Assembly (NCBI GenBank): GCA_011390575.1
Contig: JAABSE010000005.1
Coordinates: 2,726-66,725 of the forward strand
Reading direction: 5' to 3'
Length of the DNA stretch: 64,000 nt
Origin: Sphingobacteriia bacterium
GTDB taxonomy: Bacteria > Bacteroidota > Bacteroidia > Bacteroidales > UBA7960
The translations under genes and the position numbers were made by a program. Below the pieces are notes generated by a model. It worked only from the letters and a program-made list of their open reading frames with translations. It made no database searches and was not told the DNA's origin. Within the stretch, counting starts at the first letter, position 1. Every line of letters starts with the position of its first letter. Below are positions 1 to 64,000 of the stretch, piece by piece.

Positions 1-523
1 TGGGATTTTGATATACCCGAATGAATTCTCTGCGGTAATTTACCCGAACAGGAAATTCCTTGAAAAAGTCATATCCCATAATTCCATGCACCTGGAAGCC
101 AAATATTTCGGAGAATGATAAAATACCTTCAGGTAATACCACCAGGTTCATGTTACGACCCGTTATTCCGGGCATGGAAAAAGTTAGATTGCGCACCATG
201 CCGGCTTCAACGACGCCTTCACTACCCAACCCAACGACATAAACCAATTCATCAATTTCCAAGTCAAATGCAAAAGCTATCAAAGGCTCAGTGAGAATGG
301 TTGTATTCACACCTGTATCAAGAATAAAGTTCAGGGGGGGTGATCCATTGATACTCATCGACACAACTATCAGGTTGTGGGAAATACGGGCAGGGATTTT
401 CAATGAACGATAATTCACATCAAAGCTGAAACCCTGAGGCCGCTCTTCCGCAGCTTTTACAGGCACTGTATTGAGTTGAAACACAGCAATGATTATCAGA
501 GACCAGAATTTAATCAAACGCAT
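1..523 (-). CDS. retropepsin-like (clan AA) aspartic protease domain protein, 3' end cut by window edge
   Basis: Absent from the ORF track because it runs off the window. Reverse-strand ATG at 523-521 gives MRLIKFWSLIIIAVFQLNTVPVKA (signal-peptide-like), then ...SINGSPPLNFILDTGVNTTIL with a D-T-G catalytic motif. The frame stays open to base 2. Confidence 0.55.
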   Translation of the reverse strand, partial: MRLIKFWSLIIIAVFQLNTVPVKAAEERPQGFSFDVNYRSLKIPARISHNLIVVSMSINGSPPLNFILDTGVNTTILTEPLIAFAFDLEIDELVYVVGLGSEGVVEAGMVRNLTFSMPGITGRNMNLVVLPEGILSFSEIFGFQVHGIMGYDFFKEFPVRVNYRREFIRVYQNP

Positions 524-602
524 AAAAACCCTTTGCTATTTATAAACAGTATTGCTGAACTATCTATAGCAACAAAGGACTCTTCTGTCTTGTTTGAAAA
601 TT

Positions 603-1655
603 TTAGCTATGATTTTTCTGAAGAAGGTAATTGCGTATGCTTTTGTTCAGTTTTTTAACCATTGCCGGCCCCTGATAAATAAAACCGGTATAAACCTGCA
701 AAAGACTTGCCCCGGCTTCCAGCTTTTCAATGGCATCTTCGGGTGTCATAATTCCACCCACACCAATAACAGGGATTTTTCCTTCCGACTTTTCCACGAT
801 ATACCTGATTGTTTCCGTGGATTTGTCTCTTAACGGCTTGCCACTGAGTCCTCCTCTTCCTATCTGCTCAATCATTTCAGCATCAGAGGAAAGGTTATCC
901 CTCGTGGTGGTAGTATTGGTAGCGATGATACCATCAATACCGGTTGTTGTCACCACTTGAATCACATCATCCAGTTGTCCGGGGGGCAGATCCGGAGCAA
1001 TTTTCAGCAAAACCGGCTTGCGTTTTTCTTTTTGCCGGCCTGCTTCATTGATCCGGGAAATGATTTTTATGAGTTCATCTTTATCCTGCAGTTTTCCAAG
1101 TCCTTCAATATTGGGACAGCTAACATTGATGACGAAATAATCTACCCAGTCGTGTAACTTGTTGAAACAAACCAGGTAGTCATCAATGGCATTTTCGTTG
1201 AGGGTAAGGGTGTTCTTGCCAATATTCCCTCCAACAATCACCTCCGGCCGGTGTTTCTTAAGGTTTTTGACAAACTGGTCAACCCCGGGATTGTTGAACC
1301 CCATGCGGTTGACCAGGGCGTTGTCTTTTTTTAACCGGAAAAGCCTGGGTTTGGGATTGCCGGGTTGGGGAAGCGGGTTTACGGTTCCTATTTCGATGTG
1401 ACCAAACCCAAAGGCTGCCAGATGATTATATATGTTTGCCTGTTTATCAAAGCCTGCTGCAAGGCCCACCTTGTTGGGAAAGCGAATCCCGAAAAGCTCT
1501 GTTTCCATGATGGGATCCTGTACTTTACAGGTCATTTTTACCAAAGCTTTTACGCCGGGAATCATAAACCCGATGTGCAGCATGTTTACCACCATATGAT
1601 GGACGGTTTCGGGAGAAAAAAGAAACAGGATGGGGCGAAGCAGTGCTTTATACAT
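603..1655 (-). CDS. pyrD: dihydroorotate dehydrogenase (quinone), class 2
   Basis: 350 aa. Motifs read by eye: GLAAGFDKQAN, GTVNPLPQPGNPKPRLFRL, NRMGFNNPG, INVSCPN, IATNTT, GGLSGKPL, GVGGI. ATG start. Confidence 0.9.
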   Translation of the reverse strand: MYKALLRPILFLFSPETVHHMVVNMLHIGFMIPGVKALVKMTCKVQDPIMETELFGIRFPNKVGLAAGFDKQANIYNHLAAFGFGHIEIGTVNPLPQPGNPKPRLFRLKKDNALVNRMGFNNPGVDQFVKNLKKHRPEVIVGGNIGKNTLTLNENAIDDYLVCFNKLHDWVDYFVINVSCPNIEGLGKLQDKDELIKIISRINEAGRQKEKRKPVLLKIAPDLPPGQLDDVIQVVTTTGIDGIIATNTTTTRDNLSSDAEMIEQIGRGGLSGKPLRDKSTETIRYIVEKSEGKIPVIGVGGIMTPEDAIEKLEAGASLLQVYTGFIYQGPAMVKKLNKSIRNYLLQKNHS

Positions 1656-1676
1656 TGGGTTGTTCAGGCTATAATG

Positions 1677-2204
1677 TTATTTATCGTCTTTGTCTTCTTT
1701 CCTGGCTTTTTTTGTTGTTTGCTTTTTGGGGGCATCTGCTTTCTTCTCCTCTTTAGGTGTTTCTTCTGCTGTCGTTTCGTCCGCTGCTTCCTTCTCTTCT
1801 TCTCCTTCCTCTGTTTCAGGCTCACTGATCATATCATGCTCAAGCAACAGGTTGTACCACGAAAATAATTTCCGGATGTCGCTGGCATATACCCTCTCCT
1901 GATCATAGTCAGGAAGAATAACTTCGAAATATTCTTTGAGTTGATCTGAATCGGCCTTAAGATCGATAGATAAAGCCTTTCCGCCTTCTTTCTGGTATAT
2001 TTTCCACAATACCTCCTTCAAAGGAACATCGTCGGTATACGTAAACATACTGATATCTTCCAGTACCGATGAGCGGTGGGTTGCAAAAACCGGCATTTTT
2101 TTTCCATCAGCCAGAGATTCAACAATAATACTTCCGCGCGACTGGGAAACAACTTTGAACAAGCCGCTTTTCCCGGAGATTGCCATTACTTTGCTTAAGT
2201 CCAT
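1677..2204 (-). CDS. DUF5606-like protein with acidic/lysine-rich C-terminal tail
   Basis: The track ORF 1677..2267 begins at a TTG. The first ATG (2204) gives MDLSKVMAISGKSGLFKVVSQSRGSIIVESLADGKKMP, the N-terminus I recall for Bacteroidota DUF5606 proteins. The tail is EEGEEEKEAADETTAEETPKEEKKADAPKK. Confidence 0.6.
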   Translation of the reverse strand: MDLSKVMAISGKSGLFKVVSQSRGSIIVESLADGKKMPVFATHRSSVLEDISMFTYTDDVPLKEVLWKIYQKEGGKALSIDLKADSDQLKEYFEVILPDYDQERVYASDIRKLFSWYNLLLEHDMISEPETEEGEEEKEAADETTAEETPKEEKKADAPKKQTTKKARKEDKDDK

Positions 2205-2272
2205 CTTATTTGAGTTTGATTGTTTTTTAATGGTTTGATTTATTTTCTGTTTGACAAAATTAATCAATGATT

Positions 2273-4102
2273 TTATTCTGCAAACATTTGCAGGCTGTGA
2301 AGTTTTTTATAATAGCCGTCGATAGTAAGCAACTGCTCATGACTGCCTCTTTCTACAATTTCTCCTTCATGCATCACACATATCATATCAGCATTTACAA
2401 CAGTTGACAATCTGTGAGCAATTACAATGGATGTTCTGTTTTTCATTACATTGCTCAGGGCTTCCTGTACCAGTTTTTCCGATTCGGTATCAAGTGCCGA
2501 GGTAGCTTCATCCAGAATGAGGATGGGAGGATTTTTCAGCACGGCTCTTGCAATGCTCAGGCGCTGGCGCTGGCCACCGCTTAATTTGTTGCCTCTGTCG
2601 CCAATATTGGTATAATAACCCAGGGAGGTTTTTTCAATAAATTCGTGCGCATTGGCTATTTGGGCAGCTCGTATCACCTGTTCTTTGCTTATGTTGTATT
2701 CACCAAAGGCAATGTTGTTGAAAAAGTTATCATTAAACAATATGGCCTCCTGGTTTACATTTCCCATGAGTTCTCTCAGGTCGTGCAGTTTTATGTTTTT
2801 AATGTTTTCTCCGTCCAAAAGTATTTCACCCTCCGTTACGTCATAGAGTCTTGGTAACAAATCCACCAGGGTTGATTTACCGGCTCCCGACTGTCCAACC
2901 AGGGCAATGGTATATCCTTTGGGGATTTTGAGGTCAATATTTTTCAAAACAGGTGCCTTTTCATACCGAAAACTAACATTTTTAAACTCAATGGAGTCGG
3001 AAAATGTCTTGATGCTCTTTGCATCGTGCCGGTCTTCTATTTTTGCTTCTGCATTCAGAATATCATCAATCCTGTCGGCTGACGCCATTCCTTTGAGGAT
3101 GTTGTAATAGGCGGTTGAGAAAGATTTGGCCGGATTGATAATCTGGGCAAATAGTATCAGATACCCTATAAAAGCAGAAGGAGACAGGCTGCCGGTTTCA
3201 CTCAATACCAGCGAACCTCCGTACCATACTATCAGAATTACCACCAATGTGCCCAGAAATTCGCTAACCGGTGATGCCATATACTGACGGCGGTACATTT
3301 TGGTCATGATGAGGGTGTAGAAACTGTTGATGCTAAGGAAACGATCCTTCATTTTCTTTTCGGCATTGAAAGCTTTTATGACCCTTATGCCTGTGAGTGT
3401 TTCCTCTAAAACCGATAATATTACACCCAGTTTGTTTTGCCCTTTCAGCGCTGTGGTTCTGAGTGTTTTTCCTATGCGACCAATAATAATACCGCTCACC
3501 GGCAACAATACCAAAACGACCAGGGTGAGATTGGTACTCATAATAAACAATGAAACCAATATGACGGCAATGGTAATGGGCTCGCGAAAAACCATTTCCA
3601 GTGAGCTGATTACGCTGTGCTCTATTTGCTGCACATCACTGGTCATACGGCTTATCAAATCTCCTTTTTTTTCATTTGAATGATAGGAGAGAGGCAAAAT
3701 AAGTGTTTTTTGATAGAGATCGTTGCGGATGTCTTTTACCACTACATTGCGAATCCATGCCAGGTTGTACATGGCAGCATACTTAAACGCATTTTTGAGA
3801 AAGCTCATGGTAATGGCAAAAACACCAACAGCCACAAGCGTTGCCACACTGCCATAACGCAACAGCAACTTGCTTACAAAGTAATAAAAATTGGTACTGA
3901 TGGCATCTGCTGCATTGGAAAGACTGAAAGGGATCGGTTCTGTAACAATGGGTTGCATTTCAAATAAAATATTCAGCACAGGAATTACCATTATGACCGA
4001 GAACACATTAAACAGCGCACTCAAAAAGCTGAAAAACACATTGAGTGCAACTGAGGCTTTGTAAGGGATGAGGTAATTAAAAATTCTTCTGAATTTTCCC
4101 AT
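2273..4102 (-). CDS. ABC transporter, fused permease/ATPase (MsbA-like lipid/multidrug exporter)
   Basis: 609 aa. N-terminal multi-TM domain, then Walker A GQSGAGKST, signature LSGGQRQR and Walker B ILILDEATSALD. Confidence 0.85.
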   Translation of the reverse strand: MGKFRRIFNYLIPYKASVALNVFFSFLSALFNVFSVIMVIPVLNILFEMQPIVTEPIPFSLSNAADAISTNFYYFVSKLLLRYGSVATLVAVGVFAITMSFLKNAFKYAAMYNLAWIRNVVVKDIRNDLYQKTLILPLSYHSNEKKGDLISRMTSDVQQIEHSVISSLEMVFREPITIAVILVSLFIMSTNLTLVVLVLLPVSGIIIGRIGKTLRTTALKGQNKLGVILSVLEETLTGIRVIKAFNAEKKMKDRFLSINSFYTLIMTKMYRRQYMASPVSEFLGTLVVILIVWYGGSLVLSETGSLSPSAFIGYLILFAQIINPAKSFSTAYYNILKGMASADRIDDILNAEAKIEDRHDAKSIKTFSDSIEFKNVSFRYEKAPVLKNIDLKIPKGYTIALVGQSGAGKSTLVDLLPRLYDVTEGEILLDGENIKNIKLHDLRELMGNVNQEAILFNDNFFNNIAFGEYNISKEQVIRAAQIANAHEFIEKTSLGYYTNIGDRGNKLSGGQRQRLSIARAVLKNPPILILDEATSALDTESEKLVQEALSNVMKNRTSIVIAHRLSTVVNADMICVMHEGEIVERGSHEQLLTIDGYYKKLHSLQMFAE

Positions 4103-4111
4103 AGCAAATAT

Positions 4112-5470
4112 TTAGTCAATCACCGGTAAAATACCCGTGTAGTTATAAGGTGTAATTGTCAGGAGTGATTCTTTGGTTTTGTTGTCGATATCCAGCGATT
4201 GGATAAAGTCATGAATGGCTTCTCTGTTGATGACATCGTGAGTGCGGGTAAGTTCTTTGAGCTTTTCGTAAGGTTGTGGATAGTTGATTTTTCTCAAAAC
4301 AGTTTGTATGGCTTCAGCCACCACCATCCAGTTGTCTTCCAGGTCACGGTTTATTTTCTCCTGATTGATAATCAGTTTGCTCAGCCCTTTCCGGGTGGCT
4401 TTAATGGCGATGAGCATGTGCGCCAGGGGCATGCCAATGTTTCTGAGCACCGTGGAATCGGTAAGGTCTCTTTGCATGCGCGAAACCGGGAGTTTGGCCG
4501 ACAGGTGTTCGCACAAAGCTATAGCGATTCCCAGGTTGCCTTCGGAGTTTTCGAAGTCAATGGGATTCACTTTGTGTGGCATGGCAGATGAACCAACTTC
4601 TCCCTCCTTGATTTTCTGCTTAAAATAATTCATGGATATGTATGCCCATGCATCGCGGTTGAGATCGATAATGATGGTTGAAATTCTTTTCAATCCATCA
4701 AATATGCCTGCCATGAAATCGTAATGCTCTATCTGGGTGGTTACTTCCGATCGTTTGAGCCTGAGGGTATTGTTTACAAAACGATCTGCGAAACTGTTCC
4801 AGTCAATGTCAGGGTAAGCGGCTTTGTGGGCATTGAAATTGCCTGTGGCACCCCCGAATTTTGCAGCAAATGGCATGGCCAGTAGCTGATTGATCTGCCT
4901 TTCGAGGCGGTAATGAAAAACATATATTTCTTTTCCTACTGTGGTGGGAGATGCCGGCTGACCATGGGTGTGTGCAAGCATAGGCACGTTGAGCCAATTC
5001 TTTGCCATTTCTTTCAGGGTTGCCATTAAAGCGTCCAGCTCAGGGACGATAACTTCCAACAGGCCTTCTTTGAGCGATAAAGGAACGGCAGTGTTGTTGA
5101 TATCCTGAGAGGTCAGCCCAAAATGAATAAATTCTTTGTACTGAGACATGCCAATGGCATCAAATTTTTCTTTGATATAATATTCTACTGCCTTGATATC
5201 ATGATTGGTAACGACTTCAATTTCCTTGATGCGCAAAGCATCCTGCCCCCCAAAATCGTGATAGATATTACGGACAGCCTCAATGTCTTCATCCTGTATG
5301 CCAGAGAGTTCTGGTAAGCCCTGTTTGCATAATGCAATAAAATATTCCAGTTCTACAAAAACCCTGTATTGTATGAGTGCATACTCACTATAATACTTCT
5401 GAAGCTCAATGGTTTTGGATTGATACCTCCCGTCCACCGGAGAAATGTTGTAAAGTGCCGTACTGTCCAT
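4112..5470 (-). CDS. purB: adenylosuccinate lyase
   Basis: 452 aa. Fumarate-lyase superfamily signature GSSAMPHKVNP and a PurB-like N-terminus (ISPVDGRY). Confidence 0.9.
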   Translation of the reverse strand: MDSTALYNISPVDGRYQSKTIELQKYYSEYALIQYRVFVELEYFIALCKQGLPELSGIQDEDIEAVRNIYHDFGGQDALRIKEIEVVTNHDIKAVEYYIKEKFDAIGMSQYKEFIHFGLTSQDINNTAVPLSLKEGLLEVIVPELDALMATLKEMAKNWLNVPMLAHTHGQPASPTTVGKEIYVFHYRLERQINQLLAMPFAAKFGGATGNFNAHKAAYPDIDWNSFADRFVNNTLRLKRSEVTTQIEHYDFMAGIFDGLKRISTIIIDLNRDAWAYISMNYFKQKIKEGEVGSSAMPHKVNPIDFENSEGNLGIAIALCEHLSAKLPVSRMQRDLTDSTVLRNIGMPLAHMLIAIKATRKGLSKLIINQEKINRDLEDNWMVVAEAIQTVLRKINYPQPYEKLKELTRTHDVINREAIHDFIQSLDIDNKTKESLLTITPYNYTGILPVID

Positions 5471-5538
5471 CGAAAAACTGATAATAGGGATTAAAACTGA
5501 TAGAAATATTTAGGTCAGAAATTTACTGAATACAGAAA

Positions 5539-5567
5539 TCTGCCCCGGCTTTAACAACCGGGGCAGA
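5539..5567 (-). terminator. intrinsic terminator downstream of yidC
   Basis: Perfect 10-bp stem tctgccccgg / ccggggcaga with a 9-nt loop, 15 nt past the yidC stop. On the minus strand it is followed by TTTCTGTAT. Confidence 0.55.
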
Positions 5568-5581
5568 GGTATTATGGGGTA

Positions 5582-7516
5582 TTATTTGCGTTTTTTCTTT
5601 TGTTGTTGTTGCTGTTTGGCCATGTCTTCCAGCCTTTTTTGCCAGCTGGACTTTTTGACCGGCTTTTTCTTGTTTGCTTCAATTTTCGCCCTGATTTTAT
5701 CTTCATCGATCATAAACCGGAAAGCAAACATTTGAGCAAAAGTGATAATGTTGGCCAAAAAGTAATAGTAGCTGAGACCAGCGGCAAAGCCATTGAAAAT
5801 AAACAAAAGCATAACCGGCATGAAGTACATCATAGTTTTCATCCCCGGCATTTGGGTGCCTGTATTCATCATCTGGCTGTTCATGTGGGTGTAAATCACT
5901 GTAGAAATAGCCATAAGCAGGGTGAATAAACTAACGTGATCACCATACCATGGTATAGTGAATGGCAGGTCATATATGGAGTCATAAGAAGAGAGGTCGT
6001 CGGCCCAGAGAAACCCTTCCTGGCGCAATTCAAAAGATGCCGGGAAGAACCGGAACATGGCAATGAGGAAGGGGAACTGCAAGAGCATGGGCACGCATCC
6101 AGCCATAGGATTCACGCCGGCTTTTTTATACAAAGCCATTTGTGCCTGCTGCTTCTTCATGGCATCTTCCTTTTTGGGATATTTCTGGGTGAGCTCCTCG
6201 ATATCCGGTTTCAACACCCTCATGCGGGCTGAAGAAAGATAGGTTTTGTAGGCGATGGGAAACAGGATAAGTTTTAAAAGAAGCGTAAGCAGGAGGATGA
6301 TGATTCCGTAATTAAGATTAAAGCTGTCCAGGTAATTGAATACCGGGATAACAAAATATCTGTTTATCATTTTGAAGAGTACCCATCCCAGTGGAATCTG
6401 TTCTTCCAGTTGCAGATCATAGGCATTCAGGGTGTTGAAGTGATTGGGCCCGAAATAGAAATGCATGGGAATGGTGTTGTCTTCCCGGCTGTTGTAAGGG
6501 ATGTCGATACTGGCGGTCATCCTTTTGAGCAGCTGATCCTGTTCTTCTTCGTAGGAACTTGTGCTTACAACAGCACTGCTGAAATTATTTCCGGCAATAA
6601 GTACAGAGGTAAAAAACTGTTGCTTGAATGAAATCCATTTTACACTGGTTCGGAGGTTTTCTGTTCCATCCTTCGTTTCTCTGATTTTGTCTACCTCATC
6701 GTTGAAATACTTGTAATAAACGGTGGTGGCGTTCATTTCATTTTTACGGCTTTTTTCCAGTCTTTCCAGATCGGCCTGCCAGTCCAGGTTGAGCATGGTA
6801 ATGTTGGAGGCTATTACATCCTGCATTCCCACCGTATTAATATTGAAATCAATCATGTAATCGTTGCCGTGAAGGGTATATTCAAATTCCATATACCTGG
6901 GGTTTTCAGGGCTGTGATTGTCAGGATATACACGCATGGCAACTACCACAGAGTCCTGGTCTGAAATGCGGATATGATTGTCGGTCTGGGTGTGGTAAGT
7001 CTTAACCTGCGGTTCAAAAAACAGATCGCTGGTTGAAATAAGCCTGTTGGCCGAGTAGAACTGTATGTTAAAAACATTATCCTCGCCTGAGAAAAGAATA
7101 AGGGGCTCTTTTTCCCACGACTGATATTCTTTAAGCTCTACGGACTGAATATGTCCACCTTGCCTGGAAAGTTTGATTTTCATGATGTCACTTTCCAGGG
7201 TAATCAGGTCGCTGTCTCCCGTTGCTGCTGAGGCAAAAAATCCCATTTTGTCGCGAAGTGAAGCTTCACGAATGGAATCCTGCTCCGGACTGTCAATGTT
7301 TTCCTGGGTTGGCAGTTCCCTTTCTGTTTGGTTCAGGGAGTCGGCGGTGCGCTCTGCTTCCCGTATTCTTTGCTGATCTGCCTGTTGGACAGCTGCAATA
7401 CTGTCTTGTCTGCGCTGCATCTCTTGCCTTTCCTCTTCAGAGGGGGCGTTCAGGATGCCAAAACCAATCAGGATTGCGAATATGAGAATCAGACCAATAA
7501 TATTATCTCTGTTCAT
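5582..7516 (-). CDS. yidC: membrane protein insertase YidC (long Bacteroidota form)
   Basis: 644 aa. N-terminal TM, a large periplasmic domain, a C-terminal 60 kDa-IMP core (GVNPMAGCVPMLLQFPFLIAMFRFF) and a basic K/Q-rich tail. Confidence 0.9.
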   Translation of the reverse strand: MNRDNIIGLILIFAILIGFGILNAPSEEERQEMQRRQDSIAAVQQADQQRIREAERTADSLNQTERELPTQENIDSPEQDSIREASLRDKMGFFASAATGDSDLITLESDIMKIKLSRQGGHIQSVELKEYQSWEKEPLILFSGEDNVFNIQFYSANRLISTSDLFFEPQVKTYHTQTDNHIRISDQDSVVVAMRVYPDNHSPENPRYMEFEYTLHGNDYMIDFNINTVGMQDVIASNITMLNLDWQADLERLEKSRKNEMNATTVYYKYFNDEVDKIRETKDGTENLRTSVKWISFKQQFFTSVLIAGNNFSSAVVSTSSYEEEQDQLLKRMTASIDIPYNSREDNTIPMHFYFGPNHFNTLNAYDLQLEEQIPLGWVLFKMINRYFVIPVFNYLDSFNLNYGIIILLLTLLLKLILFPIAYKTYLSSARMRVLKPDIEELTQKYPKKEDAMKKQQAQMALYKKAGVNPMAGCVPMLLQFPFLIAMFRFFPASFELRQEGFLWADDLSSYDSIYDLPFTIPWYGDHVSLFTLLMAISTVIYTHMNSQMMNTGTQMPGMKTMMYFMPVMLLFIFNGFAAGLSYYYFLANIITFAQMFAFRFMIDEDKIRAKIEANKKKPVKKSSWQKRLEDMAKQQQQQKKKRK

Positions 7517-7604
7517 TCTTTGTGATGATTAAGATTGATGTTTATATAGAAAAAATTCTTTATTAACTTTTTGGGAAAACAATCCTGCAAAAGTACAAAA
7601 TGTT

Positions 7605-9314
<1,710 letters not shown>

Positions 9315-9359
9315 TCATCGGTTACCTAACTTTCAGATTTTTTCGAGATGAACATAAAA

Positions 9360-9394
9360 AGCAAACAGCCCCTGGTTACAATGGGCTGCTTGTT
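9360..9394 (-). terminator. terminator-like hairpin on the pyrG coding strand, about 95-120 nt upstream of the pyrG start
   Basis: Minus-strand RNA: AACAAGCAGCCC - 11 nt loop - GGGCTGTTTGCT (10 Watson-Crick pairs, 1 G-U, 1 mismatch), followed by TTTTATGTT. It is either the terminator of an upstream transcript or a pyrG leader attenuator. Confidence 0.35.
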
Positions 9395-9957
9395 GTTGCA
9401 GCAATTGATTTCACATTGGTAAAGGGGCTTGTTTTTTCGTTTGCGAAAGTAAGAAAAGATTGTCAAAAAGGATAGAAAAAACAGTTTAATTTATTGGGCA
9501 CAAATCTATTATTTACAGGGTCGTATCATGGTTGTGTATGTTGAACAGCAAAAATATGAGGTCTTATTTATACTTTTTATTGCCTAATCCCTGTTTTTTG
9601 TTTTCTGATCTTGTTCATTTTGGATTTGTTTTTCCACCACCTGATCTTTTGGGCCGGCATAGAAATGGGTTTTCTCCTGAGCATTGTTATCCTCATCTTG
9701 CTTCTCGTTCAATACTTTTTTCCGTTCCGTAACCCTGGCATTGCTTTCCGGATTGAACTCCTGCTTTTCAATTACTTTTACTGCGTTACTTAGATTTTTC
9801 AACACCTTTTGCTTGTTCCATGTTCTGATGGATTAATAAGCGTTTGTATATTTTATTTAACCATAATGCCTTTTAAGATGGGTTTTAGATCTCCCTGAAA
9901 TCATATAAACGGAGCAAAAGCCATCTTTGTTTCTTAAAAACCGACTATGTCGGCACT

Positions 9958-9997
9958 AAAAATAAATGCCGGACCTATAGGCCCGGCATTTATTTTT
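9958..9997. terminator. bidirectional intrinsic terminator
   Basis: Perfect 15-bp inverted repeat aaaaataaatgccgg / ccggcatttattttt around a 10-nt loop, 27 nt downstream of the stop of the 10024..10305 gene. A/T runs flank both sides. Confidence 0.6.
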
Positions 9998-10023
9998 AAT
10001 GAGATATTTGCTGTTCTGGCAGA

Positions 10024-10305
10024 TTAAAGACTCAATTCTTCATTTACTTCCTGTTCTTCTTTTCTGACTTTATTCAGAATCTGCAGCATTTTTTCATGAC
10101 TTAAAACACTCCGGGATAATTTAGCTTGCAGGTTATCCTGATGGAAATGGTCATCTTCATCAGGTAATTCCTGTTGCAACAGGATTTCGATCTGGGTTCC
10201 ATTTGAAAGTTCTATTTTGTGCGGTTTTGCCGCAAAAGAATAAGAGCCCGCCTGTGCACTCAGGGCTCCCAGTAAAATTGCTGAAGTTATTATGTTTCTT
10301 CTCAT
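10024..10305 (-). CDS. hypothetical small secreted protein
   Basis: 93 aa. Signal peptide MRRNIITSAILLGALSAQAG, then a hydrophilic acidic body. A strong terminator lies just downstream. I recognise no domain. Confidence 0.5.
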   Translation of the reverse strand: MRRNIITSAILLGALSAQAGSYSFAAKPHKIELSNGTQIEILLQQELPDEDDHFHQDNLQAKLSRSVLSHEKMLQILNKVRKEEQEVNEELSL

Positions 10306-10710
10306 ATATAATTTATTTTTTGAATTATTGTTGTGATTAAAAAATATAAGTCATTATTAATCAGTTGTTAATGATTTTTTCTGAGCTTATTTTTATTTAG
10401 ACCAAATATAAATAATAAAATGATGAAAAAAATCCAAAAATTGAAAAATTTCTTTAATAGGGTTTGTGTTTTTTATTGATGGAAATATTAGTATCTTTAA
10501 AGGAAGAAATTGTCTTTTCTGTATTGTGTATTTCTTTTCACGCAATTATTCTGCCTTTTAATATTTTGCCCTGATTTTATGTGGGAACCGGATTTATTGT
10601 ATTGTGCATTCAATCCTGGAATCCTCATGGGACCTGGCTGTTAAAAACGGGTTTTGACCCATCAGAAAATTTTACCGGTTCACATTGTTGATTTGAGGGA
10701 AGGAGTTTGC

Positions 10711-11634
10711 TTACTCAGCAGCAGATAGTATTGGATAGTTTTCTCCCAGAATCAGATGTAAAAAAGATGCATCAGAATAATCATTCAGATGAGCGGTATG
10801 TTGCTTTTGGTTTGAAACAATAATTCGTGCTTTGGCCATTTCTGAAGTGGTGCCAGAATTCTTCCCGAACGACGGGTTATGGACTTTGAAGGCTTCGTTC
10901 CCGGTAATGGTTTCTTCTTTTTCAAATATGCAATGACCGGTTTTTAAGTCAATTAATCTGATTTTGTAATTATCAGGAACTAAATCCTCAATTTCGATGA
11001 AAGAATGAATTAAGTCAAAAAAAGCAATGCCACTTTTCTCCCCCTGAATGTGTAATAGCAATTTGGCCTTTTCAATTTGACTATTGAATTTTTTCAATAA
11101 TACCTGGCATTTGTTTTTGGGGGAATCATGATGGGTGGCTCTGAAAATGTATTCTATCTGGAACAGCATATTCTTCAATGGGTATGTAGGCTCTTTTCCG
11201 GAATCTGTTTCGACAGAAGAAAGTTCCGAAAAACCTTCCTGTTCATCTGAATGGCAGTGTTTCAGCAATCTGTAGTCGTCGATAATATAAAGGTTTAATG
11301 CTGTGAAAACCTTCCCAACGATTACCCGCTTTTCGTCCACCAAATCATAATGGGTGGTGTCGAGGTGAGTCTGTATTCCTGAGATAATTTTTTTTTCACC
11401 TTTTGGTTTTAATGGGATGTCATGAATGTTGATTGAGAATAAATCTTCTCTTTCATTTTTATTGAATATATTGAAGCCATGGCCCAAAAACAAAGCAAAT
11501 AACGACAACCAGCTTAATGTTGACAGTGTGAGCAACACCGTAAAATCCCTTATATTCATCCTGCCCGTAATCAAAACGCCATAACCCAGAGAAAGAATAC
11601 ATCCGCTCAGATATATAATTGTCAATGCCCCCAT
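10711..11634 (-). CDS. hypothetical membrane-anchored protein (2 N-terminal TM helices, unknown soluble domain)
   Basis: 307 aa. N-terminus MGALTIIYLSGCILSLGYGVLITG ... LLTLSTLSWLSLFALFLGHGF is hydrophobic and the remaining ~240 aa have no motif I recognise. Flanked by 405 and 485 bp of AT-rich non-coding DNA. Confidence 0.5.
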   Translation of the reverse strand: MGALTIIYLSGCILSLGYGVLITGRMNIRDFTVLLTLSTLSWLSLFALFLGHGFNIFNKNEREDLFSINIHDIPLKPKGEKKIISGIQTHLDTTHYDLVDEKRVIVGKVFTALNLYIIDDYRLLKHCHSDEQEGFSELSSVETDSGKEPTYPLKNMLFQIEYIFRATHHDSPKNKCQVLLKKFNSQIEKAKLLLHIQGEKSGIAFFDLIHSFIEIEDLVPDNYKIRLIDLKTGHCIFEKEETITGNEAFKVHNPSFGKNSGTTSEMAKARIIVSNQKQHTAHLNDYSDASFLHLILGENYPILSAAE

Positions 11635-12119
11635 AGTGCTTCTATTGGTTAAAATATTTTCCTATACTGCTTCAGGCAAAACCCGCCCTTTTGTGTTCAT
11701 CTGGTTATAATTTTATTGATTCGGCCAGATGCCTGTCCCGCGCATGCGTGGGGAGCTCGTTAACATTAACTATTATAAGAGCTTTGATTAATTGCGAATT
11801 TATAATCATCCGCGTGTGTCAATAGCTATTGTCGTGGCTCGGTTCATCAGGTTTTATGCTGTAAGGTCTGGTGAAGTTATATTTACACGAAACCCCGAAA
11901 TAATTTGATAAAACCCCAATTGTTTTCGTCAGCGAATATAGTTAAAATTCTTACAAAGTGCAAAAAAACAATAAAATTATTTATTTGTTTAGGTGTATAC
12001 TTTACATCCTGAACAAAATAAGATCTGTTCTGTTGGTTGAGAAAGGTTTTGAATTACCCAAACAACATAGGAATTCCTGAGACTTTTAAGCAAAAAAAAT
12101 ACATAAAAAGCATATACGA

Positions 12120-12713
12120 ATGAAGATTTTAATTATATACAGCAATCATCACCAGGGAAATTTTAACTGGGAGCTTCTGGAAAGATTAAAAAAGGATCTG
12201 AAGCGCAATGGGCATGAATTTGTTGTACGTGATTTGTACCAGCTGGATTTTGATCCGGTCTTGCGCACACGTGATTTTGAGATGATATCGTCGGGCAATA
12301 TCCCGGCTGATATAGAAACAGAGCAGTCTTTTGTGAGTTGGGCTGACGCAATGGTCTTTATCTATCCCGTTTGGTGGGGTGGCATGCCTGCCATAGTAAA
12401 AGGTTATATCGATAAGGTTTTTTCCTGGGGTTTTGCATATAAATCCAATGTTAATGGAGTTTACCCATTGCTGACGGGGAAGAATGTTGTTGTATTGAAC
12501 TCACTGGGACAATCGCGCGCCGAGTATGAGAAAGGGATGTTTCAAGCCATGAACCTTGTGAATGTAGAGGGTGTGTTTGGTTTTTGTGGTATCAAGGTAG
12601 CCTCTCAGCTTTATTTTTCTTCCATTCACAATGTTTCACAACAGGAATTGGAAGATTATTTCAGTCAGGCTACCACGGCTGTGAATGAGCTTTCTATGGT
12701 AATCAGCAGCTAA
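12120..12713 (+). CDS. flavodoxin-like fold NAD(P)H dehydrogenase (quinone) family protein
   Basis: 197 aa. MKILIIYSNHH... N-terminus with the VFIYPVWWGGMPAIVKGYIDKVF motif typical of the Flavodoxin_2 / NQO-KefF-like family. Confidence 0.75.
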   Translation: MKILIIYSNHHQGNFNWELLERLKKDLKRNGHEFVVRDLYQLDFDPVLRTRDFEMISSGNIPADIETEQSFVSWADAMVFIYPVWWGGMPAIVKGYIDKVFSWGFAYKSNVNGVYPLLTGKNVVVLNSLGQSRAEYEKGMFQAMNLVNVEGVFGFCGIKVASQLYFSSIHNVSQQELEDYFSQATTAVNELSMVISS

Positions 12714-12937
12714 AGCATCTCCCGGATAATGGAGAGATGAATACATCCGGATTTATAGCGTGTATTTGATAAAGTACCTTAGTTTTTGATTTTTTGGGGG
12801 AATTAAGATCTTTTACAATAAAATTCCACTCCATAAACTCCTAACTTTGAAAATATAATTCAGATGTTGATTGACAGCCAATATCCTTATTAAAGGGGTA
12901 AAATTCTTCCCGAAACGTGCTTTCTGAATCAAACTCA

Positions 12938-14122
12938 ATGACAGAAAAAAGAAAGGGATTGCGTAAAGCAACTCTGCTTATAGCAAGTACTTTAACTGTA
13001 ATGTCCGGAGCTATCATTGCCCCGGCATTGCCGCAAATAAGCCGTGAATTTAGTGATGTGCCGGGCGTTGAGTTGCTTAGCAGGCTCGTTTTAACCTTAC
13101 CAGCTCTTTTTATGGCTATCCTGGCACCTCTGGCAGGATATTTTATTGATAAGACCGGCAGGAAAACCGTATTGCTGGTTTCCCTGGTGTTATATGCCAT
13201 TGCCGGAACTTCTGGTTTGTACCTTGATACTTTGCCTGCCATATTGGTAGGCAGGGCATTTCTGGGAATTGCCGTCGGAGGTTTGATTACTGCCGTTATT
13301 ACCCTCATTGGAGATTATTTTGAAGGGGAAGAGAGAAGTCGCTTTGTTGGCACCCAGGCAGCTTTTGCCGGATTGGGTGGTCTCATTTTTATTTCATCCG
13401 GTGGCGTTCTGGCCGATGTTCACTGGCGTATGCCTTTTCTTATTTATATCTCTTCTTTACTGGTATTGTTTATGGCTTTTTTATCTATATACGAACCTCT
13501 GAAGAATAACCAGGAAAATGCAGATAAAAAACAGGGGGGCGAAGATGCCATTATAACCAGTGTTATTCCCCCAAAAGTATTCTGGATATATGCAATAGCT
13601 TTTTTTTCAGCCATAGTGTTCTACATGATTCCGGTGCAAATGCCCTTTATGCTCAATTCTATGGAGGGGATTTCCAATACAGAGATTGGATTTGCCATTG
13701 CTTTTGTTAATGTGGCTTCTGTAACTACTTCGCTGAATTACAACAGGATAAAACGCCATCTTAGCTATGAAACCATTATGGGGCTGGTTTACGTCATTGT
13801 ATTCTCCGGCTTTCTGGTAATAAGTTATGCCCAGTCTTATGTTATGATTATTGTTGGTATTTCTATATCCGGGCTGGGTTTTGGCATGATGATGCCCAAT
13901 ATCAACCTGTGGTTGATCTCTTCGGCACCGGCGCGAATGCGTGGACGGCTGGTAGGATACCTGAATTCTTCTTTGTTTCTGGGAATGTTTCTTTCTCCTG
14001 TAGCCATTCAACCTCTTATTAAAATCAGCACGCTCTACAACAGTTTCCTTCTGATGGGAGTGGTCATGCTGATGCTGGCAGGTGTTTTTTTTGTATATGG
14101 CAGAAGAAAATATTTACAGTAA
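12938..14122 (+). CDS. MFS transporter
   Basis: About 12 predicted TM segments and an MFS-like loop motif GYFIDKTGRK. The track ORF begins at GTG 12917. The first ATG is 12938 (MTEKRKGLRK). Confidence 0.8.
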   Translation: MTEKRKGLRKATLLIASTLTVMSGAIIAPALPQISREFSDVPGVELLSRLVLTLPALFMAILAPLAGYFIDKTGRKTVLLVSLVLYAIAGTSGLYLDTLPAILVGRAFLGIAVGGLITAVITLIGDYFEGEERSRFVGTQAAFAGLGGLIFISSGGVLADVHWRMPFLIYISSLLVLFMAFLSIYEPLKNNQENADKKQGGEDAIITSVIPPKVFWIYAIAFFSAIVFYMIPVQMPFMLNSMEGISNTEIGFAIAFVNVASVTTSLNYNRIKRHLSYETIMGLVYVIVFSGFLVISYAQSYVMIIVGISISGLGFGMMMPNINLWLISSAPARMRGRLVGYLNSSLFLGMFLSPVAIQPLIKISTLYNSFLLMGVVMLMLAGVFFVYGRRKYLQ

Positions 14123-14137
14123 AACTTGTCGGCTTAA

Positions 14138-15496
14138 TCACTCCTTTCTGTCAAATTCAAGGGCCATCCCCCTGACGGATTCATCAAGGCGCCCATTCTC
14201 CCATACCAGCTTTCCGTTTACAAAGGTATGAGTGGGTGTAGTTTTAAAGGTGTGATTTTCAAAGGGAGACCATCCGCACTTGTAAAGAATATTGTCCGGA
14301 GTAACTGTATATGGCTTATCAGGATTAAGTATAACAAGATCTGCATAGTAACCTTTGCGGATGTAGCCCCTGTTTTTAATTTGAAAGCAAATTGCCGGGT
14401 TGTGGCTCATCCATTGTGATAGAAGATGAATGGGCAGCTTTCGGGAAAGAACAGCGTCGGCCATTATCTGCAGGCTATGTTGCACCAACGGACCGCCGGA
14501 GGGTGCCGAAAGGTAGGGATTTTGTTTTTCCTCTTTCAGATGGGGTGCATGATCCGTTGCCACAACATCAAGGGTGCCATCGAGCAGTGCCTCCCACAGT
14601 CGCTCTCTGTCGGCTTTTCCTTTGACCGCCGGATTCCATTTGATGAAATTCCCTTTGGCGGGATAATCTTCATCGGTAAACCACAAATGATGCACACACA
14701 CTTCACCGGTAATTCTTTTGTTTTCCAGCGATGTCTGATTGTCAAACAATGATACTTCATCAGCGGTGGACAAATGAAGAATGTGCAGGCGTGTATTGTG
14801 TTTCTTTGCCAGCTCTGCTGCTTTTTGAGAAGAAAGCAAGCAGGCTTTATGGCTGCGAATCATCGGATGGTGTATTGGCTGAATGTCCTCTCCATGCAGC
14901 TGTTTGAATTTCTCCATATTGGACCGTATGGTCGCTTCATCTTCGCAATGTGTGGCTACCAGAGTTTTGGCTCTGGCAAAAATACCCTCCAGCACCTGCT
15001 CGTTGTCAACCAGCATATTACCTGTGGAGGAGCCCATAAATACTTTGATGCCACAAACTCTTCCGGGGTTTATTTTTGCCACTTCATCCAGGTTGTCGTT
15101 GCTGGCGCCCATGTAAAAGGAATAATTGGCACTGCTTTTTTGAGATGCCAGTGCAAATTTTGCCTCCAGTAGTTCTATGGTAGTGCAGGGTGGGTTGGTA
15201 TTGGGCATTTCCATGAAGGAGGTAATTCCGCCTGCCACAGCAGCCCTGGATTCTGTCAGTATCTCTGCCTTGCGTGTCAGTCCGGGTTCTCTGAAATGCA
15301 CCTGGTCGTCAATGATACCCGGCAGCAAATAACTGTTTTGTGCATCAATAATCCGGTCTGCCTTATTCCGGTATGATTCGGGAGAAGGATTGTGGCTGAT
15401 ATCTGAGATGATATCATTTTCAATGTAAAGAGAACCGGGTTTCACTTCCCCTTCATTTACAATGCGTGCATTAATAATCAGAGTATTTGTAGGCAT
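14138..15496 (-). CDS. pyrC: dihydroorotase (long, amidohydrolase-fold type)
   Basis: 452 aa. PGIIDDQVHFREPGLTRKAEILTESRAAVAGGITSFMEMPNTNPP, VATDHAPH, GYYADLVI. The first metal-ligand motif reads Q-V-H rather than H-x-H. Confidence 0.85.
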   Translation of the reverse strand: MPTNTLIINARIVNEGEVKPGSLYIENDIISDISHNPSPESYRNKADRIIDAQNSYLLPGIIDDQVHFREPGLTRKAEILTESRAAVAGGITSFMEMPNTNPPCTTIELLEAKFALASQKSSANYSFYMGASNDNLDEVAKINPGRVCGIKVFMGSSTGNMLVDNEQVLEGIFARAKTLVATHCEDEATIRSNMEKFKQLHGEDIQPIHHPMIRSHKACLLSSQKAAELAKKHNTRLHILHLSTADEVSLFDNQTSLENKRITGEVCVHHLWFTDEDYPAKGNFIKWNPAVKGKADRERLWEALLDGTLDVVATDHAPHLKEEKQNPYLSAPSGGPLVQHSLQIMADAVLSRKLPIHLLSQWMSHNPAICFQIKNRGYIRKGYYADLVILNPDKPYTVTPDNILYKCGWSPFENHTFKTTPTHTFVNGKLVWENGRLDESVRGMALEFDRKE

Positions 15497-15528
15497 AATG
15501 TGAGTGAATTAAAGATGGTAAGGATTGT

Positions 15529-16281
15529 TCAGGCCTTATTTCTGCCATGAATCTTTTTATAGACGCCCAGAATGCTTTTCATCCGTAAAGTGATAACTCC
15601 CAGGATAGCTTCCTTAAATATACCTTTGCTCATTTTGGAGATACCGCGTGTGCGATCGGTGAAAATGATAGAAATCTCTTTGATTTTGAAACCCAGTTTC
15701 CAGGTGATAAACTTCATCTCGATCTGGAAGGCATAGCCGGTAAATTTTATCTTATCCAGGTTGATGGCTTCCAGCACTTCACGGCGGTAACACTTAAATC
15801 CGGCTGTTGTATCACGCACTTTCATCCGGGTAATAAAGCGTACATAAGCAGATGCATAATAAGACATCAGCACCCTACCCATGGGCCAGTTTACAACATT
15901 GACTCCGTGAATATACCTTGATCCGATGGCCAGATCATAGCCATCGGTAGCACAAGCTTCGTAGAGGCGTGGCAAATCATCAGGATTGTGAGAAAAATCA
16001 GCATCCATTTCAAAAATGTATTCGTAGTCGTGCTTCAACGCCCACTTAAATCCGTGGATATAGGCTGTGCCAAGGCCTAACTTTCCTTTTCGGGTCTCTA
16101 TGTGCAGGCAACCGGGAAATTCAGGGAAAAGACTTCTTACTATATCGGCAGTGCCATCAGGGGAGTTATCGTCAATTACAAGGATATGGAAAGTCTTTTC
16201 CAATGAAAAAATCTTTCGGATTATCCTTTCAATATTCTCTTTTTCGTTATATGTGGGAATAATTATCAGACTGTCTGCCAC
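15529..16281 (-). CDS. polyprenol/dolichol-phosphate mannosyltransferase (GT2)
   Basis: IIIPTYNEKENI, VIDDNSPDGT and EMDADFSH motifs. The track ORF (to 16362) begins at a TTG with an implausible 27-aa leader. An in-frame GTG at 16281 gives M-ADSLIIIPTYNE and a typical ~250 aa length. Confidence 0.8.
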   Translation of the reverse strand: MADSLIIIPTYNEKENIERIIRKIFSLEKTFHILVIDDNSPDGTADIVRSLFPEFPGCLHIETRKGKLGLGTAYIHGFKWALKHDYEYIFEMDADFSHNPDDLPRLYEACATDGYDLAIGSRYIHGVNVVNWPMGRVLMSYYASAYVRFITRMKVRDTTAGFKCYRREVLEAINLDKIKFTGYAFQIEMKFITWKLGFKIKEISIIFTDRTRGISKMSKGIFKEAILGVITLRMKSILGVYKKIHGRNKA

Positions 16282-16518
16282 TGCTCCGCGGGTTTGATGT
16301 TTTGTTAATGTATTAACGCAATAATAAGCTTCCCATTGTGGAAAAGGTATATCTGTTTGCAATCAAATTAAAGCTTGTAATGCCTTGTGACTTTAAATAA
16401 AGTTTTGTTTTCAAAAATAGGAAAATTTTCAGGATTATTATAAATAGTATGGATATGGGCAAAAAAAAGAATTTATGCCCTAACTGACAGCTGTTTGACA
16501 TTGCTTCCTGAACCCAAA

Positions 16519-16544
16519 AAAAGAAGCTCCGGAGAGCTTCTTTT
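16519..16544. terminator. intrinsic terminator downstream of the large protease gene
   Basis: aaaagaagctc-cgga-gagcttctttt is a perfect stem with a tetraloop, about 70 nt past the stop at 16612. On the minus strand it is followed by a T run. Confidence 0.7.
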
Positions 16545-16611
16545 CAGTTTTTAGTTAGTATTTCAGTTATTAATGGCTTGCTTCGTTAAAAAATCAGGAA
16601 AAACCAGGGTT

Positions 16612-19600
16612 TTATTTGAGTATAATTTTTCTGGAAATTGTTTCTCCTTCACTGTAGAGATTAATCAGGTAAATACCTAAAGGCAGGTAAGAAATATCTA
16701 CAAAATTGTCGCCGGGTTCAAGGTTCTGTTTCCAAACCATAAGGCCTGAAGTATTTCGTATCTCCAGAGCAAAAGGGGTTTCTACATTGACATAGAATTT
16801 CCCGTCTGAGGGATTGGGGTAGAGGGTTACCTTTTCTTCCCTGAGGGCCCCGATATCAGTTTTAGGCTCGAACAAGGCTTCCAGAAATACGTCTCTGTTC
16901 ACGTCAAAAGAGTATGGAGTTCTTCTGGAAATTATTTGACCTGCTGCATTTTTCCATCCAATGAATTTAAGATTTGCATGCTGACTAACTTCGAGCATAG
17001 CAATCTCATTCTCACGATATCTACCGGTACCTTTTATTAATACCTCTTCATATTTGCTTACAGCTTTCACATTGAAGATGCGCTGCTGATGCTTAAAGAG
17101 GGCAATAACCTCCTGATCCTGGGACGCCCGAAAGCGATATTCTTTTTCTGTACTGACGATGTTGCCGTTGACAGCCCATCCCAGGAATAATGCACTTTCA
17201 TCAACAGGGGTCATCCCCAGTTCTACCCATTCGTTTTCATTGTAGAAACCGGCACCTGTAATGATGGCAAATCCGGCGGGTTCGGATTGGGCTTCGATTG
17301 TAATAAGACCGGAGGTGCTTTCAAACACTGCACTCAGATGCCGGTCGCTATTGGCAATGAATGAATATTGCTGATCAAAGGATACCCATTCACCGTTTTC
17401 TGTCCAGAAAAGAAAAGCAAAATCGGGGTTTGCAGCGGCATTGACAGCAACGGTTTGTCCATGCTCGTAAGTGCCACCGCCGGAAACAGTACCGCCAGCT
17501 GATGGCTGGGCATTGACAGTGATGTTGTAGACGTCTGGGCTGAAATGCGCTGTCAGGTTGCGATTGCCGGATATCGTAAATGAATATGTCTGGCTGGTAG
17601 AAACGGTATTACCGTTTTCCGTCCAGTTGACAAAAGTGTAACCCTCGTTAGGCGTGGCATTTACAGCGACTGTCTGCCCGTGGTTATAGTTTCCTGCTCC
17701 GCTAAGGGACCCTGCATCGGCCGGACTTGCCTGCAGGGAAACAGCATAGGCTTCCATGCTGAAGTTTGCAGTGAGGTTTCTGTCGGCAGTTACATTGAAA
17801 GTATAATTCTGCTCAGAAGAAACTACGTTGCCGTTTTCTGTCCAGTTCAAAAAGGTATACCCGCTTGCCGGTGAGGCAGAGAGGGTGGCGGCCTGATCAT
17901 GCTCGTAAGTGCCACCTCCGGATACAGTTCCACCTGCTGAGGGTTGTGCATTGACAGTAATGCTGTAGGCTTCCATGCTGAAGTTTGCGCTGAGGTTTCT
18001 GTCGGCAGTTACATTGAAAGTATAATTCTGCTCAGAAGAAACTACGTTGCCGTTTTCTGTCCAGTTTAAAAAGGTGTACCCGCTTGCCGGTGAAGCAGAG
18101 AGGGTGGCGGCCTGATCATGCTCGTAAGTGCCTCCTCCGGATACAGTTCCACCTGCTGAGGGTTGTGCATTGACGACAATGCTGTAGGTTTCCGGGCTGA
18201 AATGGGCCGTGAGGTTCCTGTTATCGGTTATCGTAAATGAGTATGCCTGGTCGGCAGAAACGGTATTACCGTTTTCCGTCCAGTTGATAAAAGTGTATCC
18301 CACGCTGGGTGAAGCATTAACAGTTACTGTTTCTCCGTGGTTATAGCTTCCGCCTCCGCTAAGGGACCCTGCATCAGCCGGACTTGCCTGCAGGGAAACC
18401 GCATAGGCTTCCATGCTGAAGTTTGCCGTGAGGTTCCTGTCGGTGGTTACATTGAAAGTATAACTTTGCTCAGAAGAAACCACGTTGCCGTTTTCAGTCC
18501 AGTTTAAAAAGGTATAGCCATTTTCCGGTAAGGCAGAGAGGGTAGCAGTCTGACCATGGTCATAACTGCCACCGCCGGATACTTCTCCGCCCACTGATGG
18601 TTGTGCATTAACAGTGATGGTGTATGTGTTGAGACTGAAATGGGCCGTAAGGTTTCTGTTGCCGGTAACGCTAAAGGAGTAATTCTGGCTGGTGGAAACG
18701 GGATTGCCGTTTTCTGTCCAGTTGACGAACTCATACCCTGCTTGTGGAGTTGCAGAGACGACAGCCGTTATTCCGTGATTGTAGCTGCCACCACCTGTTA
18801 CCGATCCTCCTGCAGTGGGGTTGGCATTAAGGGTAATGGTATAAGGGGTTAGGGCGAAATTTGCAGTCAGGAATCTGTCAGTGGTAACGGTAAAACTATA
18901 ACTGGCCTGCGAGGAAACTACATTGCCTCCTTCGGTCCAGTTGACAAAATGATAGCCATCTGAGGGAATAGCAGAGAGGGTTGCCTGCTGGCCATCATTG
19001 TATTCACCGGCACCACTCGTACTTCCTCCTGCAGCAGGGTTGCTGTTCAGGGTAATGCTGAAAACGTCTGTTGATTCGGAGCTGAAGTTTGCTGTCAGGT
19101 CACGGTCAGAGGTAGTCTGAAAAATGTATTGTGTATTGGAAGAAACCACTACACCGTTTTCGGTCCAGTTTTCAAAAGTAAAACCCTCGGCAGGGAATGC
19201 ATTTACCGCCCTTACCGTACCGTGATTTACGGTTCCTGCTCCCGTGAGATTTCCTCCGTTGGAGGGGTTGGCAGTGAGGGTAATCTGGTAGCTTTTAACA
19301 ACAAAGTTAGCTGCCAGTTCCCGGCTTTCCTCTACAACGAAGGAGTAAGAAGCCGAAGTTGATACTACTGAGCCATTTTCTGTCCAGTTGATAAAGTCGT
19401 ATCCTGCAGAAGGAGTAGCGGTGACGGTAATATTTTCGCCTTCCTCATGATTTCCTCCTCCGCTCACACTCCCTCCGTCTGTTGGATTGGCGGTAAGCGT
19501 GACAGGCCATACGGGCACTGCTGAGCCAAAATTGGCCACAAGATGTCTGTCAGCGGAGGCAGTAAAAGAATAATTGGATTGAGTGGAAACCACGTTACCA

Positions 19601-21276
19601 TTTTCTGTCCAGTTTTCAAAAGAAAATCCATTGGCGGGGGTAGCGGTGAGAGTGCCTGAATGACCCTCATACCATGTCCCTGCTCCTTCAATCGTGCCCC
19701 CATGTTCGGGCGATGCCTCAGCCGTAATCTCAAAACTACCCGTGGGACCTCCAAACAAGTCGAAACTGATGGTCGATCCTGCTTCGCCAATATTGGAAAT
19801 AATCAGCCCTCCGTTACTGTCATCACTCAGAAATGCTGACGGGTTTGTGGAGTCACTGATTTCCGTCCGATCCACCTGGGATGAATAATTGGCGCTGAAT
19901 ACCACGCCGTTTAAGTTGTTGGTTCCGTTGGGTCTGTAAAGATATACTTCATCGGGTGGGCCGTTGGCATTCCCGTTTCCGGCCAGGGTGTTGATCCGGT
20001 AAATGAGCAGTCCGCTGCCCGGGAGGTTGTTTTCGTAGGTGCCCGGCTCTTTTTTTCTGTATTCTACAACAAAATATTCTGTATCACTATTGGGTGAATT
20101 AATTCTAAAGGCATTGTTTTCGGGTGAAGTGAGAGGATTTAAGGTATAGGTCCCGGGGGTAGAGATTTCGGGGATATCACTTATCCAGGTCTGGTTGGTG
20201 TATTTCCATTTCATAAAGGCGCTCATGTGTCCATGGCCTGAATGCATCAAGTCCCACGGACCTACCGGAGTGATGTTGGTGCTGGAGTACCGGTACAAAT
20301 CAGGTGCTCCGAAAGTATGAAAAAGTTCATGGTTGAGAATCTGGACTGTGGCCTGTGTTTCGGGTTGAAAAGTATAATCCCATACCCGTTTTCCGTTGAT
20401 ATAGGTGTTGGTGCTGAAAAGTGCCCAGCGGTGTGCCCACAGTATAGAAGCCCAGGGACCTGCTCCCCCCTTGATGACAAAACAGACATTATCTACCCGG
20501 CCATCTCCGTCGTTATCGATGTCCATGTCTTCGGGTATATGCTCTGCTATGGCATTTATTGCTCTGTGCAGCAGCTGATGTTCTCTGCCTGTTCTTTGAG
20601 AACTGGTGTAGCCGTTGGGGTTATTGACTGAATGATAAGGCTCAAAATAGGATCTTGGGTAAACATCCTGGTAGGAAATATTTACGTTCATTTCAGAGGG
20701 AGGATAATGTTGGCTTTCTACTGTTACCATGCCATAGGAAACTTCCTGGAAATAGTTTTTTACCGAGGGTGCCTGGTCATTGTTAAGTCTTTCGTCGAAC
20801 GTAGATCTGGGTGTTGTAAACTCAGTGTCATCACTGAAGCGGATGTAAACCACAAGGTTGTTGAGCATGCCTGAGTGTGCAGCTTTGGAGGGAGAATCTT
20901 CTAACATCTCAAACATTTTGTCTTTTCGCTGCTGGTATTCTTTTTCACTTATCCCTGCCCGTGAGGTTAGTCCTGCCTGTTTAGGGTCTGCTTCGCCTGC
21001 CCTCAACGTTGATGCTACAAGGGTGTCGCCCGAGGGAATGGCATAATAATGAAATCCATCTTCTCCTGCAATGATGGTAAAACCATCACTGTCATGCAGA
21101 TAGTTAAAGAATTCATCGCCACTGGCAAAACATTCAATAATACTTCCATCCGGATTTTTTACCGTTGTGGGAATATTTTCAACCCATGCGGCTTGCAGGG
21201 GTAGGGTTGAAATCCAAAACAACAGCAATAAAAGTGCTTTTTTCCTGAAAACTTTCCTGTATCCGAAGATGCTCAT
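16612..21276 (-). CDS. T9SS-secreted M6-like (immune inhibitor A-like) metalloprotease with 13 InlB-B-type repeats
   Basis: Track ORF of 1569 aa. The likely start is the second ATG at 21276 (MSIFGYRKVFRKKALLLLLFWISTLPLQA signal peptide). It has a zinc motif HELFH (20317-20331), 13 repeats of ~73 aa (consensus ...GGSVSGGGTYxHGqtvtlsAtPasGYtFvNWTENGnvVStsqnYsFtvtadRnLtAnF), and a C-terminal ~80 aa Por/T9SS sorting domain (VTLYPNPSDGKFYV...GIYLINLYSEGETISRKIILK). Confidence 0.8.
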   Translation of the reverse strand: MSIFGYRKVFRKKALLLLLFWISTLPLQAAWVENIPTTVKNPDGSIIECFASGDEFFNYLHDSDGFTIIAGEDGFHYYAIPSGDTLVASTLRAGEADPKQAGLTSRAGISEKEYQQRKDKMFEMLEDSPSKAAHSGMLNNLVVYIRFSDDTEFTTPRSTFDERLNNDQAPSVKNYFQEVSYGMVTVESQHYPPSEMNVNISYQDVYPRSYFEPYHSVNNPNGYTSSQRTGREHQLLHRAINAIAEHIPEDMDIDNDGDGRVDNVCFVIKGGAGPWASILWAHRWALFSTNTYINGKRVWDYTFQPETQATVQILNHELFHTFGAPDLYRYSSTNITPVGPWDLMHSGHGHMSAFMKWKYTNQTWISDIPEISTPGTYTLNPLTSPENNAFRINSPNSDTEYFVVEYRKKEPGTYENNLPGSGLLIYRINTLAGNGNANGPPDEVYLYRPNGTNNLNGVVFSANYSSQVDRTEISDSTNPSAFLSDDSNGGLIISNIGEAGSTISFDLFGGPTGSFEITAEASPEHGGTIEGAGTWYEGHSGTLTATPANGFSFENWTENGNVVSTQSNYSFTASADRHLVANFGSAVPVWPVTLTANPTDGGSVSGGGNHEEGENITVTATPSAGYDFINWTENGSVVSTSASYSFVVEESRELAANFVVKSYQITLTANPSNGGNLTGAGTVNHGTVRAVNAFPAEGFTFENWTENGVVVSSNTQYIFQTTSDRDLTANFSSESTDVFSITLNSNPAAGGSTSGAGEYNDGQQATLSAIPSDGYHFVNWTEGGNVVSSQASYSFTVTTDRFLTANFALTPYTITLNANPTAGGSVTGGGSYNHGITAVVSATPQAGYEFVNWTENGNPVSTSQNYSFSVTGNRNLTAHFSLNTYTITVNAQPSVGGEVSGGGSYDHGQTATLSALPENGYTFLNWTENGNVVSSEQSYTFNVTTDRNLTANFSMEAYAVSLQASPADAGSLSGGGSYNHGETVTVNASPSVGYTFINWTENGNTVSADQAYSFTITDNRNLTAHFSPETYSIVVNAQPSAGGTVSGGGTYEHDQAATLSASPASGYTFLNWTENGNVVSSEQNYTFNVTADRNLSANFSMEAYSITVNAQPSAGGTVSGGGTYEHDQAATLSASPASGYTFLNWTENGNVVSSEQNYTFNVTADRNLTANFSMEAYAVSLQASPADAGSLSGAGNYNHGQTVAVNATPNEGYTFVNWTENGNTVSTSQTYSFTISGNRNLTAHFSPDVYNITVNAQPSAGGTVSGGGTYEHGQTVAVNAAANPDFAFLFWTENGEWVSFDQQYSFIANSDRHLSAVFESTSGLITIEAQSEPAGFAIITGAGFYNENEWVELGMTPVDESALFLGWAVNGNIVSTEKEYRFRASQDQEVIALFKHQQRIFNVKAVSKYEEVLIKGTGRYRENEIAMLEVSQHANLKFIGWKNAAGQIISRRTPYSFDVNRDVFLEALFEPKTDIGALREEKVTLYPNPSDGKFYVNVETPFALEIRNTSGLMVWKQNLEPGDNFVDISYLPLGIYLINLYSEGETISRKIILK
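16861..19740 (-). repeat. in-frame array of 13 x ~219-bp coding repeats (InlB B-repeat / Listeria-Bacteroides repeat type)
   Basis: I delimited repeat units by eye from the translated protein. The two most similar units are 17748-17966 and 17967-18185. Confidence 0.85.
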
Positions 21277-21847
21277 ATAGTTGGTTTTTGAAATAATTGA
21301 TTCTGTTTTAAAAAGTGTCATGTTAAATGTTAGATGGGGCTTTGTGGTAGTTGTTTTTGCCTGGTTATTTTAATGGTTTGATTTTTCTAAACCTGGATGA
21401 CTTTCAGGTTCATAATTTTATTATTGTAAAGTAAAGACATTGAAAAGCTTGTTGGTAGCGGATAATCACTTGAAAAAGCCTGTGTATTTTACCCGGAAGA
21501 AAACCCTTGGTTTTCAAAGCGACCCCTCATTTTTACGTATGGAGTTAGCTTTTTTATAAGAAGATTTTCGCCTCTTGTAGATAAGAGTTTTGTTTGGGTG
21601 TGAAGTATTTAGATTGAGATATTAACAGCTTGACAGTTATCGTTTTAATTGATTTTCTTCTCTGCAACTTAATTGCCTTGGACAGATATATTTTCAGGAA
21701 TGAGAAAAAAGTGCTTCTTTTGAGCCTTTCAGGAAAGGAATTTTTGAGGTCTTGGGGCCTCGGATTTTGAACTTTGTAAAGCAGCTGTTGGTTTGCTATG
21801 TATGAATAACAGGAAAAGAAAACGTAAAACAAATTAGCATAAAGAAA

Positions 21848-22543
21848 ATGAAGAATATATTGATAATTGGTGCCAGTTCAGGCATAGGAAACGAACTTGT
21901 GAAAAGATTGCACAAAAACCATAATGTATTTGCCATGAGCAGAACTGCGGGTGAACTAAACAAATTGGAAAATGTAGAATGGAGTGAGCTGGATGTGTTG
22001 GCTGATGAATATGATTTTTCTTTTTTACCTGACACCCTTGATGGACTGGTTTATTGCCCCGGCAGTATCAACCTGAAACCATTAAGAGGACTGAAAGCTG
22101 CTGATGTGCTGGAGGATTTTCAGCTGAATGCTCTGGGTGCATTTAAAGTTGTACAACAGGTATTAAGCAAGCTCAAAAAGTCGGCAGGTTCTTCGGTAGT
22201 TTTTTTCAGTACAGTGGCGGTAGGGCAGGGGATGTCCTATCATGCCTCTGTGAGTATGGCAAAAGGAGCCGTCGAAGGATTGGCCAAATCTTTGGCAGCC
22301 GAACTGGCTCCTTCGGTGCGGGTCAATGTAATAGCTCCTTCTCTTACCGATACACCCCTTGCATCCAGGTTGTTAAGTTCTGAAGAAAGAAAAGAAGCTT
22401 CGGCCCAGAGACATCCTCTTAAAAGAGTGGGTACTCCTGTTGATATTGCAGCTATGGCCCACTTTCTGCTTAGCGACGATGCTTCGTGGGTTACCGGGCA
22501 GGTCATTGGCGTTGACGGAGGGATGAGTACACTGAAGGTTTGA
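21848..22543 (+). CDS. SDR-family oxidoreductase
   Basis: 231 aa. Cofactor motif IIGASSGIGNEL. The active-site region SYHASVSMAKGAVEGL does not show the canonical Y-x-x-x-K spacing. Confidence 0.75.
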   Translation: MKNILIIGASSGIGNELVKRLHKNHNVFAMSRTAGELNKLENVEWSELDVLADEYDFSFLPDTLDGLVYCPGSINLKPLRGLKAADVLEDFQLNALGAFKVVQQVLSKLKKSAGSSVVFFSTVAVGQGMSYHASVSMAKGAVEGLAKSLAAELAPSVRVNVIAPSLTDTPLASRLLSSEERKEASAQRHPLKRVGTPVDIAAMAHFLLSDDASWVTGQVIGVDGGMSTLKV

Positions 22544-22605
22544 TTTTACTGTAGATTCTTCTATCATATTATTTAATCCATGAAGGTCAGGAAATTTTTC
22601 TTTTT

Positions 22606-23445
22606 ATGTCTGTAGCATTAGGCCTGGGTTCCTGCAATCCCGGCGAAAATAAAATATGGATTGACGAATATCCGTCTTTTCCCTCATCCTATGTCACCCC
22701 ACGCAACATTGAGGTTTTTCTGCCTCCCGGTTATGATGCTTCCCGCTCTTATGATGTATTGTACATTCATGACGGACAAAACGTGTTTAATCCGCTTACA
22801 GCTTTTGGCGGCGAGGCCTGGGAACTTGATAAGGCAATGAATGAATTGTCAGAAAAAGGGCTGATCAGACCCACCCTGGTGGTGGCTATCTGGAATACGC
22901 CCTTGCGAATGCAGGAATATATGCCAGGGAAACCCAAGGAAAAAGTAATGGCCGCAGCCCGCAAACATGATTGGGAGGGAGAGATATTGTCGGATAAGTA
23001 TTTGAAATTTATGGTTGAAGAGCTTAAGCCTTTTATCGACAAAACCTACAGCACAAATACCTCCCGGAAAAACACCTTTGTTATGGGATCCAGCATGGGA
23101 GGTTTAATTTCTTTCTATGCCCTGGCTGAGTATCCTGAAGTTTTTGGCGGAGCTGCCTGTATTTCTACCCACTGGCCGGCGCTGGATGGTGTATTCCTGC
23201 ACTATTTGGCCGAAAATTTTCCCGCTCCCGGTAACCATAAGATCTATTTTGACTATGGCACAGCCACCCTTGATTCTCTCTATGAACCCTATCAGCTTAG
23301 GGTAGACAGTATGATGGCAGCTGCCGGTTTTTCCCGGGAAAAAAACTGGGTAAGCAAAAAGTTTGAAGGAGCCAGCCATTCCGAGCAAGCATGGAAAGAA
23401 AGAGTGCATATCCCTCTCGAATTTCTTCTGACAACCCAAAGTTAA
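22606..23445 (+). CDS. putative esterase-family alpha/beta hydrolase (lipoprotein; N-terminus apparently frameshifted)
   Basis: 279 aa. YIHDGQNVF and the nucleophile-elbow motif GSSMGG. A lipobox LGLGSC sits only 9 aa from the annotated Met. An out-of-frame ATG at 22580 encodes MKVRKFFFL, which would complete a normal lipoprotein signal peptide. Confidence 0.7.
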   Translation: MSVALGLGSCNPGENKIWIDEYPSFPSSYVTPRNIEVFLPPGYDASRSYDVLYIHDGQNVFNPLTAFGGEAWELDKAMNELSEKGLIRPTLVVAIWNTPLRMQEYMPGKPKEKVMAAARKHDWEGEILSDKYLKFMVEELKPFIDKTYSTNTSRKNTFVMGSSMGGLISFYALAEYPEVFGGAACISTHWPALDGVFLHYLAENFPAPGNHKIYFDYGTATLDSLYEPYQLRVDSMMAAAGFSREKNWVSKKFEGASHSEQAWKERVHIPLEFLLTTQS

Positions 23446-23656
23446 AAGAGTTTGTGCAGATAAAAACCAAAGAAACGGCTCATATTTCAATTTTTTTTAA
23501 AAATAACCGAAGCCCTCAATTTGCTTATATTGACGATTTTTGCCTTTCAATAGTTGAATTTGCGGGTTTTGTGGTTTGGTTGTTTTGTAATATGCTTATT
23601 TTCAGCGAGTATTGTGGTTTGTGGAAGTATTTTTATATTTGAACTGTTAATAATTT

Positions 23657-23664
23657 TATATTTG
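23657..23664 (+). promoter_or_regulatory. candidate Bacteroidota -7 promoter element (TAnnTTTG)
   Basis: TATATTTG lies about 33 nt upstream of ATG 23698. An identical octamer is at 23634-23641. This rests on a consensus match only. Confidence 0.3.
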
Positions 23665-23697
23665 GGGTAACAAATTTTCAAGATAAAACCTTCCGAC

Positions 23698-24132
23698 ATG
23701 AATGATAAAATTTTGCTCGACAAAGATTATGCAATGGTCAGCTACTATGCAGAGAAAAAGCTTGGCAGTATTATATGGAAGCGCGAACCCAATTCTTCAG
23801 AATATAAAACAGCCTACTTAACCTTGTTGAATTTCGCTTCAGCAGGAGATATGCAATACTTTTTGTCTGATATCAGAGACCAGGGCGCAACTTTGCCCAA
23901 TGAGAGAAAATGGTTTGAACAGGAATTGCTGCCGGCAGTTAACAGGACCGGGTTGAAAAAAGCAGCTGTTATTTATGATGGAACATTTTCCAAGAAGTAT
24001 TATATCAATCTGATAATTGCTGCCAGCAAAAAATTTGGTTTGTCTATAAAGGTTTTTGAAAATGAAGATGATGCGGTATCCTGGCTGGTAACCAAGTCGG
24101 AAGAAAGAGAAAAAAGAGAAAAAGTTATTTAG
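23698..24132 (+). CDS. hypothetical protein, first gene of a three-gene module (possibly SpoIIAA/STAS-like fold)
   Basis: 144 aa with no clear motif. The fold guess is a weak impression only. There is a 9-nt gap to the next gene. Confidence 0.4.
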   Translation: MNDKILLDKDYAMVSYYAEKKLGSIIWKREPNSSEYKTAYLTLLNFASAGDMQYFLSDIRDQGATLPNERKWFEQELLPAVNRTGLKKAAVIYDGTFSKKYYINLIIAASKKFGLSIKVFENEDDAVSWLVTKSEEREKREKVI

Positions 24133-24141
24133 CGCTACTTT

Positions 24142-24852
24142 ATGACTGATATAATTATTTCAGGAAATACCAAGCTTGCTGATATTGTGATGCAAGATCC
24201 AAGGGCACTGGTGCTTTTGCCTCGTTTTGGGATAGAGTTGGGTTTGGGAGACAGAACAGTCAGGCAGGTTTGTGAGGACAAAAACATCAATACAGACTTT
24301 TTTATGTTGATGGTGAATGTATTTCTTAATCACAAATATTTTCCCGATCGTAGGCTCAAAAATGTTGATATTGATATGTTGCTCAGTTATCTGGAAAATT
24401 CCCATCGGTATTACCTTGAAGAGAAAATTCCTTACCTTGAAAATTTGATTGAGGAGTTTAAAAATAAAGTTGAACATCCCGCAACAATCCAACTGGAGAA
24501 GTTTTTCCGGCAATACATCGTTGAAGTCAGGGAGCATCTTGCTTACGAAGATGAAACTGCATTTCCCTATGTTGCTGCCCTTTCACAACAGATAAAAAAA
24601 GATTCCTCTCATCTGGCCGATATCGACTATCATATAGGAGTTTTTGAAGAGAGACATGATAATATTGAGGAAAAACTTACAGATCTCAAAAGCCTGCTGG
24701 TAAAGTATTTCCCCCCTTCCAATGACCGTTATATACGAATACGGATTCTCAGGGAGCTCATGGAATTTGAAGATGATCTCATCAATCATGCCCGTATTGA
24801 AGATAAGGTGCTCATTCCGATTGTTGAACAGCTTGAAAAAAAAATCAGTTAA
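24142..24852 (+). CDS. hemerythrin-like / RIC (ScdA-YtfE)-like di-iron protein
   Basis: 236 aa. N-terminal ScdA_N/DUF1858-like segment (KLADIVMQDPRALVLLPRFGIELG), then four helix-type His/Glu motifs: NSHRYYLEEKIPYLE, EHLAYEDETAFPYV, FEERHDNIEEKL, INHARIEDKVLIPIV. Confidence 0.6.
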   Translation: MTDIIISGNTKLADIVMQDPRALVLLPRFGIELGLGDRTVRQVCEDKNINTDFFMLMVNVFLNHKYFPDRRLKNVDIDMLLSYLENSHRYYLEEKIPYLENLIEEFKNKVEHPATIQLEKFFRQYIVEVREHLAYEDETAFPYVAALSQQIKKDSSHLADIDYHIGVFEERHDNIEEKLTDLKSLLVKYFPPSNDRYIRIRILRELMEFEDDLINHARIEDKVLIPIVEQLEKKIS

Positions 24853-24861
24853 AGGGTTATC

Positions 24862-25449
24862 ATGGCAAGAACCTTAATTATTGCAGAACCATCAGAAATT
24901 ATCAGGAAGGGATTGGTGCATATTTCTGAAAGCCTGGGTTTGTTCTCTTCCATAAAAGAAGTGGCTTGCTCTTCCATGCTTCATGAAACCATAAAGAAGC
25001 ATAACCCCCAAATGGTTCTGCTTAACCCCTCCTTTGTGAATGCTGATGGGCTGCTGGAGCTTAAGGATCTTACCCGGACAACTATGATGATAGCCGGGAT
25101 TATATACTCATTGTATGATGACGATATTGTCAGTATGTTCGATGAGGTAATAATGGTAGGTGATACGAGGCAGAAAATTCATAGAAAAATTGGAGGCCTT
25201 CTGGAAAAAACACCCGGTAAAAACCGATCCAAGCCTTCTGAACCTCTTTCTGCACGCGAACTCGATGTGCTCAAATTACTGGTTAAAGGTTTGAGCAATA
25301 AAGAAATATCAGAAAAGCTTTTTATATCTCCCCACACCGTCATTTCTCACCGCAAAAACATTACACAGAAACTTAATATTAAATCTGTGGCAGGACTAAC
25401 AGTATATGCTATTCTCAATGAACTTATCAGTATGGATGATGTACAATAA
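24862..25449 (+). CDS. LuxR/NarL-family HTH regulator with degenerate (pseudo-)receiver domain
   Basis: 195 aa. C-terminal LSARELDVLKLLVKGLSNKEISEKLFISPHTVISHRKNITQKLNIKS. The N-terminal receiver-like fold has A8-E9 at the acidic pocket and N55 (25024-25026) where the phospho-accepting Asp is expected. Confidence 0.75.
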   Translation: MARTLIIAEPSEIIRKGLVHISESLGLFSSIKEVACSSMLHETIKKHNPQMVLLNPSFVNADGLLELKDLTRTTMMIAGIIYSLYDDDIVSMFDEVIMVGDTRQKIHRKIGGLLEKTPGKNRSKPSEPLSARELDVLKLLVKGLSNKEISEKLFISPHTVISHRKNITQKLNIKSVAGLTVYAILNELISMDDVQ

Positions 25450-25554
25450 AATCCATGGCGGCTCATTGACTTCGGGTATAATGAAATTTTTAATAAACCT
25501 TCAGTTTCATCGTTCCAATTCAAGAAATATTTTTAGTTTTGCAGGGCTGAAATT

Positions 25555-25570
25555 TAAACAAATTTGTTTA
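25555..25570. promoter_or_regulatory. perfect 16-bp palindrome TAAACAAATTTGTTTA, candidate operator
   Basis: Read directly from the sequence. It lies 106 bp after the LuxR-type gene stop and 200 bp before the arcC ATG. Confidence 0.3.
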
Positions 25571-25769
25571 TGAGCCTTACAAGAGGTTATCCTGTTTGTT
25601 TTATATTATTTCCGTCGGATATACCCGACAAACAACCCGATGCTCTCTGACTTCCCCCGGAGAACAAGTATTTTCTGCGTTTTTCCTAATCTAATCCATA
25701 GTCAAAATAAATTTTTGCCTGGCAATTATTTTATTTTGAAATATCAAAACCCTTAAAATCTAAAAAAGA

Positions 25770-26711
25770 ATGAAAAAATTATCTGTAATCGCCTTTGGTG
25801 GCAATGCCCTTTTACGGGGTGATCAGGTAGGAACCATTGATGAACAGGAACAGAATGTATATGATACCTGTCAGCATTTGGTCGAACTGATAAAAACCGG
25901 CTATGATTTGGTTATCGGTCATGGCAACGGACCTCAGGTAGGTAATGTATTGTTGCAGCATGAAGCGGGGCATCAGATTTTTGGTCTTCCCAAGCAACCC
26001 ATTGATTTTTGTGTCGCTGAAACCCAGGGGTCTATCGGATTTATGATTGAGCAGCAATTGCGCAATGTTCTGGCAGAGCATGGCATTGAACGCAATATTG
26101 TTACCCTGGTTACCCAGGTCGTGGTTGATAAAAATGACCCTGCTTTTCAAAATCCCACCAAGCCGGTAGGTCCTTTCTATACCAAAGAGGAAGCCGACAA
26201 ACTTAAAGAGGAAAACAACTGGGTGTTTCACGAAGATCCCCGCAAGCGCGGATGGAGAAGAGTAGTTGCCTCACCTAGACCCCACGAAATTCCCAACTGG
26301 AAGGCGGTAGAAAAACTGGCCCGTGAAGGGAATATCGTGATTACTGTGGGTGGTGGCGGAATCCCTGCCTATATTGACGAAAAAGGAAAAATGGTGGGTA
26401 TTGATGCAGTTATTGATAAAGACCTTGCTTCTTCGTTGCTGGCCAATAAAATCAAAGCCGATGAGTTTTGCATTCTTACTGATGTGCCCAATGTGTATGT
26501 CAACTTCCACAAACCCGGCGAGCAGAAACTGGGCAGGATTGACATCCCTGAAATCAGAAAGCACCTGGCTGACGGCCAGTTTACCGAAGGTAGCATGGCA
26601 CCCAAAGTAAGGGCCTGCATCGAATTTGTGGAAAATGGTGGCAAAGAAGCCATTATAACCGAAGCTGCCCAATTGGGTAATGAAACGGCCGGCACCATTA
26701 TCCATGGATAA
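25770..26711 (+). CDS. arcC: carbamate kinase
   Basis: 313 aa. Begins KLSVIAFGGNALL, followed by GHGNGPQVGN. Typical length and C-terminus for carbamate kinase. Confidence 0.9.
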   Translation: MKKLSVIAFGGNALLRGDQVGTIDEQEQNVYDTCQHLVELIKTGYDLVIGHGNGPQVGNVLLQHEAGHQIFGLPKQPIDFCVAETQGSIGFMIEQQLRNVLAEHGIERNIVTLVTQVVVDKNDPAFQNPTKPVGPFYTKEEADKLKEENNWVFHEDPRKRGWRRVVASPRPHEIPNWKAVEKLAREGNIVITVGGGGIPAYIDEKGKMVGIDAVIDKDLASSLLANKIKADEFCILTDVPNVYVNFHKPGEQKLGRIDIPEIRKHLADGQFTEGSMAPKVRACIEFVENGGKEAIITEAAQLGNETAGTIIHG

Positions 26712-26767
26712 AAATTCAGTATCTGAGTTTACTATAAACCATTTATTAATAATTAAAAACAAACGTT

Positions 26768-27769
26768 ATGGCATTCAATCTGAGAAACAGAAGTTTTTTG
26801 AAACTGCTGGATTTCACTCCACAGGAAATAAAATTTTTACTGGATCTATCCCTGGATCTTAAGAAAGCAAAATATGGTGGCTATGAGCAACCTCGTCTGA
26901 AAGGCAAAAACATAGCCCTGATATTTGAAAAAGCAAGCACCAGAACCCGTTGCGCTTTTGAAGTAGCCGCTTTTGATCAGGGTGCACTGGTAACCTACCT
27001 GGGGCCCACCGGCAGCCAGATTGGCAAAAAAGAATCCATGAAAGATACAGCCCGCGTTTTGGGACGTATGTATGATGGTATTGAATATCGTGGTTTTGCC
27101 CAAACTACCGTGCAGGAGCTTGCTGATTACAGTGGGGTACCTGTTTGGAATGGTTTGACCAACGAGTTTCATCCCACTCAAATCCTTGCTGACTTCCTTA
27201 CCATGATGGAGCACAGCGACAAGCCCCTGAACCAGATCAAGTTCTGCTATTTGGGTGATGCCCGCAACAATATGGGTAACTCACTCATGGTAGGTGCTGC
27301 AAAAATGGGAATGGATTTCCGCGCTGCTGCACCCAAAGAAGTACAGCCCACAGAAGACCTGGTGGCAGAATGTCGCGAAATAGCCAAAGAAACCGGAGCT
27401 AAAATTACAATCACAGAAAGTGTAGACGAAGCCGTAAAGGATTGTGACTTCCTCTACACCGATGTATGGGTATCGATGGGTGAGCCCGATGAGGTTTGGG
27501 AAGAGCGGATCAAGCTGTTGAAGCCTTACCAGGTAAATATGGATGCCATCAAAAAAACCGGTAATCCTAAGGTGAAATTCCTCCATTGTCTGCCCGCATT
27601 CCACAACCGCGAAACTACTGTTGGTGAAGAGATTTACCAGAAGTTTGGTCTTGATGGAATGGAAGTGGTAGAAGAGGTTTTTGAATCAGAACATTCAGTA
27701 GTGTTTGACCAGGCTGAAAACCGCCTGCATACTATCAAAGCCGTTATGGTAGCAACATTGGGAGCCTGA
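26768..27769 (+). CDS. argF: ornithine carbamoyltransferase
   Basis: 333 aa. [20 protein letters not shown] and HCLPA motifs. Adjacency to arcC suggests a catabolic role. Confidence 0.9.
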
Positions 27770-27793
27770 TAAAAAGGCAGATTATTTTGAATG

Positions 27794-27824
27794 AAAAAAG
27801 GCTGTCCCACGGACAGCCTTTTTT
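27794..27824. terminator. bidirectional intrinsic terminator between convergent argF and gldA
   Basis: aaaaaaggctgtcc-cac-ggacagcctttttt is a perfect 14-bp stem flanked by A and T runs. Confidence 0.75.
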
Positions 27825-27857
27825 GATCTACGATTTTCAAATATAATAATTATCTTG

Positions 27858-28946
27858 TTACAGGAACTTTTTTCCATATTGGTCAGCCATCTTCAGGGCA
27901 GCAAATACTTTGTCTGCATCCACAGGCATAGGCTCATTATGAATGGTCTCTCCTTCTTTGGTTGCAGCTTTAGCTACTTTGTAGAGGTCTTCGTCTGTAA
28001 CGTCTTTAAGTCCGATTTCTGCCAGGGTAACCGGCAAACCAATACTTCTGCAAAAGCCATAAACCTCATCAATGAGGTCAATGGGTTTGTCCGTCAGAAA
28101 TAAGGAGGCGAGTGTGCCGATGGTTACTTTTTCTCCATGAAAATAATCATGTGTAGGCTCCAGAACTGTCAAACCATTGTGTATGGCATGGGCAGTGGCC
28201 AAGCCCCCGCTTTCGAAACCCAGACCGCTCAACAAAGTATTGGCCTCTACAACTTTTTCCAGTGCCGGAGTGGTTACACCTGCATCACATGCATCTTTGG
28301 CTACTTCTCCGTATTCCAGTAAAGTTTCATAGCACAGATTGGCCAGGTTATAGGCTGTCATTGAGCCTGCTTTGCCACTCATGTTGGGCGCATAACTCTG
28401 CATGCACGATTGTGCTTCAAACCAGGTAGCAAGAGCATCTCCCATACCTGATACCAGAAAGCGCGAGGGTGCATTGACAATAATCCGGGTGTCCACCATT
28501 ACCACGTTGGGGTTTTGGGGCAGGAAAAGGTAGCGGTCAACTTCTCCCTTTTCTGTGTATATTACCGACAGAGCACTGCAGGGGGCGTCTGTGGAGGCCA
28601 GGCTGGGAATTATGATCATGGGCAGTTTTAGTTCGTAGGCAACAGCTTTGGCAGTGTCAATGGTTTTCCCTCCTCCAAAACCTATGATTACCTCCACTTC
28701 TTTGTTTTTGGCTGTTTTTGACAACCTTAATATTTCCTTGTCCGTACATTCTCCCCCGAAACTTTCGGTAGTGAGCTGTATCTCCTTTCCTGTTTCTTTT
28801 TTGTAGTCTGGCAAAATGTTATCATATACAAACGGATCAGCAATCATAAATGCTTTTTTACCAAATCTTTTTACTTCTTCTGAAAGATGCTTGATAGCAT
28901 CTGGTCCTTGCACATATCTTCCCGGAAATAAAGTTGTTGTTAGCAT
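27858..28946 (-). CDS. gldA: glycerol dehydrogenase (iron-containing alcohol dehydrogenase family)
   Basis: 362 aa. GldA-like N-terminus FPGRYVQGPDAI, GGGKTIDTAKA, and His-rich metal site HAIHNG. Confidence 0.85.
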   Translation of the reverse strand: MLTTTLFPGRYVQGPDAIKHLSEEVKRFGKKAFMIADPFVYDNILPDYKKETGKEIQLTTESFGGECTDKEILRLSKTAKNKEVEVIIGFGGGKTIDTAKAVAYELKLPMIIIPSLASTDAPCSALSVIYTEKGEVDRYLFLPQNPNVVMVDTRIIVNAPSRFLVSGMGDALATWFEAQSCMQSYAPNMSGKAGSMTAYNLANLCYETLLEYGEVAKDACDAGVTTPALEKVVEANTLLSGLGFESGGLATAHAIHNGLTVLEPTHDYFHGEKVTIGTLASLFLTDKPIDLIDEVYGFCRSIGLPVTLAEIGLKDVTDEDLYKVAKAATKEGETIHNEPMPVDADKVFAALKMADQYGKKFL

Positions 28947-29069
28947 AGTTTTTTTGTTTAATTTTAATGATTACCTCTTTGTTAATTATAGTGGTATAAC
29001 AGCCCTTTTCCTGTTATTGTTTAAAAGCAATAATCAATATATTTAATTAGTATAAATGCAAATCTGGAT

Positions 29070-29954
29070 ATGGAAAATATTTCAACCCTTGATTTTATGG
29101 TGAGTACGCCTGTAAAACTGGAAGAACTGCCCACCCGTCTCGATATGGACCTCAAAAAGAAGGAGAAGAAAAAAGCACTGAAAAAAGTGGGGAAGAAGCT
29201 CAGCAAATTGCAGGATACTATGTATGCCCACAACCGATACGGAGTGCTGGTGGTTTTGCAGGGAATGGATACTTCGGGTAAAGATAGCCTGATTCGGGAA
29301 GTGTTTAGTAAATTCAACCCCAGGGGAGTGGTAGTGCATAGCTTTAAACCTCCTACCTCCAAAGAACTTCAGTATGATTATTTGTGGCGACATTATGTGG
29401 CATTGCCCATGAAAGGAAAATATTCCATTTTCAATCGCAGTCATTATGAAAATGTTCTGGTAACAAGGGTTAACCCTCAATATTTGCTCAGCGAAAATAT
29501 TCCAGGCATTGAAAAGATCGAGGATATTCCCGGCGATTTCTGGGACAAACGCTTTGACCAGATCCGCAATTTTGAAAAACACATTGTGCAAAACGGCACC
29601 ATTGTGTTCAAGTTTTTTCTCCATCTGAGCAAGGAGGAACAACGACAGCGATTGCTGCGCAGGCTGGAAAAGGAAAACAAAAACTGGAAATTTGCCCCCA
29701 GCGATTTGACAGAGCGCAAACTGTGGGATGAATACTGGACTTATTACCAGCAAGCCATCAACAATACTTCTTTGCCACATGCACCATGGTATATTATTCC
29801 TGCTGATGATAAGCAGGAAGCAAGGTATCTGGTGGCAAAAATTATTTTTGAAAAAATGAGAGAATATACGGACATCATTGAACCCCAGCTTGACAGTGCT
29901 ATTCAGGACAATATTCATAAATACAAGGAGAAACTGAGCAAAAAAGATATTTAA
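29070..29954 (+). CDS. polyphosphate kinase 2 family protein (polyphosphate:nucleotide phosphotransferase)
   Basis: 294 aa. Walker-A-like VLQGMDTSGKDS, FNRSHYE and PWYIIPADDK motifs of single-domain PPK2. Confidence 0.85.
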   Translation: MENISTLDFMVSTPVKLEELPTRLDMDLKKKEKKKALKKVGKKLSKLQDTMYAHNRYGVLVVLQGMDTSGKDSLIREVFSKFNPRGVVVHSFKPPTSKELQYDYLWRHYVALPMKGKYSIFNRSHYENVLVTRVNPQYLLSENIPGIEKIEDIPGDFWDKRFDQIRNFEKHIVQNGTIVFKFFLHLSKEEQRQRLLRRLEKENKNWKFAPSDLTERKLWDEYWTYYQQAINNTSLPHAPWYIIPADDKQEARYLVAKIIFEKMREYTDIIEPQLDSAIQDNIHKYKEKLSKKDI

Positions 29955-30204
29955 AAGCTCTTCAGGTTGTAACTATTAAGGGTATATACTAATAGACTGC
30001 AGGATGTAAGGTTGACAGATAGCAGGTATTTCTAAACAATCTCAGCCTGTAGTTTAAATAACCTGAGTAGTTACTTCAGGTTTATAGTAAATAATCAGAC
30101 AGCAGAAGTTTTGCAAATCATAAACAGGGATTACTCCAGTTATCTGCACCAGGAGCAGCTCCCTGAAGGCTAAGAATCATGAGTTAATATAAAAATATGA
30201 ATAA

Positions 30205-31515
30205 ATGAAGAGACTTCAGTATTTGTGGGAAGAGCTCAACGCAAGTTTTTGGTTTATACCAGTATTGATGCTAACGATTGCTTCAGGTTTTGCCTTCTTT
30301 TTTCTTTACCTGGATACAAGTTTTAATTACCAGCCCTCAGGGTTCTGGAAATATCTGTTTTCGGGTAGCGTTGACTCCGCCCGAAGTATCCTGACCATCA
30401 TTGCCGGTGCAATGATTGGTGTGGCAGGAACCGTTTTTTCTATCACACTGGTGGTTCTTACGCTTGCATCTTCTCAGTTAGGTATGAGGCTGATAAGGAA
30501 TTTTATGTACGATAAGCTTACCCAGGTGGCTTTAGGTGTGTATGTTTCTTCTTTTGTGTATTGTTTGCTGATAATTAATTCCATTCGCGAGCATGATGCG
30601 CTAATTTTCGTTCCTGTCATTTCAGTGTTTGCAGCCCTTGTTATGGCTTTTGCAGGCATAGTGTTTCTTGTTATATTTATACATAATGTTTCCGTAAGTA
30701 TCCAGGCCGATAAAGTGATCTCTGACATCTCTGAAACCATGTCAAAAAGCATTCAGAAATTGTTTCCGGAAGAAATCGGACATGAGGATGATCTGCCGAA
30801 ACCCACCATCGAAAGCCTTAAAAAGGATTTTCCTGTGATGAAGAAGATAAAAAGCCATCATTCGGGATATTTACAATCGGTTGATGGCGACACGCTAATG
30901 GAAATGGCAACGAAGAAAAACGGTATTGTCATATTGCTTCATCGCCCGGGTGATTTTCTTGTGAAAAACGCCGTAATGTGCGAATTTGTATGCAAGGATT
31001 CCTGCACAGATGATCTTATGGAAAAAATCAATGATTGCTTTATTTTAGGTAAAGTACGCACACCCCTGCAGGATGCTGAGTTTTCCATTCATCAGATGGT
31101 GGAGGTGGCTTCAAGAGCCTTGTCGCCTGGAGTAAATGACCCCTATACTGCCATTGCCTGTATTGATAACCTTACCTCTGTGTTGTGTTACCTTACAGGT
31201 GCCAGGTTTCCTTCTTCTTACAGGTATGATGAGCAGGGAAAACTAAGGGTCATTTCTGACAAACATTCTTTTAAAGGAATGCTCGGTGCCTCCTTTAATC
31301 AAATCAGACAGTATGCCGAAACAAGTCCTTCGGTAATGATTCGGTTGCTGGAGGCAATGGTGACCATTAATTCTTTCGCACAAACCGAAGAACAGAAAAA
31401 GGAAATTGCTGCCCATGGGAAAATGATTATTAATGCTGCTGAGAGGACTTTTCATGAACCCAGAGATTTGGAGGATTTAGAAGAAAGATATAAGATGTTA
31501 AACGGAGAAAAGTAA
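30205..31515 (+). CDS. DUF2254-like membrane protein
   Basis: 436 aa. N-terminal 4-TM region (FWFIPVLM...) and a soluble C-terminal domain. The family call is from memory of this architecture. Confidence 0.65.
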   Translation: MKRLQYLWEELNASFWFIPVLMLTIASGFAFFFLYLDTSFNYQPSGFWKYLFSGSVDSARSILTIIAGAMIGVAGTVFSITLVVLTLASSQLGMRLIRNFMYDKLTQVALGVYVSSFVYCLLIINSIREHDALIFVPVISVFAALVMAFAGIVFLVIFIHNVSVSIQADKVISDISETMSKSIQKLFPEEIGHEDDLPKPTIESLKKDFPVMKKIKSHHSGYLQSVDGDTLMEMATKKNGIVILLHRPGDFLVKNAVMCEFVCKDSCTDDLMEKINDCFILGKVRTPLQDAEFSIHQMVEVASRALSPGVNDPYTAIACIDNLTSVLCYLTGARFPSSYRYDEQGKLRVISDKHSFKGMLGASFNQIRQYAETSPSVMIRLLEAMVTINSFAQTEEQKKEIAAHGKMIINAAERTFHEPRDLEDLEERYKMLNGEK

Positions 31516-31588
31516 TCCTGCATTCTCAGATGTAACATGTATAGTTATATGTTTTGCAGGGAACCTTTAAAAATGTAAATCAGAATAT

Positions 31589-32938
31589 ATGGAAAAGAAA
31601 AAACTGGTTGTTATTGGTGGTGTTGCTGCAGGTATGGGTGCAGCATCCAAAATAAGAAGAGAGAAACCCGATTGGGAAATCGTGGTCTTTGAAATGGGAC
31701 AATATACCTCTTATGCTGCTTGCGGTTTGCCATATTATATTGCTGGTGATGTTGAGTCATTTGAAGAATTAATTGTCCGAAATCCGGAAGTATTCAGGGA
31801 GAAGCAAAACATTGATGTTCGCATATTTCATCAGGTTACGGCCATTGATACGGAAGGCAAACAGGTAAAGGTTAAAAACCTTTCCACCGGAGAAGAATTT
31901 TGGGAAAGCTGGGATTACCTGCTCATAGGCACCGGTGCATCCGCCATAGTGCCGGATGTTCCCGGGGTAGATGCGGCAGGGGTTTACGCACTTACAAACC
32001 TGCAGAGCGGGATAGACACCCGACAGGGAATTGAAAAACTGAATCCTGCGAAAGCGGTAGTAGTAGGGGCAGGTTATATCGGAATGGAGATGGCCGAAGC
32101 ACTTCTTTTATTGAAAATGGATGTAACAGTAGTAGATATGGCTGATCAGGTTATGACCACCATGGATAAAGATATGACTACAATGATTGGTGATTACATG
32201 AAAAAAGAAGGAATTCATCTTATTACCGGTGAGAAACTTGCGAAAATAGAGAAGAATAGCGAGGGAAAGGTAAAAGCTGTGGTAACCGACAAGCAAACCC
32301 TGGAAGCGGATTTGGTTATTCTGGGTCTGGGTGCAAAGCCCAATTCTGAGATGGCTGAGAAGGCCGGAATTGAATTGGGTGTCCGGGGGGCTATCCGTGT
32401 AAACAGGAAAATGGAAACTTCTGTCCCCGGTGTCTGGGCTGCTGGCGATTGTGCTGAATCATGGCACCTGGTTAAGAAACAACAGGTTTATATTCCCTTG
32501 GGTACGGTAGCCAATAAACATTCATTGGTAGCAGGAATTAATATCAGTGGAGGTAATATGGAATTCCCCGGAGTGCTGGGCACTGCCATTACACGTTTTA
32601 AGGAACTCGAGATTTCAAGAACCGGGCTATCGGAAAGGGAAGCTCAGGAATCCGGAATTGAATGTGTTGCCACCACCATTGAAAGTTCAACGCTTTCGGG
32701 GTATTTCCCCGGTACGGGAAAAATTAAGGTCAAGCTGGTGGCAGAAAAAAATACACGCAGAATCATAGGTGGTCAGATTGTGGGTTTTAACGGTGCTGCC
32801 AAGCGTATTGACACCATCGTTGCGGCCATCACCAGCGGTATGACAGCACAGCAAATCGTGGATCTTGATTTATCTTATGCTCCTCCTTTTTCACCGGTTT
32901 GGGACCCTGTACAAGTGGCCGCAAGAACATTGCTTTAA
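31589..32938 (+). CDS. pyridine nucleotide-disulfide oxidoreductase, CoA-disulfide reductase / NADH oxidase family
   Basis: 449 aa. FAD motif VVIGGVAAGMGAA, single redox Cys motif SYAACGLPYYI, NAD motif VVGAGYIGMEMAE, and GDCA. Confidence 0.8.
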   Translation: MEKKKLVVIGGVAAGMGAASKIRREKPDWEIVVFEMGQYTSYAACGLPYYIAGDVESFEELIVRNPEVFREKQNIDVRIFHQVTAIDTEGKQVKVKNLSTGEEFWESWDYLLIGTGASAIVPDVPGVDAAGVYALTNLQSGIDTRQGIEKLNPAKAVVVGAGYIGMEMAEALLLLKMDVTVVDMADQVMTTMDKDMTTMIGDYMKKEGIHLITGEKLAKIEKNSEGKVKAVVTDKQTLEADLVILGLGAKPNSEMAEKAGIELGVRGAIRVNRKMETSVPGVWAAGDCAESWHLVKKQQVYIPLGTVANKHSLVAGINISGGNMEFPGVLGTAITRFKELEISRTGLSEREAQESGIECVATTIESSTLSGYFPGTGKIKVKLVAEKNTRRIIGGQIVGFNGAAKRIDTIVAAITSGMTAQQIVDLDLSYAPPFSPVWDPVQVAARTLL

Positions 32939-32973
32939 TGATAAAATCATTGATTAAGTGACGATTTGTTTTT

Positions 32974-33870
32974 ATGACTGCATACATCAGCAAAGAAAGA
33001 CCTTTCAGCAAAAAGTGGTTCAAAGCCTATAGTTTTATCGTATTGGGCGCTGTTATTATCTCTTTTGGATATGTTTTCTTTATTATTCCCTATAAGATCC
33101 TTCCCGGAGGCGTTTATGGCATAGCTATCATTATGCATCATAAGCTGGGTTTTCCTGTGGGGATGACCGCGCTCGTTTTTAATATAGTATTGTTGTTCGT
33201 GGGCCTGAAATTGCTGGGACCCCGGTTTGGGGTGAAAACCCTTACAGCTCTTGTATTGACATCGATACTGGTGGATGCAGCCAGTTACTGGTCAGATCTT
33301 AAACCTCTGGTGGAGGACGAAGCTTTGCTATCCTCTGTTTTCGGAGGTTTGCTCGTAGGTGTGGGAGTGGGACTGATTTTTAAATCCAGGGCATCTACTG
33401 GCGGCTCTGATGTGCTGGCCATGATAATGGGTAAATACACCAGTATGCCTGTCGGGCAGCTCATGATTGCCATAGATTCTGTTGTGGTATTGCTGGGGTT
33501 GTTGATTTTTGGCGACTGGAAAATACCATTGTATTCCTGGTTGCTGATTTTTGTTTATGGTAAAACGGTGGATGTTGTGCTTCAGGGGCCCAGTTATGAT
33601 AAAACTCTTTTTATCATAAGTAAGAAACATGATTTGATCCGGGAAAAGCTTGTAAAGGACATGGGCAGGAGGGGTTCTTTCCTGTCCGGAGAAGGAATGT
33701 TTGGTGGGAAAAACCATAAAATAATTTTCACCACTGTAACCCGGCGGGAGGTAGCGCTGCTGCAGGACTTTATTCACGATATTGACCCCGATGCTTTCAT
33801 GACCGTGCTCGAAGCCAATGAAGTGCTGGGAGGTGGTTTCAGAACTTTAAAAGACAAGCTGGAAAAGTAG
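32974..33870 (+). CDS. YitT-family membrane protein (DUF161 + DUF2179)
   Basis: 298 aa. Multi-TM region with GGVYGIAII and STGGSDVLAMI, plus a C-terminal soluble DUF2179-like domain. Confidence 0.75.
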   Translation: MTAYISKERPFSKKWFKAYSFIVLGAVIISFGYVFFIIPYKILPGGVYGIAIIMHHKLGFPVGMTALVFNIVLLFVGLKLLGPRFGVKTLTALVLTSILVDAASYWSDLKPLVEDEALLSSVFGGLLVGVGVGLIFKSRASTGGSDVLAMIMGKYTSMPVGQLMIAIDSVVVLLGLLIFGDWKIPLYSWLLIFVYGKTVDVVLQGPSYDKTLFIISKKHDLIREKLVKDMGRRGSFLSGEGMFGGKNHKIIFTTVTRREVALLQDFIHDIDPDAFMTVLEANEVLGGGFRTLKDKLEK

Positions 33871-34211
33871 TCCTTATATTTTTAGACAAGGAATAGGTAT
33901 GTGATTATTGAAGAGATATTTCCTTGGATTTGTAGTTTAATTTCTGCAATTTTGAAGAACGTTACGTGTTTTTTTATATCATAAAGTATTGGTAAAAAGT
34001 GAACTAACTTACAATTAATCATTGTAGTTCACAGGTGAATGAATTAAAATACTTTCTCCTCTCTTACTTTTTTATCTGCACATCTGCAATTTTCTGTAAT
34101 TATTTCGACGGGTTTAAGGGAAAGCAGGTTGCATGATTCTTTTGATAACGAATCTTTTTACCATATTCTGTTTGTGAAAAAATTATTTATAAACGCCAAA
34201 AAAATATTAAG

Positions 34212-35093
34212 ATGGAAAAGAAGAGACCTACGAATGAGACAATGAGAACCATCTCCATAGTATTGGGAGTATTATTGCTGCTCGTGCTTGCAGGCATGAT
34301 ATTTTATATCCTGAAAAGCGGACGTCTGGCGGATGAAAAATCCACGCTCCAAACTGAAAACCAAACAATACAGAACAATTATCAGCAGGTTACAGCTGAA
34401 AAAGAACAGGTGGAGCAGGAACTTGCTGATGCCAGGGAAGAAATGAACCAAATGCAGACCCGATACGAAGAGCAGCTTCGGAACAGGGATATGCAAGTAT
34501 CCGGACTGCGAGCCAGAACCAATGAAATTTTAGTCCTGCAGAACAGGATTGAAGAGTTGGAGCAAATGCAGGCTGAATATGAGAATCTTCAGCAACTCCA
34601 TACAGACCTGCTTGTACAACATGAAGAGTTGGAAGGGCAAATAGAAATCATAACGGAACGTTTTCAGGTGCTTCAGGATAGCGTTGCAGCATCCCGGGGG
34701 TTGCGGGTTTATAATATCAGGGCTTTGACCAGATGGGACCGCTGGCTGTGGGCCGACAGATATAATGTTTCTCTTGCAAAACGGGTAGATGAAACGGTTG
34801 TAACTTTTGAAATGGGGGGAGATCTATTTACAATCCCGGGAAACCGAACTGTTTACCTAAACCTGGAAGATCCCCTGGGAATTGTTATGTATCCTTCTGT
34901 TGAAACCTTTGAAATAAGCGAAAGCAGTGAACTTGTCCCCTACACGCAAATGCAGGAAGTGAATTACAAGGGGGAGCCCATTGCTATGGAGTTTACGATT
35001 GAACATCCGGAAAGACTCGAACCTGGAACATACAATATAAGGGTCTATATTGATGGTGAATTGAAAAGAACCAGGGAGATTGTTTTTGAATAA
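34212..35093 (+). CDS. hypothetical membrane-anchored coiled-coil protein
   Basis: 293 aa. One TM (ISIVLGVLLLLVLAGMIFYIL), about 120 aa of Q/E-rich heptad-like sequence, and a C-terminal beta-rich domain. Confidence 0.5.
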   Translation: MEKKRPTNETMRTISIVLGVLLLLVLAGMIFYILKSGRLADEKSTLQTENQTIQNNYQQVTAEKEQVEQELADAREEMNQMQTRYEEQLRNRDMQVSGLRARTNEILVLQNRIEELEQMQAEYENLQQLHTDLLVQHEELEGQIEIITERFQVLQDSVAASRGLRVYNIRALTRWDRWLWADRYNVSLAKRVDETVVTFEMGGDLFTIPGNRTVYLNLEDPLGIVMYPSVETFEISESSELVPYTQMQEVNYKGEPIAMEFTIEHPERLEPGTYNIRVYIDGELKRTREIVFE

Positions 35094-35199
35094 TCATAAG
35101 GATTAATTTGCACACTACCTTGATTTGCTTTTTTTGAAATAATACTCCCATCAACTGTCTCAGCAATTATTAGTCAACCCAAAACATAAAATAAAAACA

Positions 35200-36819
35200 A
35201 TGAACAGGATAAAGCTTTTAAAACCAGCGAAACTTAAGAAACTGGCAGGTGTAATAATTATGACCGGCTTGTTTGCTGCCTGCGTAAACGAACCACACCG
35301 CGATCAGGTAACCGATAGCGATGCCTTTCCTTTGCTGGAAATGGAAATTCAGGATTTGAGAAAGGCCTACGATGAGAGGATTTATACCATTACCGAGGTA
35401 ACAGAGCTTTATCTTGAACGTATCGAAGAGATTGACAAAAACGGCCCTGGCCTGAATGCTGTCATTACATTAAATCCCGACGCTCTTGTCATAGCGGCAG
35501 AGCTTGATGACGAATTGCAGGAAGGAAAGAGCCGGGGACCGTTGCATGGAATTCCCGTTATTATTAAAGATAATATCGATACCCACGATAAAATGCCCAC
35601 TACGGCAGGATCCAGGGCTTTGGCAGAGTCATACCCGCTAATGGACAGCTATGTGGTGCAAAAACTCAGAGAAGCTGGTGCGGTTATCCTCGGAAAAGCC
35701 AATCTTAGCGAATGGGCCAATTTTCGGGGTGAGCTCAGCAGCAGTGGCTGGAGTGGCTTAGGCGGACAAACCAAAAACCCCTATGTGCTGGATCGCAACC
35801 CCTGTGGGTCGAGCTCAGGATCTGGTGTCGCAGTTTCAGCCAATTTATGTATGCTGGCCATTGGTACTGAAACCAATGGTTCCATCGTTTGTCCTTCGCA
35901 TGCCAACGGAATCGTCGGGCTTAAACCCACGGTTGGCCTGGTAAGCCGCAGCGGTATCATTCCCATCTCTCACTCTCTTGACATTGCAGGTCCTATGGGA
36001 CGAACTGTGAGCGATGTGGCTATTGCCCTGGGAGCATTGACAGGTATTGACCCCGAAGATGAGCACACACTCCTGAGCGATGGCAAGTATCTTACCGATT
36101 ACGCTCCCTACTTAAAAGAGGACGGACTGGAGGGGAAACGGATTGGATTTTTCACTGCCCCTATGGGACGAAATTTCAAGGTAGACTCACTGATGCGAGA
36201 GGCCGTGGCATTTATGGAAAGCCAGGGTGCGGAAATTATTGAATTGGATCAGATTTCGGCTCCCGGTACCGGAAATCATGCGTTTCAGGTTATGCTGTTC
36301 GAATACAAATACGGATTAAATAAATATTTTGAATCTTTAGGCCCGGATGCTCCCGTTAAAAGCCTGGAAGAACTCATTGCGTTTAACAAAGCTGATTCCA
36401 TAACCTTGCGCTACTTTAATCAGGCGTATCTGGAAATGGCACAGGAAAAGGATGGTCTGGATTCGCAGGAGTATATCGATGCCCTGGAAGCTATGCACCG
36501 CGGAGCCAGGGATAATGGTATCGATAAAGTGATGGATGAACACAAGCTGGATGCCATCATCGCTCCTACAGGAAGTCCCGCCTGGAAAACCGACTGGATC
36601 AACGGAGATAGCTTTCAGCTGGGAAGTTCCTCTCCGGCTGCTCATGCAGGGTATCCCAATATTACACTGCCGATGGGGTTTGTAGAAGAATTGCCCGTTG
36701 GGATGTCTGTTTTTGGCCGTGCATGGAGTGAGCCTGTATTGCTGGAAATTGCCTATGCCTTTGAGCAGGGAACCCTACACAGGAAAGCACCTCGCTTTTC
36801 AACCCCTGAAATGCCATAA
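35200..36819 (+). CDS. amidase-signature family amidase (lipoprotein)
   Basis: 539 aa. Lipobox GLFAAC. AS-family motifs [10 protein letters not shown] and [10 protein letters not shown]. Confidence 0.85.
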
Positions 36820-36869
36820 ATGTTATTCTGGAGTGACAGAGATTGTTGGTTTTGAAAATTCAAGACACT

Positions 36870-38030
36870 ATGAAACATGTATATGCAATTTTTAATTATT
36901 TGAAATATTTTTTTCCTGTTTTCCTCATAAGTCTGCTTTTGTTGGCCCCAGAGAGTTTGTGGGCTGAGAAGGATTTGTTGAATCAACAAGGGACAATCAT
37001 TATAAAGGTTGCTGCAAGCGAACATGCAGAAGTTGAATCATTGCACGTTTCGCAATGCAATCCTATGCCTGAAAGGGATTTGATAATTAATACAGATTTT
37101 ATTGCATCTGATTACAGGGTGTTTTCCTTTGTTCCCGAAAGTGAAGATTGTCTTATCCTGGAGGTGGATGGAAACCTGAATGCCGGCAGGGTGGAGGTGT
37201 GCCCTAAGGAAGCAGAAGATACGGTGTTTGTAAATTACCCGGTCATTGAAACCATCGTATTTCTTCATACCAACGATCATCACTTTGATATCAACCTGCA
37301 GGATGAGCTGAAAGAAAAAATTACAGAAATCCGCGATAATTATCCCGATGTGTTTCTTTTCGATGCAGGAGATATTTTAGTAAGACATGCCCATCGCTGG
37401 ATTGTAAATGACACCCTGGTAAAAGATTTGGAATGGTACGCACAACGTTCGGTGCAAATGGTCGATAGTATGAATGGTCTTGGCTATCAGGCCATGACAT
37501 TGGGCAATCACGAGCTGGATTATAAAGAACTTTATACCGGTCGGGCATTGGAGGCAGCAGACTTCCCATTGTTATCCGCCAATATGGAAATCACCACCGA
37601 AGCTTTGCCCTCGCCCGAAAGTCATGTAAGTTTCAATACACATACCGGACGAAAAATCAATGTACTGGGCTTATCGGTGGCCAGTGGCAACCCTGCCGGA
37701 ATCCGGCAAAAAGATATCTTTGAAACCGCCGCTGAATATATGTACCTGCGAGAGGAGTCTGACATTTTTGTTGCGCTTACCCATATCGGGCTAAGAAATG
37801 ACGCTCGCCTGGCTGAGGAATTTCCCTTGCTGGATATCATTATCGGTGGCCATTCTCATCATCTCATCGAAGAAGCAGTTCTGGTCAATGACGTGCTGAT
37901 AGCCCAGGCAGGAGGCAACCGCCATGAAGTATCCGACCAGCATCCTGTTTACCTTGGCAAAATAACTGTAAAACTGGAAAACGGGCAGATTGCCCACAAA
38001 GAAGGGTACGTGATTTTTATTGGTGATTAG
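36870..38030 (+). CDS. secreted metallophosphoesterase (5'-nucleotidase N-terminal-domain-like)
   Basis: The track ORF starts at TTG 36843. ATG 36870 gives a signal peptide. Calcineurin-like motifs NDHH, DAGD, GNHELD and GGHSHH are present. There is no room for the C-terminal 5'-nucleotidase domain. Confidence 0.7.
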   Translation: MKHVYAIFNYLKYFFPVFLISLLLLAPESLWAEKDLLNQQGTIIIKVAASEHAEVESLHVSQCNPMPERDLIINTDFIASDYRVFSFVPESEDCLILEVDGNLNAGRVEVCPKEAEDTVFVNYPVIETIVFLHTNDHHFDINLQDELKEKITEIRDNYPDVFLFDAGDILVRHAHRWIVNDTLVKDLEWYAQRSVQMVDSMNGLGYQAMTLGNHELDYKELYTGRALEAADFPLLSANMEITTEALPSPESHVSFNTHTGRKINVLGLSVASGNPAGIRQKDIFETAAEYMYLREESDIFVALTHIGLRNDARLAEEFPLLDIIIGGHSHHLIEEAVLVNDVLIAQAGGNRHEVSDQHPVYLGKITVKLENGQIAHKEGYVIFIGD

Positions 38031-38035
38031 CAGGG

Positions 38036-39136
38036 TTATATTATTTGTCCATCCACCTTAATTCTACCCAGCTTCTTCAATGTGTTGATATGGGCATTGA
38101 AGGCATCAGAAAACTTATCATACACGTAATAGGGGATGTTGAATTCTGCTGTTGTTTGTTCTACGATTTTTGAAATGGCGGGATAATGCACATGGCAGAT
38201 TTTGGGGTATAGATGATGCTCCACCTGGAAATTCAACCCTCCTACATACCATGAAAGGATTTTGTTCTTTTTTGAAAAATCCGCTGTTGACTTCAATTGA
38301 TGTTCAATCAAAGTGTCATTGATATGTCCCTTTTTGTCAGGGATGGCCTGGTGTGGGCCTTCTACTACATGGGCCATCTGAAAAACAAGACTCATAATGG
38401 TACCCGCAACAAGGTGCATGATGAGAAACCCTAAAAGCACCTGCCACCAGAGCAATTCTGTAAGCAATAGAGGCAGGCCAATCAAAACAAAAACATAAAT
38501 TATTTTTGCGGCTATAAGCCAGGCCACTGATTTGCGGAATCGTGAAGGTGAGATGTTGGTCACACCTTTTCGACGATAAGCAAAACGCTTCGGGATGTCT
38601 CCTACTATCATGGAAAGACTCATTAGAGAATACAAGGCCCATGCATAAATATACTGAAACCTGTGATATTTTTTGAGTGGTGCAGCATAGGCAAACCTTA
38701 ATACTGCTCTGCTGTTGATATCCTCATCCTTGCCATAAATGTTGGTAAAAACGTGATGCAGCTTATTATGTTTGATTTTCCAGTTGTAGGCGTCGGCACC
38801 CAGAAGATTCATTGTCAATCCCATCCAACGGTTTACTTTCTGGTTTTTGCTGTATCCTGCATGATTGGCATCGTGCATCACTGACATTCCTATTCCTGCC
38901 ACTCCTACTCCCATTACAATCCATGCTATCAATACCGCCCAATAAGGTAGTGGGAACAAAAGAATGGCTAAAAAAGGCAATATATACATCGAAAGCATTA
39001 CCACGGATTTAATGACCATGGCGCTGTTGTGATTTTTAGAGAGCCCTGTTTCCTGGAAGTAATTATCGACGCGCTGGTGAAGCACTTTTTTAAATTCAAG
39101 ATCTGGGTTTTGTGCAAAAGATATAGTTGTACTCAT
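38036..39136 (-). CDS. membrane fatty acid desaturase (three His boxes, third is Q-x-x-H-H)
   Basis: 366 aa. His boxes HDANH, HNKLHH and QVEHH, with four or more TM helices. Confidence 0.85.
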   Translation of the reverse strand: MSTTISFAQNPDLEFKKVLHQRVDNYFQETGLSKNHNSAMVIKSVVMLSMYILPFLAILLFPLPYWAVLIAWIVMGVGVAGIGMSVMHDANHAGYSKNQKVNRWMGLTMNLLGADAYNWKIKHNKLHHVFTNIYGKDEDINSRAVLRFAYAAPLKKYHRFQYIYAWALYSLMSLSMIVGDIPKRFAYRRKGVTNISPSRFRKSVAWLIAAKIIYVFVLIGLPLLLTELLWWQVLLGFLIMHLVAGTIMSLVFQMAHVVEGPHQAIPDKKGHINDTLIEHQLKSTADFSKKNKILSWYVGGLNFQVEHHLYPKICHVHYPAISKIVEQTTAEFNIPYYVYDKFSDAFNAHINTLKKLGRIKVDGQII

Positions 39137-39669
39137 GGGTGCTAAAGTCGTATGGGTTCATGGTTGATTTTTGTTCTGCCGGATGGCATTTGGGCGGGTT
39201 TCGTAGTCAAATTCCAGACAGTTCCAATTGAATTATATATTCAATGTAAAGGTAACTAAAATACAAATGACAAAAATCCAAAATCTCCTAAATAAGGAAG
39301 AATAGCCCAACCGGTCTGTAAAATAAACATAAATATCCTGCAAAAGTTTGAGAGACGAATTTTGCGAAAAAAGAGTAAAAAACGCTGATAAAGGCATTAG
39401 AAATTTTTTCCGGCTATTAACAAAGTATATACAACTACCATTTCAGAAAATTTTTTACTGCCACAATGGTTTTGCCTGGAAATGTCTTATTTCAAACGTT
39501 TGCGGAGAGCTTTTGTCCGGTCGAAAGGATTGTATGTTTTGTTGTATATAAGAAATATAGAGTAGGCTGTGATTTATCCTGTTTACTTTTACCTCCGTTG
39601 ATAATTTACTTCGACTTATTATTATCAAAATTATTCAAACCAAAACCCAAAAAACTAAAACAAACGTCT

Positions 39670-42600
39670 ATGAAGCGTATTATTATGATGCTGTTTTTCC
39701 TGAGTTTTTCAGCTATTCTGTTGGGCCAGGCAAATCAGGTAAAAGTAAATGAAAAGGAAGACGGCTGGAGGCTCCTGGTCAATGACAAGCCTTTTATGGC
39801 GAATGGAATGAACTGGGACTATTTTCCCATTGGCACAAATTTTATGTATAGCCTGTGGGACGAATCAGATGATTTCATCAAAAAGGCATTGGATGATGAA
39901 ATGTCACTGCTCCGGAATATGGGAGTTAACACTATCCGTGTATATACCGGTATTCAGCCCAAGTGGATACAGTATATTTACGAGAACTATGGTATTTACA
40001 CCATGCTCAATCATTCATTTGGTCGGTATGGCTTGACCTTAGACGGAGGGTGGGAAGCTGTAACTAAATACGATGATCCTGCCACACAAGAACTTCTCCT
40101 TTCTGAAGTCACTCAAATGGTTGAGGAGTATAAGGATACACCCGGGCTTTTACTTTATCTTCTGGGTAACGAAAACAACTATGGCTTATTTTGGGCCGGT
40201 GCCGAAACAGAAGACTTCCCGGAGGGCGAAGATCAAATTAATGCTGTTGGTGAATATCGGGGGCGGCCCATGTATCGATTGATGAACGAGGCGTCCAAAA
40301 AAATGAAGGCAGTTTCCTCTTCACATCCGGTGGCCATCTGTAATGGTGATCTGCTGTTTTTGGATATAATCGCTGAAGAATGCCCCGATGTGGACATTTT
40401 GGGTGTCAATGTATACAGAGGAATGTCTTTCACCGATATGTTTGACAGGGTGAAAAATGAATATGGCAAACCCATTTTGTTGACTGAGTTTGGCTCAGAT
40501 GCTTTCAATGCCATCACTATGGAAGAAGCTCAAAGAGAGCAGGCCAATCTGAATATTGCCAACTGGAGAGAGATTTATGAAAATGCTGCCGGTATAGGTA
40601 AGGCCGGAAACTCTATTGGGGGGTTTACTTTCCAGTTTAGTGACGGATGGTGGAAATATGGACAGACCGAAGAACTGGATGTACACAATACCAATGCATC
40701 CTGGGAAAACGGAGGATACACCTTTGACCATATTCCCGGCGAAAATAACATGAATGAAGAATGGTTTGGTATATGCGCCAAGGGACCAACTGATGTCATG
40801 GGTTTTTACCAGCTCTTCCCACGAGCTGCTTATTATGCACTTAAAGAGGCTCATGAGCTTGATCCTTATGCAGAGGGCACCACATTGACTTCCATCAGGC
40901 AGCATTTTGGTGAGATTGCTATTGGAGATGCTTTTCTGAAAGCAAGAGGCGATAAGGCAGCACTTGAAGGTGAAAGAACCCGGACCATCCGCCTGAGCCG
41001 TTTCACTGCTGAGTTTTCTACCTTCAGCACCGGGGGTAGCCTGATTACTACTCCCGACGATCCCATTTCGGGCAGCACAACCTATCCCGACCAGTTGGGA
41101 TTTGATGACATGCAGTCTTTCTATGTGGGTGTTGAAGCCAATCCTGCCCCCAACTTTCATGGAGAAGTAGAATTTAACATTTTGGGAAATGTTGCCCTGA
41201 ATCCCATTGACCAGATATTTTACGAAAACAGAGGCCGACAGGTTCAGTTCAACAGCGATGATGGCAATGTAAATGTAGAATCCCTGAACAGAATCCAGGT
41301 TTACAGGGCAAGTTATAAATGGGAGCACAAATGGTTTAACCTTGACGGTTTTTATCGCACCGGCCACTATCACTGGGGCTATGAGGGCGATTTTTTTGGA
41401 TTGTATCCCGAAGCTAACTATGGCCCCAATATTGACATTTATAATGGCGTGGCTCCCTTTGGTTTTGAGATTGAAGGGAAAAGAGAATTGAAAGATTTCA
41501 AACTTGCCTTCGGCCCGCAGTTATGGTGGGGTGCAAACCCTGCCTTCCTGCTCAAGTACGGCCGGGAAATTGGAAAATTTGATATTACCGGTATATATCA
41601 TGAAGACCTTGATCAGCTGGGACTTACTGAGAGTTCTTTCGCCATACCTCAGCCCAAAACCCGCAGGGTAACCCTGCACGTAAACAGAGAGTTTGGCAAG
41701 CTGGGTGTTGATGTGGGTGGTATATGGGCAGGTCAGCCCCTGGAAGGGCGTCAATTCCAGATTTACAGAGAAGAAGAGGATGAGCAAAATGTTTATGTTG
41801 ATGAAATAAAACCCGAAGATACCTGGGGTGGAAAAATCAAATTGACCTGGACCGGTGGCAGATTTAACTGGTATGCGCAATCTGCCATCAAAGGCCTTGT
41901 TGCGCAGGGAGGAGTAGATCAAACCCTTACTTTCACCGGCTGGAGACTCAAAGACAGTGGTAGCGGAAACCAGATGAATTTCTTGTCTGGCTTTGCTTAT
42001 ACGTTGGGAAATCTTCAGATTGCCCCCAATTTCCTGTGGCAGAAACCCCTGGAAGGGCCTATCCCCAATACCGTTCCAGCCCCCGGCAGACCCAGAAACA
42101 TCCTTACCGATCCCTTCGTGGTCAGAGCAAACAGGGAGCAAGTATCCGGGGAAATATTGTTTACCTGGGACCCTACGCCCGGCACCTGGATGTATGATTG
42201 GGATAGCGACAGAACAGAAGATGCGGAGTTTGCTGTCAGCGCAGGCTTTGTATATCGTCATTTGCCCACCACTATGGATGCTGCCATTGGTATATTGCCT
42301 GATGGCCGCACCACGTTTGCTTTTCCCGGGGCTCCTTCTGCCAGGGACTTGTGGGAAGTGCATGCAAGAATTATTTCAAAAATTAACAGCGACTATGGCT
42401 TTATTGCCACAGCGTATGGGGGCGATGCCCAGGCCAACGGCAGCGATGACCGTACTATCAGTCGTTATGGTTTGGATTTGCGGATGATATACCGCAAAAT
42501 CAATATCAATTCATTTGTCAGAATCAATGACTGGGGTCCTTACGATTATCACCGCGACTTTAACCTTACTTTCCCGCTGCAGGTAATGGCTGATATATCT

Positions 42601-42816
42601 ACTACCCTGGGGAGTCCTGATTGGATCGAAATTCCCAATACCCGAATCGGTTTGAGAGGTACCTATCGTACCCTTGACAAGTTTTCACCAAGATATTCTC
42701 CCACGCAAATTGTTGATGACAGTGGCGAGCTGGTACCTGATCCCGATGCAATAGGTTTTGACAACGGAAATGAATGGGAAATCAGAACATATATTTTAAT
42801 CAACGTTGGTAATTAA
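39670..42816 (+). CDS. secreted clan GH-A (TIM-barrel) glycoside hydrolase domain fused to a ~600 aa beta-strand-rich C-terminal region (candidate outer-membrane barrel)
   Basis: The likely start is ATG 39670 (MKRIIMMLFFLSFSAILLGQA signal peptide); the track ORF extension from 39466 is implausible. The N-terminal half carries GVNTIRVY, LLGNENNYG (acid/base-like NE) and ILLTEFGSDAF (nucleophile-like E). The C-terminal half has many alternating amphipathic strands (YGLDLRMIYR, IGLRGTYRTL, WEIRTYILINV). Confidence 0.6.
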   Translation: MKRIIMMLFFLSFSAILLGQANQVKVNEKEDGWRLLVNDKPFMANGMNWDYFPIGTNFMYSLWDESDDFIKKALDDEMSLLRNMGVNTIRVYTGIQPKWIQYIYENYGIYTMLNHSFGRYGLTLDGGWEAVTKYDDPATQELLLSEVTQMVEEYKDTPGLLLYLLGNENNYGLFWAGAETEDFPEGEDQINAVGEYRGRPMYRLMNEASKKMKAVSSSHPVAICNGDLLFLDIIAEECPDVDILGVNVYRGMSFTDMFDRVKNEYGKPILLTEFGSDAFNAITMEEAQREQANLNIANWREIYENAAGIGKAGNSIGGFTFQFSDGWWKYGQTEELDVHNTNASWENGGYTFDHIPGENNMNEEWFGICAKGPTDVMGFYQLFPRAAYYALKEAHELDPYAEGTTLTSIRQHFGEIAIGDAFLKARGDKAALEGERTRTIRLSRFTAEFSTFSTGGSLITTPDDPISGSTTYPDQLGFDDMQSFYVGVEANPAPNFHGEVEFNILGNVALNPIDQIFYENRGRQVQFNSDDGNVNVESLNRIQVYRASYKWEHKWFNLDGFYRTGHYHWGYEGDFFGLYPEANYGPNIDIYNGVAPFGFEIEGKRELKDFKLAFGPQLWWGANPAFLLKYGREIGKFDITGIYHEDLDQLGLTESSFAIPQPKTRRVTLHVNREFGKLGVDVGGIWAGQPLEGRQFQIYREEEDEQNVYVDEIKPEDTWGGKIKLTWTGGRFNWYAQSAIKGLVAQGGVDQTLTFTGWRLKDSGSGNQMNFLSGFAYTLGNLQIAPNFLWQKPLEGPIPNTVPAPGRPRNILTDPFVVRANREQVSGEILFTWDPTPGTWMYDWDSDRTEDAEFAVSAGFVYRHLPTTMDAAIGILPDGRTTFAFPGAPSARDLWEVHARIISKINSDYGFIATAYGGDAQANGSDDRTISRYGLDLRMIYRKININSFVRINDWGPYDYHRDFNLTFPLQVMADISTTLGSPDWIEIPNTRIGLRGTYRTLDKFSPRYSPTQIVDDSGELVPDPDAIGFDNGNEWEIRTYILINVGN

Positions 42817-42828
42817 AAATCAAAAAAT

Positions 42829-44697
42829 ATGAAACCAAATATATTGATTCGTTTTACGCAACTTATTACTGCCGCGGCTTTTCTTGCCTTATTGGCGGGT
42901 TGCGAGCGCGACATAACAGATTTAGAAGAAGCATCCTTTCCCACCAATCCTGAAGTATTTATTGATGGTTTCAGTGCCGGGCTGAATTATGCAGCTTTTG
43001 GAGGTTCTGTACCTACCGCTTTTTCGGTAGATAATGATGTAACTTATGATAATTCAGCAGCTTCCATGAGAATAGAAGTGCCTGATGCCAATGATCCAAG
43101 AGGTTCTTTTGCCGGAGGTGTGTATTATCTGGATACAGGTCGCGACTTGTCCGGATACAATGCACTTACTTTCTGGGCCAAAGCTTCTCAGTCAGCTACT
43201 ATTGGTGAAATTGGGCTAGGGAATGATTTGGGTCAGAATGAATTTGTCGTATCAATCCAGGGACTGAATGTTTCCACCGGATGGAAAAAATATATTATTC
43301 CTTTGCCTGACCCTTCCCGCCTCACACAAGAACGTGGTTTGTTCTGGTATGCCGCGGGTAATCTGGATGGCAATGGTTTTACCTTCTGGATTGATGAAGT
43401 AAAATATGAAAAACTCGGAACCATTGCACATCCTGAATATGCTATTCTCAATGGTGAAGACCAGGTGGAAACCTCTTTCATAGGAGTGACCAAATCTATC
43501 GGTGGATTAACAACTACTTTCAATATGCCCACAGGTATTAACCAGGCTGTAAGTGCTGCCCCGGCTTATTTTGAGTTTGTTTCTTCCGACCCTTCCATTG
43601 CAACTGTTGATGCCAGCGGAACTGTTACTGTTACCGGTGGTCCGGGAAATGTTGAGATTACTGCTCATGTAGGTGAGGTTGCTGCAGAGGGTTCATTGAC
43701 GATGCAGTCGCTGGGCGATTTTGAACAAGCACCCGTACCTACACACGATCCTGAAAACGTAATTTCTATTTTCAGTGAAGCCTACGAAAATATTCCGGTT
43801 GATTATTACAATGGTTACTGGGAGCCTTATCAAACCACCCAATCGGCCGATTTTATCGTGGAGGGTAACAGAGTGCTGAATTACACCGATTTTAACTTTG
43901 TGGGAATTCAGTTCACTTCTCCTACTATAGATGCCAGCTCAATGACACATTTGCACCTGGATATTTATCTTCCCAATCCATTAAATGCCGGTGCTGAGTT
44001 TAATATTGAGATAGTTAATTTTGGGGAACCCAATGTCTCAGGATCTTACACTATACCCATCCCGGTCGATCAGGCACAGCAATGGATAAGTATTGATGTT
44101 CCTTTTGAAGATTTGGGAGGGTTGACCAGCAGAGACAATCTTGCTCAGATAATTTTCCTGGATGAGAGTGAAAATATTCCCGGTTTTTATGCCGATAATA
44201 TATATTTCTATAATGATGGAGCAGAACCTCCCACGCCTGATGAGCCCGAGTCACCTGCACCCACTCCAACGCACGATGCAGCCAATGTTACGGCCATTTA
44301 CAGCGATTCCTATGATGTAATTCCTGGCACAAACTTTTTCCCTGACTGGGGGCAGGCCACTGTGGTTACTGAAATCCAGATTCAGGGTAACAATACCTTA
44401 CGATACCAGGGTTTGAACTACCAGGGCATTGAATTGGCTTCCTCTCAGGATTTTGCCGACATGGATTATCTGCACCTGGATTTCTATACTGCCAATTCTA
44501 CTGAGTTATATGTTTACCTGATTAGTGAAGGTCCCGTGGAAACAGGGTATACTTTATCAGTTCCTACTACAGGCTGGTCAAGTGTTGATATTCCCATGTC
44601 TGCCTTTGCGCCGGTAGATTTGGGAGGAGTAATTCAGCTAAAGTTTGATGGCAACGGAGATATTTTTCTCGATAATATTTACGTCCATAAAGAATAG
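42829..44697 (+). CDS. surface lipoprotein with CBM-like modules and a Big_2-like domain (candidate glycan-binding protein)
   Basis: 622 aa. Lipobox LLAGC. The order is an N-terminal CBM-like domain, a Big_2-like segment (VSSDPSIATVDASGTVTVTG), then two ~145 aa modules homologous to those in the 58049..60085 protein. Confidence 0.6.
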   Translation: MKPNILIRFTQLITAAAFLALLAGCERDITDLEEASFPTNPEVFIDGFSAGLNYAAFGGSVPTAFSVDNDVTYDNSAASMRIEVPDANDPRGSFAGGVYYLDTGRDLSGYNALTFWAKASQSATIGEIGLGNDLGQNEFVVSIQGLNVSTGWKKYIIPLPDPSRLTQERGLFWYAAGNLDGNGFTFWIDEVKYEKLGTIAHPEYAILNGEDQVETSFIGVTKSIGGLTTTFNMPTGINQAVSAAPAYFEFVSSDPSIATVDASGTVTVTGGPGNVEITAHVGEVAAEGSLTMQSLGDFEQAPVPTHDPENVISIFSEAYENIPVDYYNGYWEPYQTTQSADFIVEGNRVLNYTDFNFVGIQFTSPTIDASSMTHLHLDIYLPNPLNAGAEFNIEIVNFGEPNVSGSYTIPIPVDQAQQWISIDVPFEDLGGLTSRDNLAQIIFLDESENIPGFYADNIYFYNDGAEPPTPDEPESPAPTPTHDAANVTAIYSDSYDVIPGTNFFPDWGQATVVTEIQIQGNNTLRYQGLNYQGIELASSQDFADMDYLHLDFYTANSTELYVYLISEGPVETGYTLSVPTTGWSSVDIPMSAFAPVDLGGVIQLKFDGNGDIFLDNIYVHKE

Positions 44698-44738
44698 TAA
44701 TAACATGGCTTTTTGTCAAACATAAAAAGACAAATCAT

Positions 44739-45572
44739 ATGAAATCAATAAATATTGCAAAAAATAATTTTCTCTATGTTGTCATACTGCTTTTATGGGT
44801 CATGGCAATAGGATGCGATCGTGACGATTTTCAGAAACTGGAAGAACGGGAATGGAACCTGGTGTGGAGCGATGAATTTGATGGTGAAGCAGGTGAGTTG
44901 CCTGATCCGACCCGATGGGCCTTCGACCTGGGAACAGGAGAAGGTGGCTGGGGAAACGCTGAATTACAAAGCTATACGAATAACCCGGAGAATGTTTCTA
45001 TGGATGGAGAAGGCAACCTGGTGATTACCGCCATACAGGACGGCAATACCTTCACTTCTGCCCGGATAAAAACACAGGGTCTGTTTTCTCAGCAATACGG
45101 CCGTTTTGAGGCAAGGCTGAAAACCCCTTATGGACCGGGGTTATGGCCTGCATTCTGGTTGCTGGGTGATAATATTGAAACCGTTGGCTGGCCTCAGTGC
45201 GGAGAGATAGACATCATGGAGCTCAGAGGGCAGGAGCCCCACATCATACATGGTTCTATTCATGGACCCGGCTACTCAGCAGGAAACCCTGTTTCCAAAA
45301 GTTATGCCCTGGTAAACGATCGTTTTGATGCTGATTATCATGTCTTTGCCATTGAATGGGATGAAGACAAGATTGACTTTTTTGTGGATGATTACCTGTA
45401 TCAACGCATCGAAAACACCGATGTGCCGGGAGAGTGGGTCTACGACCAGCCCTTTTTCATTCTCCTCAATGTTGCGGTGGGCGGCAATTACGTGGGATTT
45501 CCAACTGGTCAAACACCTTTTCCGCAGCAAATGATCATCGATTATGTAAAAGTTTACGAGGAAGTAAAATAG
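44739..45572 (+). CDS. GH16 endo-beta-1,3-glucanase (laminarinase-type) lipoprotein
   Basis: 277 aa. Lipobox AIGC. GH16 catalytic motif GEIDIMELRG, then WPAFWLLG and FFILLNVAVGG. Confidence 0.85.
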   Translation: MKSINIAKNNFLYVVILLLWVMAIGCDRDDFQKLEEREWNLVWSDEFDGEAGELPDPTRWAFDLGTGEGGWGNAELQSYTNNPENVSMDGEGNLVITAIQDGNTFTSARIKTQGLFSQQYGRFEARLKTPYGPGLWPAFWLLGDNIETVGWPQCGEIDIMELRGQEPHIIHGSIHGPGYSAGNPVSKSYALVNDRFDADYHVFAIEWDEDKIDFFVDDYLYQRIENTDVPGEWVYDQPFFILLNVAVGGNYVGFPTGQTPFPQQMIIDYVKVYEEVK

Positions 45573-45644
45573 CGACCACATTTTGTTTCTGATATATTAT
45601 TACACTGTATTTATAAACACTTTAAAACCTTAAAAGATAATACC

Positions 45645-48600
45645 ATGAACAAAGCTTATTCAGACACTGCAGCCCCCAACCCACAAAAGAAGGTTGACCT
45701 GAAGATAGTAGATCATGAAAATGAAAGCTACTTCAAAATGAGCAACCATGATGCCATGCGGCCTTTTTTTATGAGCATCGTGAGCGATGCCAATCACTGG
45801 ATGTTTATTTCCAGCAATGGCGGTCTGTCGGCGGGGCGTAAAAATCCTGAATATGCTTTGTTCCCGTATTATACGGATGATAAAATCACCGAATCAGCAG
45901 ATATTACCGGAAGTAAAACCATCTTTCAGATTCATCATGACAATGATGTGCTGATTTGGGAGCCTTTTTCGGAAAGATTTACTGACAGGTATTCCATCAG
46001 CCGTAACCTCTATAAAAGCATTTATGGCAACAAAATCATTTTTGAAGAAATCAATCATGATTTGGATCTGACTTTCCGCTACCAGTGGAATTCAGGTAAG
46101 ATATATGGTTTTATCCGGAATGCTGAAATCATAAATACATCCAGCAAGGATTACCGCATTACCCTGCTTGATGGTATTCAGAATATCATGCCCTATGGCG
46201 TGCCCAACGATATGCAGCGCGCTACCAGCAACCTTGTGGATGCTTATAAAAGAAGTGAAGTGGATCCTGCCTCAGGTATCGGCATTTTTGCCTTGAGTGC
46301 CATCATTGTGGATAAGGCCGAGCCCAGCGAAGCGCTGAAGGCAAACATTGCCTGGTCACTGGGTATTGACAAACCCACTTTTCTGCTTTCTTCTATGCAG
46401 TTGAAAAACTTCCGGCAAAAACAGCCTGTTAAGCCCGAGCGGGATGTTAAAGGTGAAAAAGGAGCCTATTTTGTTTCTGCAGGGATTTCGTTGCCTGGAG
46501 GCAAAACGAAAAAATGGCAGATCATTGCCAATGTCAACCAGACGCTGTCTCAGGTAATCAGTTTGTCAAACTCCATACAAGAGGATGCTCATCTTGCAGA
46601 TAAAATCCGGCAGGACATTGATTCAGGAACTCAGCACCTGATTCAGCTTGTTGCAAAAGCTGACGGGCAGCAGTTTTCGGCTGATAAACTCACTGATACA
46701 CGTCATTATTCCAATGTGTTGTTCAATATCATGCGAGGCGGTATTTTTGACGATAATTACCTGATCAAGAAGAAAGATTTTGTCAGTTACCTGCACAAAG
46801 CCAATAAAGATGTGGTGAGGCGTAACCCCGGATTTATCCGGGCACTGGAAAATGAATTCAGTCAATCGGCATTGAAAGAACTTCTTACCAAAACTGAGGA
46901 TGTTGACCTGATTCGTTTGTCCATAGAGTATTTGCCCCTGAAATTCAGCCGCCGGCACGGCGATCCCAGCCGCCCCTGGAATTATTTCACCATCAACATC
47001 CAGAATGAAACCGATGGATCTGAAATACTTGATTATGAAGGCAACTGGCGCGATTTGTTCCAGAACTGGGAGGCACTGGCTTATTCCTACCCGGAGTTTA
47101 TTGAGGGAATGATATTCAAGTTTTTAAATGCCTCCACTTTTGATGGATACAATCCTTACAGGGTTACCAAAGACGGCTTCGACTGGGAAACCATTGAGCC
47201 CGACAACCCCTGGTCGTATATTGGCTACTGGGGAGATCATCAAATCATTTATCTGCAAAAATTCTTTGAGATTATTGAGAAGTATCATCCCGGCAAATTG
47301 CAATCCTTTTTTGATAAGGAATGGTTTGTTTACGCCGCAGTACCCTATATAATTAAGCCTTATGATCAAATCCTCCAGAATCCGAAAGATACCATTGCTT
47401 TTGATCACAAATGGGATGCTGCCATTCGCAAACAACGCGAAATGATGGGCGCTGACGGTACTTTGTTAATGGCCGACAGCAAAGAGATTTACCATGTAAA
47501 TTTCCTGGAAAAAATCATGGCAACCGTACTGGCTAAAATGTCCAACTTTATTCCGGAAGCCGGTATCTGGCTCAACACCCAACGACCCGAATGGAACGAT
47601 GCCAACAATGCGCTGGTTGGAAACGGTGTTTCAATGGTTACACTCTATTACCTGCATCGCTTCATGAAGTTTTTCAGCAATATGCTGGAGGGATCCCATT
47701 TGGAAAACATCAAGGTTTCCAACGAACTTATTGAATTCTATCACAGTGTGAGAGAAACGCTGTATGAGTTTGCTCCTTTGCTGGCCGGAGAAATGAAGGA
47801 TACAGACAAAAAAGCATTCCTGGATCAACTGGGAAAAGCCGCATCGGAATACCGGCAGCATATCTACCAAAGCGGATTCTGGGGCAAGAAGAGAAGCGTA
47901 TCTCTTTCCGGATTAAAGAAATTCTCCCGGGCTTGTATCGAATTTATTGAGCATTCTATTGATGCCAATCAGAGAGAAGACAAATTGTACCATGCCTACA
48001 ACCTGATATCAGCAAACGACGGGAAAGTTTCAGTTTCTCACCTGAGCGAGATGCTGGAAGGGCAGGTTGCCGTGTTGAGTTCGGGATATCTGAGTGCTGA
48101 TCAGGCTCTTGAGGTGTTGGATGCATTGAAAAGCAGTGCCCTGTTCAGAGAAGATCAGTACAGTTACATCTTGTATCCCAATAAAGAATTGCCGGGATTT
48201 CTGGAGAAAAATACCATTCCTGCATCTGATGCCAAATCTTCGGAATTGATCAGGAAAATGGTGGCCGATGGAAACCACCAGATTGTTGAACAGGATATTG
48301 AGGGAGGTTTCCATTTCAATGGCAATTTTAAAAATGCCCGCGACCTGGAGAAGGCTCTTGATGATCTGGCAGGTGATGAATACAAAGACCTTGCTGAAAA
48401 AGAGCGCAAACTTCTGCTGGAAATCTTTGAAAAAGTTTTCAACCACAGAGCCTTTACGGGCAGATCAGGAACCTTCTTTGCTTTCGAAGGACTGGGATCT
48501 ATTTACTGGCATATGGTATCGAAACTTTTGCTCGCAGCGCAGGAGTGTTGTTTGAAAGCCATTGATGAGAAAGCGGACCCGGTTGTGATTGGAAAATTAC

Positions 48601-49097
48601 TGGATCATTATTATGAAATTGAGGCCGGAATAGGTGTTCACAAGTCGCCTGAGTTGTATGGTGCATTTCCCACCGATCCTTATTCGCATACTCCCCAGCA
48701 TCGCGGGGCACAACAACCCGGAATGACTGGTCAGGTGAAAGAAGATATCTTGTCGCGATTCGGCGAGCTGGGCGTATTTGTAAGGAAAGGTCAGCTCCAA
48801 TTCCATCCTTCCCTGCTCAGACAGGATGAGTTTCTGACCCGCTCACAGAATTTCGAATACGTAACCCTCAGCGGTGATAAAGAGACCATTGTTTTGGAAA
48901 AGGGGCAACTCGCTTTTACTTATTGCTCGGTGCTGGTAGTTTATGTGATTTCAGGACAGGAAAAAATCACTGTGTTTTTTGCTGATGGCAACAAAGAAGA
49001 AGTGGATGGAAACATGCTGAATAAACAAATCAGCAACCATGTTTTCCAAAGAACCGGAAAGATCGCCAGGCTGGAAGTCAGTTTGAAAATGGAATAA
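45645..49097 (+). CDS. large cytoplasmic glycoside-phosphorylase-like protein (GH94/GH149/GH161-like; candidate beta-1,3-glucan or -oligosaccharide phosphorylase)
   Basis: 1150 aa. Hydrophilic N-terminus with no signal peptide. The motif RPEWNDANNAL (about 47585-47617) resembles the D-W-N-D-x-x-N catalytic-loop motif I recall from GH94-type phosphorylases. The size matches the ~130 kDa GH149 enzymes. The family call is unverified. Confidence 0.45.
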   Translation: MNKAYSDTAAPNPQKKVDLKIVDHENESYFKMSNHDAMRPFFMSIVSDANHWMFISSNGGLSAGRKNPEYALFPYYTDDKITESADITGSKTIFQIHHDNDVLIWEPFSERFTDRYSISRNLYKSIYGNKIIFEEINHDLDLTFRYQWNSGKIYGFIRNAEIINTSSKDYRITLLDGIQNIMPYGVPNDMQRATSNLVDAYKRSEVDPASGIGIFALSAIIVDKAEPSEALKANIAWSLGIDKPTFLLSSMQLKNFRQKQPVKPERDVKGEKGAYFVSAGISLPGGKTKKWQIIANVNQTLSQVISLSNSIQEDAHLADKIRQDIDSGTQHLIQLVAKADGQQFSADKLTDTRHYSNVLFNIMRGGIFDDNYLIKKKDFVSYLHKANKDVVRRNPGFIRALENEFSQSALKELLTKTEDVDLIRLSIEYLPLKFSRRHGDPSRPWNYFTINIQNETDGSEILDYEGNWRDLFQNWEALAYSYPEFIEGMIFKFLNASTFDGYNPYRVTKDGFDWETIEPDNPWSYIGYWGDHQIIYLQKFFEIIEKYHPGKLQSFFDKEWFVYAAVPYIIKPYDQILQNPKDTIAFDHKWDAAIRKQREMMGADGTLLMADSKEIYHVNFLEKIMATVLAKMSNFIPEAGIWLNTQRPEWNDANNALVGNGVSMVTLYYLHRFMKFFSNMLEGSHLENIKVSNELIEFYHSVRETLYEFAPLLAGEMKDTDKKAFLDQLGKAASEYRQHIYQSGFWGKKRSVSLSGLKKFSRACIEFIEHSIDANQREDKLYHAYNLISANDGKVSVSHLSEMLEGQVAVLSSGYLSADQALEVLDALKSSALFREDQYSYILYPNKELPGFLEKNTIPASDAKSSELIRKMVADGNHQIVEQDIEGGFHFNGNFKNARDLEKALDDLAGDEYKDLAEKERKLLLEIFEKVFNHRAFTGRSGTFFAFEGLGSIYWHMVSKLLLAAQECCLKAIDEKADPVVIGKLLDHYYEIEAGIGVHKSPELYGAFPTDPYSHTPQHRGAQQPGMTGQVKEDILSRFGELGVFVRKGQLQFHPSLLRQDEFLTRSQNFEYVTLSGDKETIVLEKGQLAFTYCSVLVVYVISGQEKITVFFADGNKEEVDGNMLNKQISNHVFQRTGKIARLEVSLKME

Positions 49098-49128
49098 TCT
49101 TTTGTCATTAATCAAATTGTAGTACAAC

Positions 49129-50190
49129 ATGAAAAATGGATTCTGGTTTTTAATTCTAATCATATCACTGACTATCATGTCTTGTAATTTTTCAGGAAAA
49201 GACAGAGGGGAAACTGAAACAGCCCCTCCTTTGCCCCAGGCCGAAAGCATGCTGTTAACCGGCGTTTCTGAAGCGGTATGTTATTCCGGTTTCCGTACCG
49301 GGCAACATCCCGATCGGGGAGATGGGGCTGTAAATCCCAGTTATGAAGAAATACTGGAAGACTTGCAGATACTGGCAGAACAAACACCTTTCCGCTTGTT
49401 TCGGCTTTACGATTGTGAAGAAAACACCCAGATGGTGCTGGAAGTGATTCGCGAGCACAATCTCGACTTTAAAGTAATGCTGGGCATATGGCTGCGTGCC
49501 GAAATTGACAGCTATGAAACATGCGAGTGGCTCACCGAACCCTGGCCGGCAGAAACCCTTGAGCAGAACAAAAAACTCAACGATCTGGAGATAGCAAAAG
49601 GGATTGAACTGGCCAATGAATATCCGGATATCATTGCAGCGGTAAATGTAGGCAATGAAGCACTGGTTGACTGGAACGAACACCGGGTTACTGTTGATTC
49701 GGTAATTACCTACGTGAAAAGAGTTCAGCAAGCCATTGAGCAACCCGTTACGGTGGCAGATAACTACAAATGGTGGGCCGACAACGGGGCAGAGCTGGCA
49801 GAGGTAGTCGATTTCGTCTCTGTTCATACTTATCCCATCTGGGAAGGAAAGGATATCGATGAAGGGATGAGCTACACCCTTGAGAATGTTGAGGAAGTGA
49901 TGACTGCATTGCCGGGCAAACAAATTGTAATCGCTGAAGCGGGATGGGCTTCCATCGCCTCTGAGTTTGGACCAAGAGCAAGCCAGGAGAAGCAGAAACA
50001 ATATGTTAGCGACCTCATGGAGTGGTCAAAACAAAACAACATTACCACGTTCATCTTTGAAGCTTTTGACGAAGACTGGAAAGGAAATCCCGACAACCCC
50101 CTGGGAGCTGAAAAGCATTGGGGTTTATACACCGTGGATCGGGAGCCCAAAGAAGTAATAAACACATTTACCCATCACGATTCCAATTGA
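49129..50190 (+). CDS. GH17-like (clan GH-A) beta-1,3-glucanase lipoprotein
   Basis: 353 aa. Signal and lipobox LTIMSC. YSGFRTGQHPD, VNVGNEALV, IAEAGWAS, FEAFDEDWKG and EKHWGLY. Confidence 0.65.
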   Translation: MKNGFWFLILIISLTIMSCNFSGKDRGETETAPPLPQAESMLLTGVSEAVCYSGFRTGQHPDRGDGAVNPSYEEILEDLQILAEQTPFRLFRLYDCEENTQMVLEVIREHNLDFKVMLGIWLRAEIDSYETCEWLTEPWPAETLEQNKKLNDLEIAKGIELANEYPDIIAAVNVGNEALVDWNEHRVTVDSVITYVKRVQQAIEQPVTVADNYKWWADNGAELAEVVDFVSVHTYPIWEGKDIDEGMSYTLENVEEVMTALPGKQIVIAEAGWASIASEFGPRASQEKQKQYVSDLMEWSKQNNITTFIFEAFDEDWKGNPDNPLGAEKHWGLYTVDREPKEVINTFTHHDSN

Positions 50191-50240
50191 TTTGCACATT
50201 TCTGACAGAATATTAAATCATAAGAAACCTCCATTGAGTT

Positions 50241-51593
50241 ATGAGTAAAATCACCAAAAAGTTATCCATAAAAGAAAAAATCGGCTACGGCCTGGGCGAT
50301 ACGGCATCGCATTTTGTCTGGGACATGGTTGGTTTCTGGATACTGATTTTTTATACCGACACTTTTGGGATTTCAGCGGCTGCTGCGGGTACAATTATGC
50401 TGATTGCCCGGTTCTGGGATATGTTCAGCGATCCGCTGATGGGGATTATTGCCGACAGAACCAATACGCGCTGGGGAAAATTCCGACCCTATTTATTATG
50501 GATGGCATTGCCCTACAGTGTGCTGGCAGTGCTTACTTTCACTACACCCGACCTTGGTCCCACGGGGAAGGTGGTTTATGCAGGTGCAACCTATCTTTTG
50601 CTGATGACCGTTTTTACGGCCATCAACCTGCCTTATTCTTCCCTGGGAGCTGTAATGACTTCTGATTCTTATGAAAGAGCAGGCTTGAACTCCTACCGTT
50701 TCATTTTTGCTTTTGCCGGTCAGTTTATCGTAACGGGCAGTGCTCTTTACCTGGCCAACTATTTTGGCCGGGGAGACATGGCGCAGGGATATCAGTATAC
50801 GCTGATTCTTTTTGCTGTAATCAGCTTTATCCTGTTCATGGTTACCTTCAAAACAACCCGTGAAAGAGTTGCTCCGCCCAAAGCACAGCAGAAAAACCTT
50901 AAAGAGGATATCAAAAATCTTTTCCGAAACCGCCCCTGGGTAATTCTGTTTTTTGTAGGCATTATTTCGTTTGTCATGTTTGCCTTGCAAAATCTTACCA
51001 TCGCCTATTATTTCAAATATTATGTGGGACAGGAGCAAAGCGTTCAGTTGTTTAATATTATTGGTACCGTTGCATTGATCATTGGTATACCCTTTTCCAA
51101 GCCCCTTGCCCGGCGGTTCGGCAAACGAAATGTTTACATGGCAAGCTCACTGATTTCAGGTATGTTTTTCATTTTGCTTTATATCCCGGGCAACGATAAC
51201 ATTTACGCTGTTTACATTCTTAATATTCTGGCCAAATTCACCTACGCACCTGCCGTGCCATTGCTCTGGACCATGCTGGCTGATGCTGCCGATTACTCCG
51301 AATGGAAGTTCCATCGCCGGGCAACCGGGTTGGTGTTTTCGGCTGCTACATTTGCCCAGAAAGCAGGGTGGGGCATAGGAGGTGCACTGGCAGGCTGGCT
51401 GCTGGCATTGTTCCGCTTTGTGCCTAATATAGAACAAACCGCATCGTCTCTCAATGGCATTAAACTAATGATTTCCGTTTTCCCGGGAGTACTCTATATG
51501 TCTTGTGCCATACTTCTTTATTTCTATGCCATTGACCAGAAAACCTGTCTGGAAATGGAAAAAGAACTTGAACAACGAAGAGAAGAATCATAA
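50241..51593 (+). CDS. glycoside-pentoside-hexuronide (GPH):cation symporter family MFS transporter
   Basis: 450 aa, 12 TM. GYGLGD and DRTNTRWGKFRPY motifs typical of the MelB/GPH family. Confidence 0.85.
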   Translation: MSKITKKLSIKEKIGYGLGDTASHFVWDMVGFWILIFYTDTFGISAAAAGTIMLIARFWDMFSDPLMGIIADRTNTRWGKFRPYLLWMALPYSVLAVLTFTTPDLGPTGKVVYAGATYLLLMTVFTAINLPYSSLGAVMTSDSYERAGLNSYRFIFAFAGQFIVTGSALYLANYFGRGDMAQGYQYTLILFAVISFILFMVTFKTTRERVAPPKAQQKNLKEDIKNLFRNRPWVILFFVGIISFVMFALQNLTIAYYFKYYVGQEQSVQLFNIIGTVALIIGIPFSKPLARRFGKRNVYMASSLISGMFFILLYIPGNDNIYAVYILNILAKFTYAPAVPLLWTMLADAADYSEWKFHRRATGLVFSAATFAQKAGWGIGGALAGWLLALFRFVPNIEQTASSLNGIKLMISVFPGVLYMSCAILLYFYAIDQKTCLEMEKELEQRREES

Positions 51594-51615
51594 TTGCCTG
51601 TTATCATTCAAAATT

Positions 51616-52923
51616 ATGTTGAAAAATAAAATAATTATATTCCCAATGACACGAAAACTCTATTTCCTGATTCCATTATTTGCCCTGCTGTTCTCAATTT
51701 CCTGTACTCCGATGCAGGATCCCAGAAATAAATCCGCAGCAGAAATATTGGGAAATCCTGACTACCAGGCCATTTCTTATGGTGGGTATCGCGGGATTAC
51801 CAGAGACTTACAGCCTACCCTTCCACAGCTCAGGGAAGATATGAGAATATTATCCGCCATGGGGATAAAATTGCTGCGCACCTATAATGTGCATCTCGAT
51901 GAAGCAGCCAACCTGTTGGAAACCATCCATCAGCTGAAACTGGAAGACCCTGAATTTGAGATGTATGTGATGCTGGGTGCATGGATTGATTGCAAAAACG
52001 CCTGGACTGACCTGCCTGATCGGATTCGCGATGAGGAAAGTGAAAGAAATGCCGTGGAAATGGCCCGTGCAGTTGAATTGACACAACAATATCCGGATAT
52101 CGTGAAAATTCTGGCTGTGGGAAATGAAGCCATGGTACACTGGGCATGGGAGTATTATGTGGAGCCGGCCATTATACTGAAATGGGTCAATTATTTACAA
52201 AACCTCAAGAAAGAAGGTGAACTGCCCGAAACCTTGTGGATTACCAGTTCTGATAATTTCGCATCCTGGGGCGGCGGAGGTAGTGAGTACCATGTGGATG
52301 ATTTGAATGAATTGATAAAAGCGGTTGACTTTATCTCTATGCACACCTATCCCATGCACGATACACATTATAACCCCGATTTCTGGGGGGTGCCCAGAGA
52401 AGAAGCGTATATGTCGGATTTGGAAAAAATTCATTCTGCCATGCGAAGGGCAAGAGAATATGCTACTTCACAGTATCAAAGTGTAGTGGAATATATGCAA
52501 AGTCAGGGGGTAAACAAACCTGTGCATATCGGAGAAACCGGATGGGCTTCTATATCCAATGAGCAATACGGAGAAAAGGGGGCAAGAGCTACGGACGAGT
52601 ATAAAGCTGCACTCTATTATCATAATATGCGTGAATGGACCAACCGGGAAAGAATAACCTGCTTTTATTTTGAAGCTTTTGACGAACAGTGGAAAGATGC
52701 TGCCAACCCCATGGGTTCTGAAAATCATTTTGGCTTGATAAATTTACAGGCACAGGCAAAATATGCTTTGTGGGATTTGGTGGATGATGGCACCTTCGAG
52801 GGGTTAACCCGCGATGGCAACCCCATTACCAAAACCTTTCTGGGCAATAAAAAAGCTTTGATGGAAACGGTAAAAGTTCCGCCCACTGAACAGGAAATAA
52901 TGGAAAGAGAAAGACAGGATTGA
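51616..52923 (+). CDS. GH17-like (clan GH-A) beta-glucanase, secreted/lipoprotein
   Basis: The track ORF begins at GTG 51505 inside the upstream gene. ATG 51616 (or 51646, MTRKLYFLIPLFALLFSISC) gives a lipoprotein signal. AVGNEAMV, IGETGWAS, FEAFDEQWKD and ENHFGL. Confidence 0.65.
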   Translation: MLKNKIIIFPMTRKLYFLIPLFALLFSISCTPMQDPRNKSAAEILGNPDYQAISYGGYRGITRDLQPTLPQLREDMRILSAMGIKLLRTYNVHLDEAANLLETIHQLKLEDPEFEMYVMLGAWIDCKNAWTDLPDRIRDEESERNAVEMARAVELTQQYPDIVKILAVGNEAMVHWAWEYYVEPAIILKWVNYLQNLKKEGELPETLWITSSDNFASWGGGGSEYHVDDLNELIKAVDFISMHTYPMHDTHYNPDFWGVPREEAYMSDLEKIHSAMRRAREYATSQYQSVVEYMQSQGVNKPVHIGETGWASISNEQYGEKGARATDEYKAALYYHNMREWTNRERITCFYFEAFDEQWKDAANPMGSENHFGLINLQAQAKYALWDLVDDGTFEGLTRDGNPITKTFLGNKKALMETVKVPPTEQEIMERERQD

Positions 52924-52927
52924 GAGG

Positions 52928-53046
52928 GAAGACAGAAGACAGAAGACGGGAGACGGGAGACGGGAGATGGGAGATGGGGAAACGAAGACGGAGGACAGAA
53001 GACGGAAGACGGAAGTTTGAAGACAGGAGAGTGAAGACTGAAGAGT
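52928..53046 (+). repeat. 17 tandem purine-rich heptads (consensus G-R-A-G-A-C-R)
   Basis: Read directly: gaagaca gaagaca gaagacg ggagacg ggagacg ggagatg ggagatg gggaaac gaagacg gaggaca gaagacg gaagacg gaagttt gaagaca ggagagt gaagact gaagagt. It starts 5 nt after the stop of the upstream gene and ends 50 nt before the GH30 ATG. Confidence 0.9.
52948..52979 (+). other. canonical G-quadruplex motif within the heptad array
   Basis: GGGAGACGGGAGACGGGAGATGGGAGATGGGG has five G3+ tracts separated by 4-nt loops, on the sense strand of the operon. Confidence 0.7.
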
Positions 53047-53096
53047 AGAATATAGTGCGATTTTAGGATAAAATATAACCAATCAAATAAAAAGAC

Positions 53097-54614
53097 ATGA
53101 AAAGCAAAATCCAATCAATCATTTCATTCATCATAATCGTGGTCATTATGAGCAGTTGTTCCGAATCCCGGCAATGGGAAGCCGAAATCTTTGAAACTTC
53201 AGAAAGTGGCAATAAACTTAGCAAAGTAACCGAATTTCCTGCACTGGAAGAGCAGGTGGAAATTACCATTCTGCCCGATGAAAAATTCCAGACCATCACC
53301 GGGGTAGGAGGTTCTTTTACCGAAGCTTCCGCTTACCTGCTTAATCAGTTGAGCCAGGAGAACAGGGATAAAATCCTTGAAGCCTATTTTGGTGAGTCAG
53401 GTGCGAAGTATTCATTGACCCGTACCCACATGAACTCGAGTGATTTTTCGCTTGGAAACTATTCTTATGCTCCTGTTGAAGGAGATACCGAACTGGAACA
53501 TTTCTCTATTGAAGAAGACATGGATGATATCATTCCTATGATCAAAGATGCCATGGCCGTTTCCAAAGATGGATTTAAAATCATATCATCGCCCTGGACA
53601 GCCCCCCCGTGGATGAAGGATAACAAAGACTGGAAAGGAGGTAAATTATTGCCGGAATACTATGATACCTGGGCGTTATTCTTTTCCAGATATTTAGACG
53701 CTTATCGCGAACAGGGCATTGATATATGGGCATTTACAGTTGAAAATGAACCCCTGGGTAACGACAGTAACTGGGAGAGCATGCACTTCACTCCGCAGGA
53801 GATGAATGTATTTGTGAAAAACCATCTTGGACCCCAACTAAGGAATGATGAACAGGATGTTAAGATTCTGGGGTACGACCAGAATCGCGATGCTGAACTT
53901 ATCGAATGGGTCGATGCCATGTATGACGATGAAGAAGCTGCCCAATATTACGATGGTACAGCTGTTCACTGGTATGGAAGCACTTTTTACCACTTCCCCG
54001 ATGCCTTGCAATATGCTTACAATAAAGCACCCGGCAAGCACTTGATACAATCGGAAGCATGTGTTGACGCTGAAGTACCCAGGTGGCAGGATGATAAATG
54101 GTACTGGGCCAAAGAAGCTACCGATTGGGGCTGGGATTGGGCACCGGAAGAAAGAAAGCATCTGCACCCCAAATATGTACCGGTGTTTAGGTATGCCCGT
54201 GATATCATTGGTTGCTTCAATAACCAGGTAGATGGATGGGTGGACTGGAATATGGTGCTTGACAGGCAAGGGGGACCTAACTGGGCACAAAACTGGTGTG
54301 TTGCTCCTGTAATTGTAGACCCCGAAAATGATGAAGTGTATTTCACCCCGCTGTATTACACCATGGCCCATTTTAGCCGGTATATAAGACCGGGTGCTGT
54401 CAGGATCGGCTTTGATTTAGCTGATGAAGAACTGCAGGTAACTGCAGTTGAAAATCCTGATGGAAGTATTGCTGTAGTAATTTTCAATCCCACAGATAAT
54501 GCAAAAGGAATAAATCTTTCCTTGCAAGGAGAATCTCAGCAATTCGCCATCAGCGCAAAAGCCATTCAAACCCTTGTTATCGGCGGTGAAAATAATATTC
54601 AATTTTCCATCTAG
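53097..54614 (+). CDS. GH30 glycoside hydrolase (glucosylceramidase-like; candidate beta-1,6-glucanase) lipoprotein
   Basis: 505 aa. Lipobox IMSSC. SPWTAPPWMK, FTVENEP (acid/base) and LIQSEAC (nucleophile region). Confidence 0.85.
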   Translation: MKSKIQSIISFIIIVVIMSSCSESRQWEAEIFETSESGNKLSKVTEFPALEEQVEITILPDEKFQTITGVGGSFTEASAYLLNQLSQENRDKILEAYFGESGAKYSLTRTHMNSSDFSLGNYSYAPVEGDTELEHFSIEEDMDDIIPMIKDAMAVSKDGFKIISSPWTAPPWMKDNKDWKGGKLLPEYYDTWALFFSRYLDAYREQGIDIWAFTVENEPLGNDSNWESMHFTPQEMNVFVKNHLGPQLRNDEQDVKILGYDQNRDAELIEWVDAMYDDEEAAQYYDGTAVHWYGSTFYHFPDALQYAYNKAPGKHLIQSEACVDAEVPRWQDDKWYWAKEATDWGWDWAPEERKHLHPKYVPVFRYARDIIGCFNNQVDGWVDWNMVLDRQGGPNWAQNWCVAPVIVDPENDEVYFTPLYYTMAHFSRYIRPGAVRIGFDLADEELQVTAVENPDGSIAVVIFNPTDNAKGINLSLQGESQQFAISAKAIQTLVIGGENNIQFSI

Positions 54615-54638
54615 ATTATAATCAAAAAAATAAAAATA

Positions 54639-56069
54639 ATGACATCCTACAAAACACCCTTAAAAGACAGAGTGCCTCTGGGGCAAAAGGCAGCTTTCGG
54701 AGCCGGCCATTTGGTAAACAATTTATTGCCGGGATCGCTGGGGGTCTTCATGTTTTTCCTGCTTACCGCCTTTGGCATGGACCCTTTTCTTGCCGGATTG
54801 CTCGGGGGCCTGCCCCGGTTTTTTGATGCCATTACCGACCCTATCATGGGGTATATATCAGATAATACCACTTCGAAATATGGCCGCAGAAAGCCCTACA
54901 TTTTTATAGGAGCCATTCTGAGTGGAGTTTTGTTTGCTGTTTTATGGCAACTTAACCCTGAGAATACGCAAGCTTACAATTTCTGGTATTTTCTCATCCT
55001 TTCTATGGTTTACCTGTTGGGAAATACGATGTTTTCCACTCCGCTTATCGGGTTGGGTTATGAAATGACCTCTGATTACAATGAGCGCACCCGTTTGATG
55101 GGTTTCTCCCAAACCCTGGGGCAGGTTGCCTGGATGATTGTTCCCTGGTTCTGGGTACTCATTGCCAACCCTGATTTGTTTGATTCCCAGGCAATAGGCG
55201 TGCGAAGGCTCTCCATTATTGTAGGAGGTATCTGTATGGTTCTGGGGATGATGCCCGCTTTATTCTGTAAAGAAATAGACCAGTCCAATCTTACCAACCG
55301 GGATGATCTAACCCTGAAAAATATATTTAAGAACCTGAAAAGCCTGATCAGGAATATGGTGCTGGTATTTAAAAACAAGACTTTTGTAAAGCTCTGTGCT
55401 GCCACCTTTCTGGTTTTTAATGGCTTTCAGATGGTGGCATCCTTCAGTTACTTTATCATTGTCTTTTATATGTTTAAGGGTGACTATGGTGCTGCCGGAA
55501 CCTGGCCCGCCTGGTTTTCCACTGTAAGTGCCCTTTTTACTGCTTTTCTTATTATTCCCATTATCACCTGGATGGCTAATAAATGGGGTAAAAGGAATGC
55601 GTTTATTATCGCAACATTTCTCTCAATCATTGGATATGGTTTGAAATGGTGGGGTTTTAACCCGGAAAATCCCTGGTTGATGTTCATGCCGCTTCCATTG
55701 ATGGTATTTGGAATCGGGGGACTATTTACCCTGATGATGAGTATGACTGCCGATGTGTGTGACCTGGACGAACTTAACAATGGAATGCCGCGCAAGGAAG
55801 GCACTTTTGGAGCCATTTACTGGTGGATGGTGAAGCTGGGTCAGGGCCTGGCACTGGTGCTTGGCGGGTTGGTGCTTTCAGTTGTGGGTTTTGATCAGAA
55901 TGCCGCGGTTCAAACAACCGAAACCCTTACCCGTCTGAGACTTGCCGATATTATAGTTCCGGCATTCACAGCTGGGTTGGCTATACTGGTGATGTGGAAT
56001 TACGATCTCACCGAAGAAAAAGCAAGAGAGATTAAAAATGAACTTGTAAAGAGAAGAGGAGAACTCTGA
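54639..56069 (+). CDS. GPH/MFS-family sugar:cation symporter (second paralogue)
   Basis: 476 aa, about 12 TM. DNTTSKYGRRKPY motif equivalent to the GPH loop motif. Confidence 0.8.
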   Translation: MTSYKTPLKDRVPLGQKAAFGAGHLVNNLLPGSLGVFMFFLLTAFGMDPFLAGLLGGLPRFFDAITDPIMGYISDNTTSKYGRRKPYIFIGAILSGVLFAVLWQLNPENTQAYNFWYFLILSMVYLLGNTMFSTPLIGLGYEMTSDYNERTRLMGFSQTLGQVAWMIVPWFWVLIANPDLFDSQAIGVRRLSIIVGGICMVLGMMPALFCKEIDQSNLTNRDDLTLKNIFKNLKSLIRNMVLVFKNKTFVKLCAATFLVFNGFQMVASFSYFIIVFYMFKGDYGAAGTWPAWFSTVSALFTAFLIIPIITWMANKWGKRNAFIIATFLSIIGYGLKWWGFNPENPWLMFMPLPLMVFGIGGLFTLMMSMTADVCDLDELNNGMPRKEGTFGAIYWWMVKLGQGLALVLGGLVLSVVGFDQNAAVQTTETLTRLRLADIIVPAFTAGLAILVMWNYDLTEEKAREIKNELVKRRGEL

Positions 56070-56118
56070 TTTACAGGATGAAGTTATGAAGCTACTAACT
56101 ATATAATGAATAAACAAA

Positions 56119-57039
56119 ATGTCATTCAGACCTGATCAATTTTTAAGTTTCAAGGAATCGAAGCAATTTGCCAATCTCCAATTCCTTGAAGGCAAAACCG
56201 AAGAGGATTTGTCTAATTTGTTTCTGGAAATTCTCCATGGAGGAATTCATGGCTTTTGTTTCAGTCTTTACGAAGATGGACAAAAACCGGGAGACATTAT
56301 TTCCGAGGGACAAATCAGAAGAAGAATGGAGGTTTTAAAACCCCATACCCAATGGATCCGTTCCTTCTCCTGCATTGAAGGTAACGAGCTTATACCCAAA
56401 GTGGCCAAAGAATTTGGTCTTAAGACACTGGTGGGTGCCTGGCTTGGAACAGACGAAGAAAAAAACCTTCAGGAAATCGAAAATCTTATCCGGCTCTCTA
56501 AGGAAGGACTGGTGGATGTTGCGGCTGTTGGGAACGAAGTGCTCTATCGCAATGATTTGTCCGAAGCTGAACTCAAGTATTTCATTCAGCATGTAAAAAA
56601 TGAGGTGCCCGGTATTCCGGTGGGCTATGTGGATGCTTATTACGAGTTTGTCAAGAGGCCACAAATTGCGGAGCTGTGCGATGTGATTCTCAGCAATTGC
56701 TATCCTTTCTGGGAAGGTACAGATTTTAACCATTCTCTGCAGCATATGCAGCAGATGTATAATCAGGCAACGCAGGCAGCAAAGGGAAAGCCCGTAATTA
56801 TAACCGAGACCGGCTGGCCAAGCCATGGGGAAAGTCTGGGAGGAGCAGTTCCGTCGAAAATGGCCGCCATGAAGTATTTCATCAATACCCATTTATGGGC
56901 CATGGATGAAAATATTGAAGTGTTCTATTTTTCTTCCTTCGATGAATCCTGGAAGGTCGGAACGGAAGGCGATGTGGGCGCCTGGTGGGGTATCTGGGAT
57001 AAAAATGAAAAACTAAAATATGGCCATGAATACGTTTAA
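56119..57039 (+). CDS. GH17 beta-1,3-glucanase/transglycosylase-like protein without signal peptide
   Basis: 306 aa. AVGNEVLYR, ITETGWPSHG, FYFSSFDESWK and WWGIWD. The N-terminus MSFRPDQFLSFKESKQ is hydrophilic. Confidence 0.8.
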   Translation: MSFRPDQFLSFKESKQFANLQFLEGKTEEDLSNLFLEILHGGIHGFCFSLYEDGQKPGDIISEGQIRRRMEVLKPHTQWIRSFSCIEGNELIPKVAKEFGLKTLVGAWLGTDEEKNLQEIENLIRLSKEGLVDVAAVGNEVLYRNDLSEAELKYFIQHVKNEVPGIPVGYVDAYYEFVKRPQIAELCDVILSNCYPFWEGTDFNHSLQHMQQMYNQATQAAKGKPVIITETGWPSHGESLGGAVPSKMAAMKYFINTHLWAMDENIEVFYFSSFDESWKVGTEGDVGAWWGIWDKNEKLKYGHEYV

Positions 57040-57958
57040 ATCATTACATGTTTCTCCCGGCAAAGCTATATGTTATTCCGGTTTCCGGCAAGGACAGCAT
57101 CCCGGTGGGGTTTATCCTTCTTATGAGGAGGTAAAGCAGGATCTTCTCTTGCTGCAGGGACACTGGAAATATCTGAGGCTTTTTGATTGTGATAAGCATG
57201 CCGAAACAGTTCTTGAAGTAATCAGCAAGGAAAAGCTAAAATTCCAATTGATGCTCAGTGCCTATATCACGGCAGAAATGAACAACTTCAACTGCCCCTG
57301 GAACGGGGGAGTGTATTCAGAAGAAAGACTGGAATTAAACAGAACGCACAACCAGAATCGAATCAACAGGTTAATCGAACTGGCCAATCAATATCGGGAG
57401 ATAGTTTTTTCTTTGTCTGTGGGAAATGAGGCCTGCGTAGAGTGGACTGACCACTACGTGCCCGAAAAAAGAGTGGTGGATTATGTTAAGCAGGTGAAAA
57501 GCAAAACAAATCAGCCGGTTACTTTTTGCGAAAATTATGTGCCCTGGATCGTGAAGCTGGGAAACCTGGTACAGGAAGTGGATTTTATTTCCATCCATAC
57601 CTATCCCGTTTGGGAATACAAACACATCCATGAAGCACTGGATTATACCAAAGAAAACTACTACGCTGTTGCCGATAAATATCCTGATAAGCCGGTAATC
57701 ATTACCGAAGCGGGATGGGCAACCGACTCTGACGGAAGAGGGATAAATCCCGAAAATGTAAATGAAGAATTCCAGAAGATCTATTTTGAAAATCTGATGG
57801 AATGGGCTGAAAAAGAGAACATTCTTACTTTCTTTTTTGAGGCATTTGACGAAACCTGGAAAGGATCGCCCGAACCGCTTGAACCTGAAAAACATTGGGG
57901 GTTATTCAGGATTGACCGGACACCAAAATTGGCCATCAGGGATTGGATCCATGATTGA
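57020..57958 (+). CDS. GH17-like protein without signal peptide
   Basis: 312 aa. YSGFRQGQHPG, SVGNEACVEW, ITEAGWATDS, FEAFDETWKG and EKHWGLF. It overlaps the upstream gene by 20 nt (14 nt if it starts at ATG 57026). Confidence 0.7.
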   Translation: MAMNTFKSLHVSPGKAICYSGFRQGQHPGGVYPSYEEVKQDLLLLQGHWKYLRLFDCDKHAETVLEVISKEKLKFQLMLSAYITAEMNNFNCPWNGGVYSEERLELNRTHNQNRINRLIELANQYREIVFSLSVGNEACVEWTDHYVPEKRVVDYVKQVKSKTNQPVTFCENYVPWIVKLGNLVQEVDFISIHTYPVWEYKHIHEALDYTKENYYAVADKYPDKPVIITEAGWATDSDGRGINPENVNEEFQKIYFENLMEWAEKENILTFFFEAFDETWKGSPEPLEPEKHWGLFRIDRTPKLAIRDWIHD

Positions 57959-58048
57959 AAAATTTATCACGAAGAAGGCTCACAATGAATTATTAAAATC
58001 AAATAAATCAAATCAAATATTTTTTTACAAACCAAAATCACAATTATC

Positions 58049-60085
58049 ATGAGAAAGATCATTACATTATTATTGGGACTCATTGTTACAATGGGTATGA
58101 CCCAAAACGCACCCATCAATTTTGAACCGGGTGGTAACGGTGCCGACTGGACATGGACGGTATTTGAAAACGCTACCAACCCCGCGTTAGAAATCATCGC
58201 CAACCCCGACCCAAGTGGAGCCAACACTTCGGCCACGGTAGCTAAATTCACAGCCCTTCAGGCAGGTCAACCCTGGGCTGGAACCGAATCTGCACATGGC
58301 GATACCGACCTGGGACCTTTTGTATTGGATGAAACCAATTCACAGATCAAGATTATGGTATGGAAACCGGTAATCAGCAATGTTGGAATTAAACTGGTAT
58401 CGTCCAACGGATGGGCCCAGGTTGAAATTCTGGTACCCAACACAGTAGTTAATGAATGGGAAGAACTTACATTCGACTTTTCCTCATATCTCAACCCACC
58501 TGCTGAAGAAGGTCAACTTGATCAGATTGTTGTTTTCCCGGATTTTGACACGGAAGGCAGAGAACAGGATAATGTTGTCTATTTCGACAATATTTCTTTT
58601 AATCCTGTGGATGATGAGCCAACAGATGGCCCGGAAGTAGCTGCTCCGGCTCCTCCTGCTCTTGCTCCTGAGGATGTCGTTTCTGTTTTCAGCGATGCCT
58701 TTTCTGATGTTGTGGGTACTAATTTCAATCCTGGCTGGGGTCAGACAACCCAGGTAAGCTTTGTTGATATTGAAGGAAACGAAACCATGAAGTATGCCAG
58801 TTTCAATTACCAGGGAATCGAGTTTGCCAGTGCGCTGAATGTTACAGGTATGGAAACGCTGCACCTTGATATGTGGACTGCCAATGCTACCTCGGTAAAC
58901 ATATTCCTCATCAGTACCGGACCTGTAGAAACAGCCTTTGCACTGCCCATTACCCCTGATGAGTGGGTGAGCTATGATATCCCGCTCTCGGCTTTTACAG
59001 GAGTAAACCTGGAAGATGTTATCCAGATTAAGTTTGATGGTGGCGATGGTTCGCCAACTCTTTTCCTGGACAATTTGTATTTTTATACAGGAGAAGTAGA
59101 AGAAGGAACAGATGCTACCCTGAGCGACCTGATGGTTGATGGCACCACTGTTGAAGGGTTCTCACCCTCAGTACCCGACTACACAGTAGTGCTTCCTGAA
59201 GGAACCACAGATGTACCGGTGGTAACGGTAACTACCAACGATCCTGAGGCCAGTGCAGCTATTACACCTGCCACAGAACTTCCTGGAACTACCAGTATTC
59301 TGGTTACCTCTGCCAATACAGAAGTTGAAAAAACCTACACGGTAGAATTTATCGCTGGGGCAGTACCTGCCGAACCAGAAGTTGCCGCTCCGACACCCCC
59401 GGCTCTTGAACCTGAGAATGTACTTTCCGTTTTTAGCGATGCATTTGCCAATGTGGAAGGCACCAACTTCAATCCTGACTGGGGTCAGACAACCGTAGGG
59501 AGCATTATTGAAATTGACGGAAACGAAACCCTGAAGTTTGAAAATTTTAATTATCAGGGTACTGAGTTTGATGGCTCACTGGATGTGTCAGACATGGAAT
59601 ATCTGCATCTGGATATGTGGACCGCTGACGCCACAAGCGTTAATGTATTCACCATCAGCCCCGGACCGGTTGAAACAGGCATTGCATTGGCGATAACACC
59701 CGGAGAATGGGTGAGCTACGATATTCCTCTTTCCGATTTTACAGATGTGGATATGACTGACCTGATTCAGTTTAAATTCGATGGAGGAGACGGTTCTCCA
59801 ACTATTTATCTGGACAACTTGTATTTTTATAAAAATCCTACTTCTGTTTCAGTTATAGAGAAGAACATTCTGAATATTTACCCCAATCCTGTTAATGCCG
59901 GAAGCGATGTTCGCCTGGGTGCAGAGGTCGACCTGATTGAAGTTTATGATCTTACCGGTAAACGGGTTCTCTTTTCACGCAATGCATCTGCATTTGCAAC
60001 TGAAGGTATGAGAAAGGGAGTTTATATGGTCAGAATCCTGGACTTTGATGGCACGGTTCAGGTTCGAAAACTCGTTGTAAATTAA
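58049..60085 (+). CDS. T9SS-secreted protein with CBM-like modules and a cadherin-like beta-sandwich domain
   Basis: 678 aa. The order is a signal peptide, an N-terminal CBM-like domain, module A (~58637-59084), a cadherin-like segment (LSDLMVDGTTVEGFSPSVPDYTVVLPEGT), module B (~59369-59820), and a C-terminal Por/T9SS sorting domain (LNIYPNPVNAGSDV...GVYMVRILDFDGTVQVRKLVVN). Confidence 0.65.
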   Translation: MRKIITLLLGLIVTMGMTQNAPINFEPGGNGADWTWTVFENATNPALEIIANPDPSGANTSATVAKFTALQAGQPWAGTESAHGDTDLGPFVLDETNSQIKIMVWKPVISNVGIKLVSSNGWAQVEILVPNTVVNEWEELTFDFSSYLNPPAEEGQLDQIVVFPDFDTEGREQDNVVYFDNISFNPVDDEPTDGPEVAAPAPPALAPEDVVSVFSDAFSDVVGTNFNPGWGQTTQVSFVDIEGNETMKYASFNYQGIEFASALNVTGMETLHLDMWTANATSVNIFLISTGPVETAFALPITPDEWVSYDIPLSAFTGVNLEDVIQIKFDGGDGSPTLFLDNLYFYTGEVEEGTDATLSDLMVDGTTVEGFSPSVPDYTVVLPEGTTDVPVVTVTTNDPEASAAITPATELPGTTSILVTSANTEVEKTYTVEFIAGAVPAEPEVAAPTPPALEPENVLSVFSDAFANVEGTNFNPDWGQTTVGSIIEIDGNETLKFENFNYQGTEFDGSLDVSDMEYLHLDMWTADATSVNVFTISPGPVETGIALAITPGEWVSYDIPLSDFTDVDMTDLIQFKFDGGDGSPTIYLDNLYFYKNPTSVSVIEKNILNIYPNPVNAGSDVRLGAEVDLIEVYDLTGKRVLFSRNASAFATEGMRKGVYMVRILDFDGTVQVRKLVVN

Positions 60086-60103
60086 TATATTGACAAAAAA
60101 ATG

Positions 60104-60134
60104 AAAGCCGCCTGTAAAAGGGCGGCTTTTTTTT
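60104..60134 (+). terminator. intrinsic terminator ending the glucan operon
   Basis: aaagccgcc-tgtaaaag-ggcggcttt followed by a T run, 19 nt after the stop at 60085. Confidence 0.75.
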
Positions 60135-60177
60135 GTTAAATTGCGATATGTTTTATTTGTAAACATTTTCCATTACA

Positions 60178-62877
60178 TTGAAAAGAACCATCGTATTTTT
60201 CCTGCTGATCTCAGGCTTGACGGTTGTTGCTGCGGGGCAAATGTTTCCGGAAAAAGGGGTACCCCCGCTGGAAAGTTTTACTCCTTATGAATACCATAAT
60301 ACCGGCAAAATCTGGGATATTGCATCTGCACCCAATGGTATCGTATATATGGCTGCCGACAGGGGCCTGCTGGAATATGATGGCAAAAACTGGAATCATT
60401 TTACCGGAAGCAAAGGTTTTACACGCTCGGTAGCAGTATTCAATGACACGTTGATTTATACCGGTTCTGACCTTGACTTTGGGGTTTGGAGAAAAAACAA
60501 GTTCCTGAGTTTTGAATATACTTCTTTGTACCCTTTTGAGGAAGACCTTCAGGATACCAATGAAGAATTCTGGGAGATTCATTTTTTTGGAGATAATGTT
60601 TTGTTTGTTTCCTCTCAAAGTATATATGTTTACCGAAATGATCAGTTGGTGAAGATTGCTGCTCCATCTGTTTTTATGGGAAGTTACCGGATCGCTGACA
60701 GGTTATATTTTATTGACAAAGAGAATGGCATTTTTGTTTTTGAAGATTTCTCTCTGAAAAAGGAACTGGACTTTAACGGGAGTATCCAATCAGAGGTGGC
60801 AGGTATCTATAGGGTTGAGGAGGGGATTATGATCGTTGCCCGGGATGAGGGTTTGTTTTTGTTAAAGGAGGGTGAAATTGAAACCGTAAGAAATGATCTG
60901 TCTGAGAAACTCAAATCAGCCAAAGTATTCAGCTTTGAAATAATTGAGGATGAGTATGTTGCTTTTGGTACAGTGCTTAAAGGTTTGTATATAGCTGATT
61001 TGGAAGGGGAAATCATTCATCATGTAAACAGACAGAAGGGTTTGCCAAGCAATACCGTTTTGTCTTTGCATTATTGTGATGCAGGAAAGATTTGGCTGGG
61101 GATGGATTATGGAGTCTCATCATTGAATCTGAAAAACAGTTTTACCACCTTTTATGATTACAGAGGTGATTTTGGTACCGGTTATACATCCATATTAAAG
61201 GATGATATTTTTTACCTGGGAACCAATCAGGGTTTGTATCGCTCACGGTGGGATGATTTGAATAATAACAAGGAGTTTTTCAGGTTTGAACTCATGCCCG
61301 GTACGGAAGGACAAGTCTGGACCCTGGAGCAAATCGATAACAAGTTGCTGATGGGTCATGATAAAGGGTTGTTTGTAATTGAAGGAAACAATGTAGAAAA
61401 GATTGGAAATCAGGAAGGAATATGGACAATCCTTCCCTATAAAGACTTTATCCTAACGGGGAATTATAACGGGATTTCTGTTTTTCAAAAAACGGATAGA
61501 AATCCGGTTTTCCTGAGAAAGATGGATCTGATATATGGTTCATGCAATCAATTGATTCCGGAAGAAGATAATATTTTATGGGTCAATATCCCCACTTTTG
61601 GTGTCATCAGGGCAGTATTGGATAAAGAATTGAATCCTGCTGAAAGGTTGATATTTCCCAAAGAGATTTTTGAAGGCAAAGATGTCTTTGTTCATAAAAA
61701 TGACTCCGGGGTTCATGTTTTTACCGATCAATACCAATACACATTCAATGCTGAACAAAAAGAATTTATTCAGAAAGACCCATCCCGGATTTCTAAGCAA
61801 ATCGAAGATCAGTTGGCAGGAGTGTATTTACCCATTGCGTTGCATACGGATTACGATTTTTTCCCTGTTTACAATGGGTTTGCATTGAAGTATCTTAAAC
61901 AGGAGCCATCTGGCAAACCAGAGAATTATACTATCACCCTCCGAAAACTGGAAGCCTTCAATAATCATGAAAAAGTTTTATTGTATCCTGGTGCTAAGGT
62001 GCCTTACCGGTTGAATAATTTTTTTGTTGAAGCTGCTATTCCCAATCAAAATCATGTTGTGTATCAGTATAAATTACAAGGTTTAGGAGAATGGAGTGAA
62101 TGGGATGGTGGCAGTACTTTTGAGTTCCTGAGTCTGGAGCATGGAGAATATATACTTTTGATAAGAGCCCGCATTGACGATGAGATTGTGGATGAGCTGA
62201 CAATAAATTTTCGCATTGCTGTTCCATGGTATCTTTCGTGGTATGCTTATCTGTTTTATGTACTCGTTTTTGCAGGGTTAATTTATGGCATTTATTTCTG
62301 GCAGGAAATATCCCTCAAGAAGCAAAAAAAGAAGATGTTGCTGAAAGAGCAAAAATCATTGAGAAAACAAACGGAGAAACATAAGCAGGAAATTATAGCA
62401 CTGGAGAAAAAGAGATTGCAGGTTGAGTTCGATCAACTCAAGCAACAATTAAAAAGCAAAACCATTGAGTTGGCCAATAAGGCAAAAGATAATGAAGAAA
62501 AAAACCGTTTACTGCTTTCTTTGAAGGAGAAGTGTGATAAAGCCCAGCAAAATCCTGCCTTATTCGATATAAAATGGGGAGAGATGCAGCGAATACTGGA
62601 TTCTTATTTGAAAATCGAAGATAAAACTTTTGAAATACAAATGGATGAGTTGCACCAGGAGTTCTTCGGCAAACTTAAAGAACAATATCCCGACCTGTCG
62701 AGCAATGATTTACGTTTGTGCGCTTACCTGAGAATCGGACTCAATACAAAAGAAATTGCAGAGATACTCAATATTCAACCTTCCAGTTTTTATATCAGCA
62801 GATCGCGCCTGAGAAAAAAACTCAAATTAAAGCCTGAAGAGGATTTGTATAATTTTTTAACCCAGGTGGGGAACTGA
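60178..62877 (+). CDS. one-component transmembrane sensor/regulator: periplasmic beta-propeller + Y_Y_Y domain, TM helix, coiled coil, LuxR-type HTH
   Basis: 899 aa with a TTG start (no in-frame ATG preserves the signal peptide MKRTIVFFLLISGLTVVAAGQ). Repeated propeller-like blades, a TM helix WYAYLFYVLVFAGLIYGIYFW, a K/E/Q-rich coiled coil, and C-terminal LSSNDLRLCAYLRIGLNTKEIAEILNIQPSSFYISRSRLRKKL. No histidine kinase or receiver motifs seen. Confidence 0.75.
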   Translation: MKRTIVFFLLISGLTVVAAGQMFPEKGVPPLESFTPYEYHNTGKIWDIASAPNGIVYMAADRGLLEYDGKNWNHFTGSKGFTRSVAVFNDTLIYTGSDLDFGVWRKNKFLSFEYTSLYPFEEDLQDTNEEFWEIHFFGDNVLFVSSQSIYVYRNDQLVKIAAPSVFMGSYRIADRLYFIDKENGIFVFEDFSLKKELDFNGSIQSEVAGIYRVEEGIMIVARDEGLFLLKEGEIETVRNDLSEKLKSAKVFSFEIIEDEYVAFGTVLKGLYIADLEGEIIHHVNRQKGLPSNTVLSLHYCDAGKIWLGMDYGVSSLNLKNSFTTFYDYRGDFGTGYTSILKDDIFYLGTNQGLYRSRWDDLNNNKEFFRFELMPGTEGQVWTLEQIDNKLLMGHDKGLFVIEGNNVEKIGNQEGIWTILPYKDFILTGNYNGISVFQKTDRNPVFLRKMDLIYGSCNQLIPEEDNILWVNIPTFGVIRAVLDKELNPAERLIFPKEIFEGKDVFVHKNDSGVHVFTDQYQYTFNAEQKEFIQKDPSRISKQIEDQLAGVYLPIALHTDYDFFPVYNGFALKYLKQEPSGKPENYTITLRKLEAFNNHEKVLLYPGAKVPYRLNNFFVEAAIPNQNHVVYQYKLQGLGEWSEWDGGSTFEFLSLEHGEYILLIRARIDDEIVDELTINFRIAVPWYLSWYAYLFYVLVFAGLIYGIYFWQEISLKKQKKKMLLKEQKSLRKQTEKHKQEIIALEKKRLQVEFDQLKQQLKSKTIELANKAKDNEEKNRLLLSLKEKCDKAQQNPALFDIKWGEMQRILDSYLKIEDKTFEIQMDELHQEFFGKLKEQYPDLSSNDLRLCAYLRIGLNTKEIAEILNIQPSSFYISRSRLRKKLKLKPEEDLYNFLTQVGN

Positions 62878-63133
62878 GTTGATTCCTGCTATTTTTATTT
62901 GTTAGTTCGGTTCACGGGACTTTCATTAGAGGGCAACGCTTTGCAACCAGTGTTACTAAGCCGCAAATTATAACAACTTCGTTTAGATTTCCAAAAGGAT
63001 TCCTTGTCAGAACGCAAAAAAAAATACCCTTGTAAAGTATTGACTTGCTCAAATGTGCTATACATTAGTTGTCAGAGCAAGATTAGGAGGTGTAATGAAA
63101 CAAAGGAAAGTGACAGGAAAATTGAGACCAAAA

Positions 63134-63159
63134 AAGCCCGGGGAACCACCCCCGGGCTT
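63134..63159 (-). terminator. intrinsic terminator downstream of rnfA
   Basis: aagcccgggg-aaccac-ccccgggctt is a 10-bp GC-rich stem. On the minus strand it is followed by TTTTTTGG. It lies about 90 nt past the rnfA stop. Confidence 0.65.
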
Positions 63160-63248
63160 AGCTCACAAAATTATTATACATCCCGGAATGTAATCATGAG
63201 AAAAACAAAACTAATTGCATTGTCTCCGGGAAATCTTAAATACTTTAA

Positions 63249-63821
63249 TTATACCAGACCGGCAAAGCCCATAAATGCCAGCGCCAGAATACCTGCTACT
63301 ACCAGTGCTGCAGGTGCTCCCCGCATGGCTTTGGGCAGATCCATAAGCTCCATATGTTCGCGGATTCCGGCAAACAGGATGATGGCCAGTGCAAAACCCG
63401 CTGCATGCGAAATAGCAAATACAACCCCTTGCATCAGGTTAAAATCATTCTGCACAGTCAAAAGGGCAACACCCATGATGGCACAGTTGGTTGTAATGAG
63501 CGGGAGGAAGATTCCCAAAGCCTGGTATAGCTCAGGGCTTACTTTTTTGAGGATAATCTCCACCATTTGCACCAGGGAAGAAATAACCAGGATGTAACTG
63601 ATGGTCTGCAGATAGGTTATATTGAAAGGCTCAAGCACATAGTTGTAAATCAAAAAGGTAACGATGGTAGCCAGGGTCATTACAAACAATACTGCTCCCG
63701 CCATACCTACTGATGTGGACACCTTTGACGATACACCCATGTATGGGCAGATACCCAGAAACTGGGCAAGAACAATGTTGTTGACAAAAATGGCGCCGAT
63801 AACAATTGCGAAATATTCCAT
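63249..63821 (-). CDS. rnfA: Rnf electron-transport complex subunit A
   Basis: 190 aa polytopic membrane protein. FVNNIVLAQFLGICPYMGVSSK matches the RnfA/NqrE-family N-terminal motif. Confidence 0.85.
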   Translation of the reverse strand: MEYFAIVIGAIFVNNIVLAQFLGICPYMGVSSKVSTSVGMAGAVLFVMTLATIVTFLIYNYVLEPFNITYLQTISYILVISSLVQMVEIILKKVSPELYQALGIFLPLITTNCAIMGVALLTVQNDFNLMQGVVFAISHAAGFALAIILFAGIREHMELMDLPKAMRGAPAALVVAGILALAFMGFAGLV

Positions 63822-63832
63822 ATCAAGTTGGT

Positions 63833-64000
63833 TTATGCAGTTTTTTTCTTAAGATAATTGAAAAGGATAATCAGGTAACCCATACCGATAAATGCTCCGG
63901 GTGCCAATACGAAAACCAGCATGCCATCGGTAGCTCCGGGAATAAGCTTAAACCCGAAAATAGAATAAGCTCCCAGAATTTCCCTGAGGCTGCCCAGCAT
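63833..64000 (-). CDS. rnfE: Rnf complex subunit E, C-terminal fragment (5' end outside window)
   Basis: I translated the reverse strand by hand: ...LGSLREILGAYSIFGFKLIPGATDGMLVFVLAPGAFIGMGYLIILFNYLKKKTA*. The stop TAA is at 63835-63833, 11 nt before the rnfA ATG. LAPGAFIGMG resembles the RnfE/RnfA-family C-terminus. Confidence 0.65.
   Translation of the reverse strand: MLGSLREILGAYSIFGFKLIPGATDGMLVFVLAPGAFIGMGYLIILFNYLKKKTA

Follow-up and report, generated by a model that had tools for sequence, protein, structure and literature searches.

A GH149-type β-1,3-glucan phosphorylase predicted to act in a conserved laminarin operon of an uncultured Bacteroidales lineage

In a 64-kb stretch of DNA from a Bacteroidales-like genome (hereafter the window), we identified a 1150-aa protein that, judged from its sequence, is very probably a cytoplasmic GH149 β-1,3-glucan (laminari-oligosaccharide) phosphorylase serving the final step of a laminarin operon. 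Comparison with family models and crystal-structure sequences assigns it to GH149 proper, as an intact member of a known family, and to neither GH94 nor GH161. The gene itself is ordinary, and its setting is a typical laminarin-degradation operon.

The sequence-only reading of this DNA had described a 1150-aa cytoplasmic protein, and both the reading frame and the lack of export signals were borne out. The ORF on the plus strand (Table 1) starts with ATG and encodes a protein of 131.6 kDa, in line with the size of about 130 kDa typical of the family. This start is the furthest-upstream option, and the alignments with the relatives L001, L002, and L013 begin at residue 1. The N-terminus, MNKAYSDTAAPNPQKKVDLK..., contains no hydrophobic stretch, and neither a signal peptide nor a TM segment was detected by hydropathy; the maximum 19-residue Kyte-Doolittle mean was 1.42, with about 1.6 as the usual TM threshold of this simple test, which is not SignalP. 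Signal-peptide calls across the locus were likewise manual and hydropathy-based.

The protein matched the NCBIfam equivalog model NF058639.1 (GH149_beta_1_3, 1,3-beta-D-glucan phosphorylase) with 1789.9 bits, exceeding the cut-off of 1150 bits by 640 bits, and the match spanned residues 14–1147 of the protein and 2–1133 of the 1134 model positions. The refuting condition named earlier, the absence of a significant match to GH94, GH149, or GH161 models, was thereby decisively contradicted. Pfam has no GH149 model and is therefore neutral on the assignment. Pro_7066 is a crystallised and biochemically characterised bacterial GH149 β-1,3-oligosaccharide phosphorylase (PDB 6HQ6/6HQ8; PMC5827456, PMC6771811), and its sequence (6HQ6) aligned end to end with 1704 bits and 64.7% identity across 1135 aa. 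With only four gap positions, this alignment shows that both insertions specific to GH149, Dom1 and Dom2, are present. With the domain boundaries taken from PMC6771811, the per-domain identities in this essentially gapless alignment were 66%, 37%, 69%, 46%, 50%, and 43%, the values for Dom1 and Dom2 being 46% and 50%, respectively.

All published active-site residues of Pro_7066 are retained. W650, N651, and D652 pair with W651, N652, and D653 of Pro_7066, and D652 is the predicted catalytic Asp, as the counterpart of D653 in the W-N-D loop, itself a predicted catalytic residue (PMC6771811). This Asp lies in the motif near residue 645 that had been pointed out from the letters alone, namely QRPEWNDANNALVGNG at residues 646–661. 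Its conservation is beyond chance: Q646–G659 is invariant in 80/80 homologues, and the same holds for R469/D470, W650/N651/D652, E948, and H956. In Pro_7066, the residue equivalent to E948 (E951) contacts a donor-sugar hydroxyl, and that equivalent to H956 (H959) is predicted to recognise phosphate (PMC6771811); the suggested alignment to Pro_7066 accordingly recovered the phosphate-recognition His as well as the catalytic Asp. Among the surface-binding-site residues, six of eight are retained, including the Y-E motif. The two substitutions, E982 to P979 and E990 to D987, mean that chain-length behaviour could differ from that of Pro_7066.

Table 1. Positions of the GH149 gene, its active-site elements, and the surrounding operon in the window.
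Feature	Coordinates	Strand	Basis
First gene, 1048 aa: signal peptide, GH158/GH157-like TIM barrel, predicted outer-membrane (OM) β-barrel	39670..42816	+	NCBI gene call, Pfam, AF2, Foldseek
622-aa lipoprotein, signal ...LLAGC, Big_2 and weak CBM11-like region	42829..44697	+	Pfam, N-terminus
GH16, putative endo-β-glucanase, lipoprotein signal ...MAIGC	44739..45572	+	Pfam GH16 E=1.1e-25
GH149, predicted β-1,3-glucan phosphorylase, 1150 aa	45645..49097	+	NF058639.1, PDB 6HQ6, hydropathy
R469-D470 "RD" motif, sugar 1-phosphate recognition (Pro_7066 R470/D471)	47049..47054	+	Residue mapping, PMC6771811; codons verified
Catalytic loop, residues 646–661, with WND motif W650-N651-D652	47580..47627	+	Alignment to Pro_7066
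E948 (Pro_7066 E951) to H956 (Pro_7066 H959)	48486..48512	+	Residue mapping, PMC6771811
GH17a, lipoprotein signal ...IMSC	49129..50190	+	Pfam GH17 E=1.3e-9
GPH1, glycoside-pentoside-hexuronide:cation symporter, putative inner-membrane oligosaccharide importer	50241..51593	+	TIGR00792 E=8.5e-123, MFS_2 E=4.8e-108
GH17b, FbGH17A orthologue (Formosa endo-β-1,3-glucanase), lipoprotein signal ...FSISC	51616..52923	+	PDB 6FCG
GH30, β-1,6-glucanase/glucosidase type, putatively debranching, lipoprotein signal ...MSSC	53097..54614	+	Pfam GH30 E=1.5e-73
GPH2, second MFS_2/GPH symporter	54639..56069	+	MFS_2 E=1.9e-61, TIGR00792 E=1.7e-55
GH17c, glucanosyltransferase-like, no signal peptide (predicted cytoplasmic)	56119..57039	+	Pfam GH17 E=2.9e-11
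GH17d, no signal peptide	57020..57958	+	Pfam GH17 E=2.1e-6, at cut-off
678-aa secreted protein, T9SS C-terminal sorting domain	58049..60085	+	Por_Secre_tail E=1.1e-7
Intrinsic-terminator-like hairpin, 11 pairs then T run	60103..60130	+	Hairpin scan
Membrane-spanning one-component regulator, BguR-type, 899 aa	60178..62877	+	Pfam, hydropathy

The gene lies in a same-strand cluster of 13 genes with intergenic gaps of −20 to 173 nt, which includes GH16, GH149, four GH17, GH30, two GPH symporters, and a BguR-type regulator; the operon extends over 39670–60085. The neighbours named beforehand, GH16 upstream and GH17 followed by a GPH symporter downstream, were found in those places. The expected family context of GH16, GH17, GH30, and sugar transporters is complete in the cluster and agrees with the surroundings published for bacterial GH149 genes (PMC5827456, PMC13188888). 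Lipoprotein signals are carried by GH16, GH17a, GH17b, GH30, and the 622-aa protein. The last of these is probably a surface glycan-binding protein: it matched Big_2 (E=2.9e-5) and, below the cut-off of that model, CBM_11 (E=2.9e-4), and it adjoins the first gene in 41 loci. GH17b, which actually begins at M38 of the ORF called mechanically at 51505, matched PDB 6FCG with 592 bits (E=5.4e-177), and GH30 matched the NCBIfam endo-1,6-beta-glucanase BT3312 model with E=4.3e-77, below the model cut-off. The GH17a paralogue is limited to Bacteroidales/Saprospirales relatives. GH17c is closest to a β-1,3-glucanosyltransferase (PDB 4WTP, E=5.6e-33) and occupies the position of MlGH17B/FbGH17B; the start of GH17d overlaps its end by 20 nt. 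No catalytic domain was recognised in the 678-aa T9SS protein, which gave a weak PKD-like N-terminal match (8qx6, E=5.5e-4) and is found at the same position in 16 loci. The hairpin after this last structural gene is the strongest terminator-like one on the plus strand within 44000–63500, and it closes the structural operon.

Most of 80 loci, drawn from Bacteroidales, Saprospiraceae, Flavobacteriaceae, and Cytophagales, show the same GH16-GH149-GH17-GH30-GPH-GH17 order. The closest genomes are from soda-lake sediments and mats. The 899-aa regulator consists of a signal peptide, a Y_Y_Y domain at 624–680 (E=1.1e-3, below the Pfam cut-off), one TM segment at about 689–708, and a GerE HTH at 848–891; no His-kinase or HATPase match was found in it using Pfam. 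This corresponds to the published BguR architecture, i.e. 850–1050 aa with a signal peptide, a periplasmic sensor plus Y_Y_Y, a single TM segment, and a C-terminal GerE, without kinase or receiver (bioRxiv 10.64898/2026.01.10.698779). In Formosa agariphila, BguR is a laminarin-responsive activator (same preprint).

Based on these features, the operon would serve laminarin/β-1,3(1,6)-glucan utilisation governed by the BguR-type regulator. The polymer would be attacked at the surface or outside by the first-gene glucanase and the GH16 lipoprotein, together with the 622-aa binding lipoprotein and the T9SS cargo. GH30, GH17b, and GH17a, as presumed periplasmic lipoproteins, would then debranch and cut it, and the two GPH symporters would import short oligosaccharides. 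In the cytoplasm, the GH149 enzyme, a clan GH-Q glycoside phosphorylase of the inverting type, would act with the signal-less GH17c and GH17d: using Pi, it would strip glucose units from β-1,3-gluco-oligosaccharides of DP at least 2, yielding α-D-glucose-1-phosphate and a shortened chain, finally glucose. This specificity is predicted from the 65%-identical orthologue Pro_7066. Glc-1-P would enter glycolysis via phosphoglucomutase, and it is reasonable to infer that each glycosidic bond cleaved in this way costs one ATP less than hydrolysis followed by glucokinase; no phosphoglucomutase or glucokinase gene was found in the window. GH17c and GH17d, if cytoplasmic, could make GH149 partly redundant.

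Since phosphorolysis is reversible, it is only the catabolic context that points to its direction in vivo, and the GH149 fold might have another physiological job, such as synthesis of an intracellular β-1,3-glucan reserve from Glc-1-P, perhaps with GH17c/d, or action on another β-glucoside. The gene is, however, embedded among secreted or periplasmic β-1,3/1,6-glucanases and importers with a BguR-type regulator nearby, and this layout is catabolic. In addition, cytoplasmic Pi normally favours phosphorolysis, and no glucan synthase or storage genes are present in the window. These points make a different job improbable, even though in vitro Pro_7066 elongates chains to at least DP 11 (PMC5827456), its acceptor regioselectivity is relaxed, tolerating β-1,2/1,4/1,6-linked disaccharides (PMC6484121), GH17c is nearest to a glucanosyltransferase, and the authors of the Muricauda study speculate that the products of MlGH17B might serve for storage (PMC13188888). 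Membership in a sister family of clan GH-Q, either GH94 of the laminaribiose/cellobiose type or GH161, which needs DP at least 3, is effectively refuted by the sequence. The WND/RD/His catalytic apparatus is common to these families and GH149 (PMC6771811, PMC6484121), and the GH161 and "cellobiose phosphorylase" chains 9qqk and 9h8v did show clan-level similarity (E=1e-10). These hits, including that of the GH161A chain 9qqk, however, reached 43 bits over three short stretches, compared with the end-to-end Pro_7066 match; the GH149 cut-off was far exceeded, and both GH149-specific insertions are present. No GH94 Pfam domain was found at E<=0.01, and the related PDB chains matched in fragments; hence, the original proposal of a GH149/GH94-like enzyme is supported and narrows to GH149 proper, to the exclusion of GH94 and GH161. 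A decayed copy or an assembly artefact is hardly credible, despite an apparent origin from a metagenome-assembled genome and in-frame stops in two relatives (L026 and L066), as the 1150 codons are uninterrupted, the alignment to the crystal-structure sequence is nearly free of gaps, the catalytic residues and neighbours are intact, and the GC content of the gene (44.0%) is close to that of the window (42.9%).

More unusual than GH149, and more consequential if its product really is a glucanase–barrel fusion that substitutes for SusC/D, is the first gene. The 1048-aa product is 100% identical to the NCBI gene call P0012, the mechanical start at 39466 being too far upstream, and consists of a signal peptide, a TIM barrel at about 22–385, a helical linker, and a predicted large OM β-barrel at about 440–1048. 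Pfam detected GH2_C (E=1.8e-6). Two AF2 models (pLDDT 63 and 60) both had barrel topology; Foldseek matched the model to GH158 (E=4.8e-12), BuGH158 (4e-10), and GH157 (2e-9), and the top-50 matches of the C-terminal part were all OM barrels, the best being BtuB (5.9e-10). We therefore predict, with moderate confidence, a fusion of a GH158/157-like β-1,3-glucanase to a large OM β-barrel. The family numbers over 5,500 proteins whose sole annotation is "glycosidase / GH2 TIM-barrel"; it is probably the "GH0" of North Sea PUL papers.

Across the window, none of the scanned ORFs contained a Pfam domain of the TonB-receptor, Plug, or SusD type, and the only ORFs reaching 899 aa are those of GH149, of the first-gene fusion, and of the regulator, plus one for a T9SS repeat protein. 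With no SusC/D pair adjacent, the locus is a CAZyme operon of the laminarin-PUL type and not a formal PUL. In the 50 GH149 loci whose upstream sequence was long enough, the fusion occurred without SusC in 34 and SusC without the fusion in eight, whereas seven had neither and one had both, a near-exclusion with a Fisher p of 9e-5 that ignores phylogeny. We tentatively raise the possibility that the GH149 operon represents SusC/D-independent laminarin uptake, in which the first-gene glucanase, its helical linker, and a barrel of roughly 24–26 strands might replace SusC/D, serving either as cutter and OM gate in one or, in the manner of an autotransporter, as a surface anchor, and feed the GH17/GH30, GPH, and GH149 cascade. 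If true, the fusion would define a novel type of glycan-processing protein in the outer membrane, and the count of laminarin users obtained by SusC/D-based PUL prediction would change.

The GH149 assignment is itself of modest value, as a new confident one with intact catalytic residues from an uncultured Bacteroidales lineage, outside the marine Flavobacteriia, on which most discussion of GH149 loci has centred. The assignment supports the view of a phosphorolytic, ATP-sparing end-step for imported laminari-oligosaccharides as standard in Bacteroidota and offers a further candidate biocatalyst for β-1,3-glucan synthesis.

Compared with known phosphorylases, the protein shares with Pro_7066 the four-domain layout plus Dom1/Dom2, the WND/RD/Glu/His residues, the Y-E motif, the predicted cytoplasmic location, and a size of about 130 kDa; the linker, Dom1, Dom2, and C-terminal jelly roll are 37–50% identical. 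Pro_7066, from a presumed Flavobacteria-like organism rather than a Bacteroidales-like MAG (PMC5827456), phosphorolyses laminaribiose and laminaritriose to glucose and uses acceptors from Glc to G6 equally well (PMC5827456, PMC6484121). EgP1 of Euglena gracilis, the founding member of GH149, can be likened to our protein via Pro_7066, with which it has 45% identity and common catalytic residues; it differs in being eukaryotic and in its acceptor-length kinetics (PMC5827456). GH161 (PapP, GH161A; PDB 9qqk) and GH94 (PsLBP) resemble GH149 in inverting β-glucoside phosphorolysis, the conserved Asp, the −1 subsite, and the phosphate-binding His (PMC6771811, PMC6484121), but lack Dom1 and Dom2 (PMC6771811); GH161 is unable to cleave laminaribiose, and GH94 LBP is limited to the disaccharide (PMC6484121).

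At the locus level, the gene set and order around GH149 match those of Muricauda (PMC13188888), the Formosa PULs (PMC6246565), and the F. agariphila BguR regulon (bioRxiv 10.64898/2026.01.10.698779). The Muricauda lutaonensis laminarin cluster comprises LuxR, "GH2", GH16, GH149, GH17A, GH30_1, MFS, and GH17B (PMC13188888). The arrangement is already described for these genera and is conserved across Bacteroidota. A signal-less second GH17 after the MFS gene, a BguR-type regulator, and an FbGH17A orthologue (GH17b) are further points of agreement with these systems. Unlike in Muricauda and Formosa, the regulator is at the 3' end behind the terminator, and the GH17a-GPH1 pair, GH17d, and the T9SS cargo gene are extra; GPH2 and GH17c are separate genes, in contrast to the MFS-GH17 fusion of Formosa (PMC6246565). 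The window also differs from Formosa in the absence of SusC/D. In E. coli, the phosphorylase MalP and the glucanotransferase MalQ harvest Glc-1-P in the cytoplasm from imported maltodextrin oligosaccharides. GH149 beside the glucanosyltransferase-like GH17c could be a functionally analogous pairing of a phosphorylase with a transferase-type enzyme, with unrelated folds and β- instead of α-linkages; as GH149 already accepts DP2 (PMC6484121), it would not require such a disproportionating partner.

The sequence-only reading had proposed a cytoplasmic, GH149/GH94-like beta-1,3-glucan phosphorylase at 45645-49097 (+). This frame proved uninterrupted, with an ATG start and 1150 codons without internal stop. 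Its product (predicted mass 131.6 kDa, pI 5.8) has a hydrophilic N-terminus and a maximal 19-residue hydropathy mean of 1.42 over the whole protein, and a simple hydropathy test found neither a signal peptide nor a TM helix, as had been claimed. The GC content was 44.0% in the gene, in line with 42.9% in the window. The NCBIfam equivalog NF058639.1 ('1,3-beta-D-glucan phosphorylase, GH149 family') matched end to end with 1789.9 bits, where the curated cut-off is 1150, and the sole strong match among solved structures was 6HQ6/6HQ8, the characterised bacterial GH149 enzyme Pro_7066 (1704 bits, residues 13-1147). Compared with a Pro_7066 chain sequence rebuilt from printed alignments, the protein was 64.7% identical across 1135 positions, with gaps at 4. 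A Pfam search, in which GH149 has no model, gave only a sub-threshold match to DUF5660. Judged from these matches, the proposed family narrows to GH149 specifically, a known family in a known type of locus.

The active-site residues of Pro_7066, namely W651-N652-D653 (D653 is the predicted catalytic Asp), R470-D471, E951, and H959 (PMC6771811), were mapped by alignment, with codons checked, to W650-N651-D652, R469-D470, E948, and H956. The predicted catalytic Asp corresponds to D652, and the phosphate and sugar residues are all kept. The motif that had been noticed near residue 645, QRPEWNDANNALVGNG, was located at residues 646-661. Alignment to 79 full-length homologues, all from other genomes, showed the seven mapped residues and the stretch Q646-G659 to be invariant. 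The remote surface oligosaccharide-binding site retains six of its eight residues, including the Y-E motif; relative to Pro_7066, E982 is replaced by Pro and E990 by Asp. Both inserted domains specific to GH149 occur in the protein but are less conserved (46% and 50% identity to Pro_7066). Among the related loci, the tblastn alignments of two GH149 homologues (L026 7612-11052 and L066 3063-6395) contained in-frame stops; these may be pseudogenes or assembly errors.

The gene belongs to a cluster of 13 genes, all on the plus strand from 39670 to 62877 with spacings of -20 to 173 nt, and its neighbours are those originally described: GH16 upstream, and GH17 followed by a GPH symporter downstream. 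Two mechanical ORF starts (39466 and 51505) were too far upstream; judged by homologue alignments and signal peptides, the genes really begin at 39670 (M69) and 51616 (M38). For the first gene, NCBI gene call P0012 also gives 1048 aa, and homologues align from about residue 66-69 of the 39466 ORF. Of the four GH17 paralogues, GH17a and GH17b carry lipoprotein signals; GH17c and GH17d lack them and overlap by 20 nt. GH17a with GPH1, and GH17d, are additions specific to the lineage. The T9SS-sorted protein, which is the final structural gene in 16 related loci too, had no recognised catalytic domain and only a weak PKD-like N-terminal match.

Genes of the cluster and the slot upstream of GH149 in related loci (L-numbers)
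Feature	Product	Coordinates	Strand	Remarks
Gene 1	First gene, 1048 aa	39670-42816	+	
Gene 2	Lipoprotein, 622 aa		+	Big_2 and CBM-like regions
Gene 3	GH16, lipoprotein		+	Directly upstream of GH149
Gene 4	GH149	45645-49097	+	
Gene 5	GH17a, lipoprotein	49129-50190	+	
Gene 6	GPH1 symporter		+	Downstream of GH17a
Gene 7	GH17b, lipoprotein	51616-52923	+	FbGH17A orthologue, 592 bits to 6FCG
Gene 8	GH30, lipoprotein		+	
Gene 9	GPH2		+	
Gene 10	GH17c	56119-57039	+	No signal peptide; closest to glucanosyltransferase 4WTP, E=5.6e-33
Gene 11	GH17d	57020-57958	+	No signal peptide
Gene 12	T9SS-sorted protein, 678 aa	58049-60085	+	
Gene 13	Regulator, 899 aa	60178-62877	+	Behind strong terminator-like hairpin 60103-60130
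SusC-like slot	SusC-like transporter	L004 1934-5029; L006 1658-4804; L018 410-3448; L047 1382-4576		Upstream of GH149
Putative first-gene fusion slot	First-gene protein	e.g. L002 4340, L013 4511		Upstream of GH149, 34 loci

Pro_7066 phosphorolyses beta-1,3-linked G2 and G3 to glucose, and acceptors from Glc to G6 are used with similar efficiency (PMC5827456, PMC6484121). With this activity carried over to the present protein, we propose that the laminarin polymer would be attacked at the cell surface, that GH30 would debranch it and GH17b make endo-cleavages in the periplasm, and that the GPH1 and GPH2 symporters would import short oligosaccharides. The cytoplasmic GH149 enzyme would then phosphorolyse these to alpha-Glc-1-P, saving one ATP per bond compared with hydrolysis followed by glucokinase; GH17c and GH17d, also cytoplasmic, may act on these oligosaccharides too, by hydrolysis or rearrangement. 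Phosphorolysis of imported oligosaccharides is very probably the last step of this surface-periplasm-import pathway. The reaction is reversible and its acceptor regioselectivity relaxed (PMC5827456, PMC6484121), which would also suit a role in biosynthesis or storage, or a specificity for some other beta-glucoside; however, the operon is catabolic and carries a BguR-type regulator, and we consider either reading improbable. That the gene is a pseudogene or an assembly artefact is scarcely credible, as both the frame and the active-site residues are intact. Membership in GH94 or GH161 instead is excluded by the scores: GH161 and 'cellobiose phosphorylase' chains matched with E=1e-10 at best and in three fragments, a sequence similarity that is the kinship expected within clan GH-Q rather than membership.

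The regulator combines a signal peptide, Y_Y_Y, one TM segment, and GerE, an architecture that predicts a BguR-type protein. BguR, the beta-glucan regulator, is a demonstrated activator of the laminarin PUL in Formosa agariphila (bioRxiv 10.64898/2026.01.10.698779). The motif 'TTGTATATA...ATATAG' was found at 39530-39565, 110-130 nt 5' of the first-gene ATG and in the stretch by which the mechanical ORF 39466 is wrongly extended at its 5' end. It recurs 5' of the homologous gene in five related loci (L013, L010, L032, L011, and L022) and is a candidate promoter or BguR operator. A sigma-70 promoter scan, by a tool that does not cover Bacteroidota promoters, gave 50 sites against 39.4 +/- 7.1 expected. 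No Rfam or tRNA match was found when the whole window was scanned.

No SusC/SusD pair was found in the 64-kb window, although in other respects the locus is typical of Bacteroidota laminarin clusters. A SusC beginning past the regulator was rejected, as the sequence beyond 62877 codes, on the minus strand, for an Rnf/Nqr-like membrane protein. The size and position of the first gene and the 622-aa gene had suggested SusC and SusD, but TonB, Plug, and SusD domains are absent from both, and on that ground the reading was rejected. The family of the first-gene protein has more than 5,500 members of about 1044 aa, annotated just as 'glycosidase' or 'GH2 TIM barrel-domain containing'; in the notation used for North Sea PULs it probably appears as 'GH0' (e.g. 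'GH149-GH0-GH16_3'). The first-gene protein itself consists of a signal peptide, a GH158/GH157-like TIM barrel, a helical linker, and a conserved C-terminal part of about 600 aa that matched no Pfam or NCBIfam model. In the AF2 model (pLDDT 63, pTM 0.46), the TIM barrel is followed by a linker of four helices and then by about 26 long antiparallel strands, arranged as hairpins in which turns of 2-3 residues alternate with long, poorly predicted loops. Foldseek placed the TIM barrel nearest to beta-1,3-glucanases of GH158 (E=4.8e-12; BuGH158 4e-10) and GH157 (2e-9), and the remainder nearest to outer-membrane barrels. When residues 386-1048 were modelled separately (pLDDT 60, pTM 0.56), the top 50 matches were all outer-membrane beta-barrels with TM-scores of 0.2-0.45, including BtuB (5.9e-10), Cir, AlgE, PapC/FimD, chitoporin, LptD, and ScrY. 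A test for transmembrane beta-strands gave a dyad-hydrophobicity of 1.33 for the C-terminal part and 1.00 for the TIM-barrel strands. The models predict that the C-terminal part belongs among the large outer-membrane beta-barrels. Nothing relevant on a fusion of a GH157/GH158 domain with such a barrel turned up in the literature searched.

The occurrence of this putative fusion and of SusC was tallied in the 50 GH149 loci for which 7 kb or more of upstream sequence was available. The first-gene protein occurred without SusC in 34 loci, and a SusC-like transporter without the first-gene protein in eight, four of them confirmed by Pfam; seven loci had neither and one had both (Fisher p=9e-5, uncorrected for shared ancestry). 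No locus had both in the slot upstream of GH149; in L027, the one that carries both, the SusC lies 7 kb downstream.

The closest species-representative genomes, at 88-89% identity, were MAGs of uncultured Bacteroidales and Bacteroidetes, and several of the nearest come from sediment or microbial-mat series whose names we take to be those of soda-lake studies. A Bacteroidota origin agrees with the T9SS sorting domains found in other parts of the window. A T9SS-sorted surface protein of 1569 aa (16612-21321, minus strand) has 11 Flg_new_2 (divergent InlB B-repeat) units and PKD-like domains. An amino-acid (carbamate-type) kinase adjoins ornithine carbamoyltransferase (25770-27769, plus strand), a pair that could serve arginine catabolism, and a PPK2 polyphosphate kinase lies nearby (29070-29954, plus strand). 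A 1.4-kb stretch (9267-10710) has no ORF above 100 aa and no tRNA or Rfam match; the sole ORF noted there encodes 93 aa with a signal-like N-terminus (10024-10305, minus strand).

By tblastn over 80 GH149 loci, the core order GH16-GH149-GH17-GH30-GPH-GH17 was found in Bacteroidales, Saprospiraceae, Flavobacteriaceae, and Cytophagales. Loci with this operon also turned up in Mariniphaga, Lentimicrobium, Tenacibaculum, and Winogradskyella, which offer cultured relatives. The link of the family to GH16, GH17, MFS transporters, and PULs dates from the original GH149 paper (PMC5827456); a matching gene set was published for Formosa (PMC6246565), and the Muricauda cluster comprises LuxR, 'GH2', GH16, GH149, GH17A, GH30_1, MFS, and GH17B (PMC13188888). 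The regulator lies at the 3' end here, whereas in Formosa agariphila and Muricauda it precedes the structural genes. Formosa has an MFS-GH17 fusion where this cluster has two genes, GPH2 and GH17c, and the counterparts of the signal-less GH17c and GH17d are a transglycosylase in Muricauda and an exo-glucosidase in Formosa.
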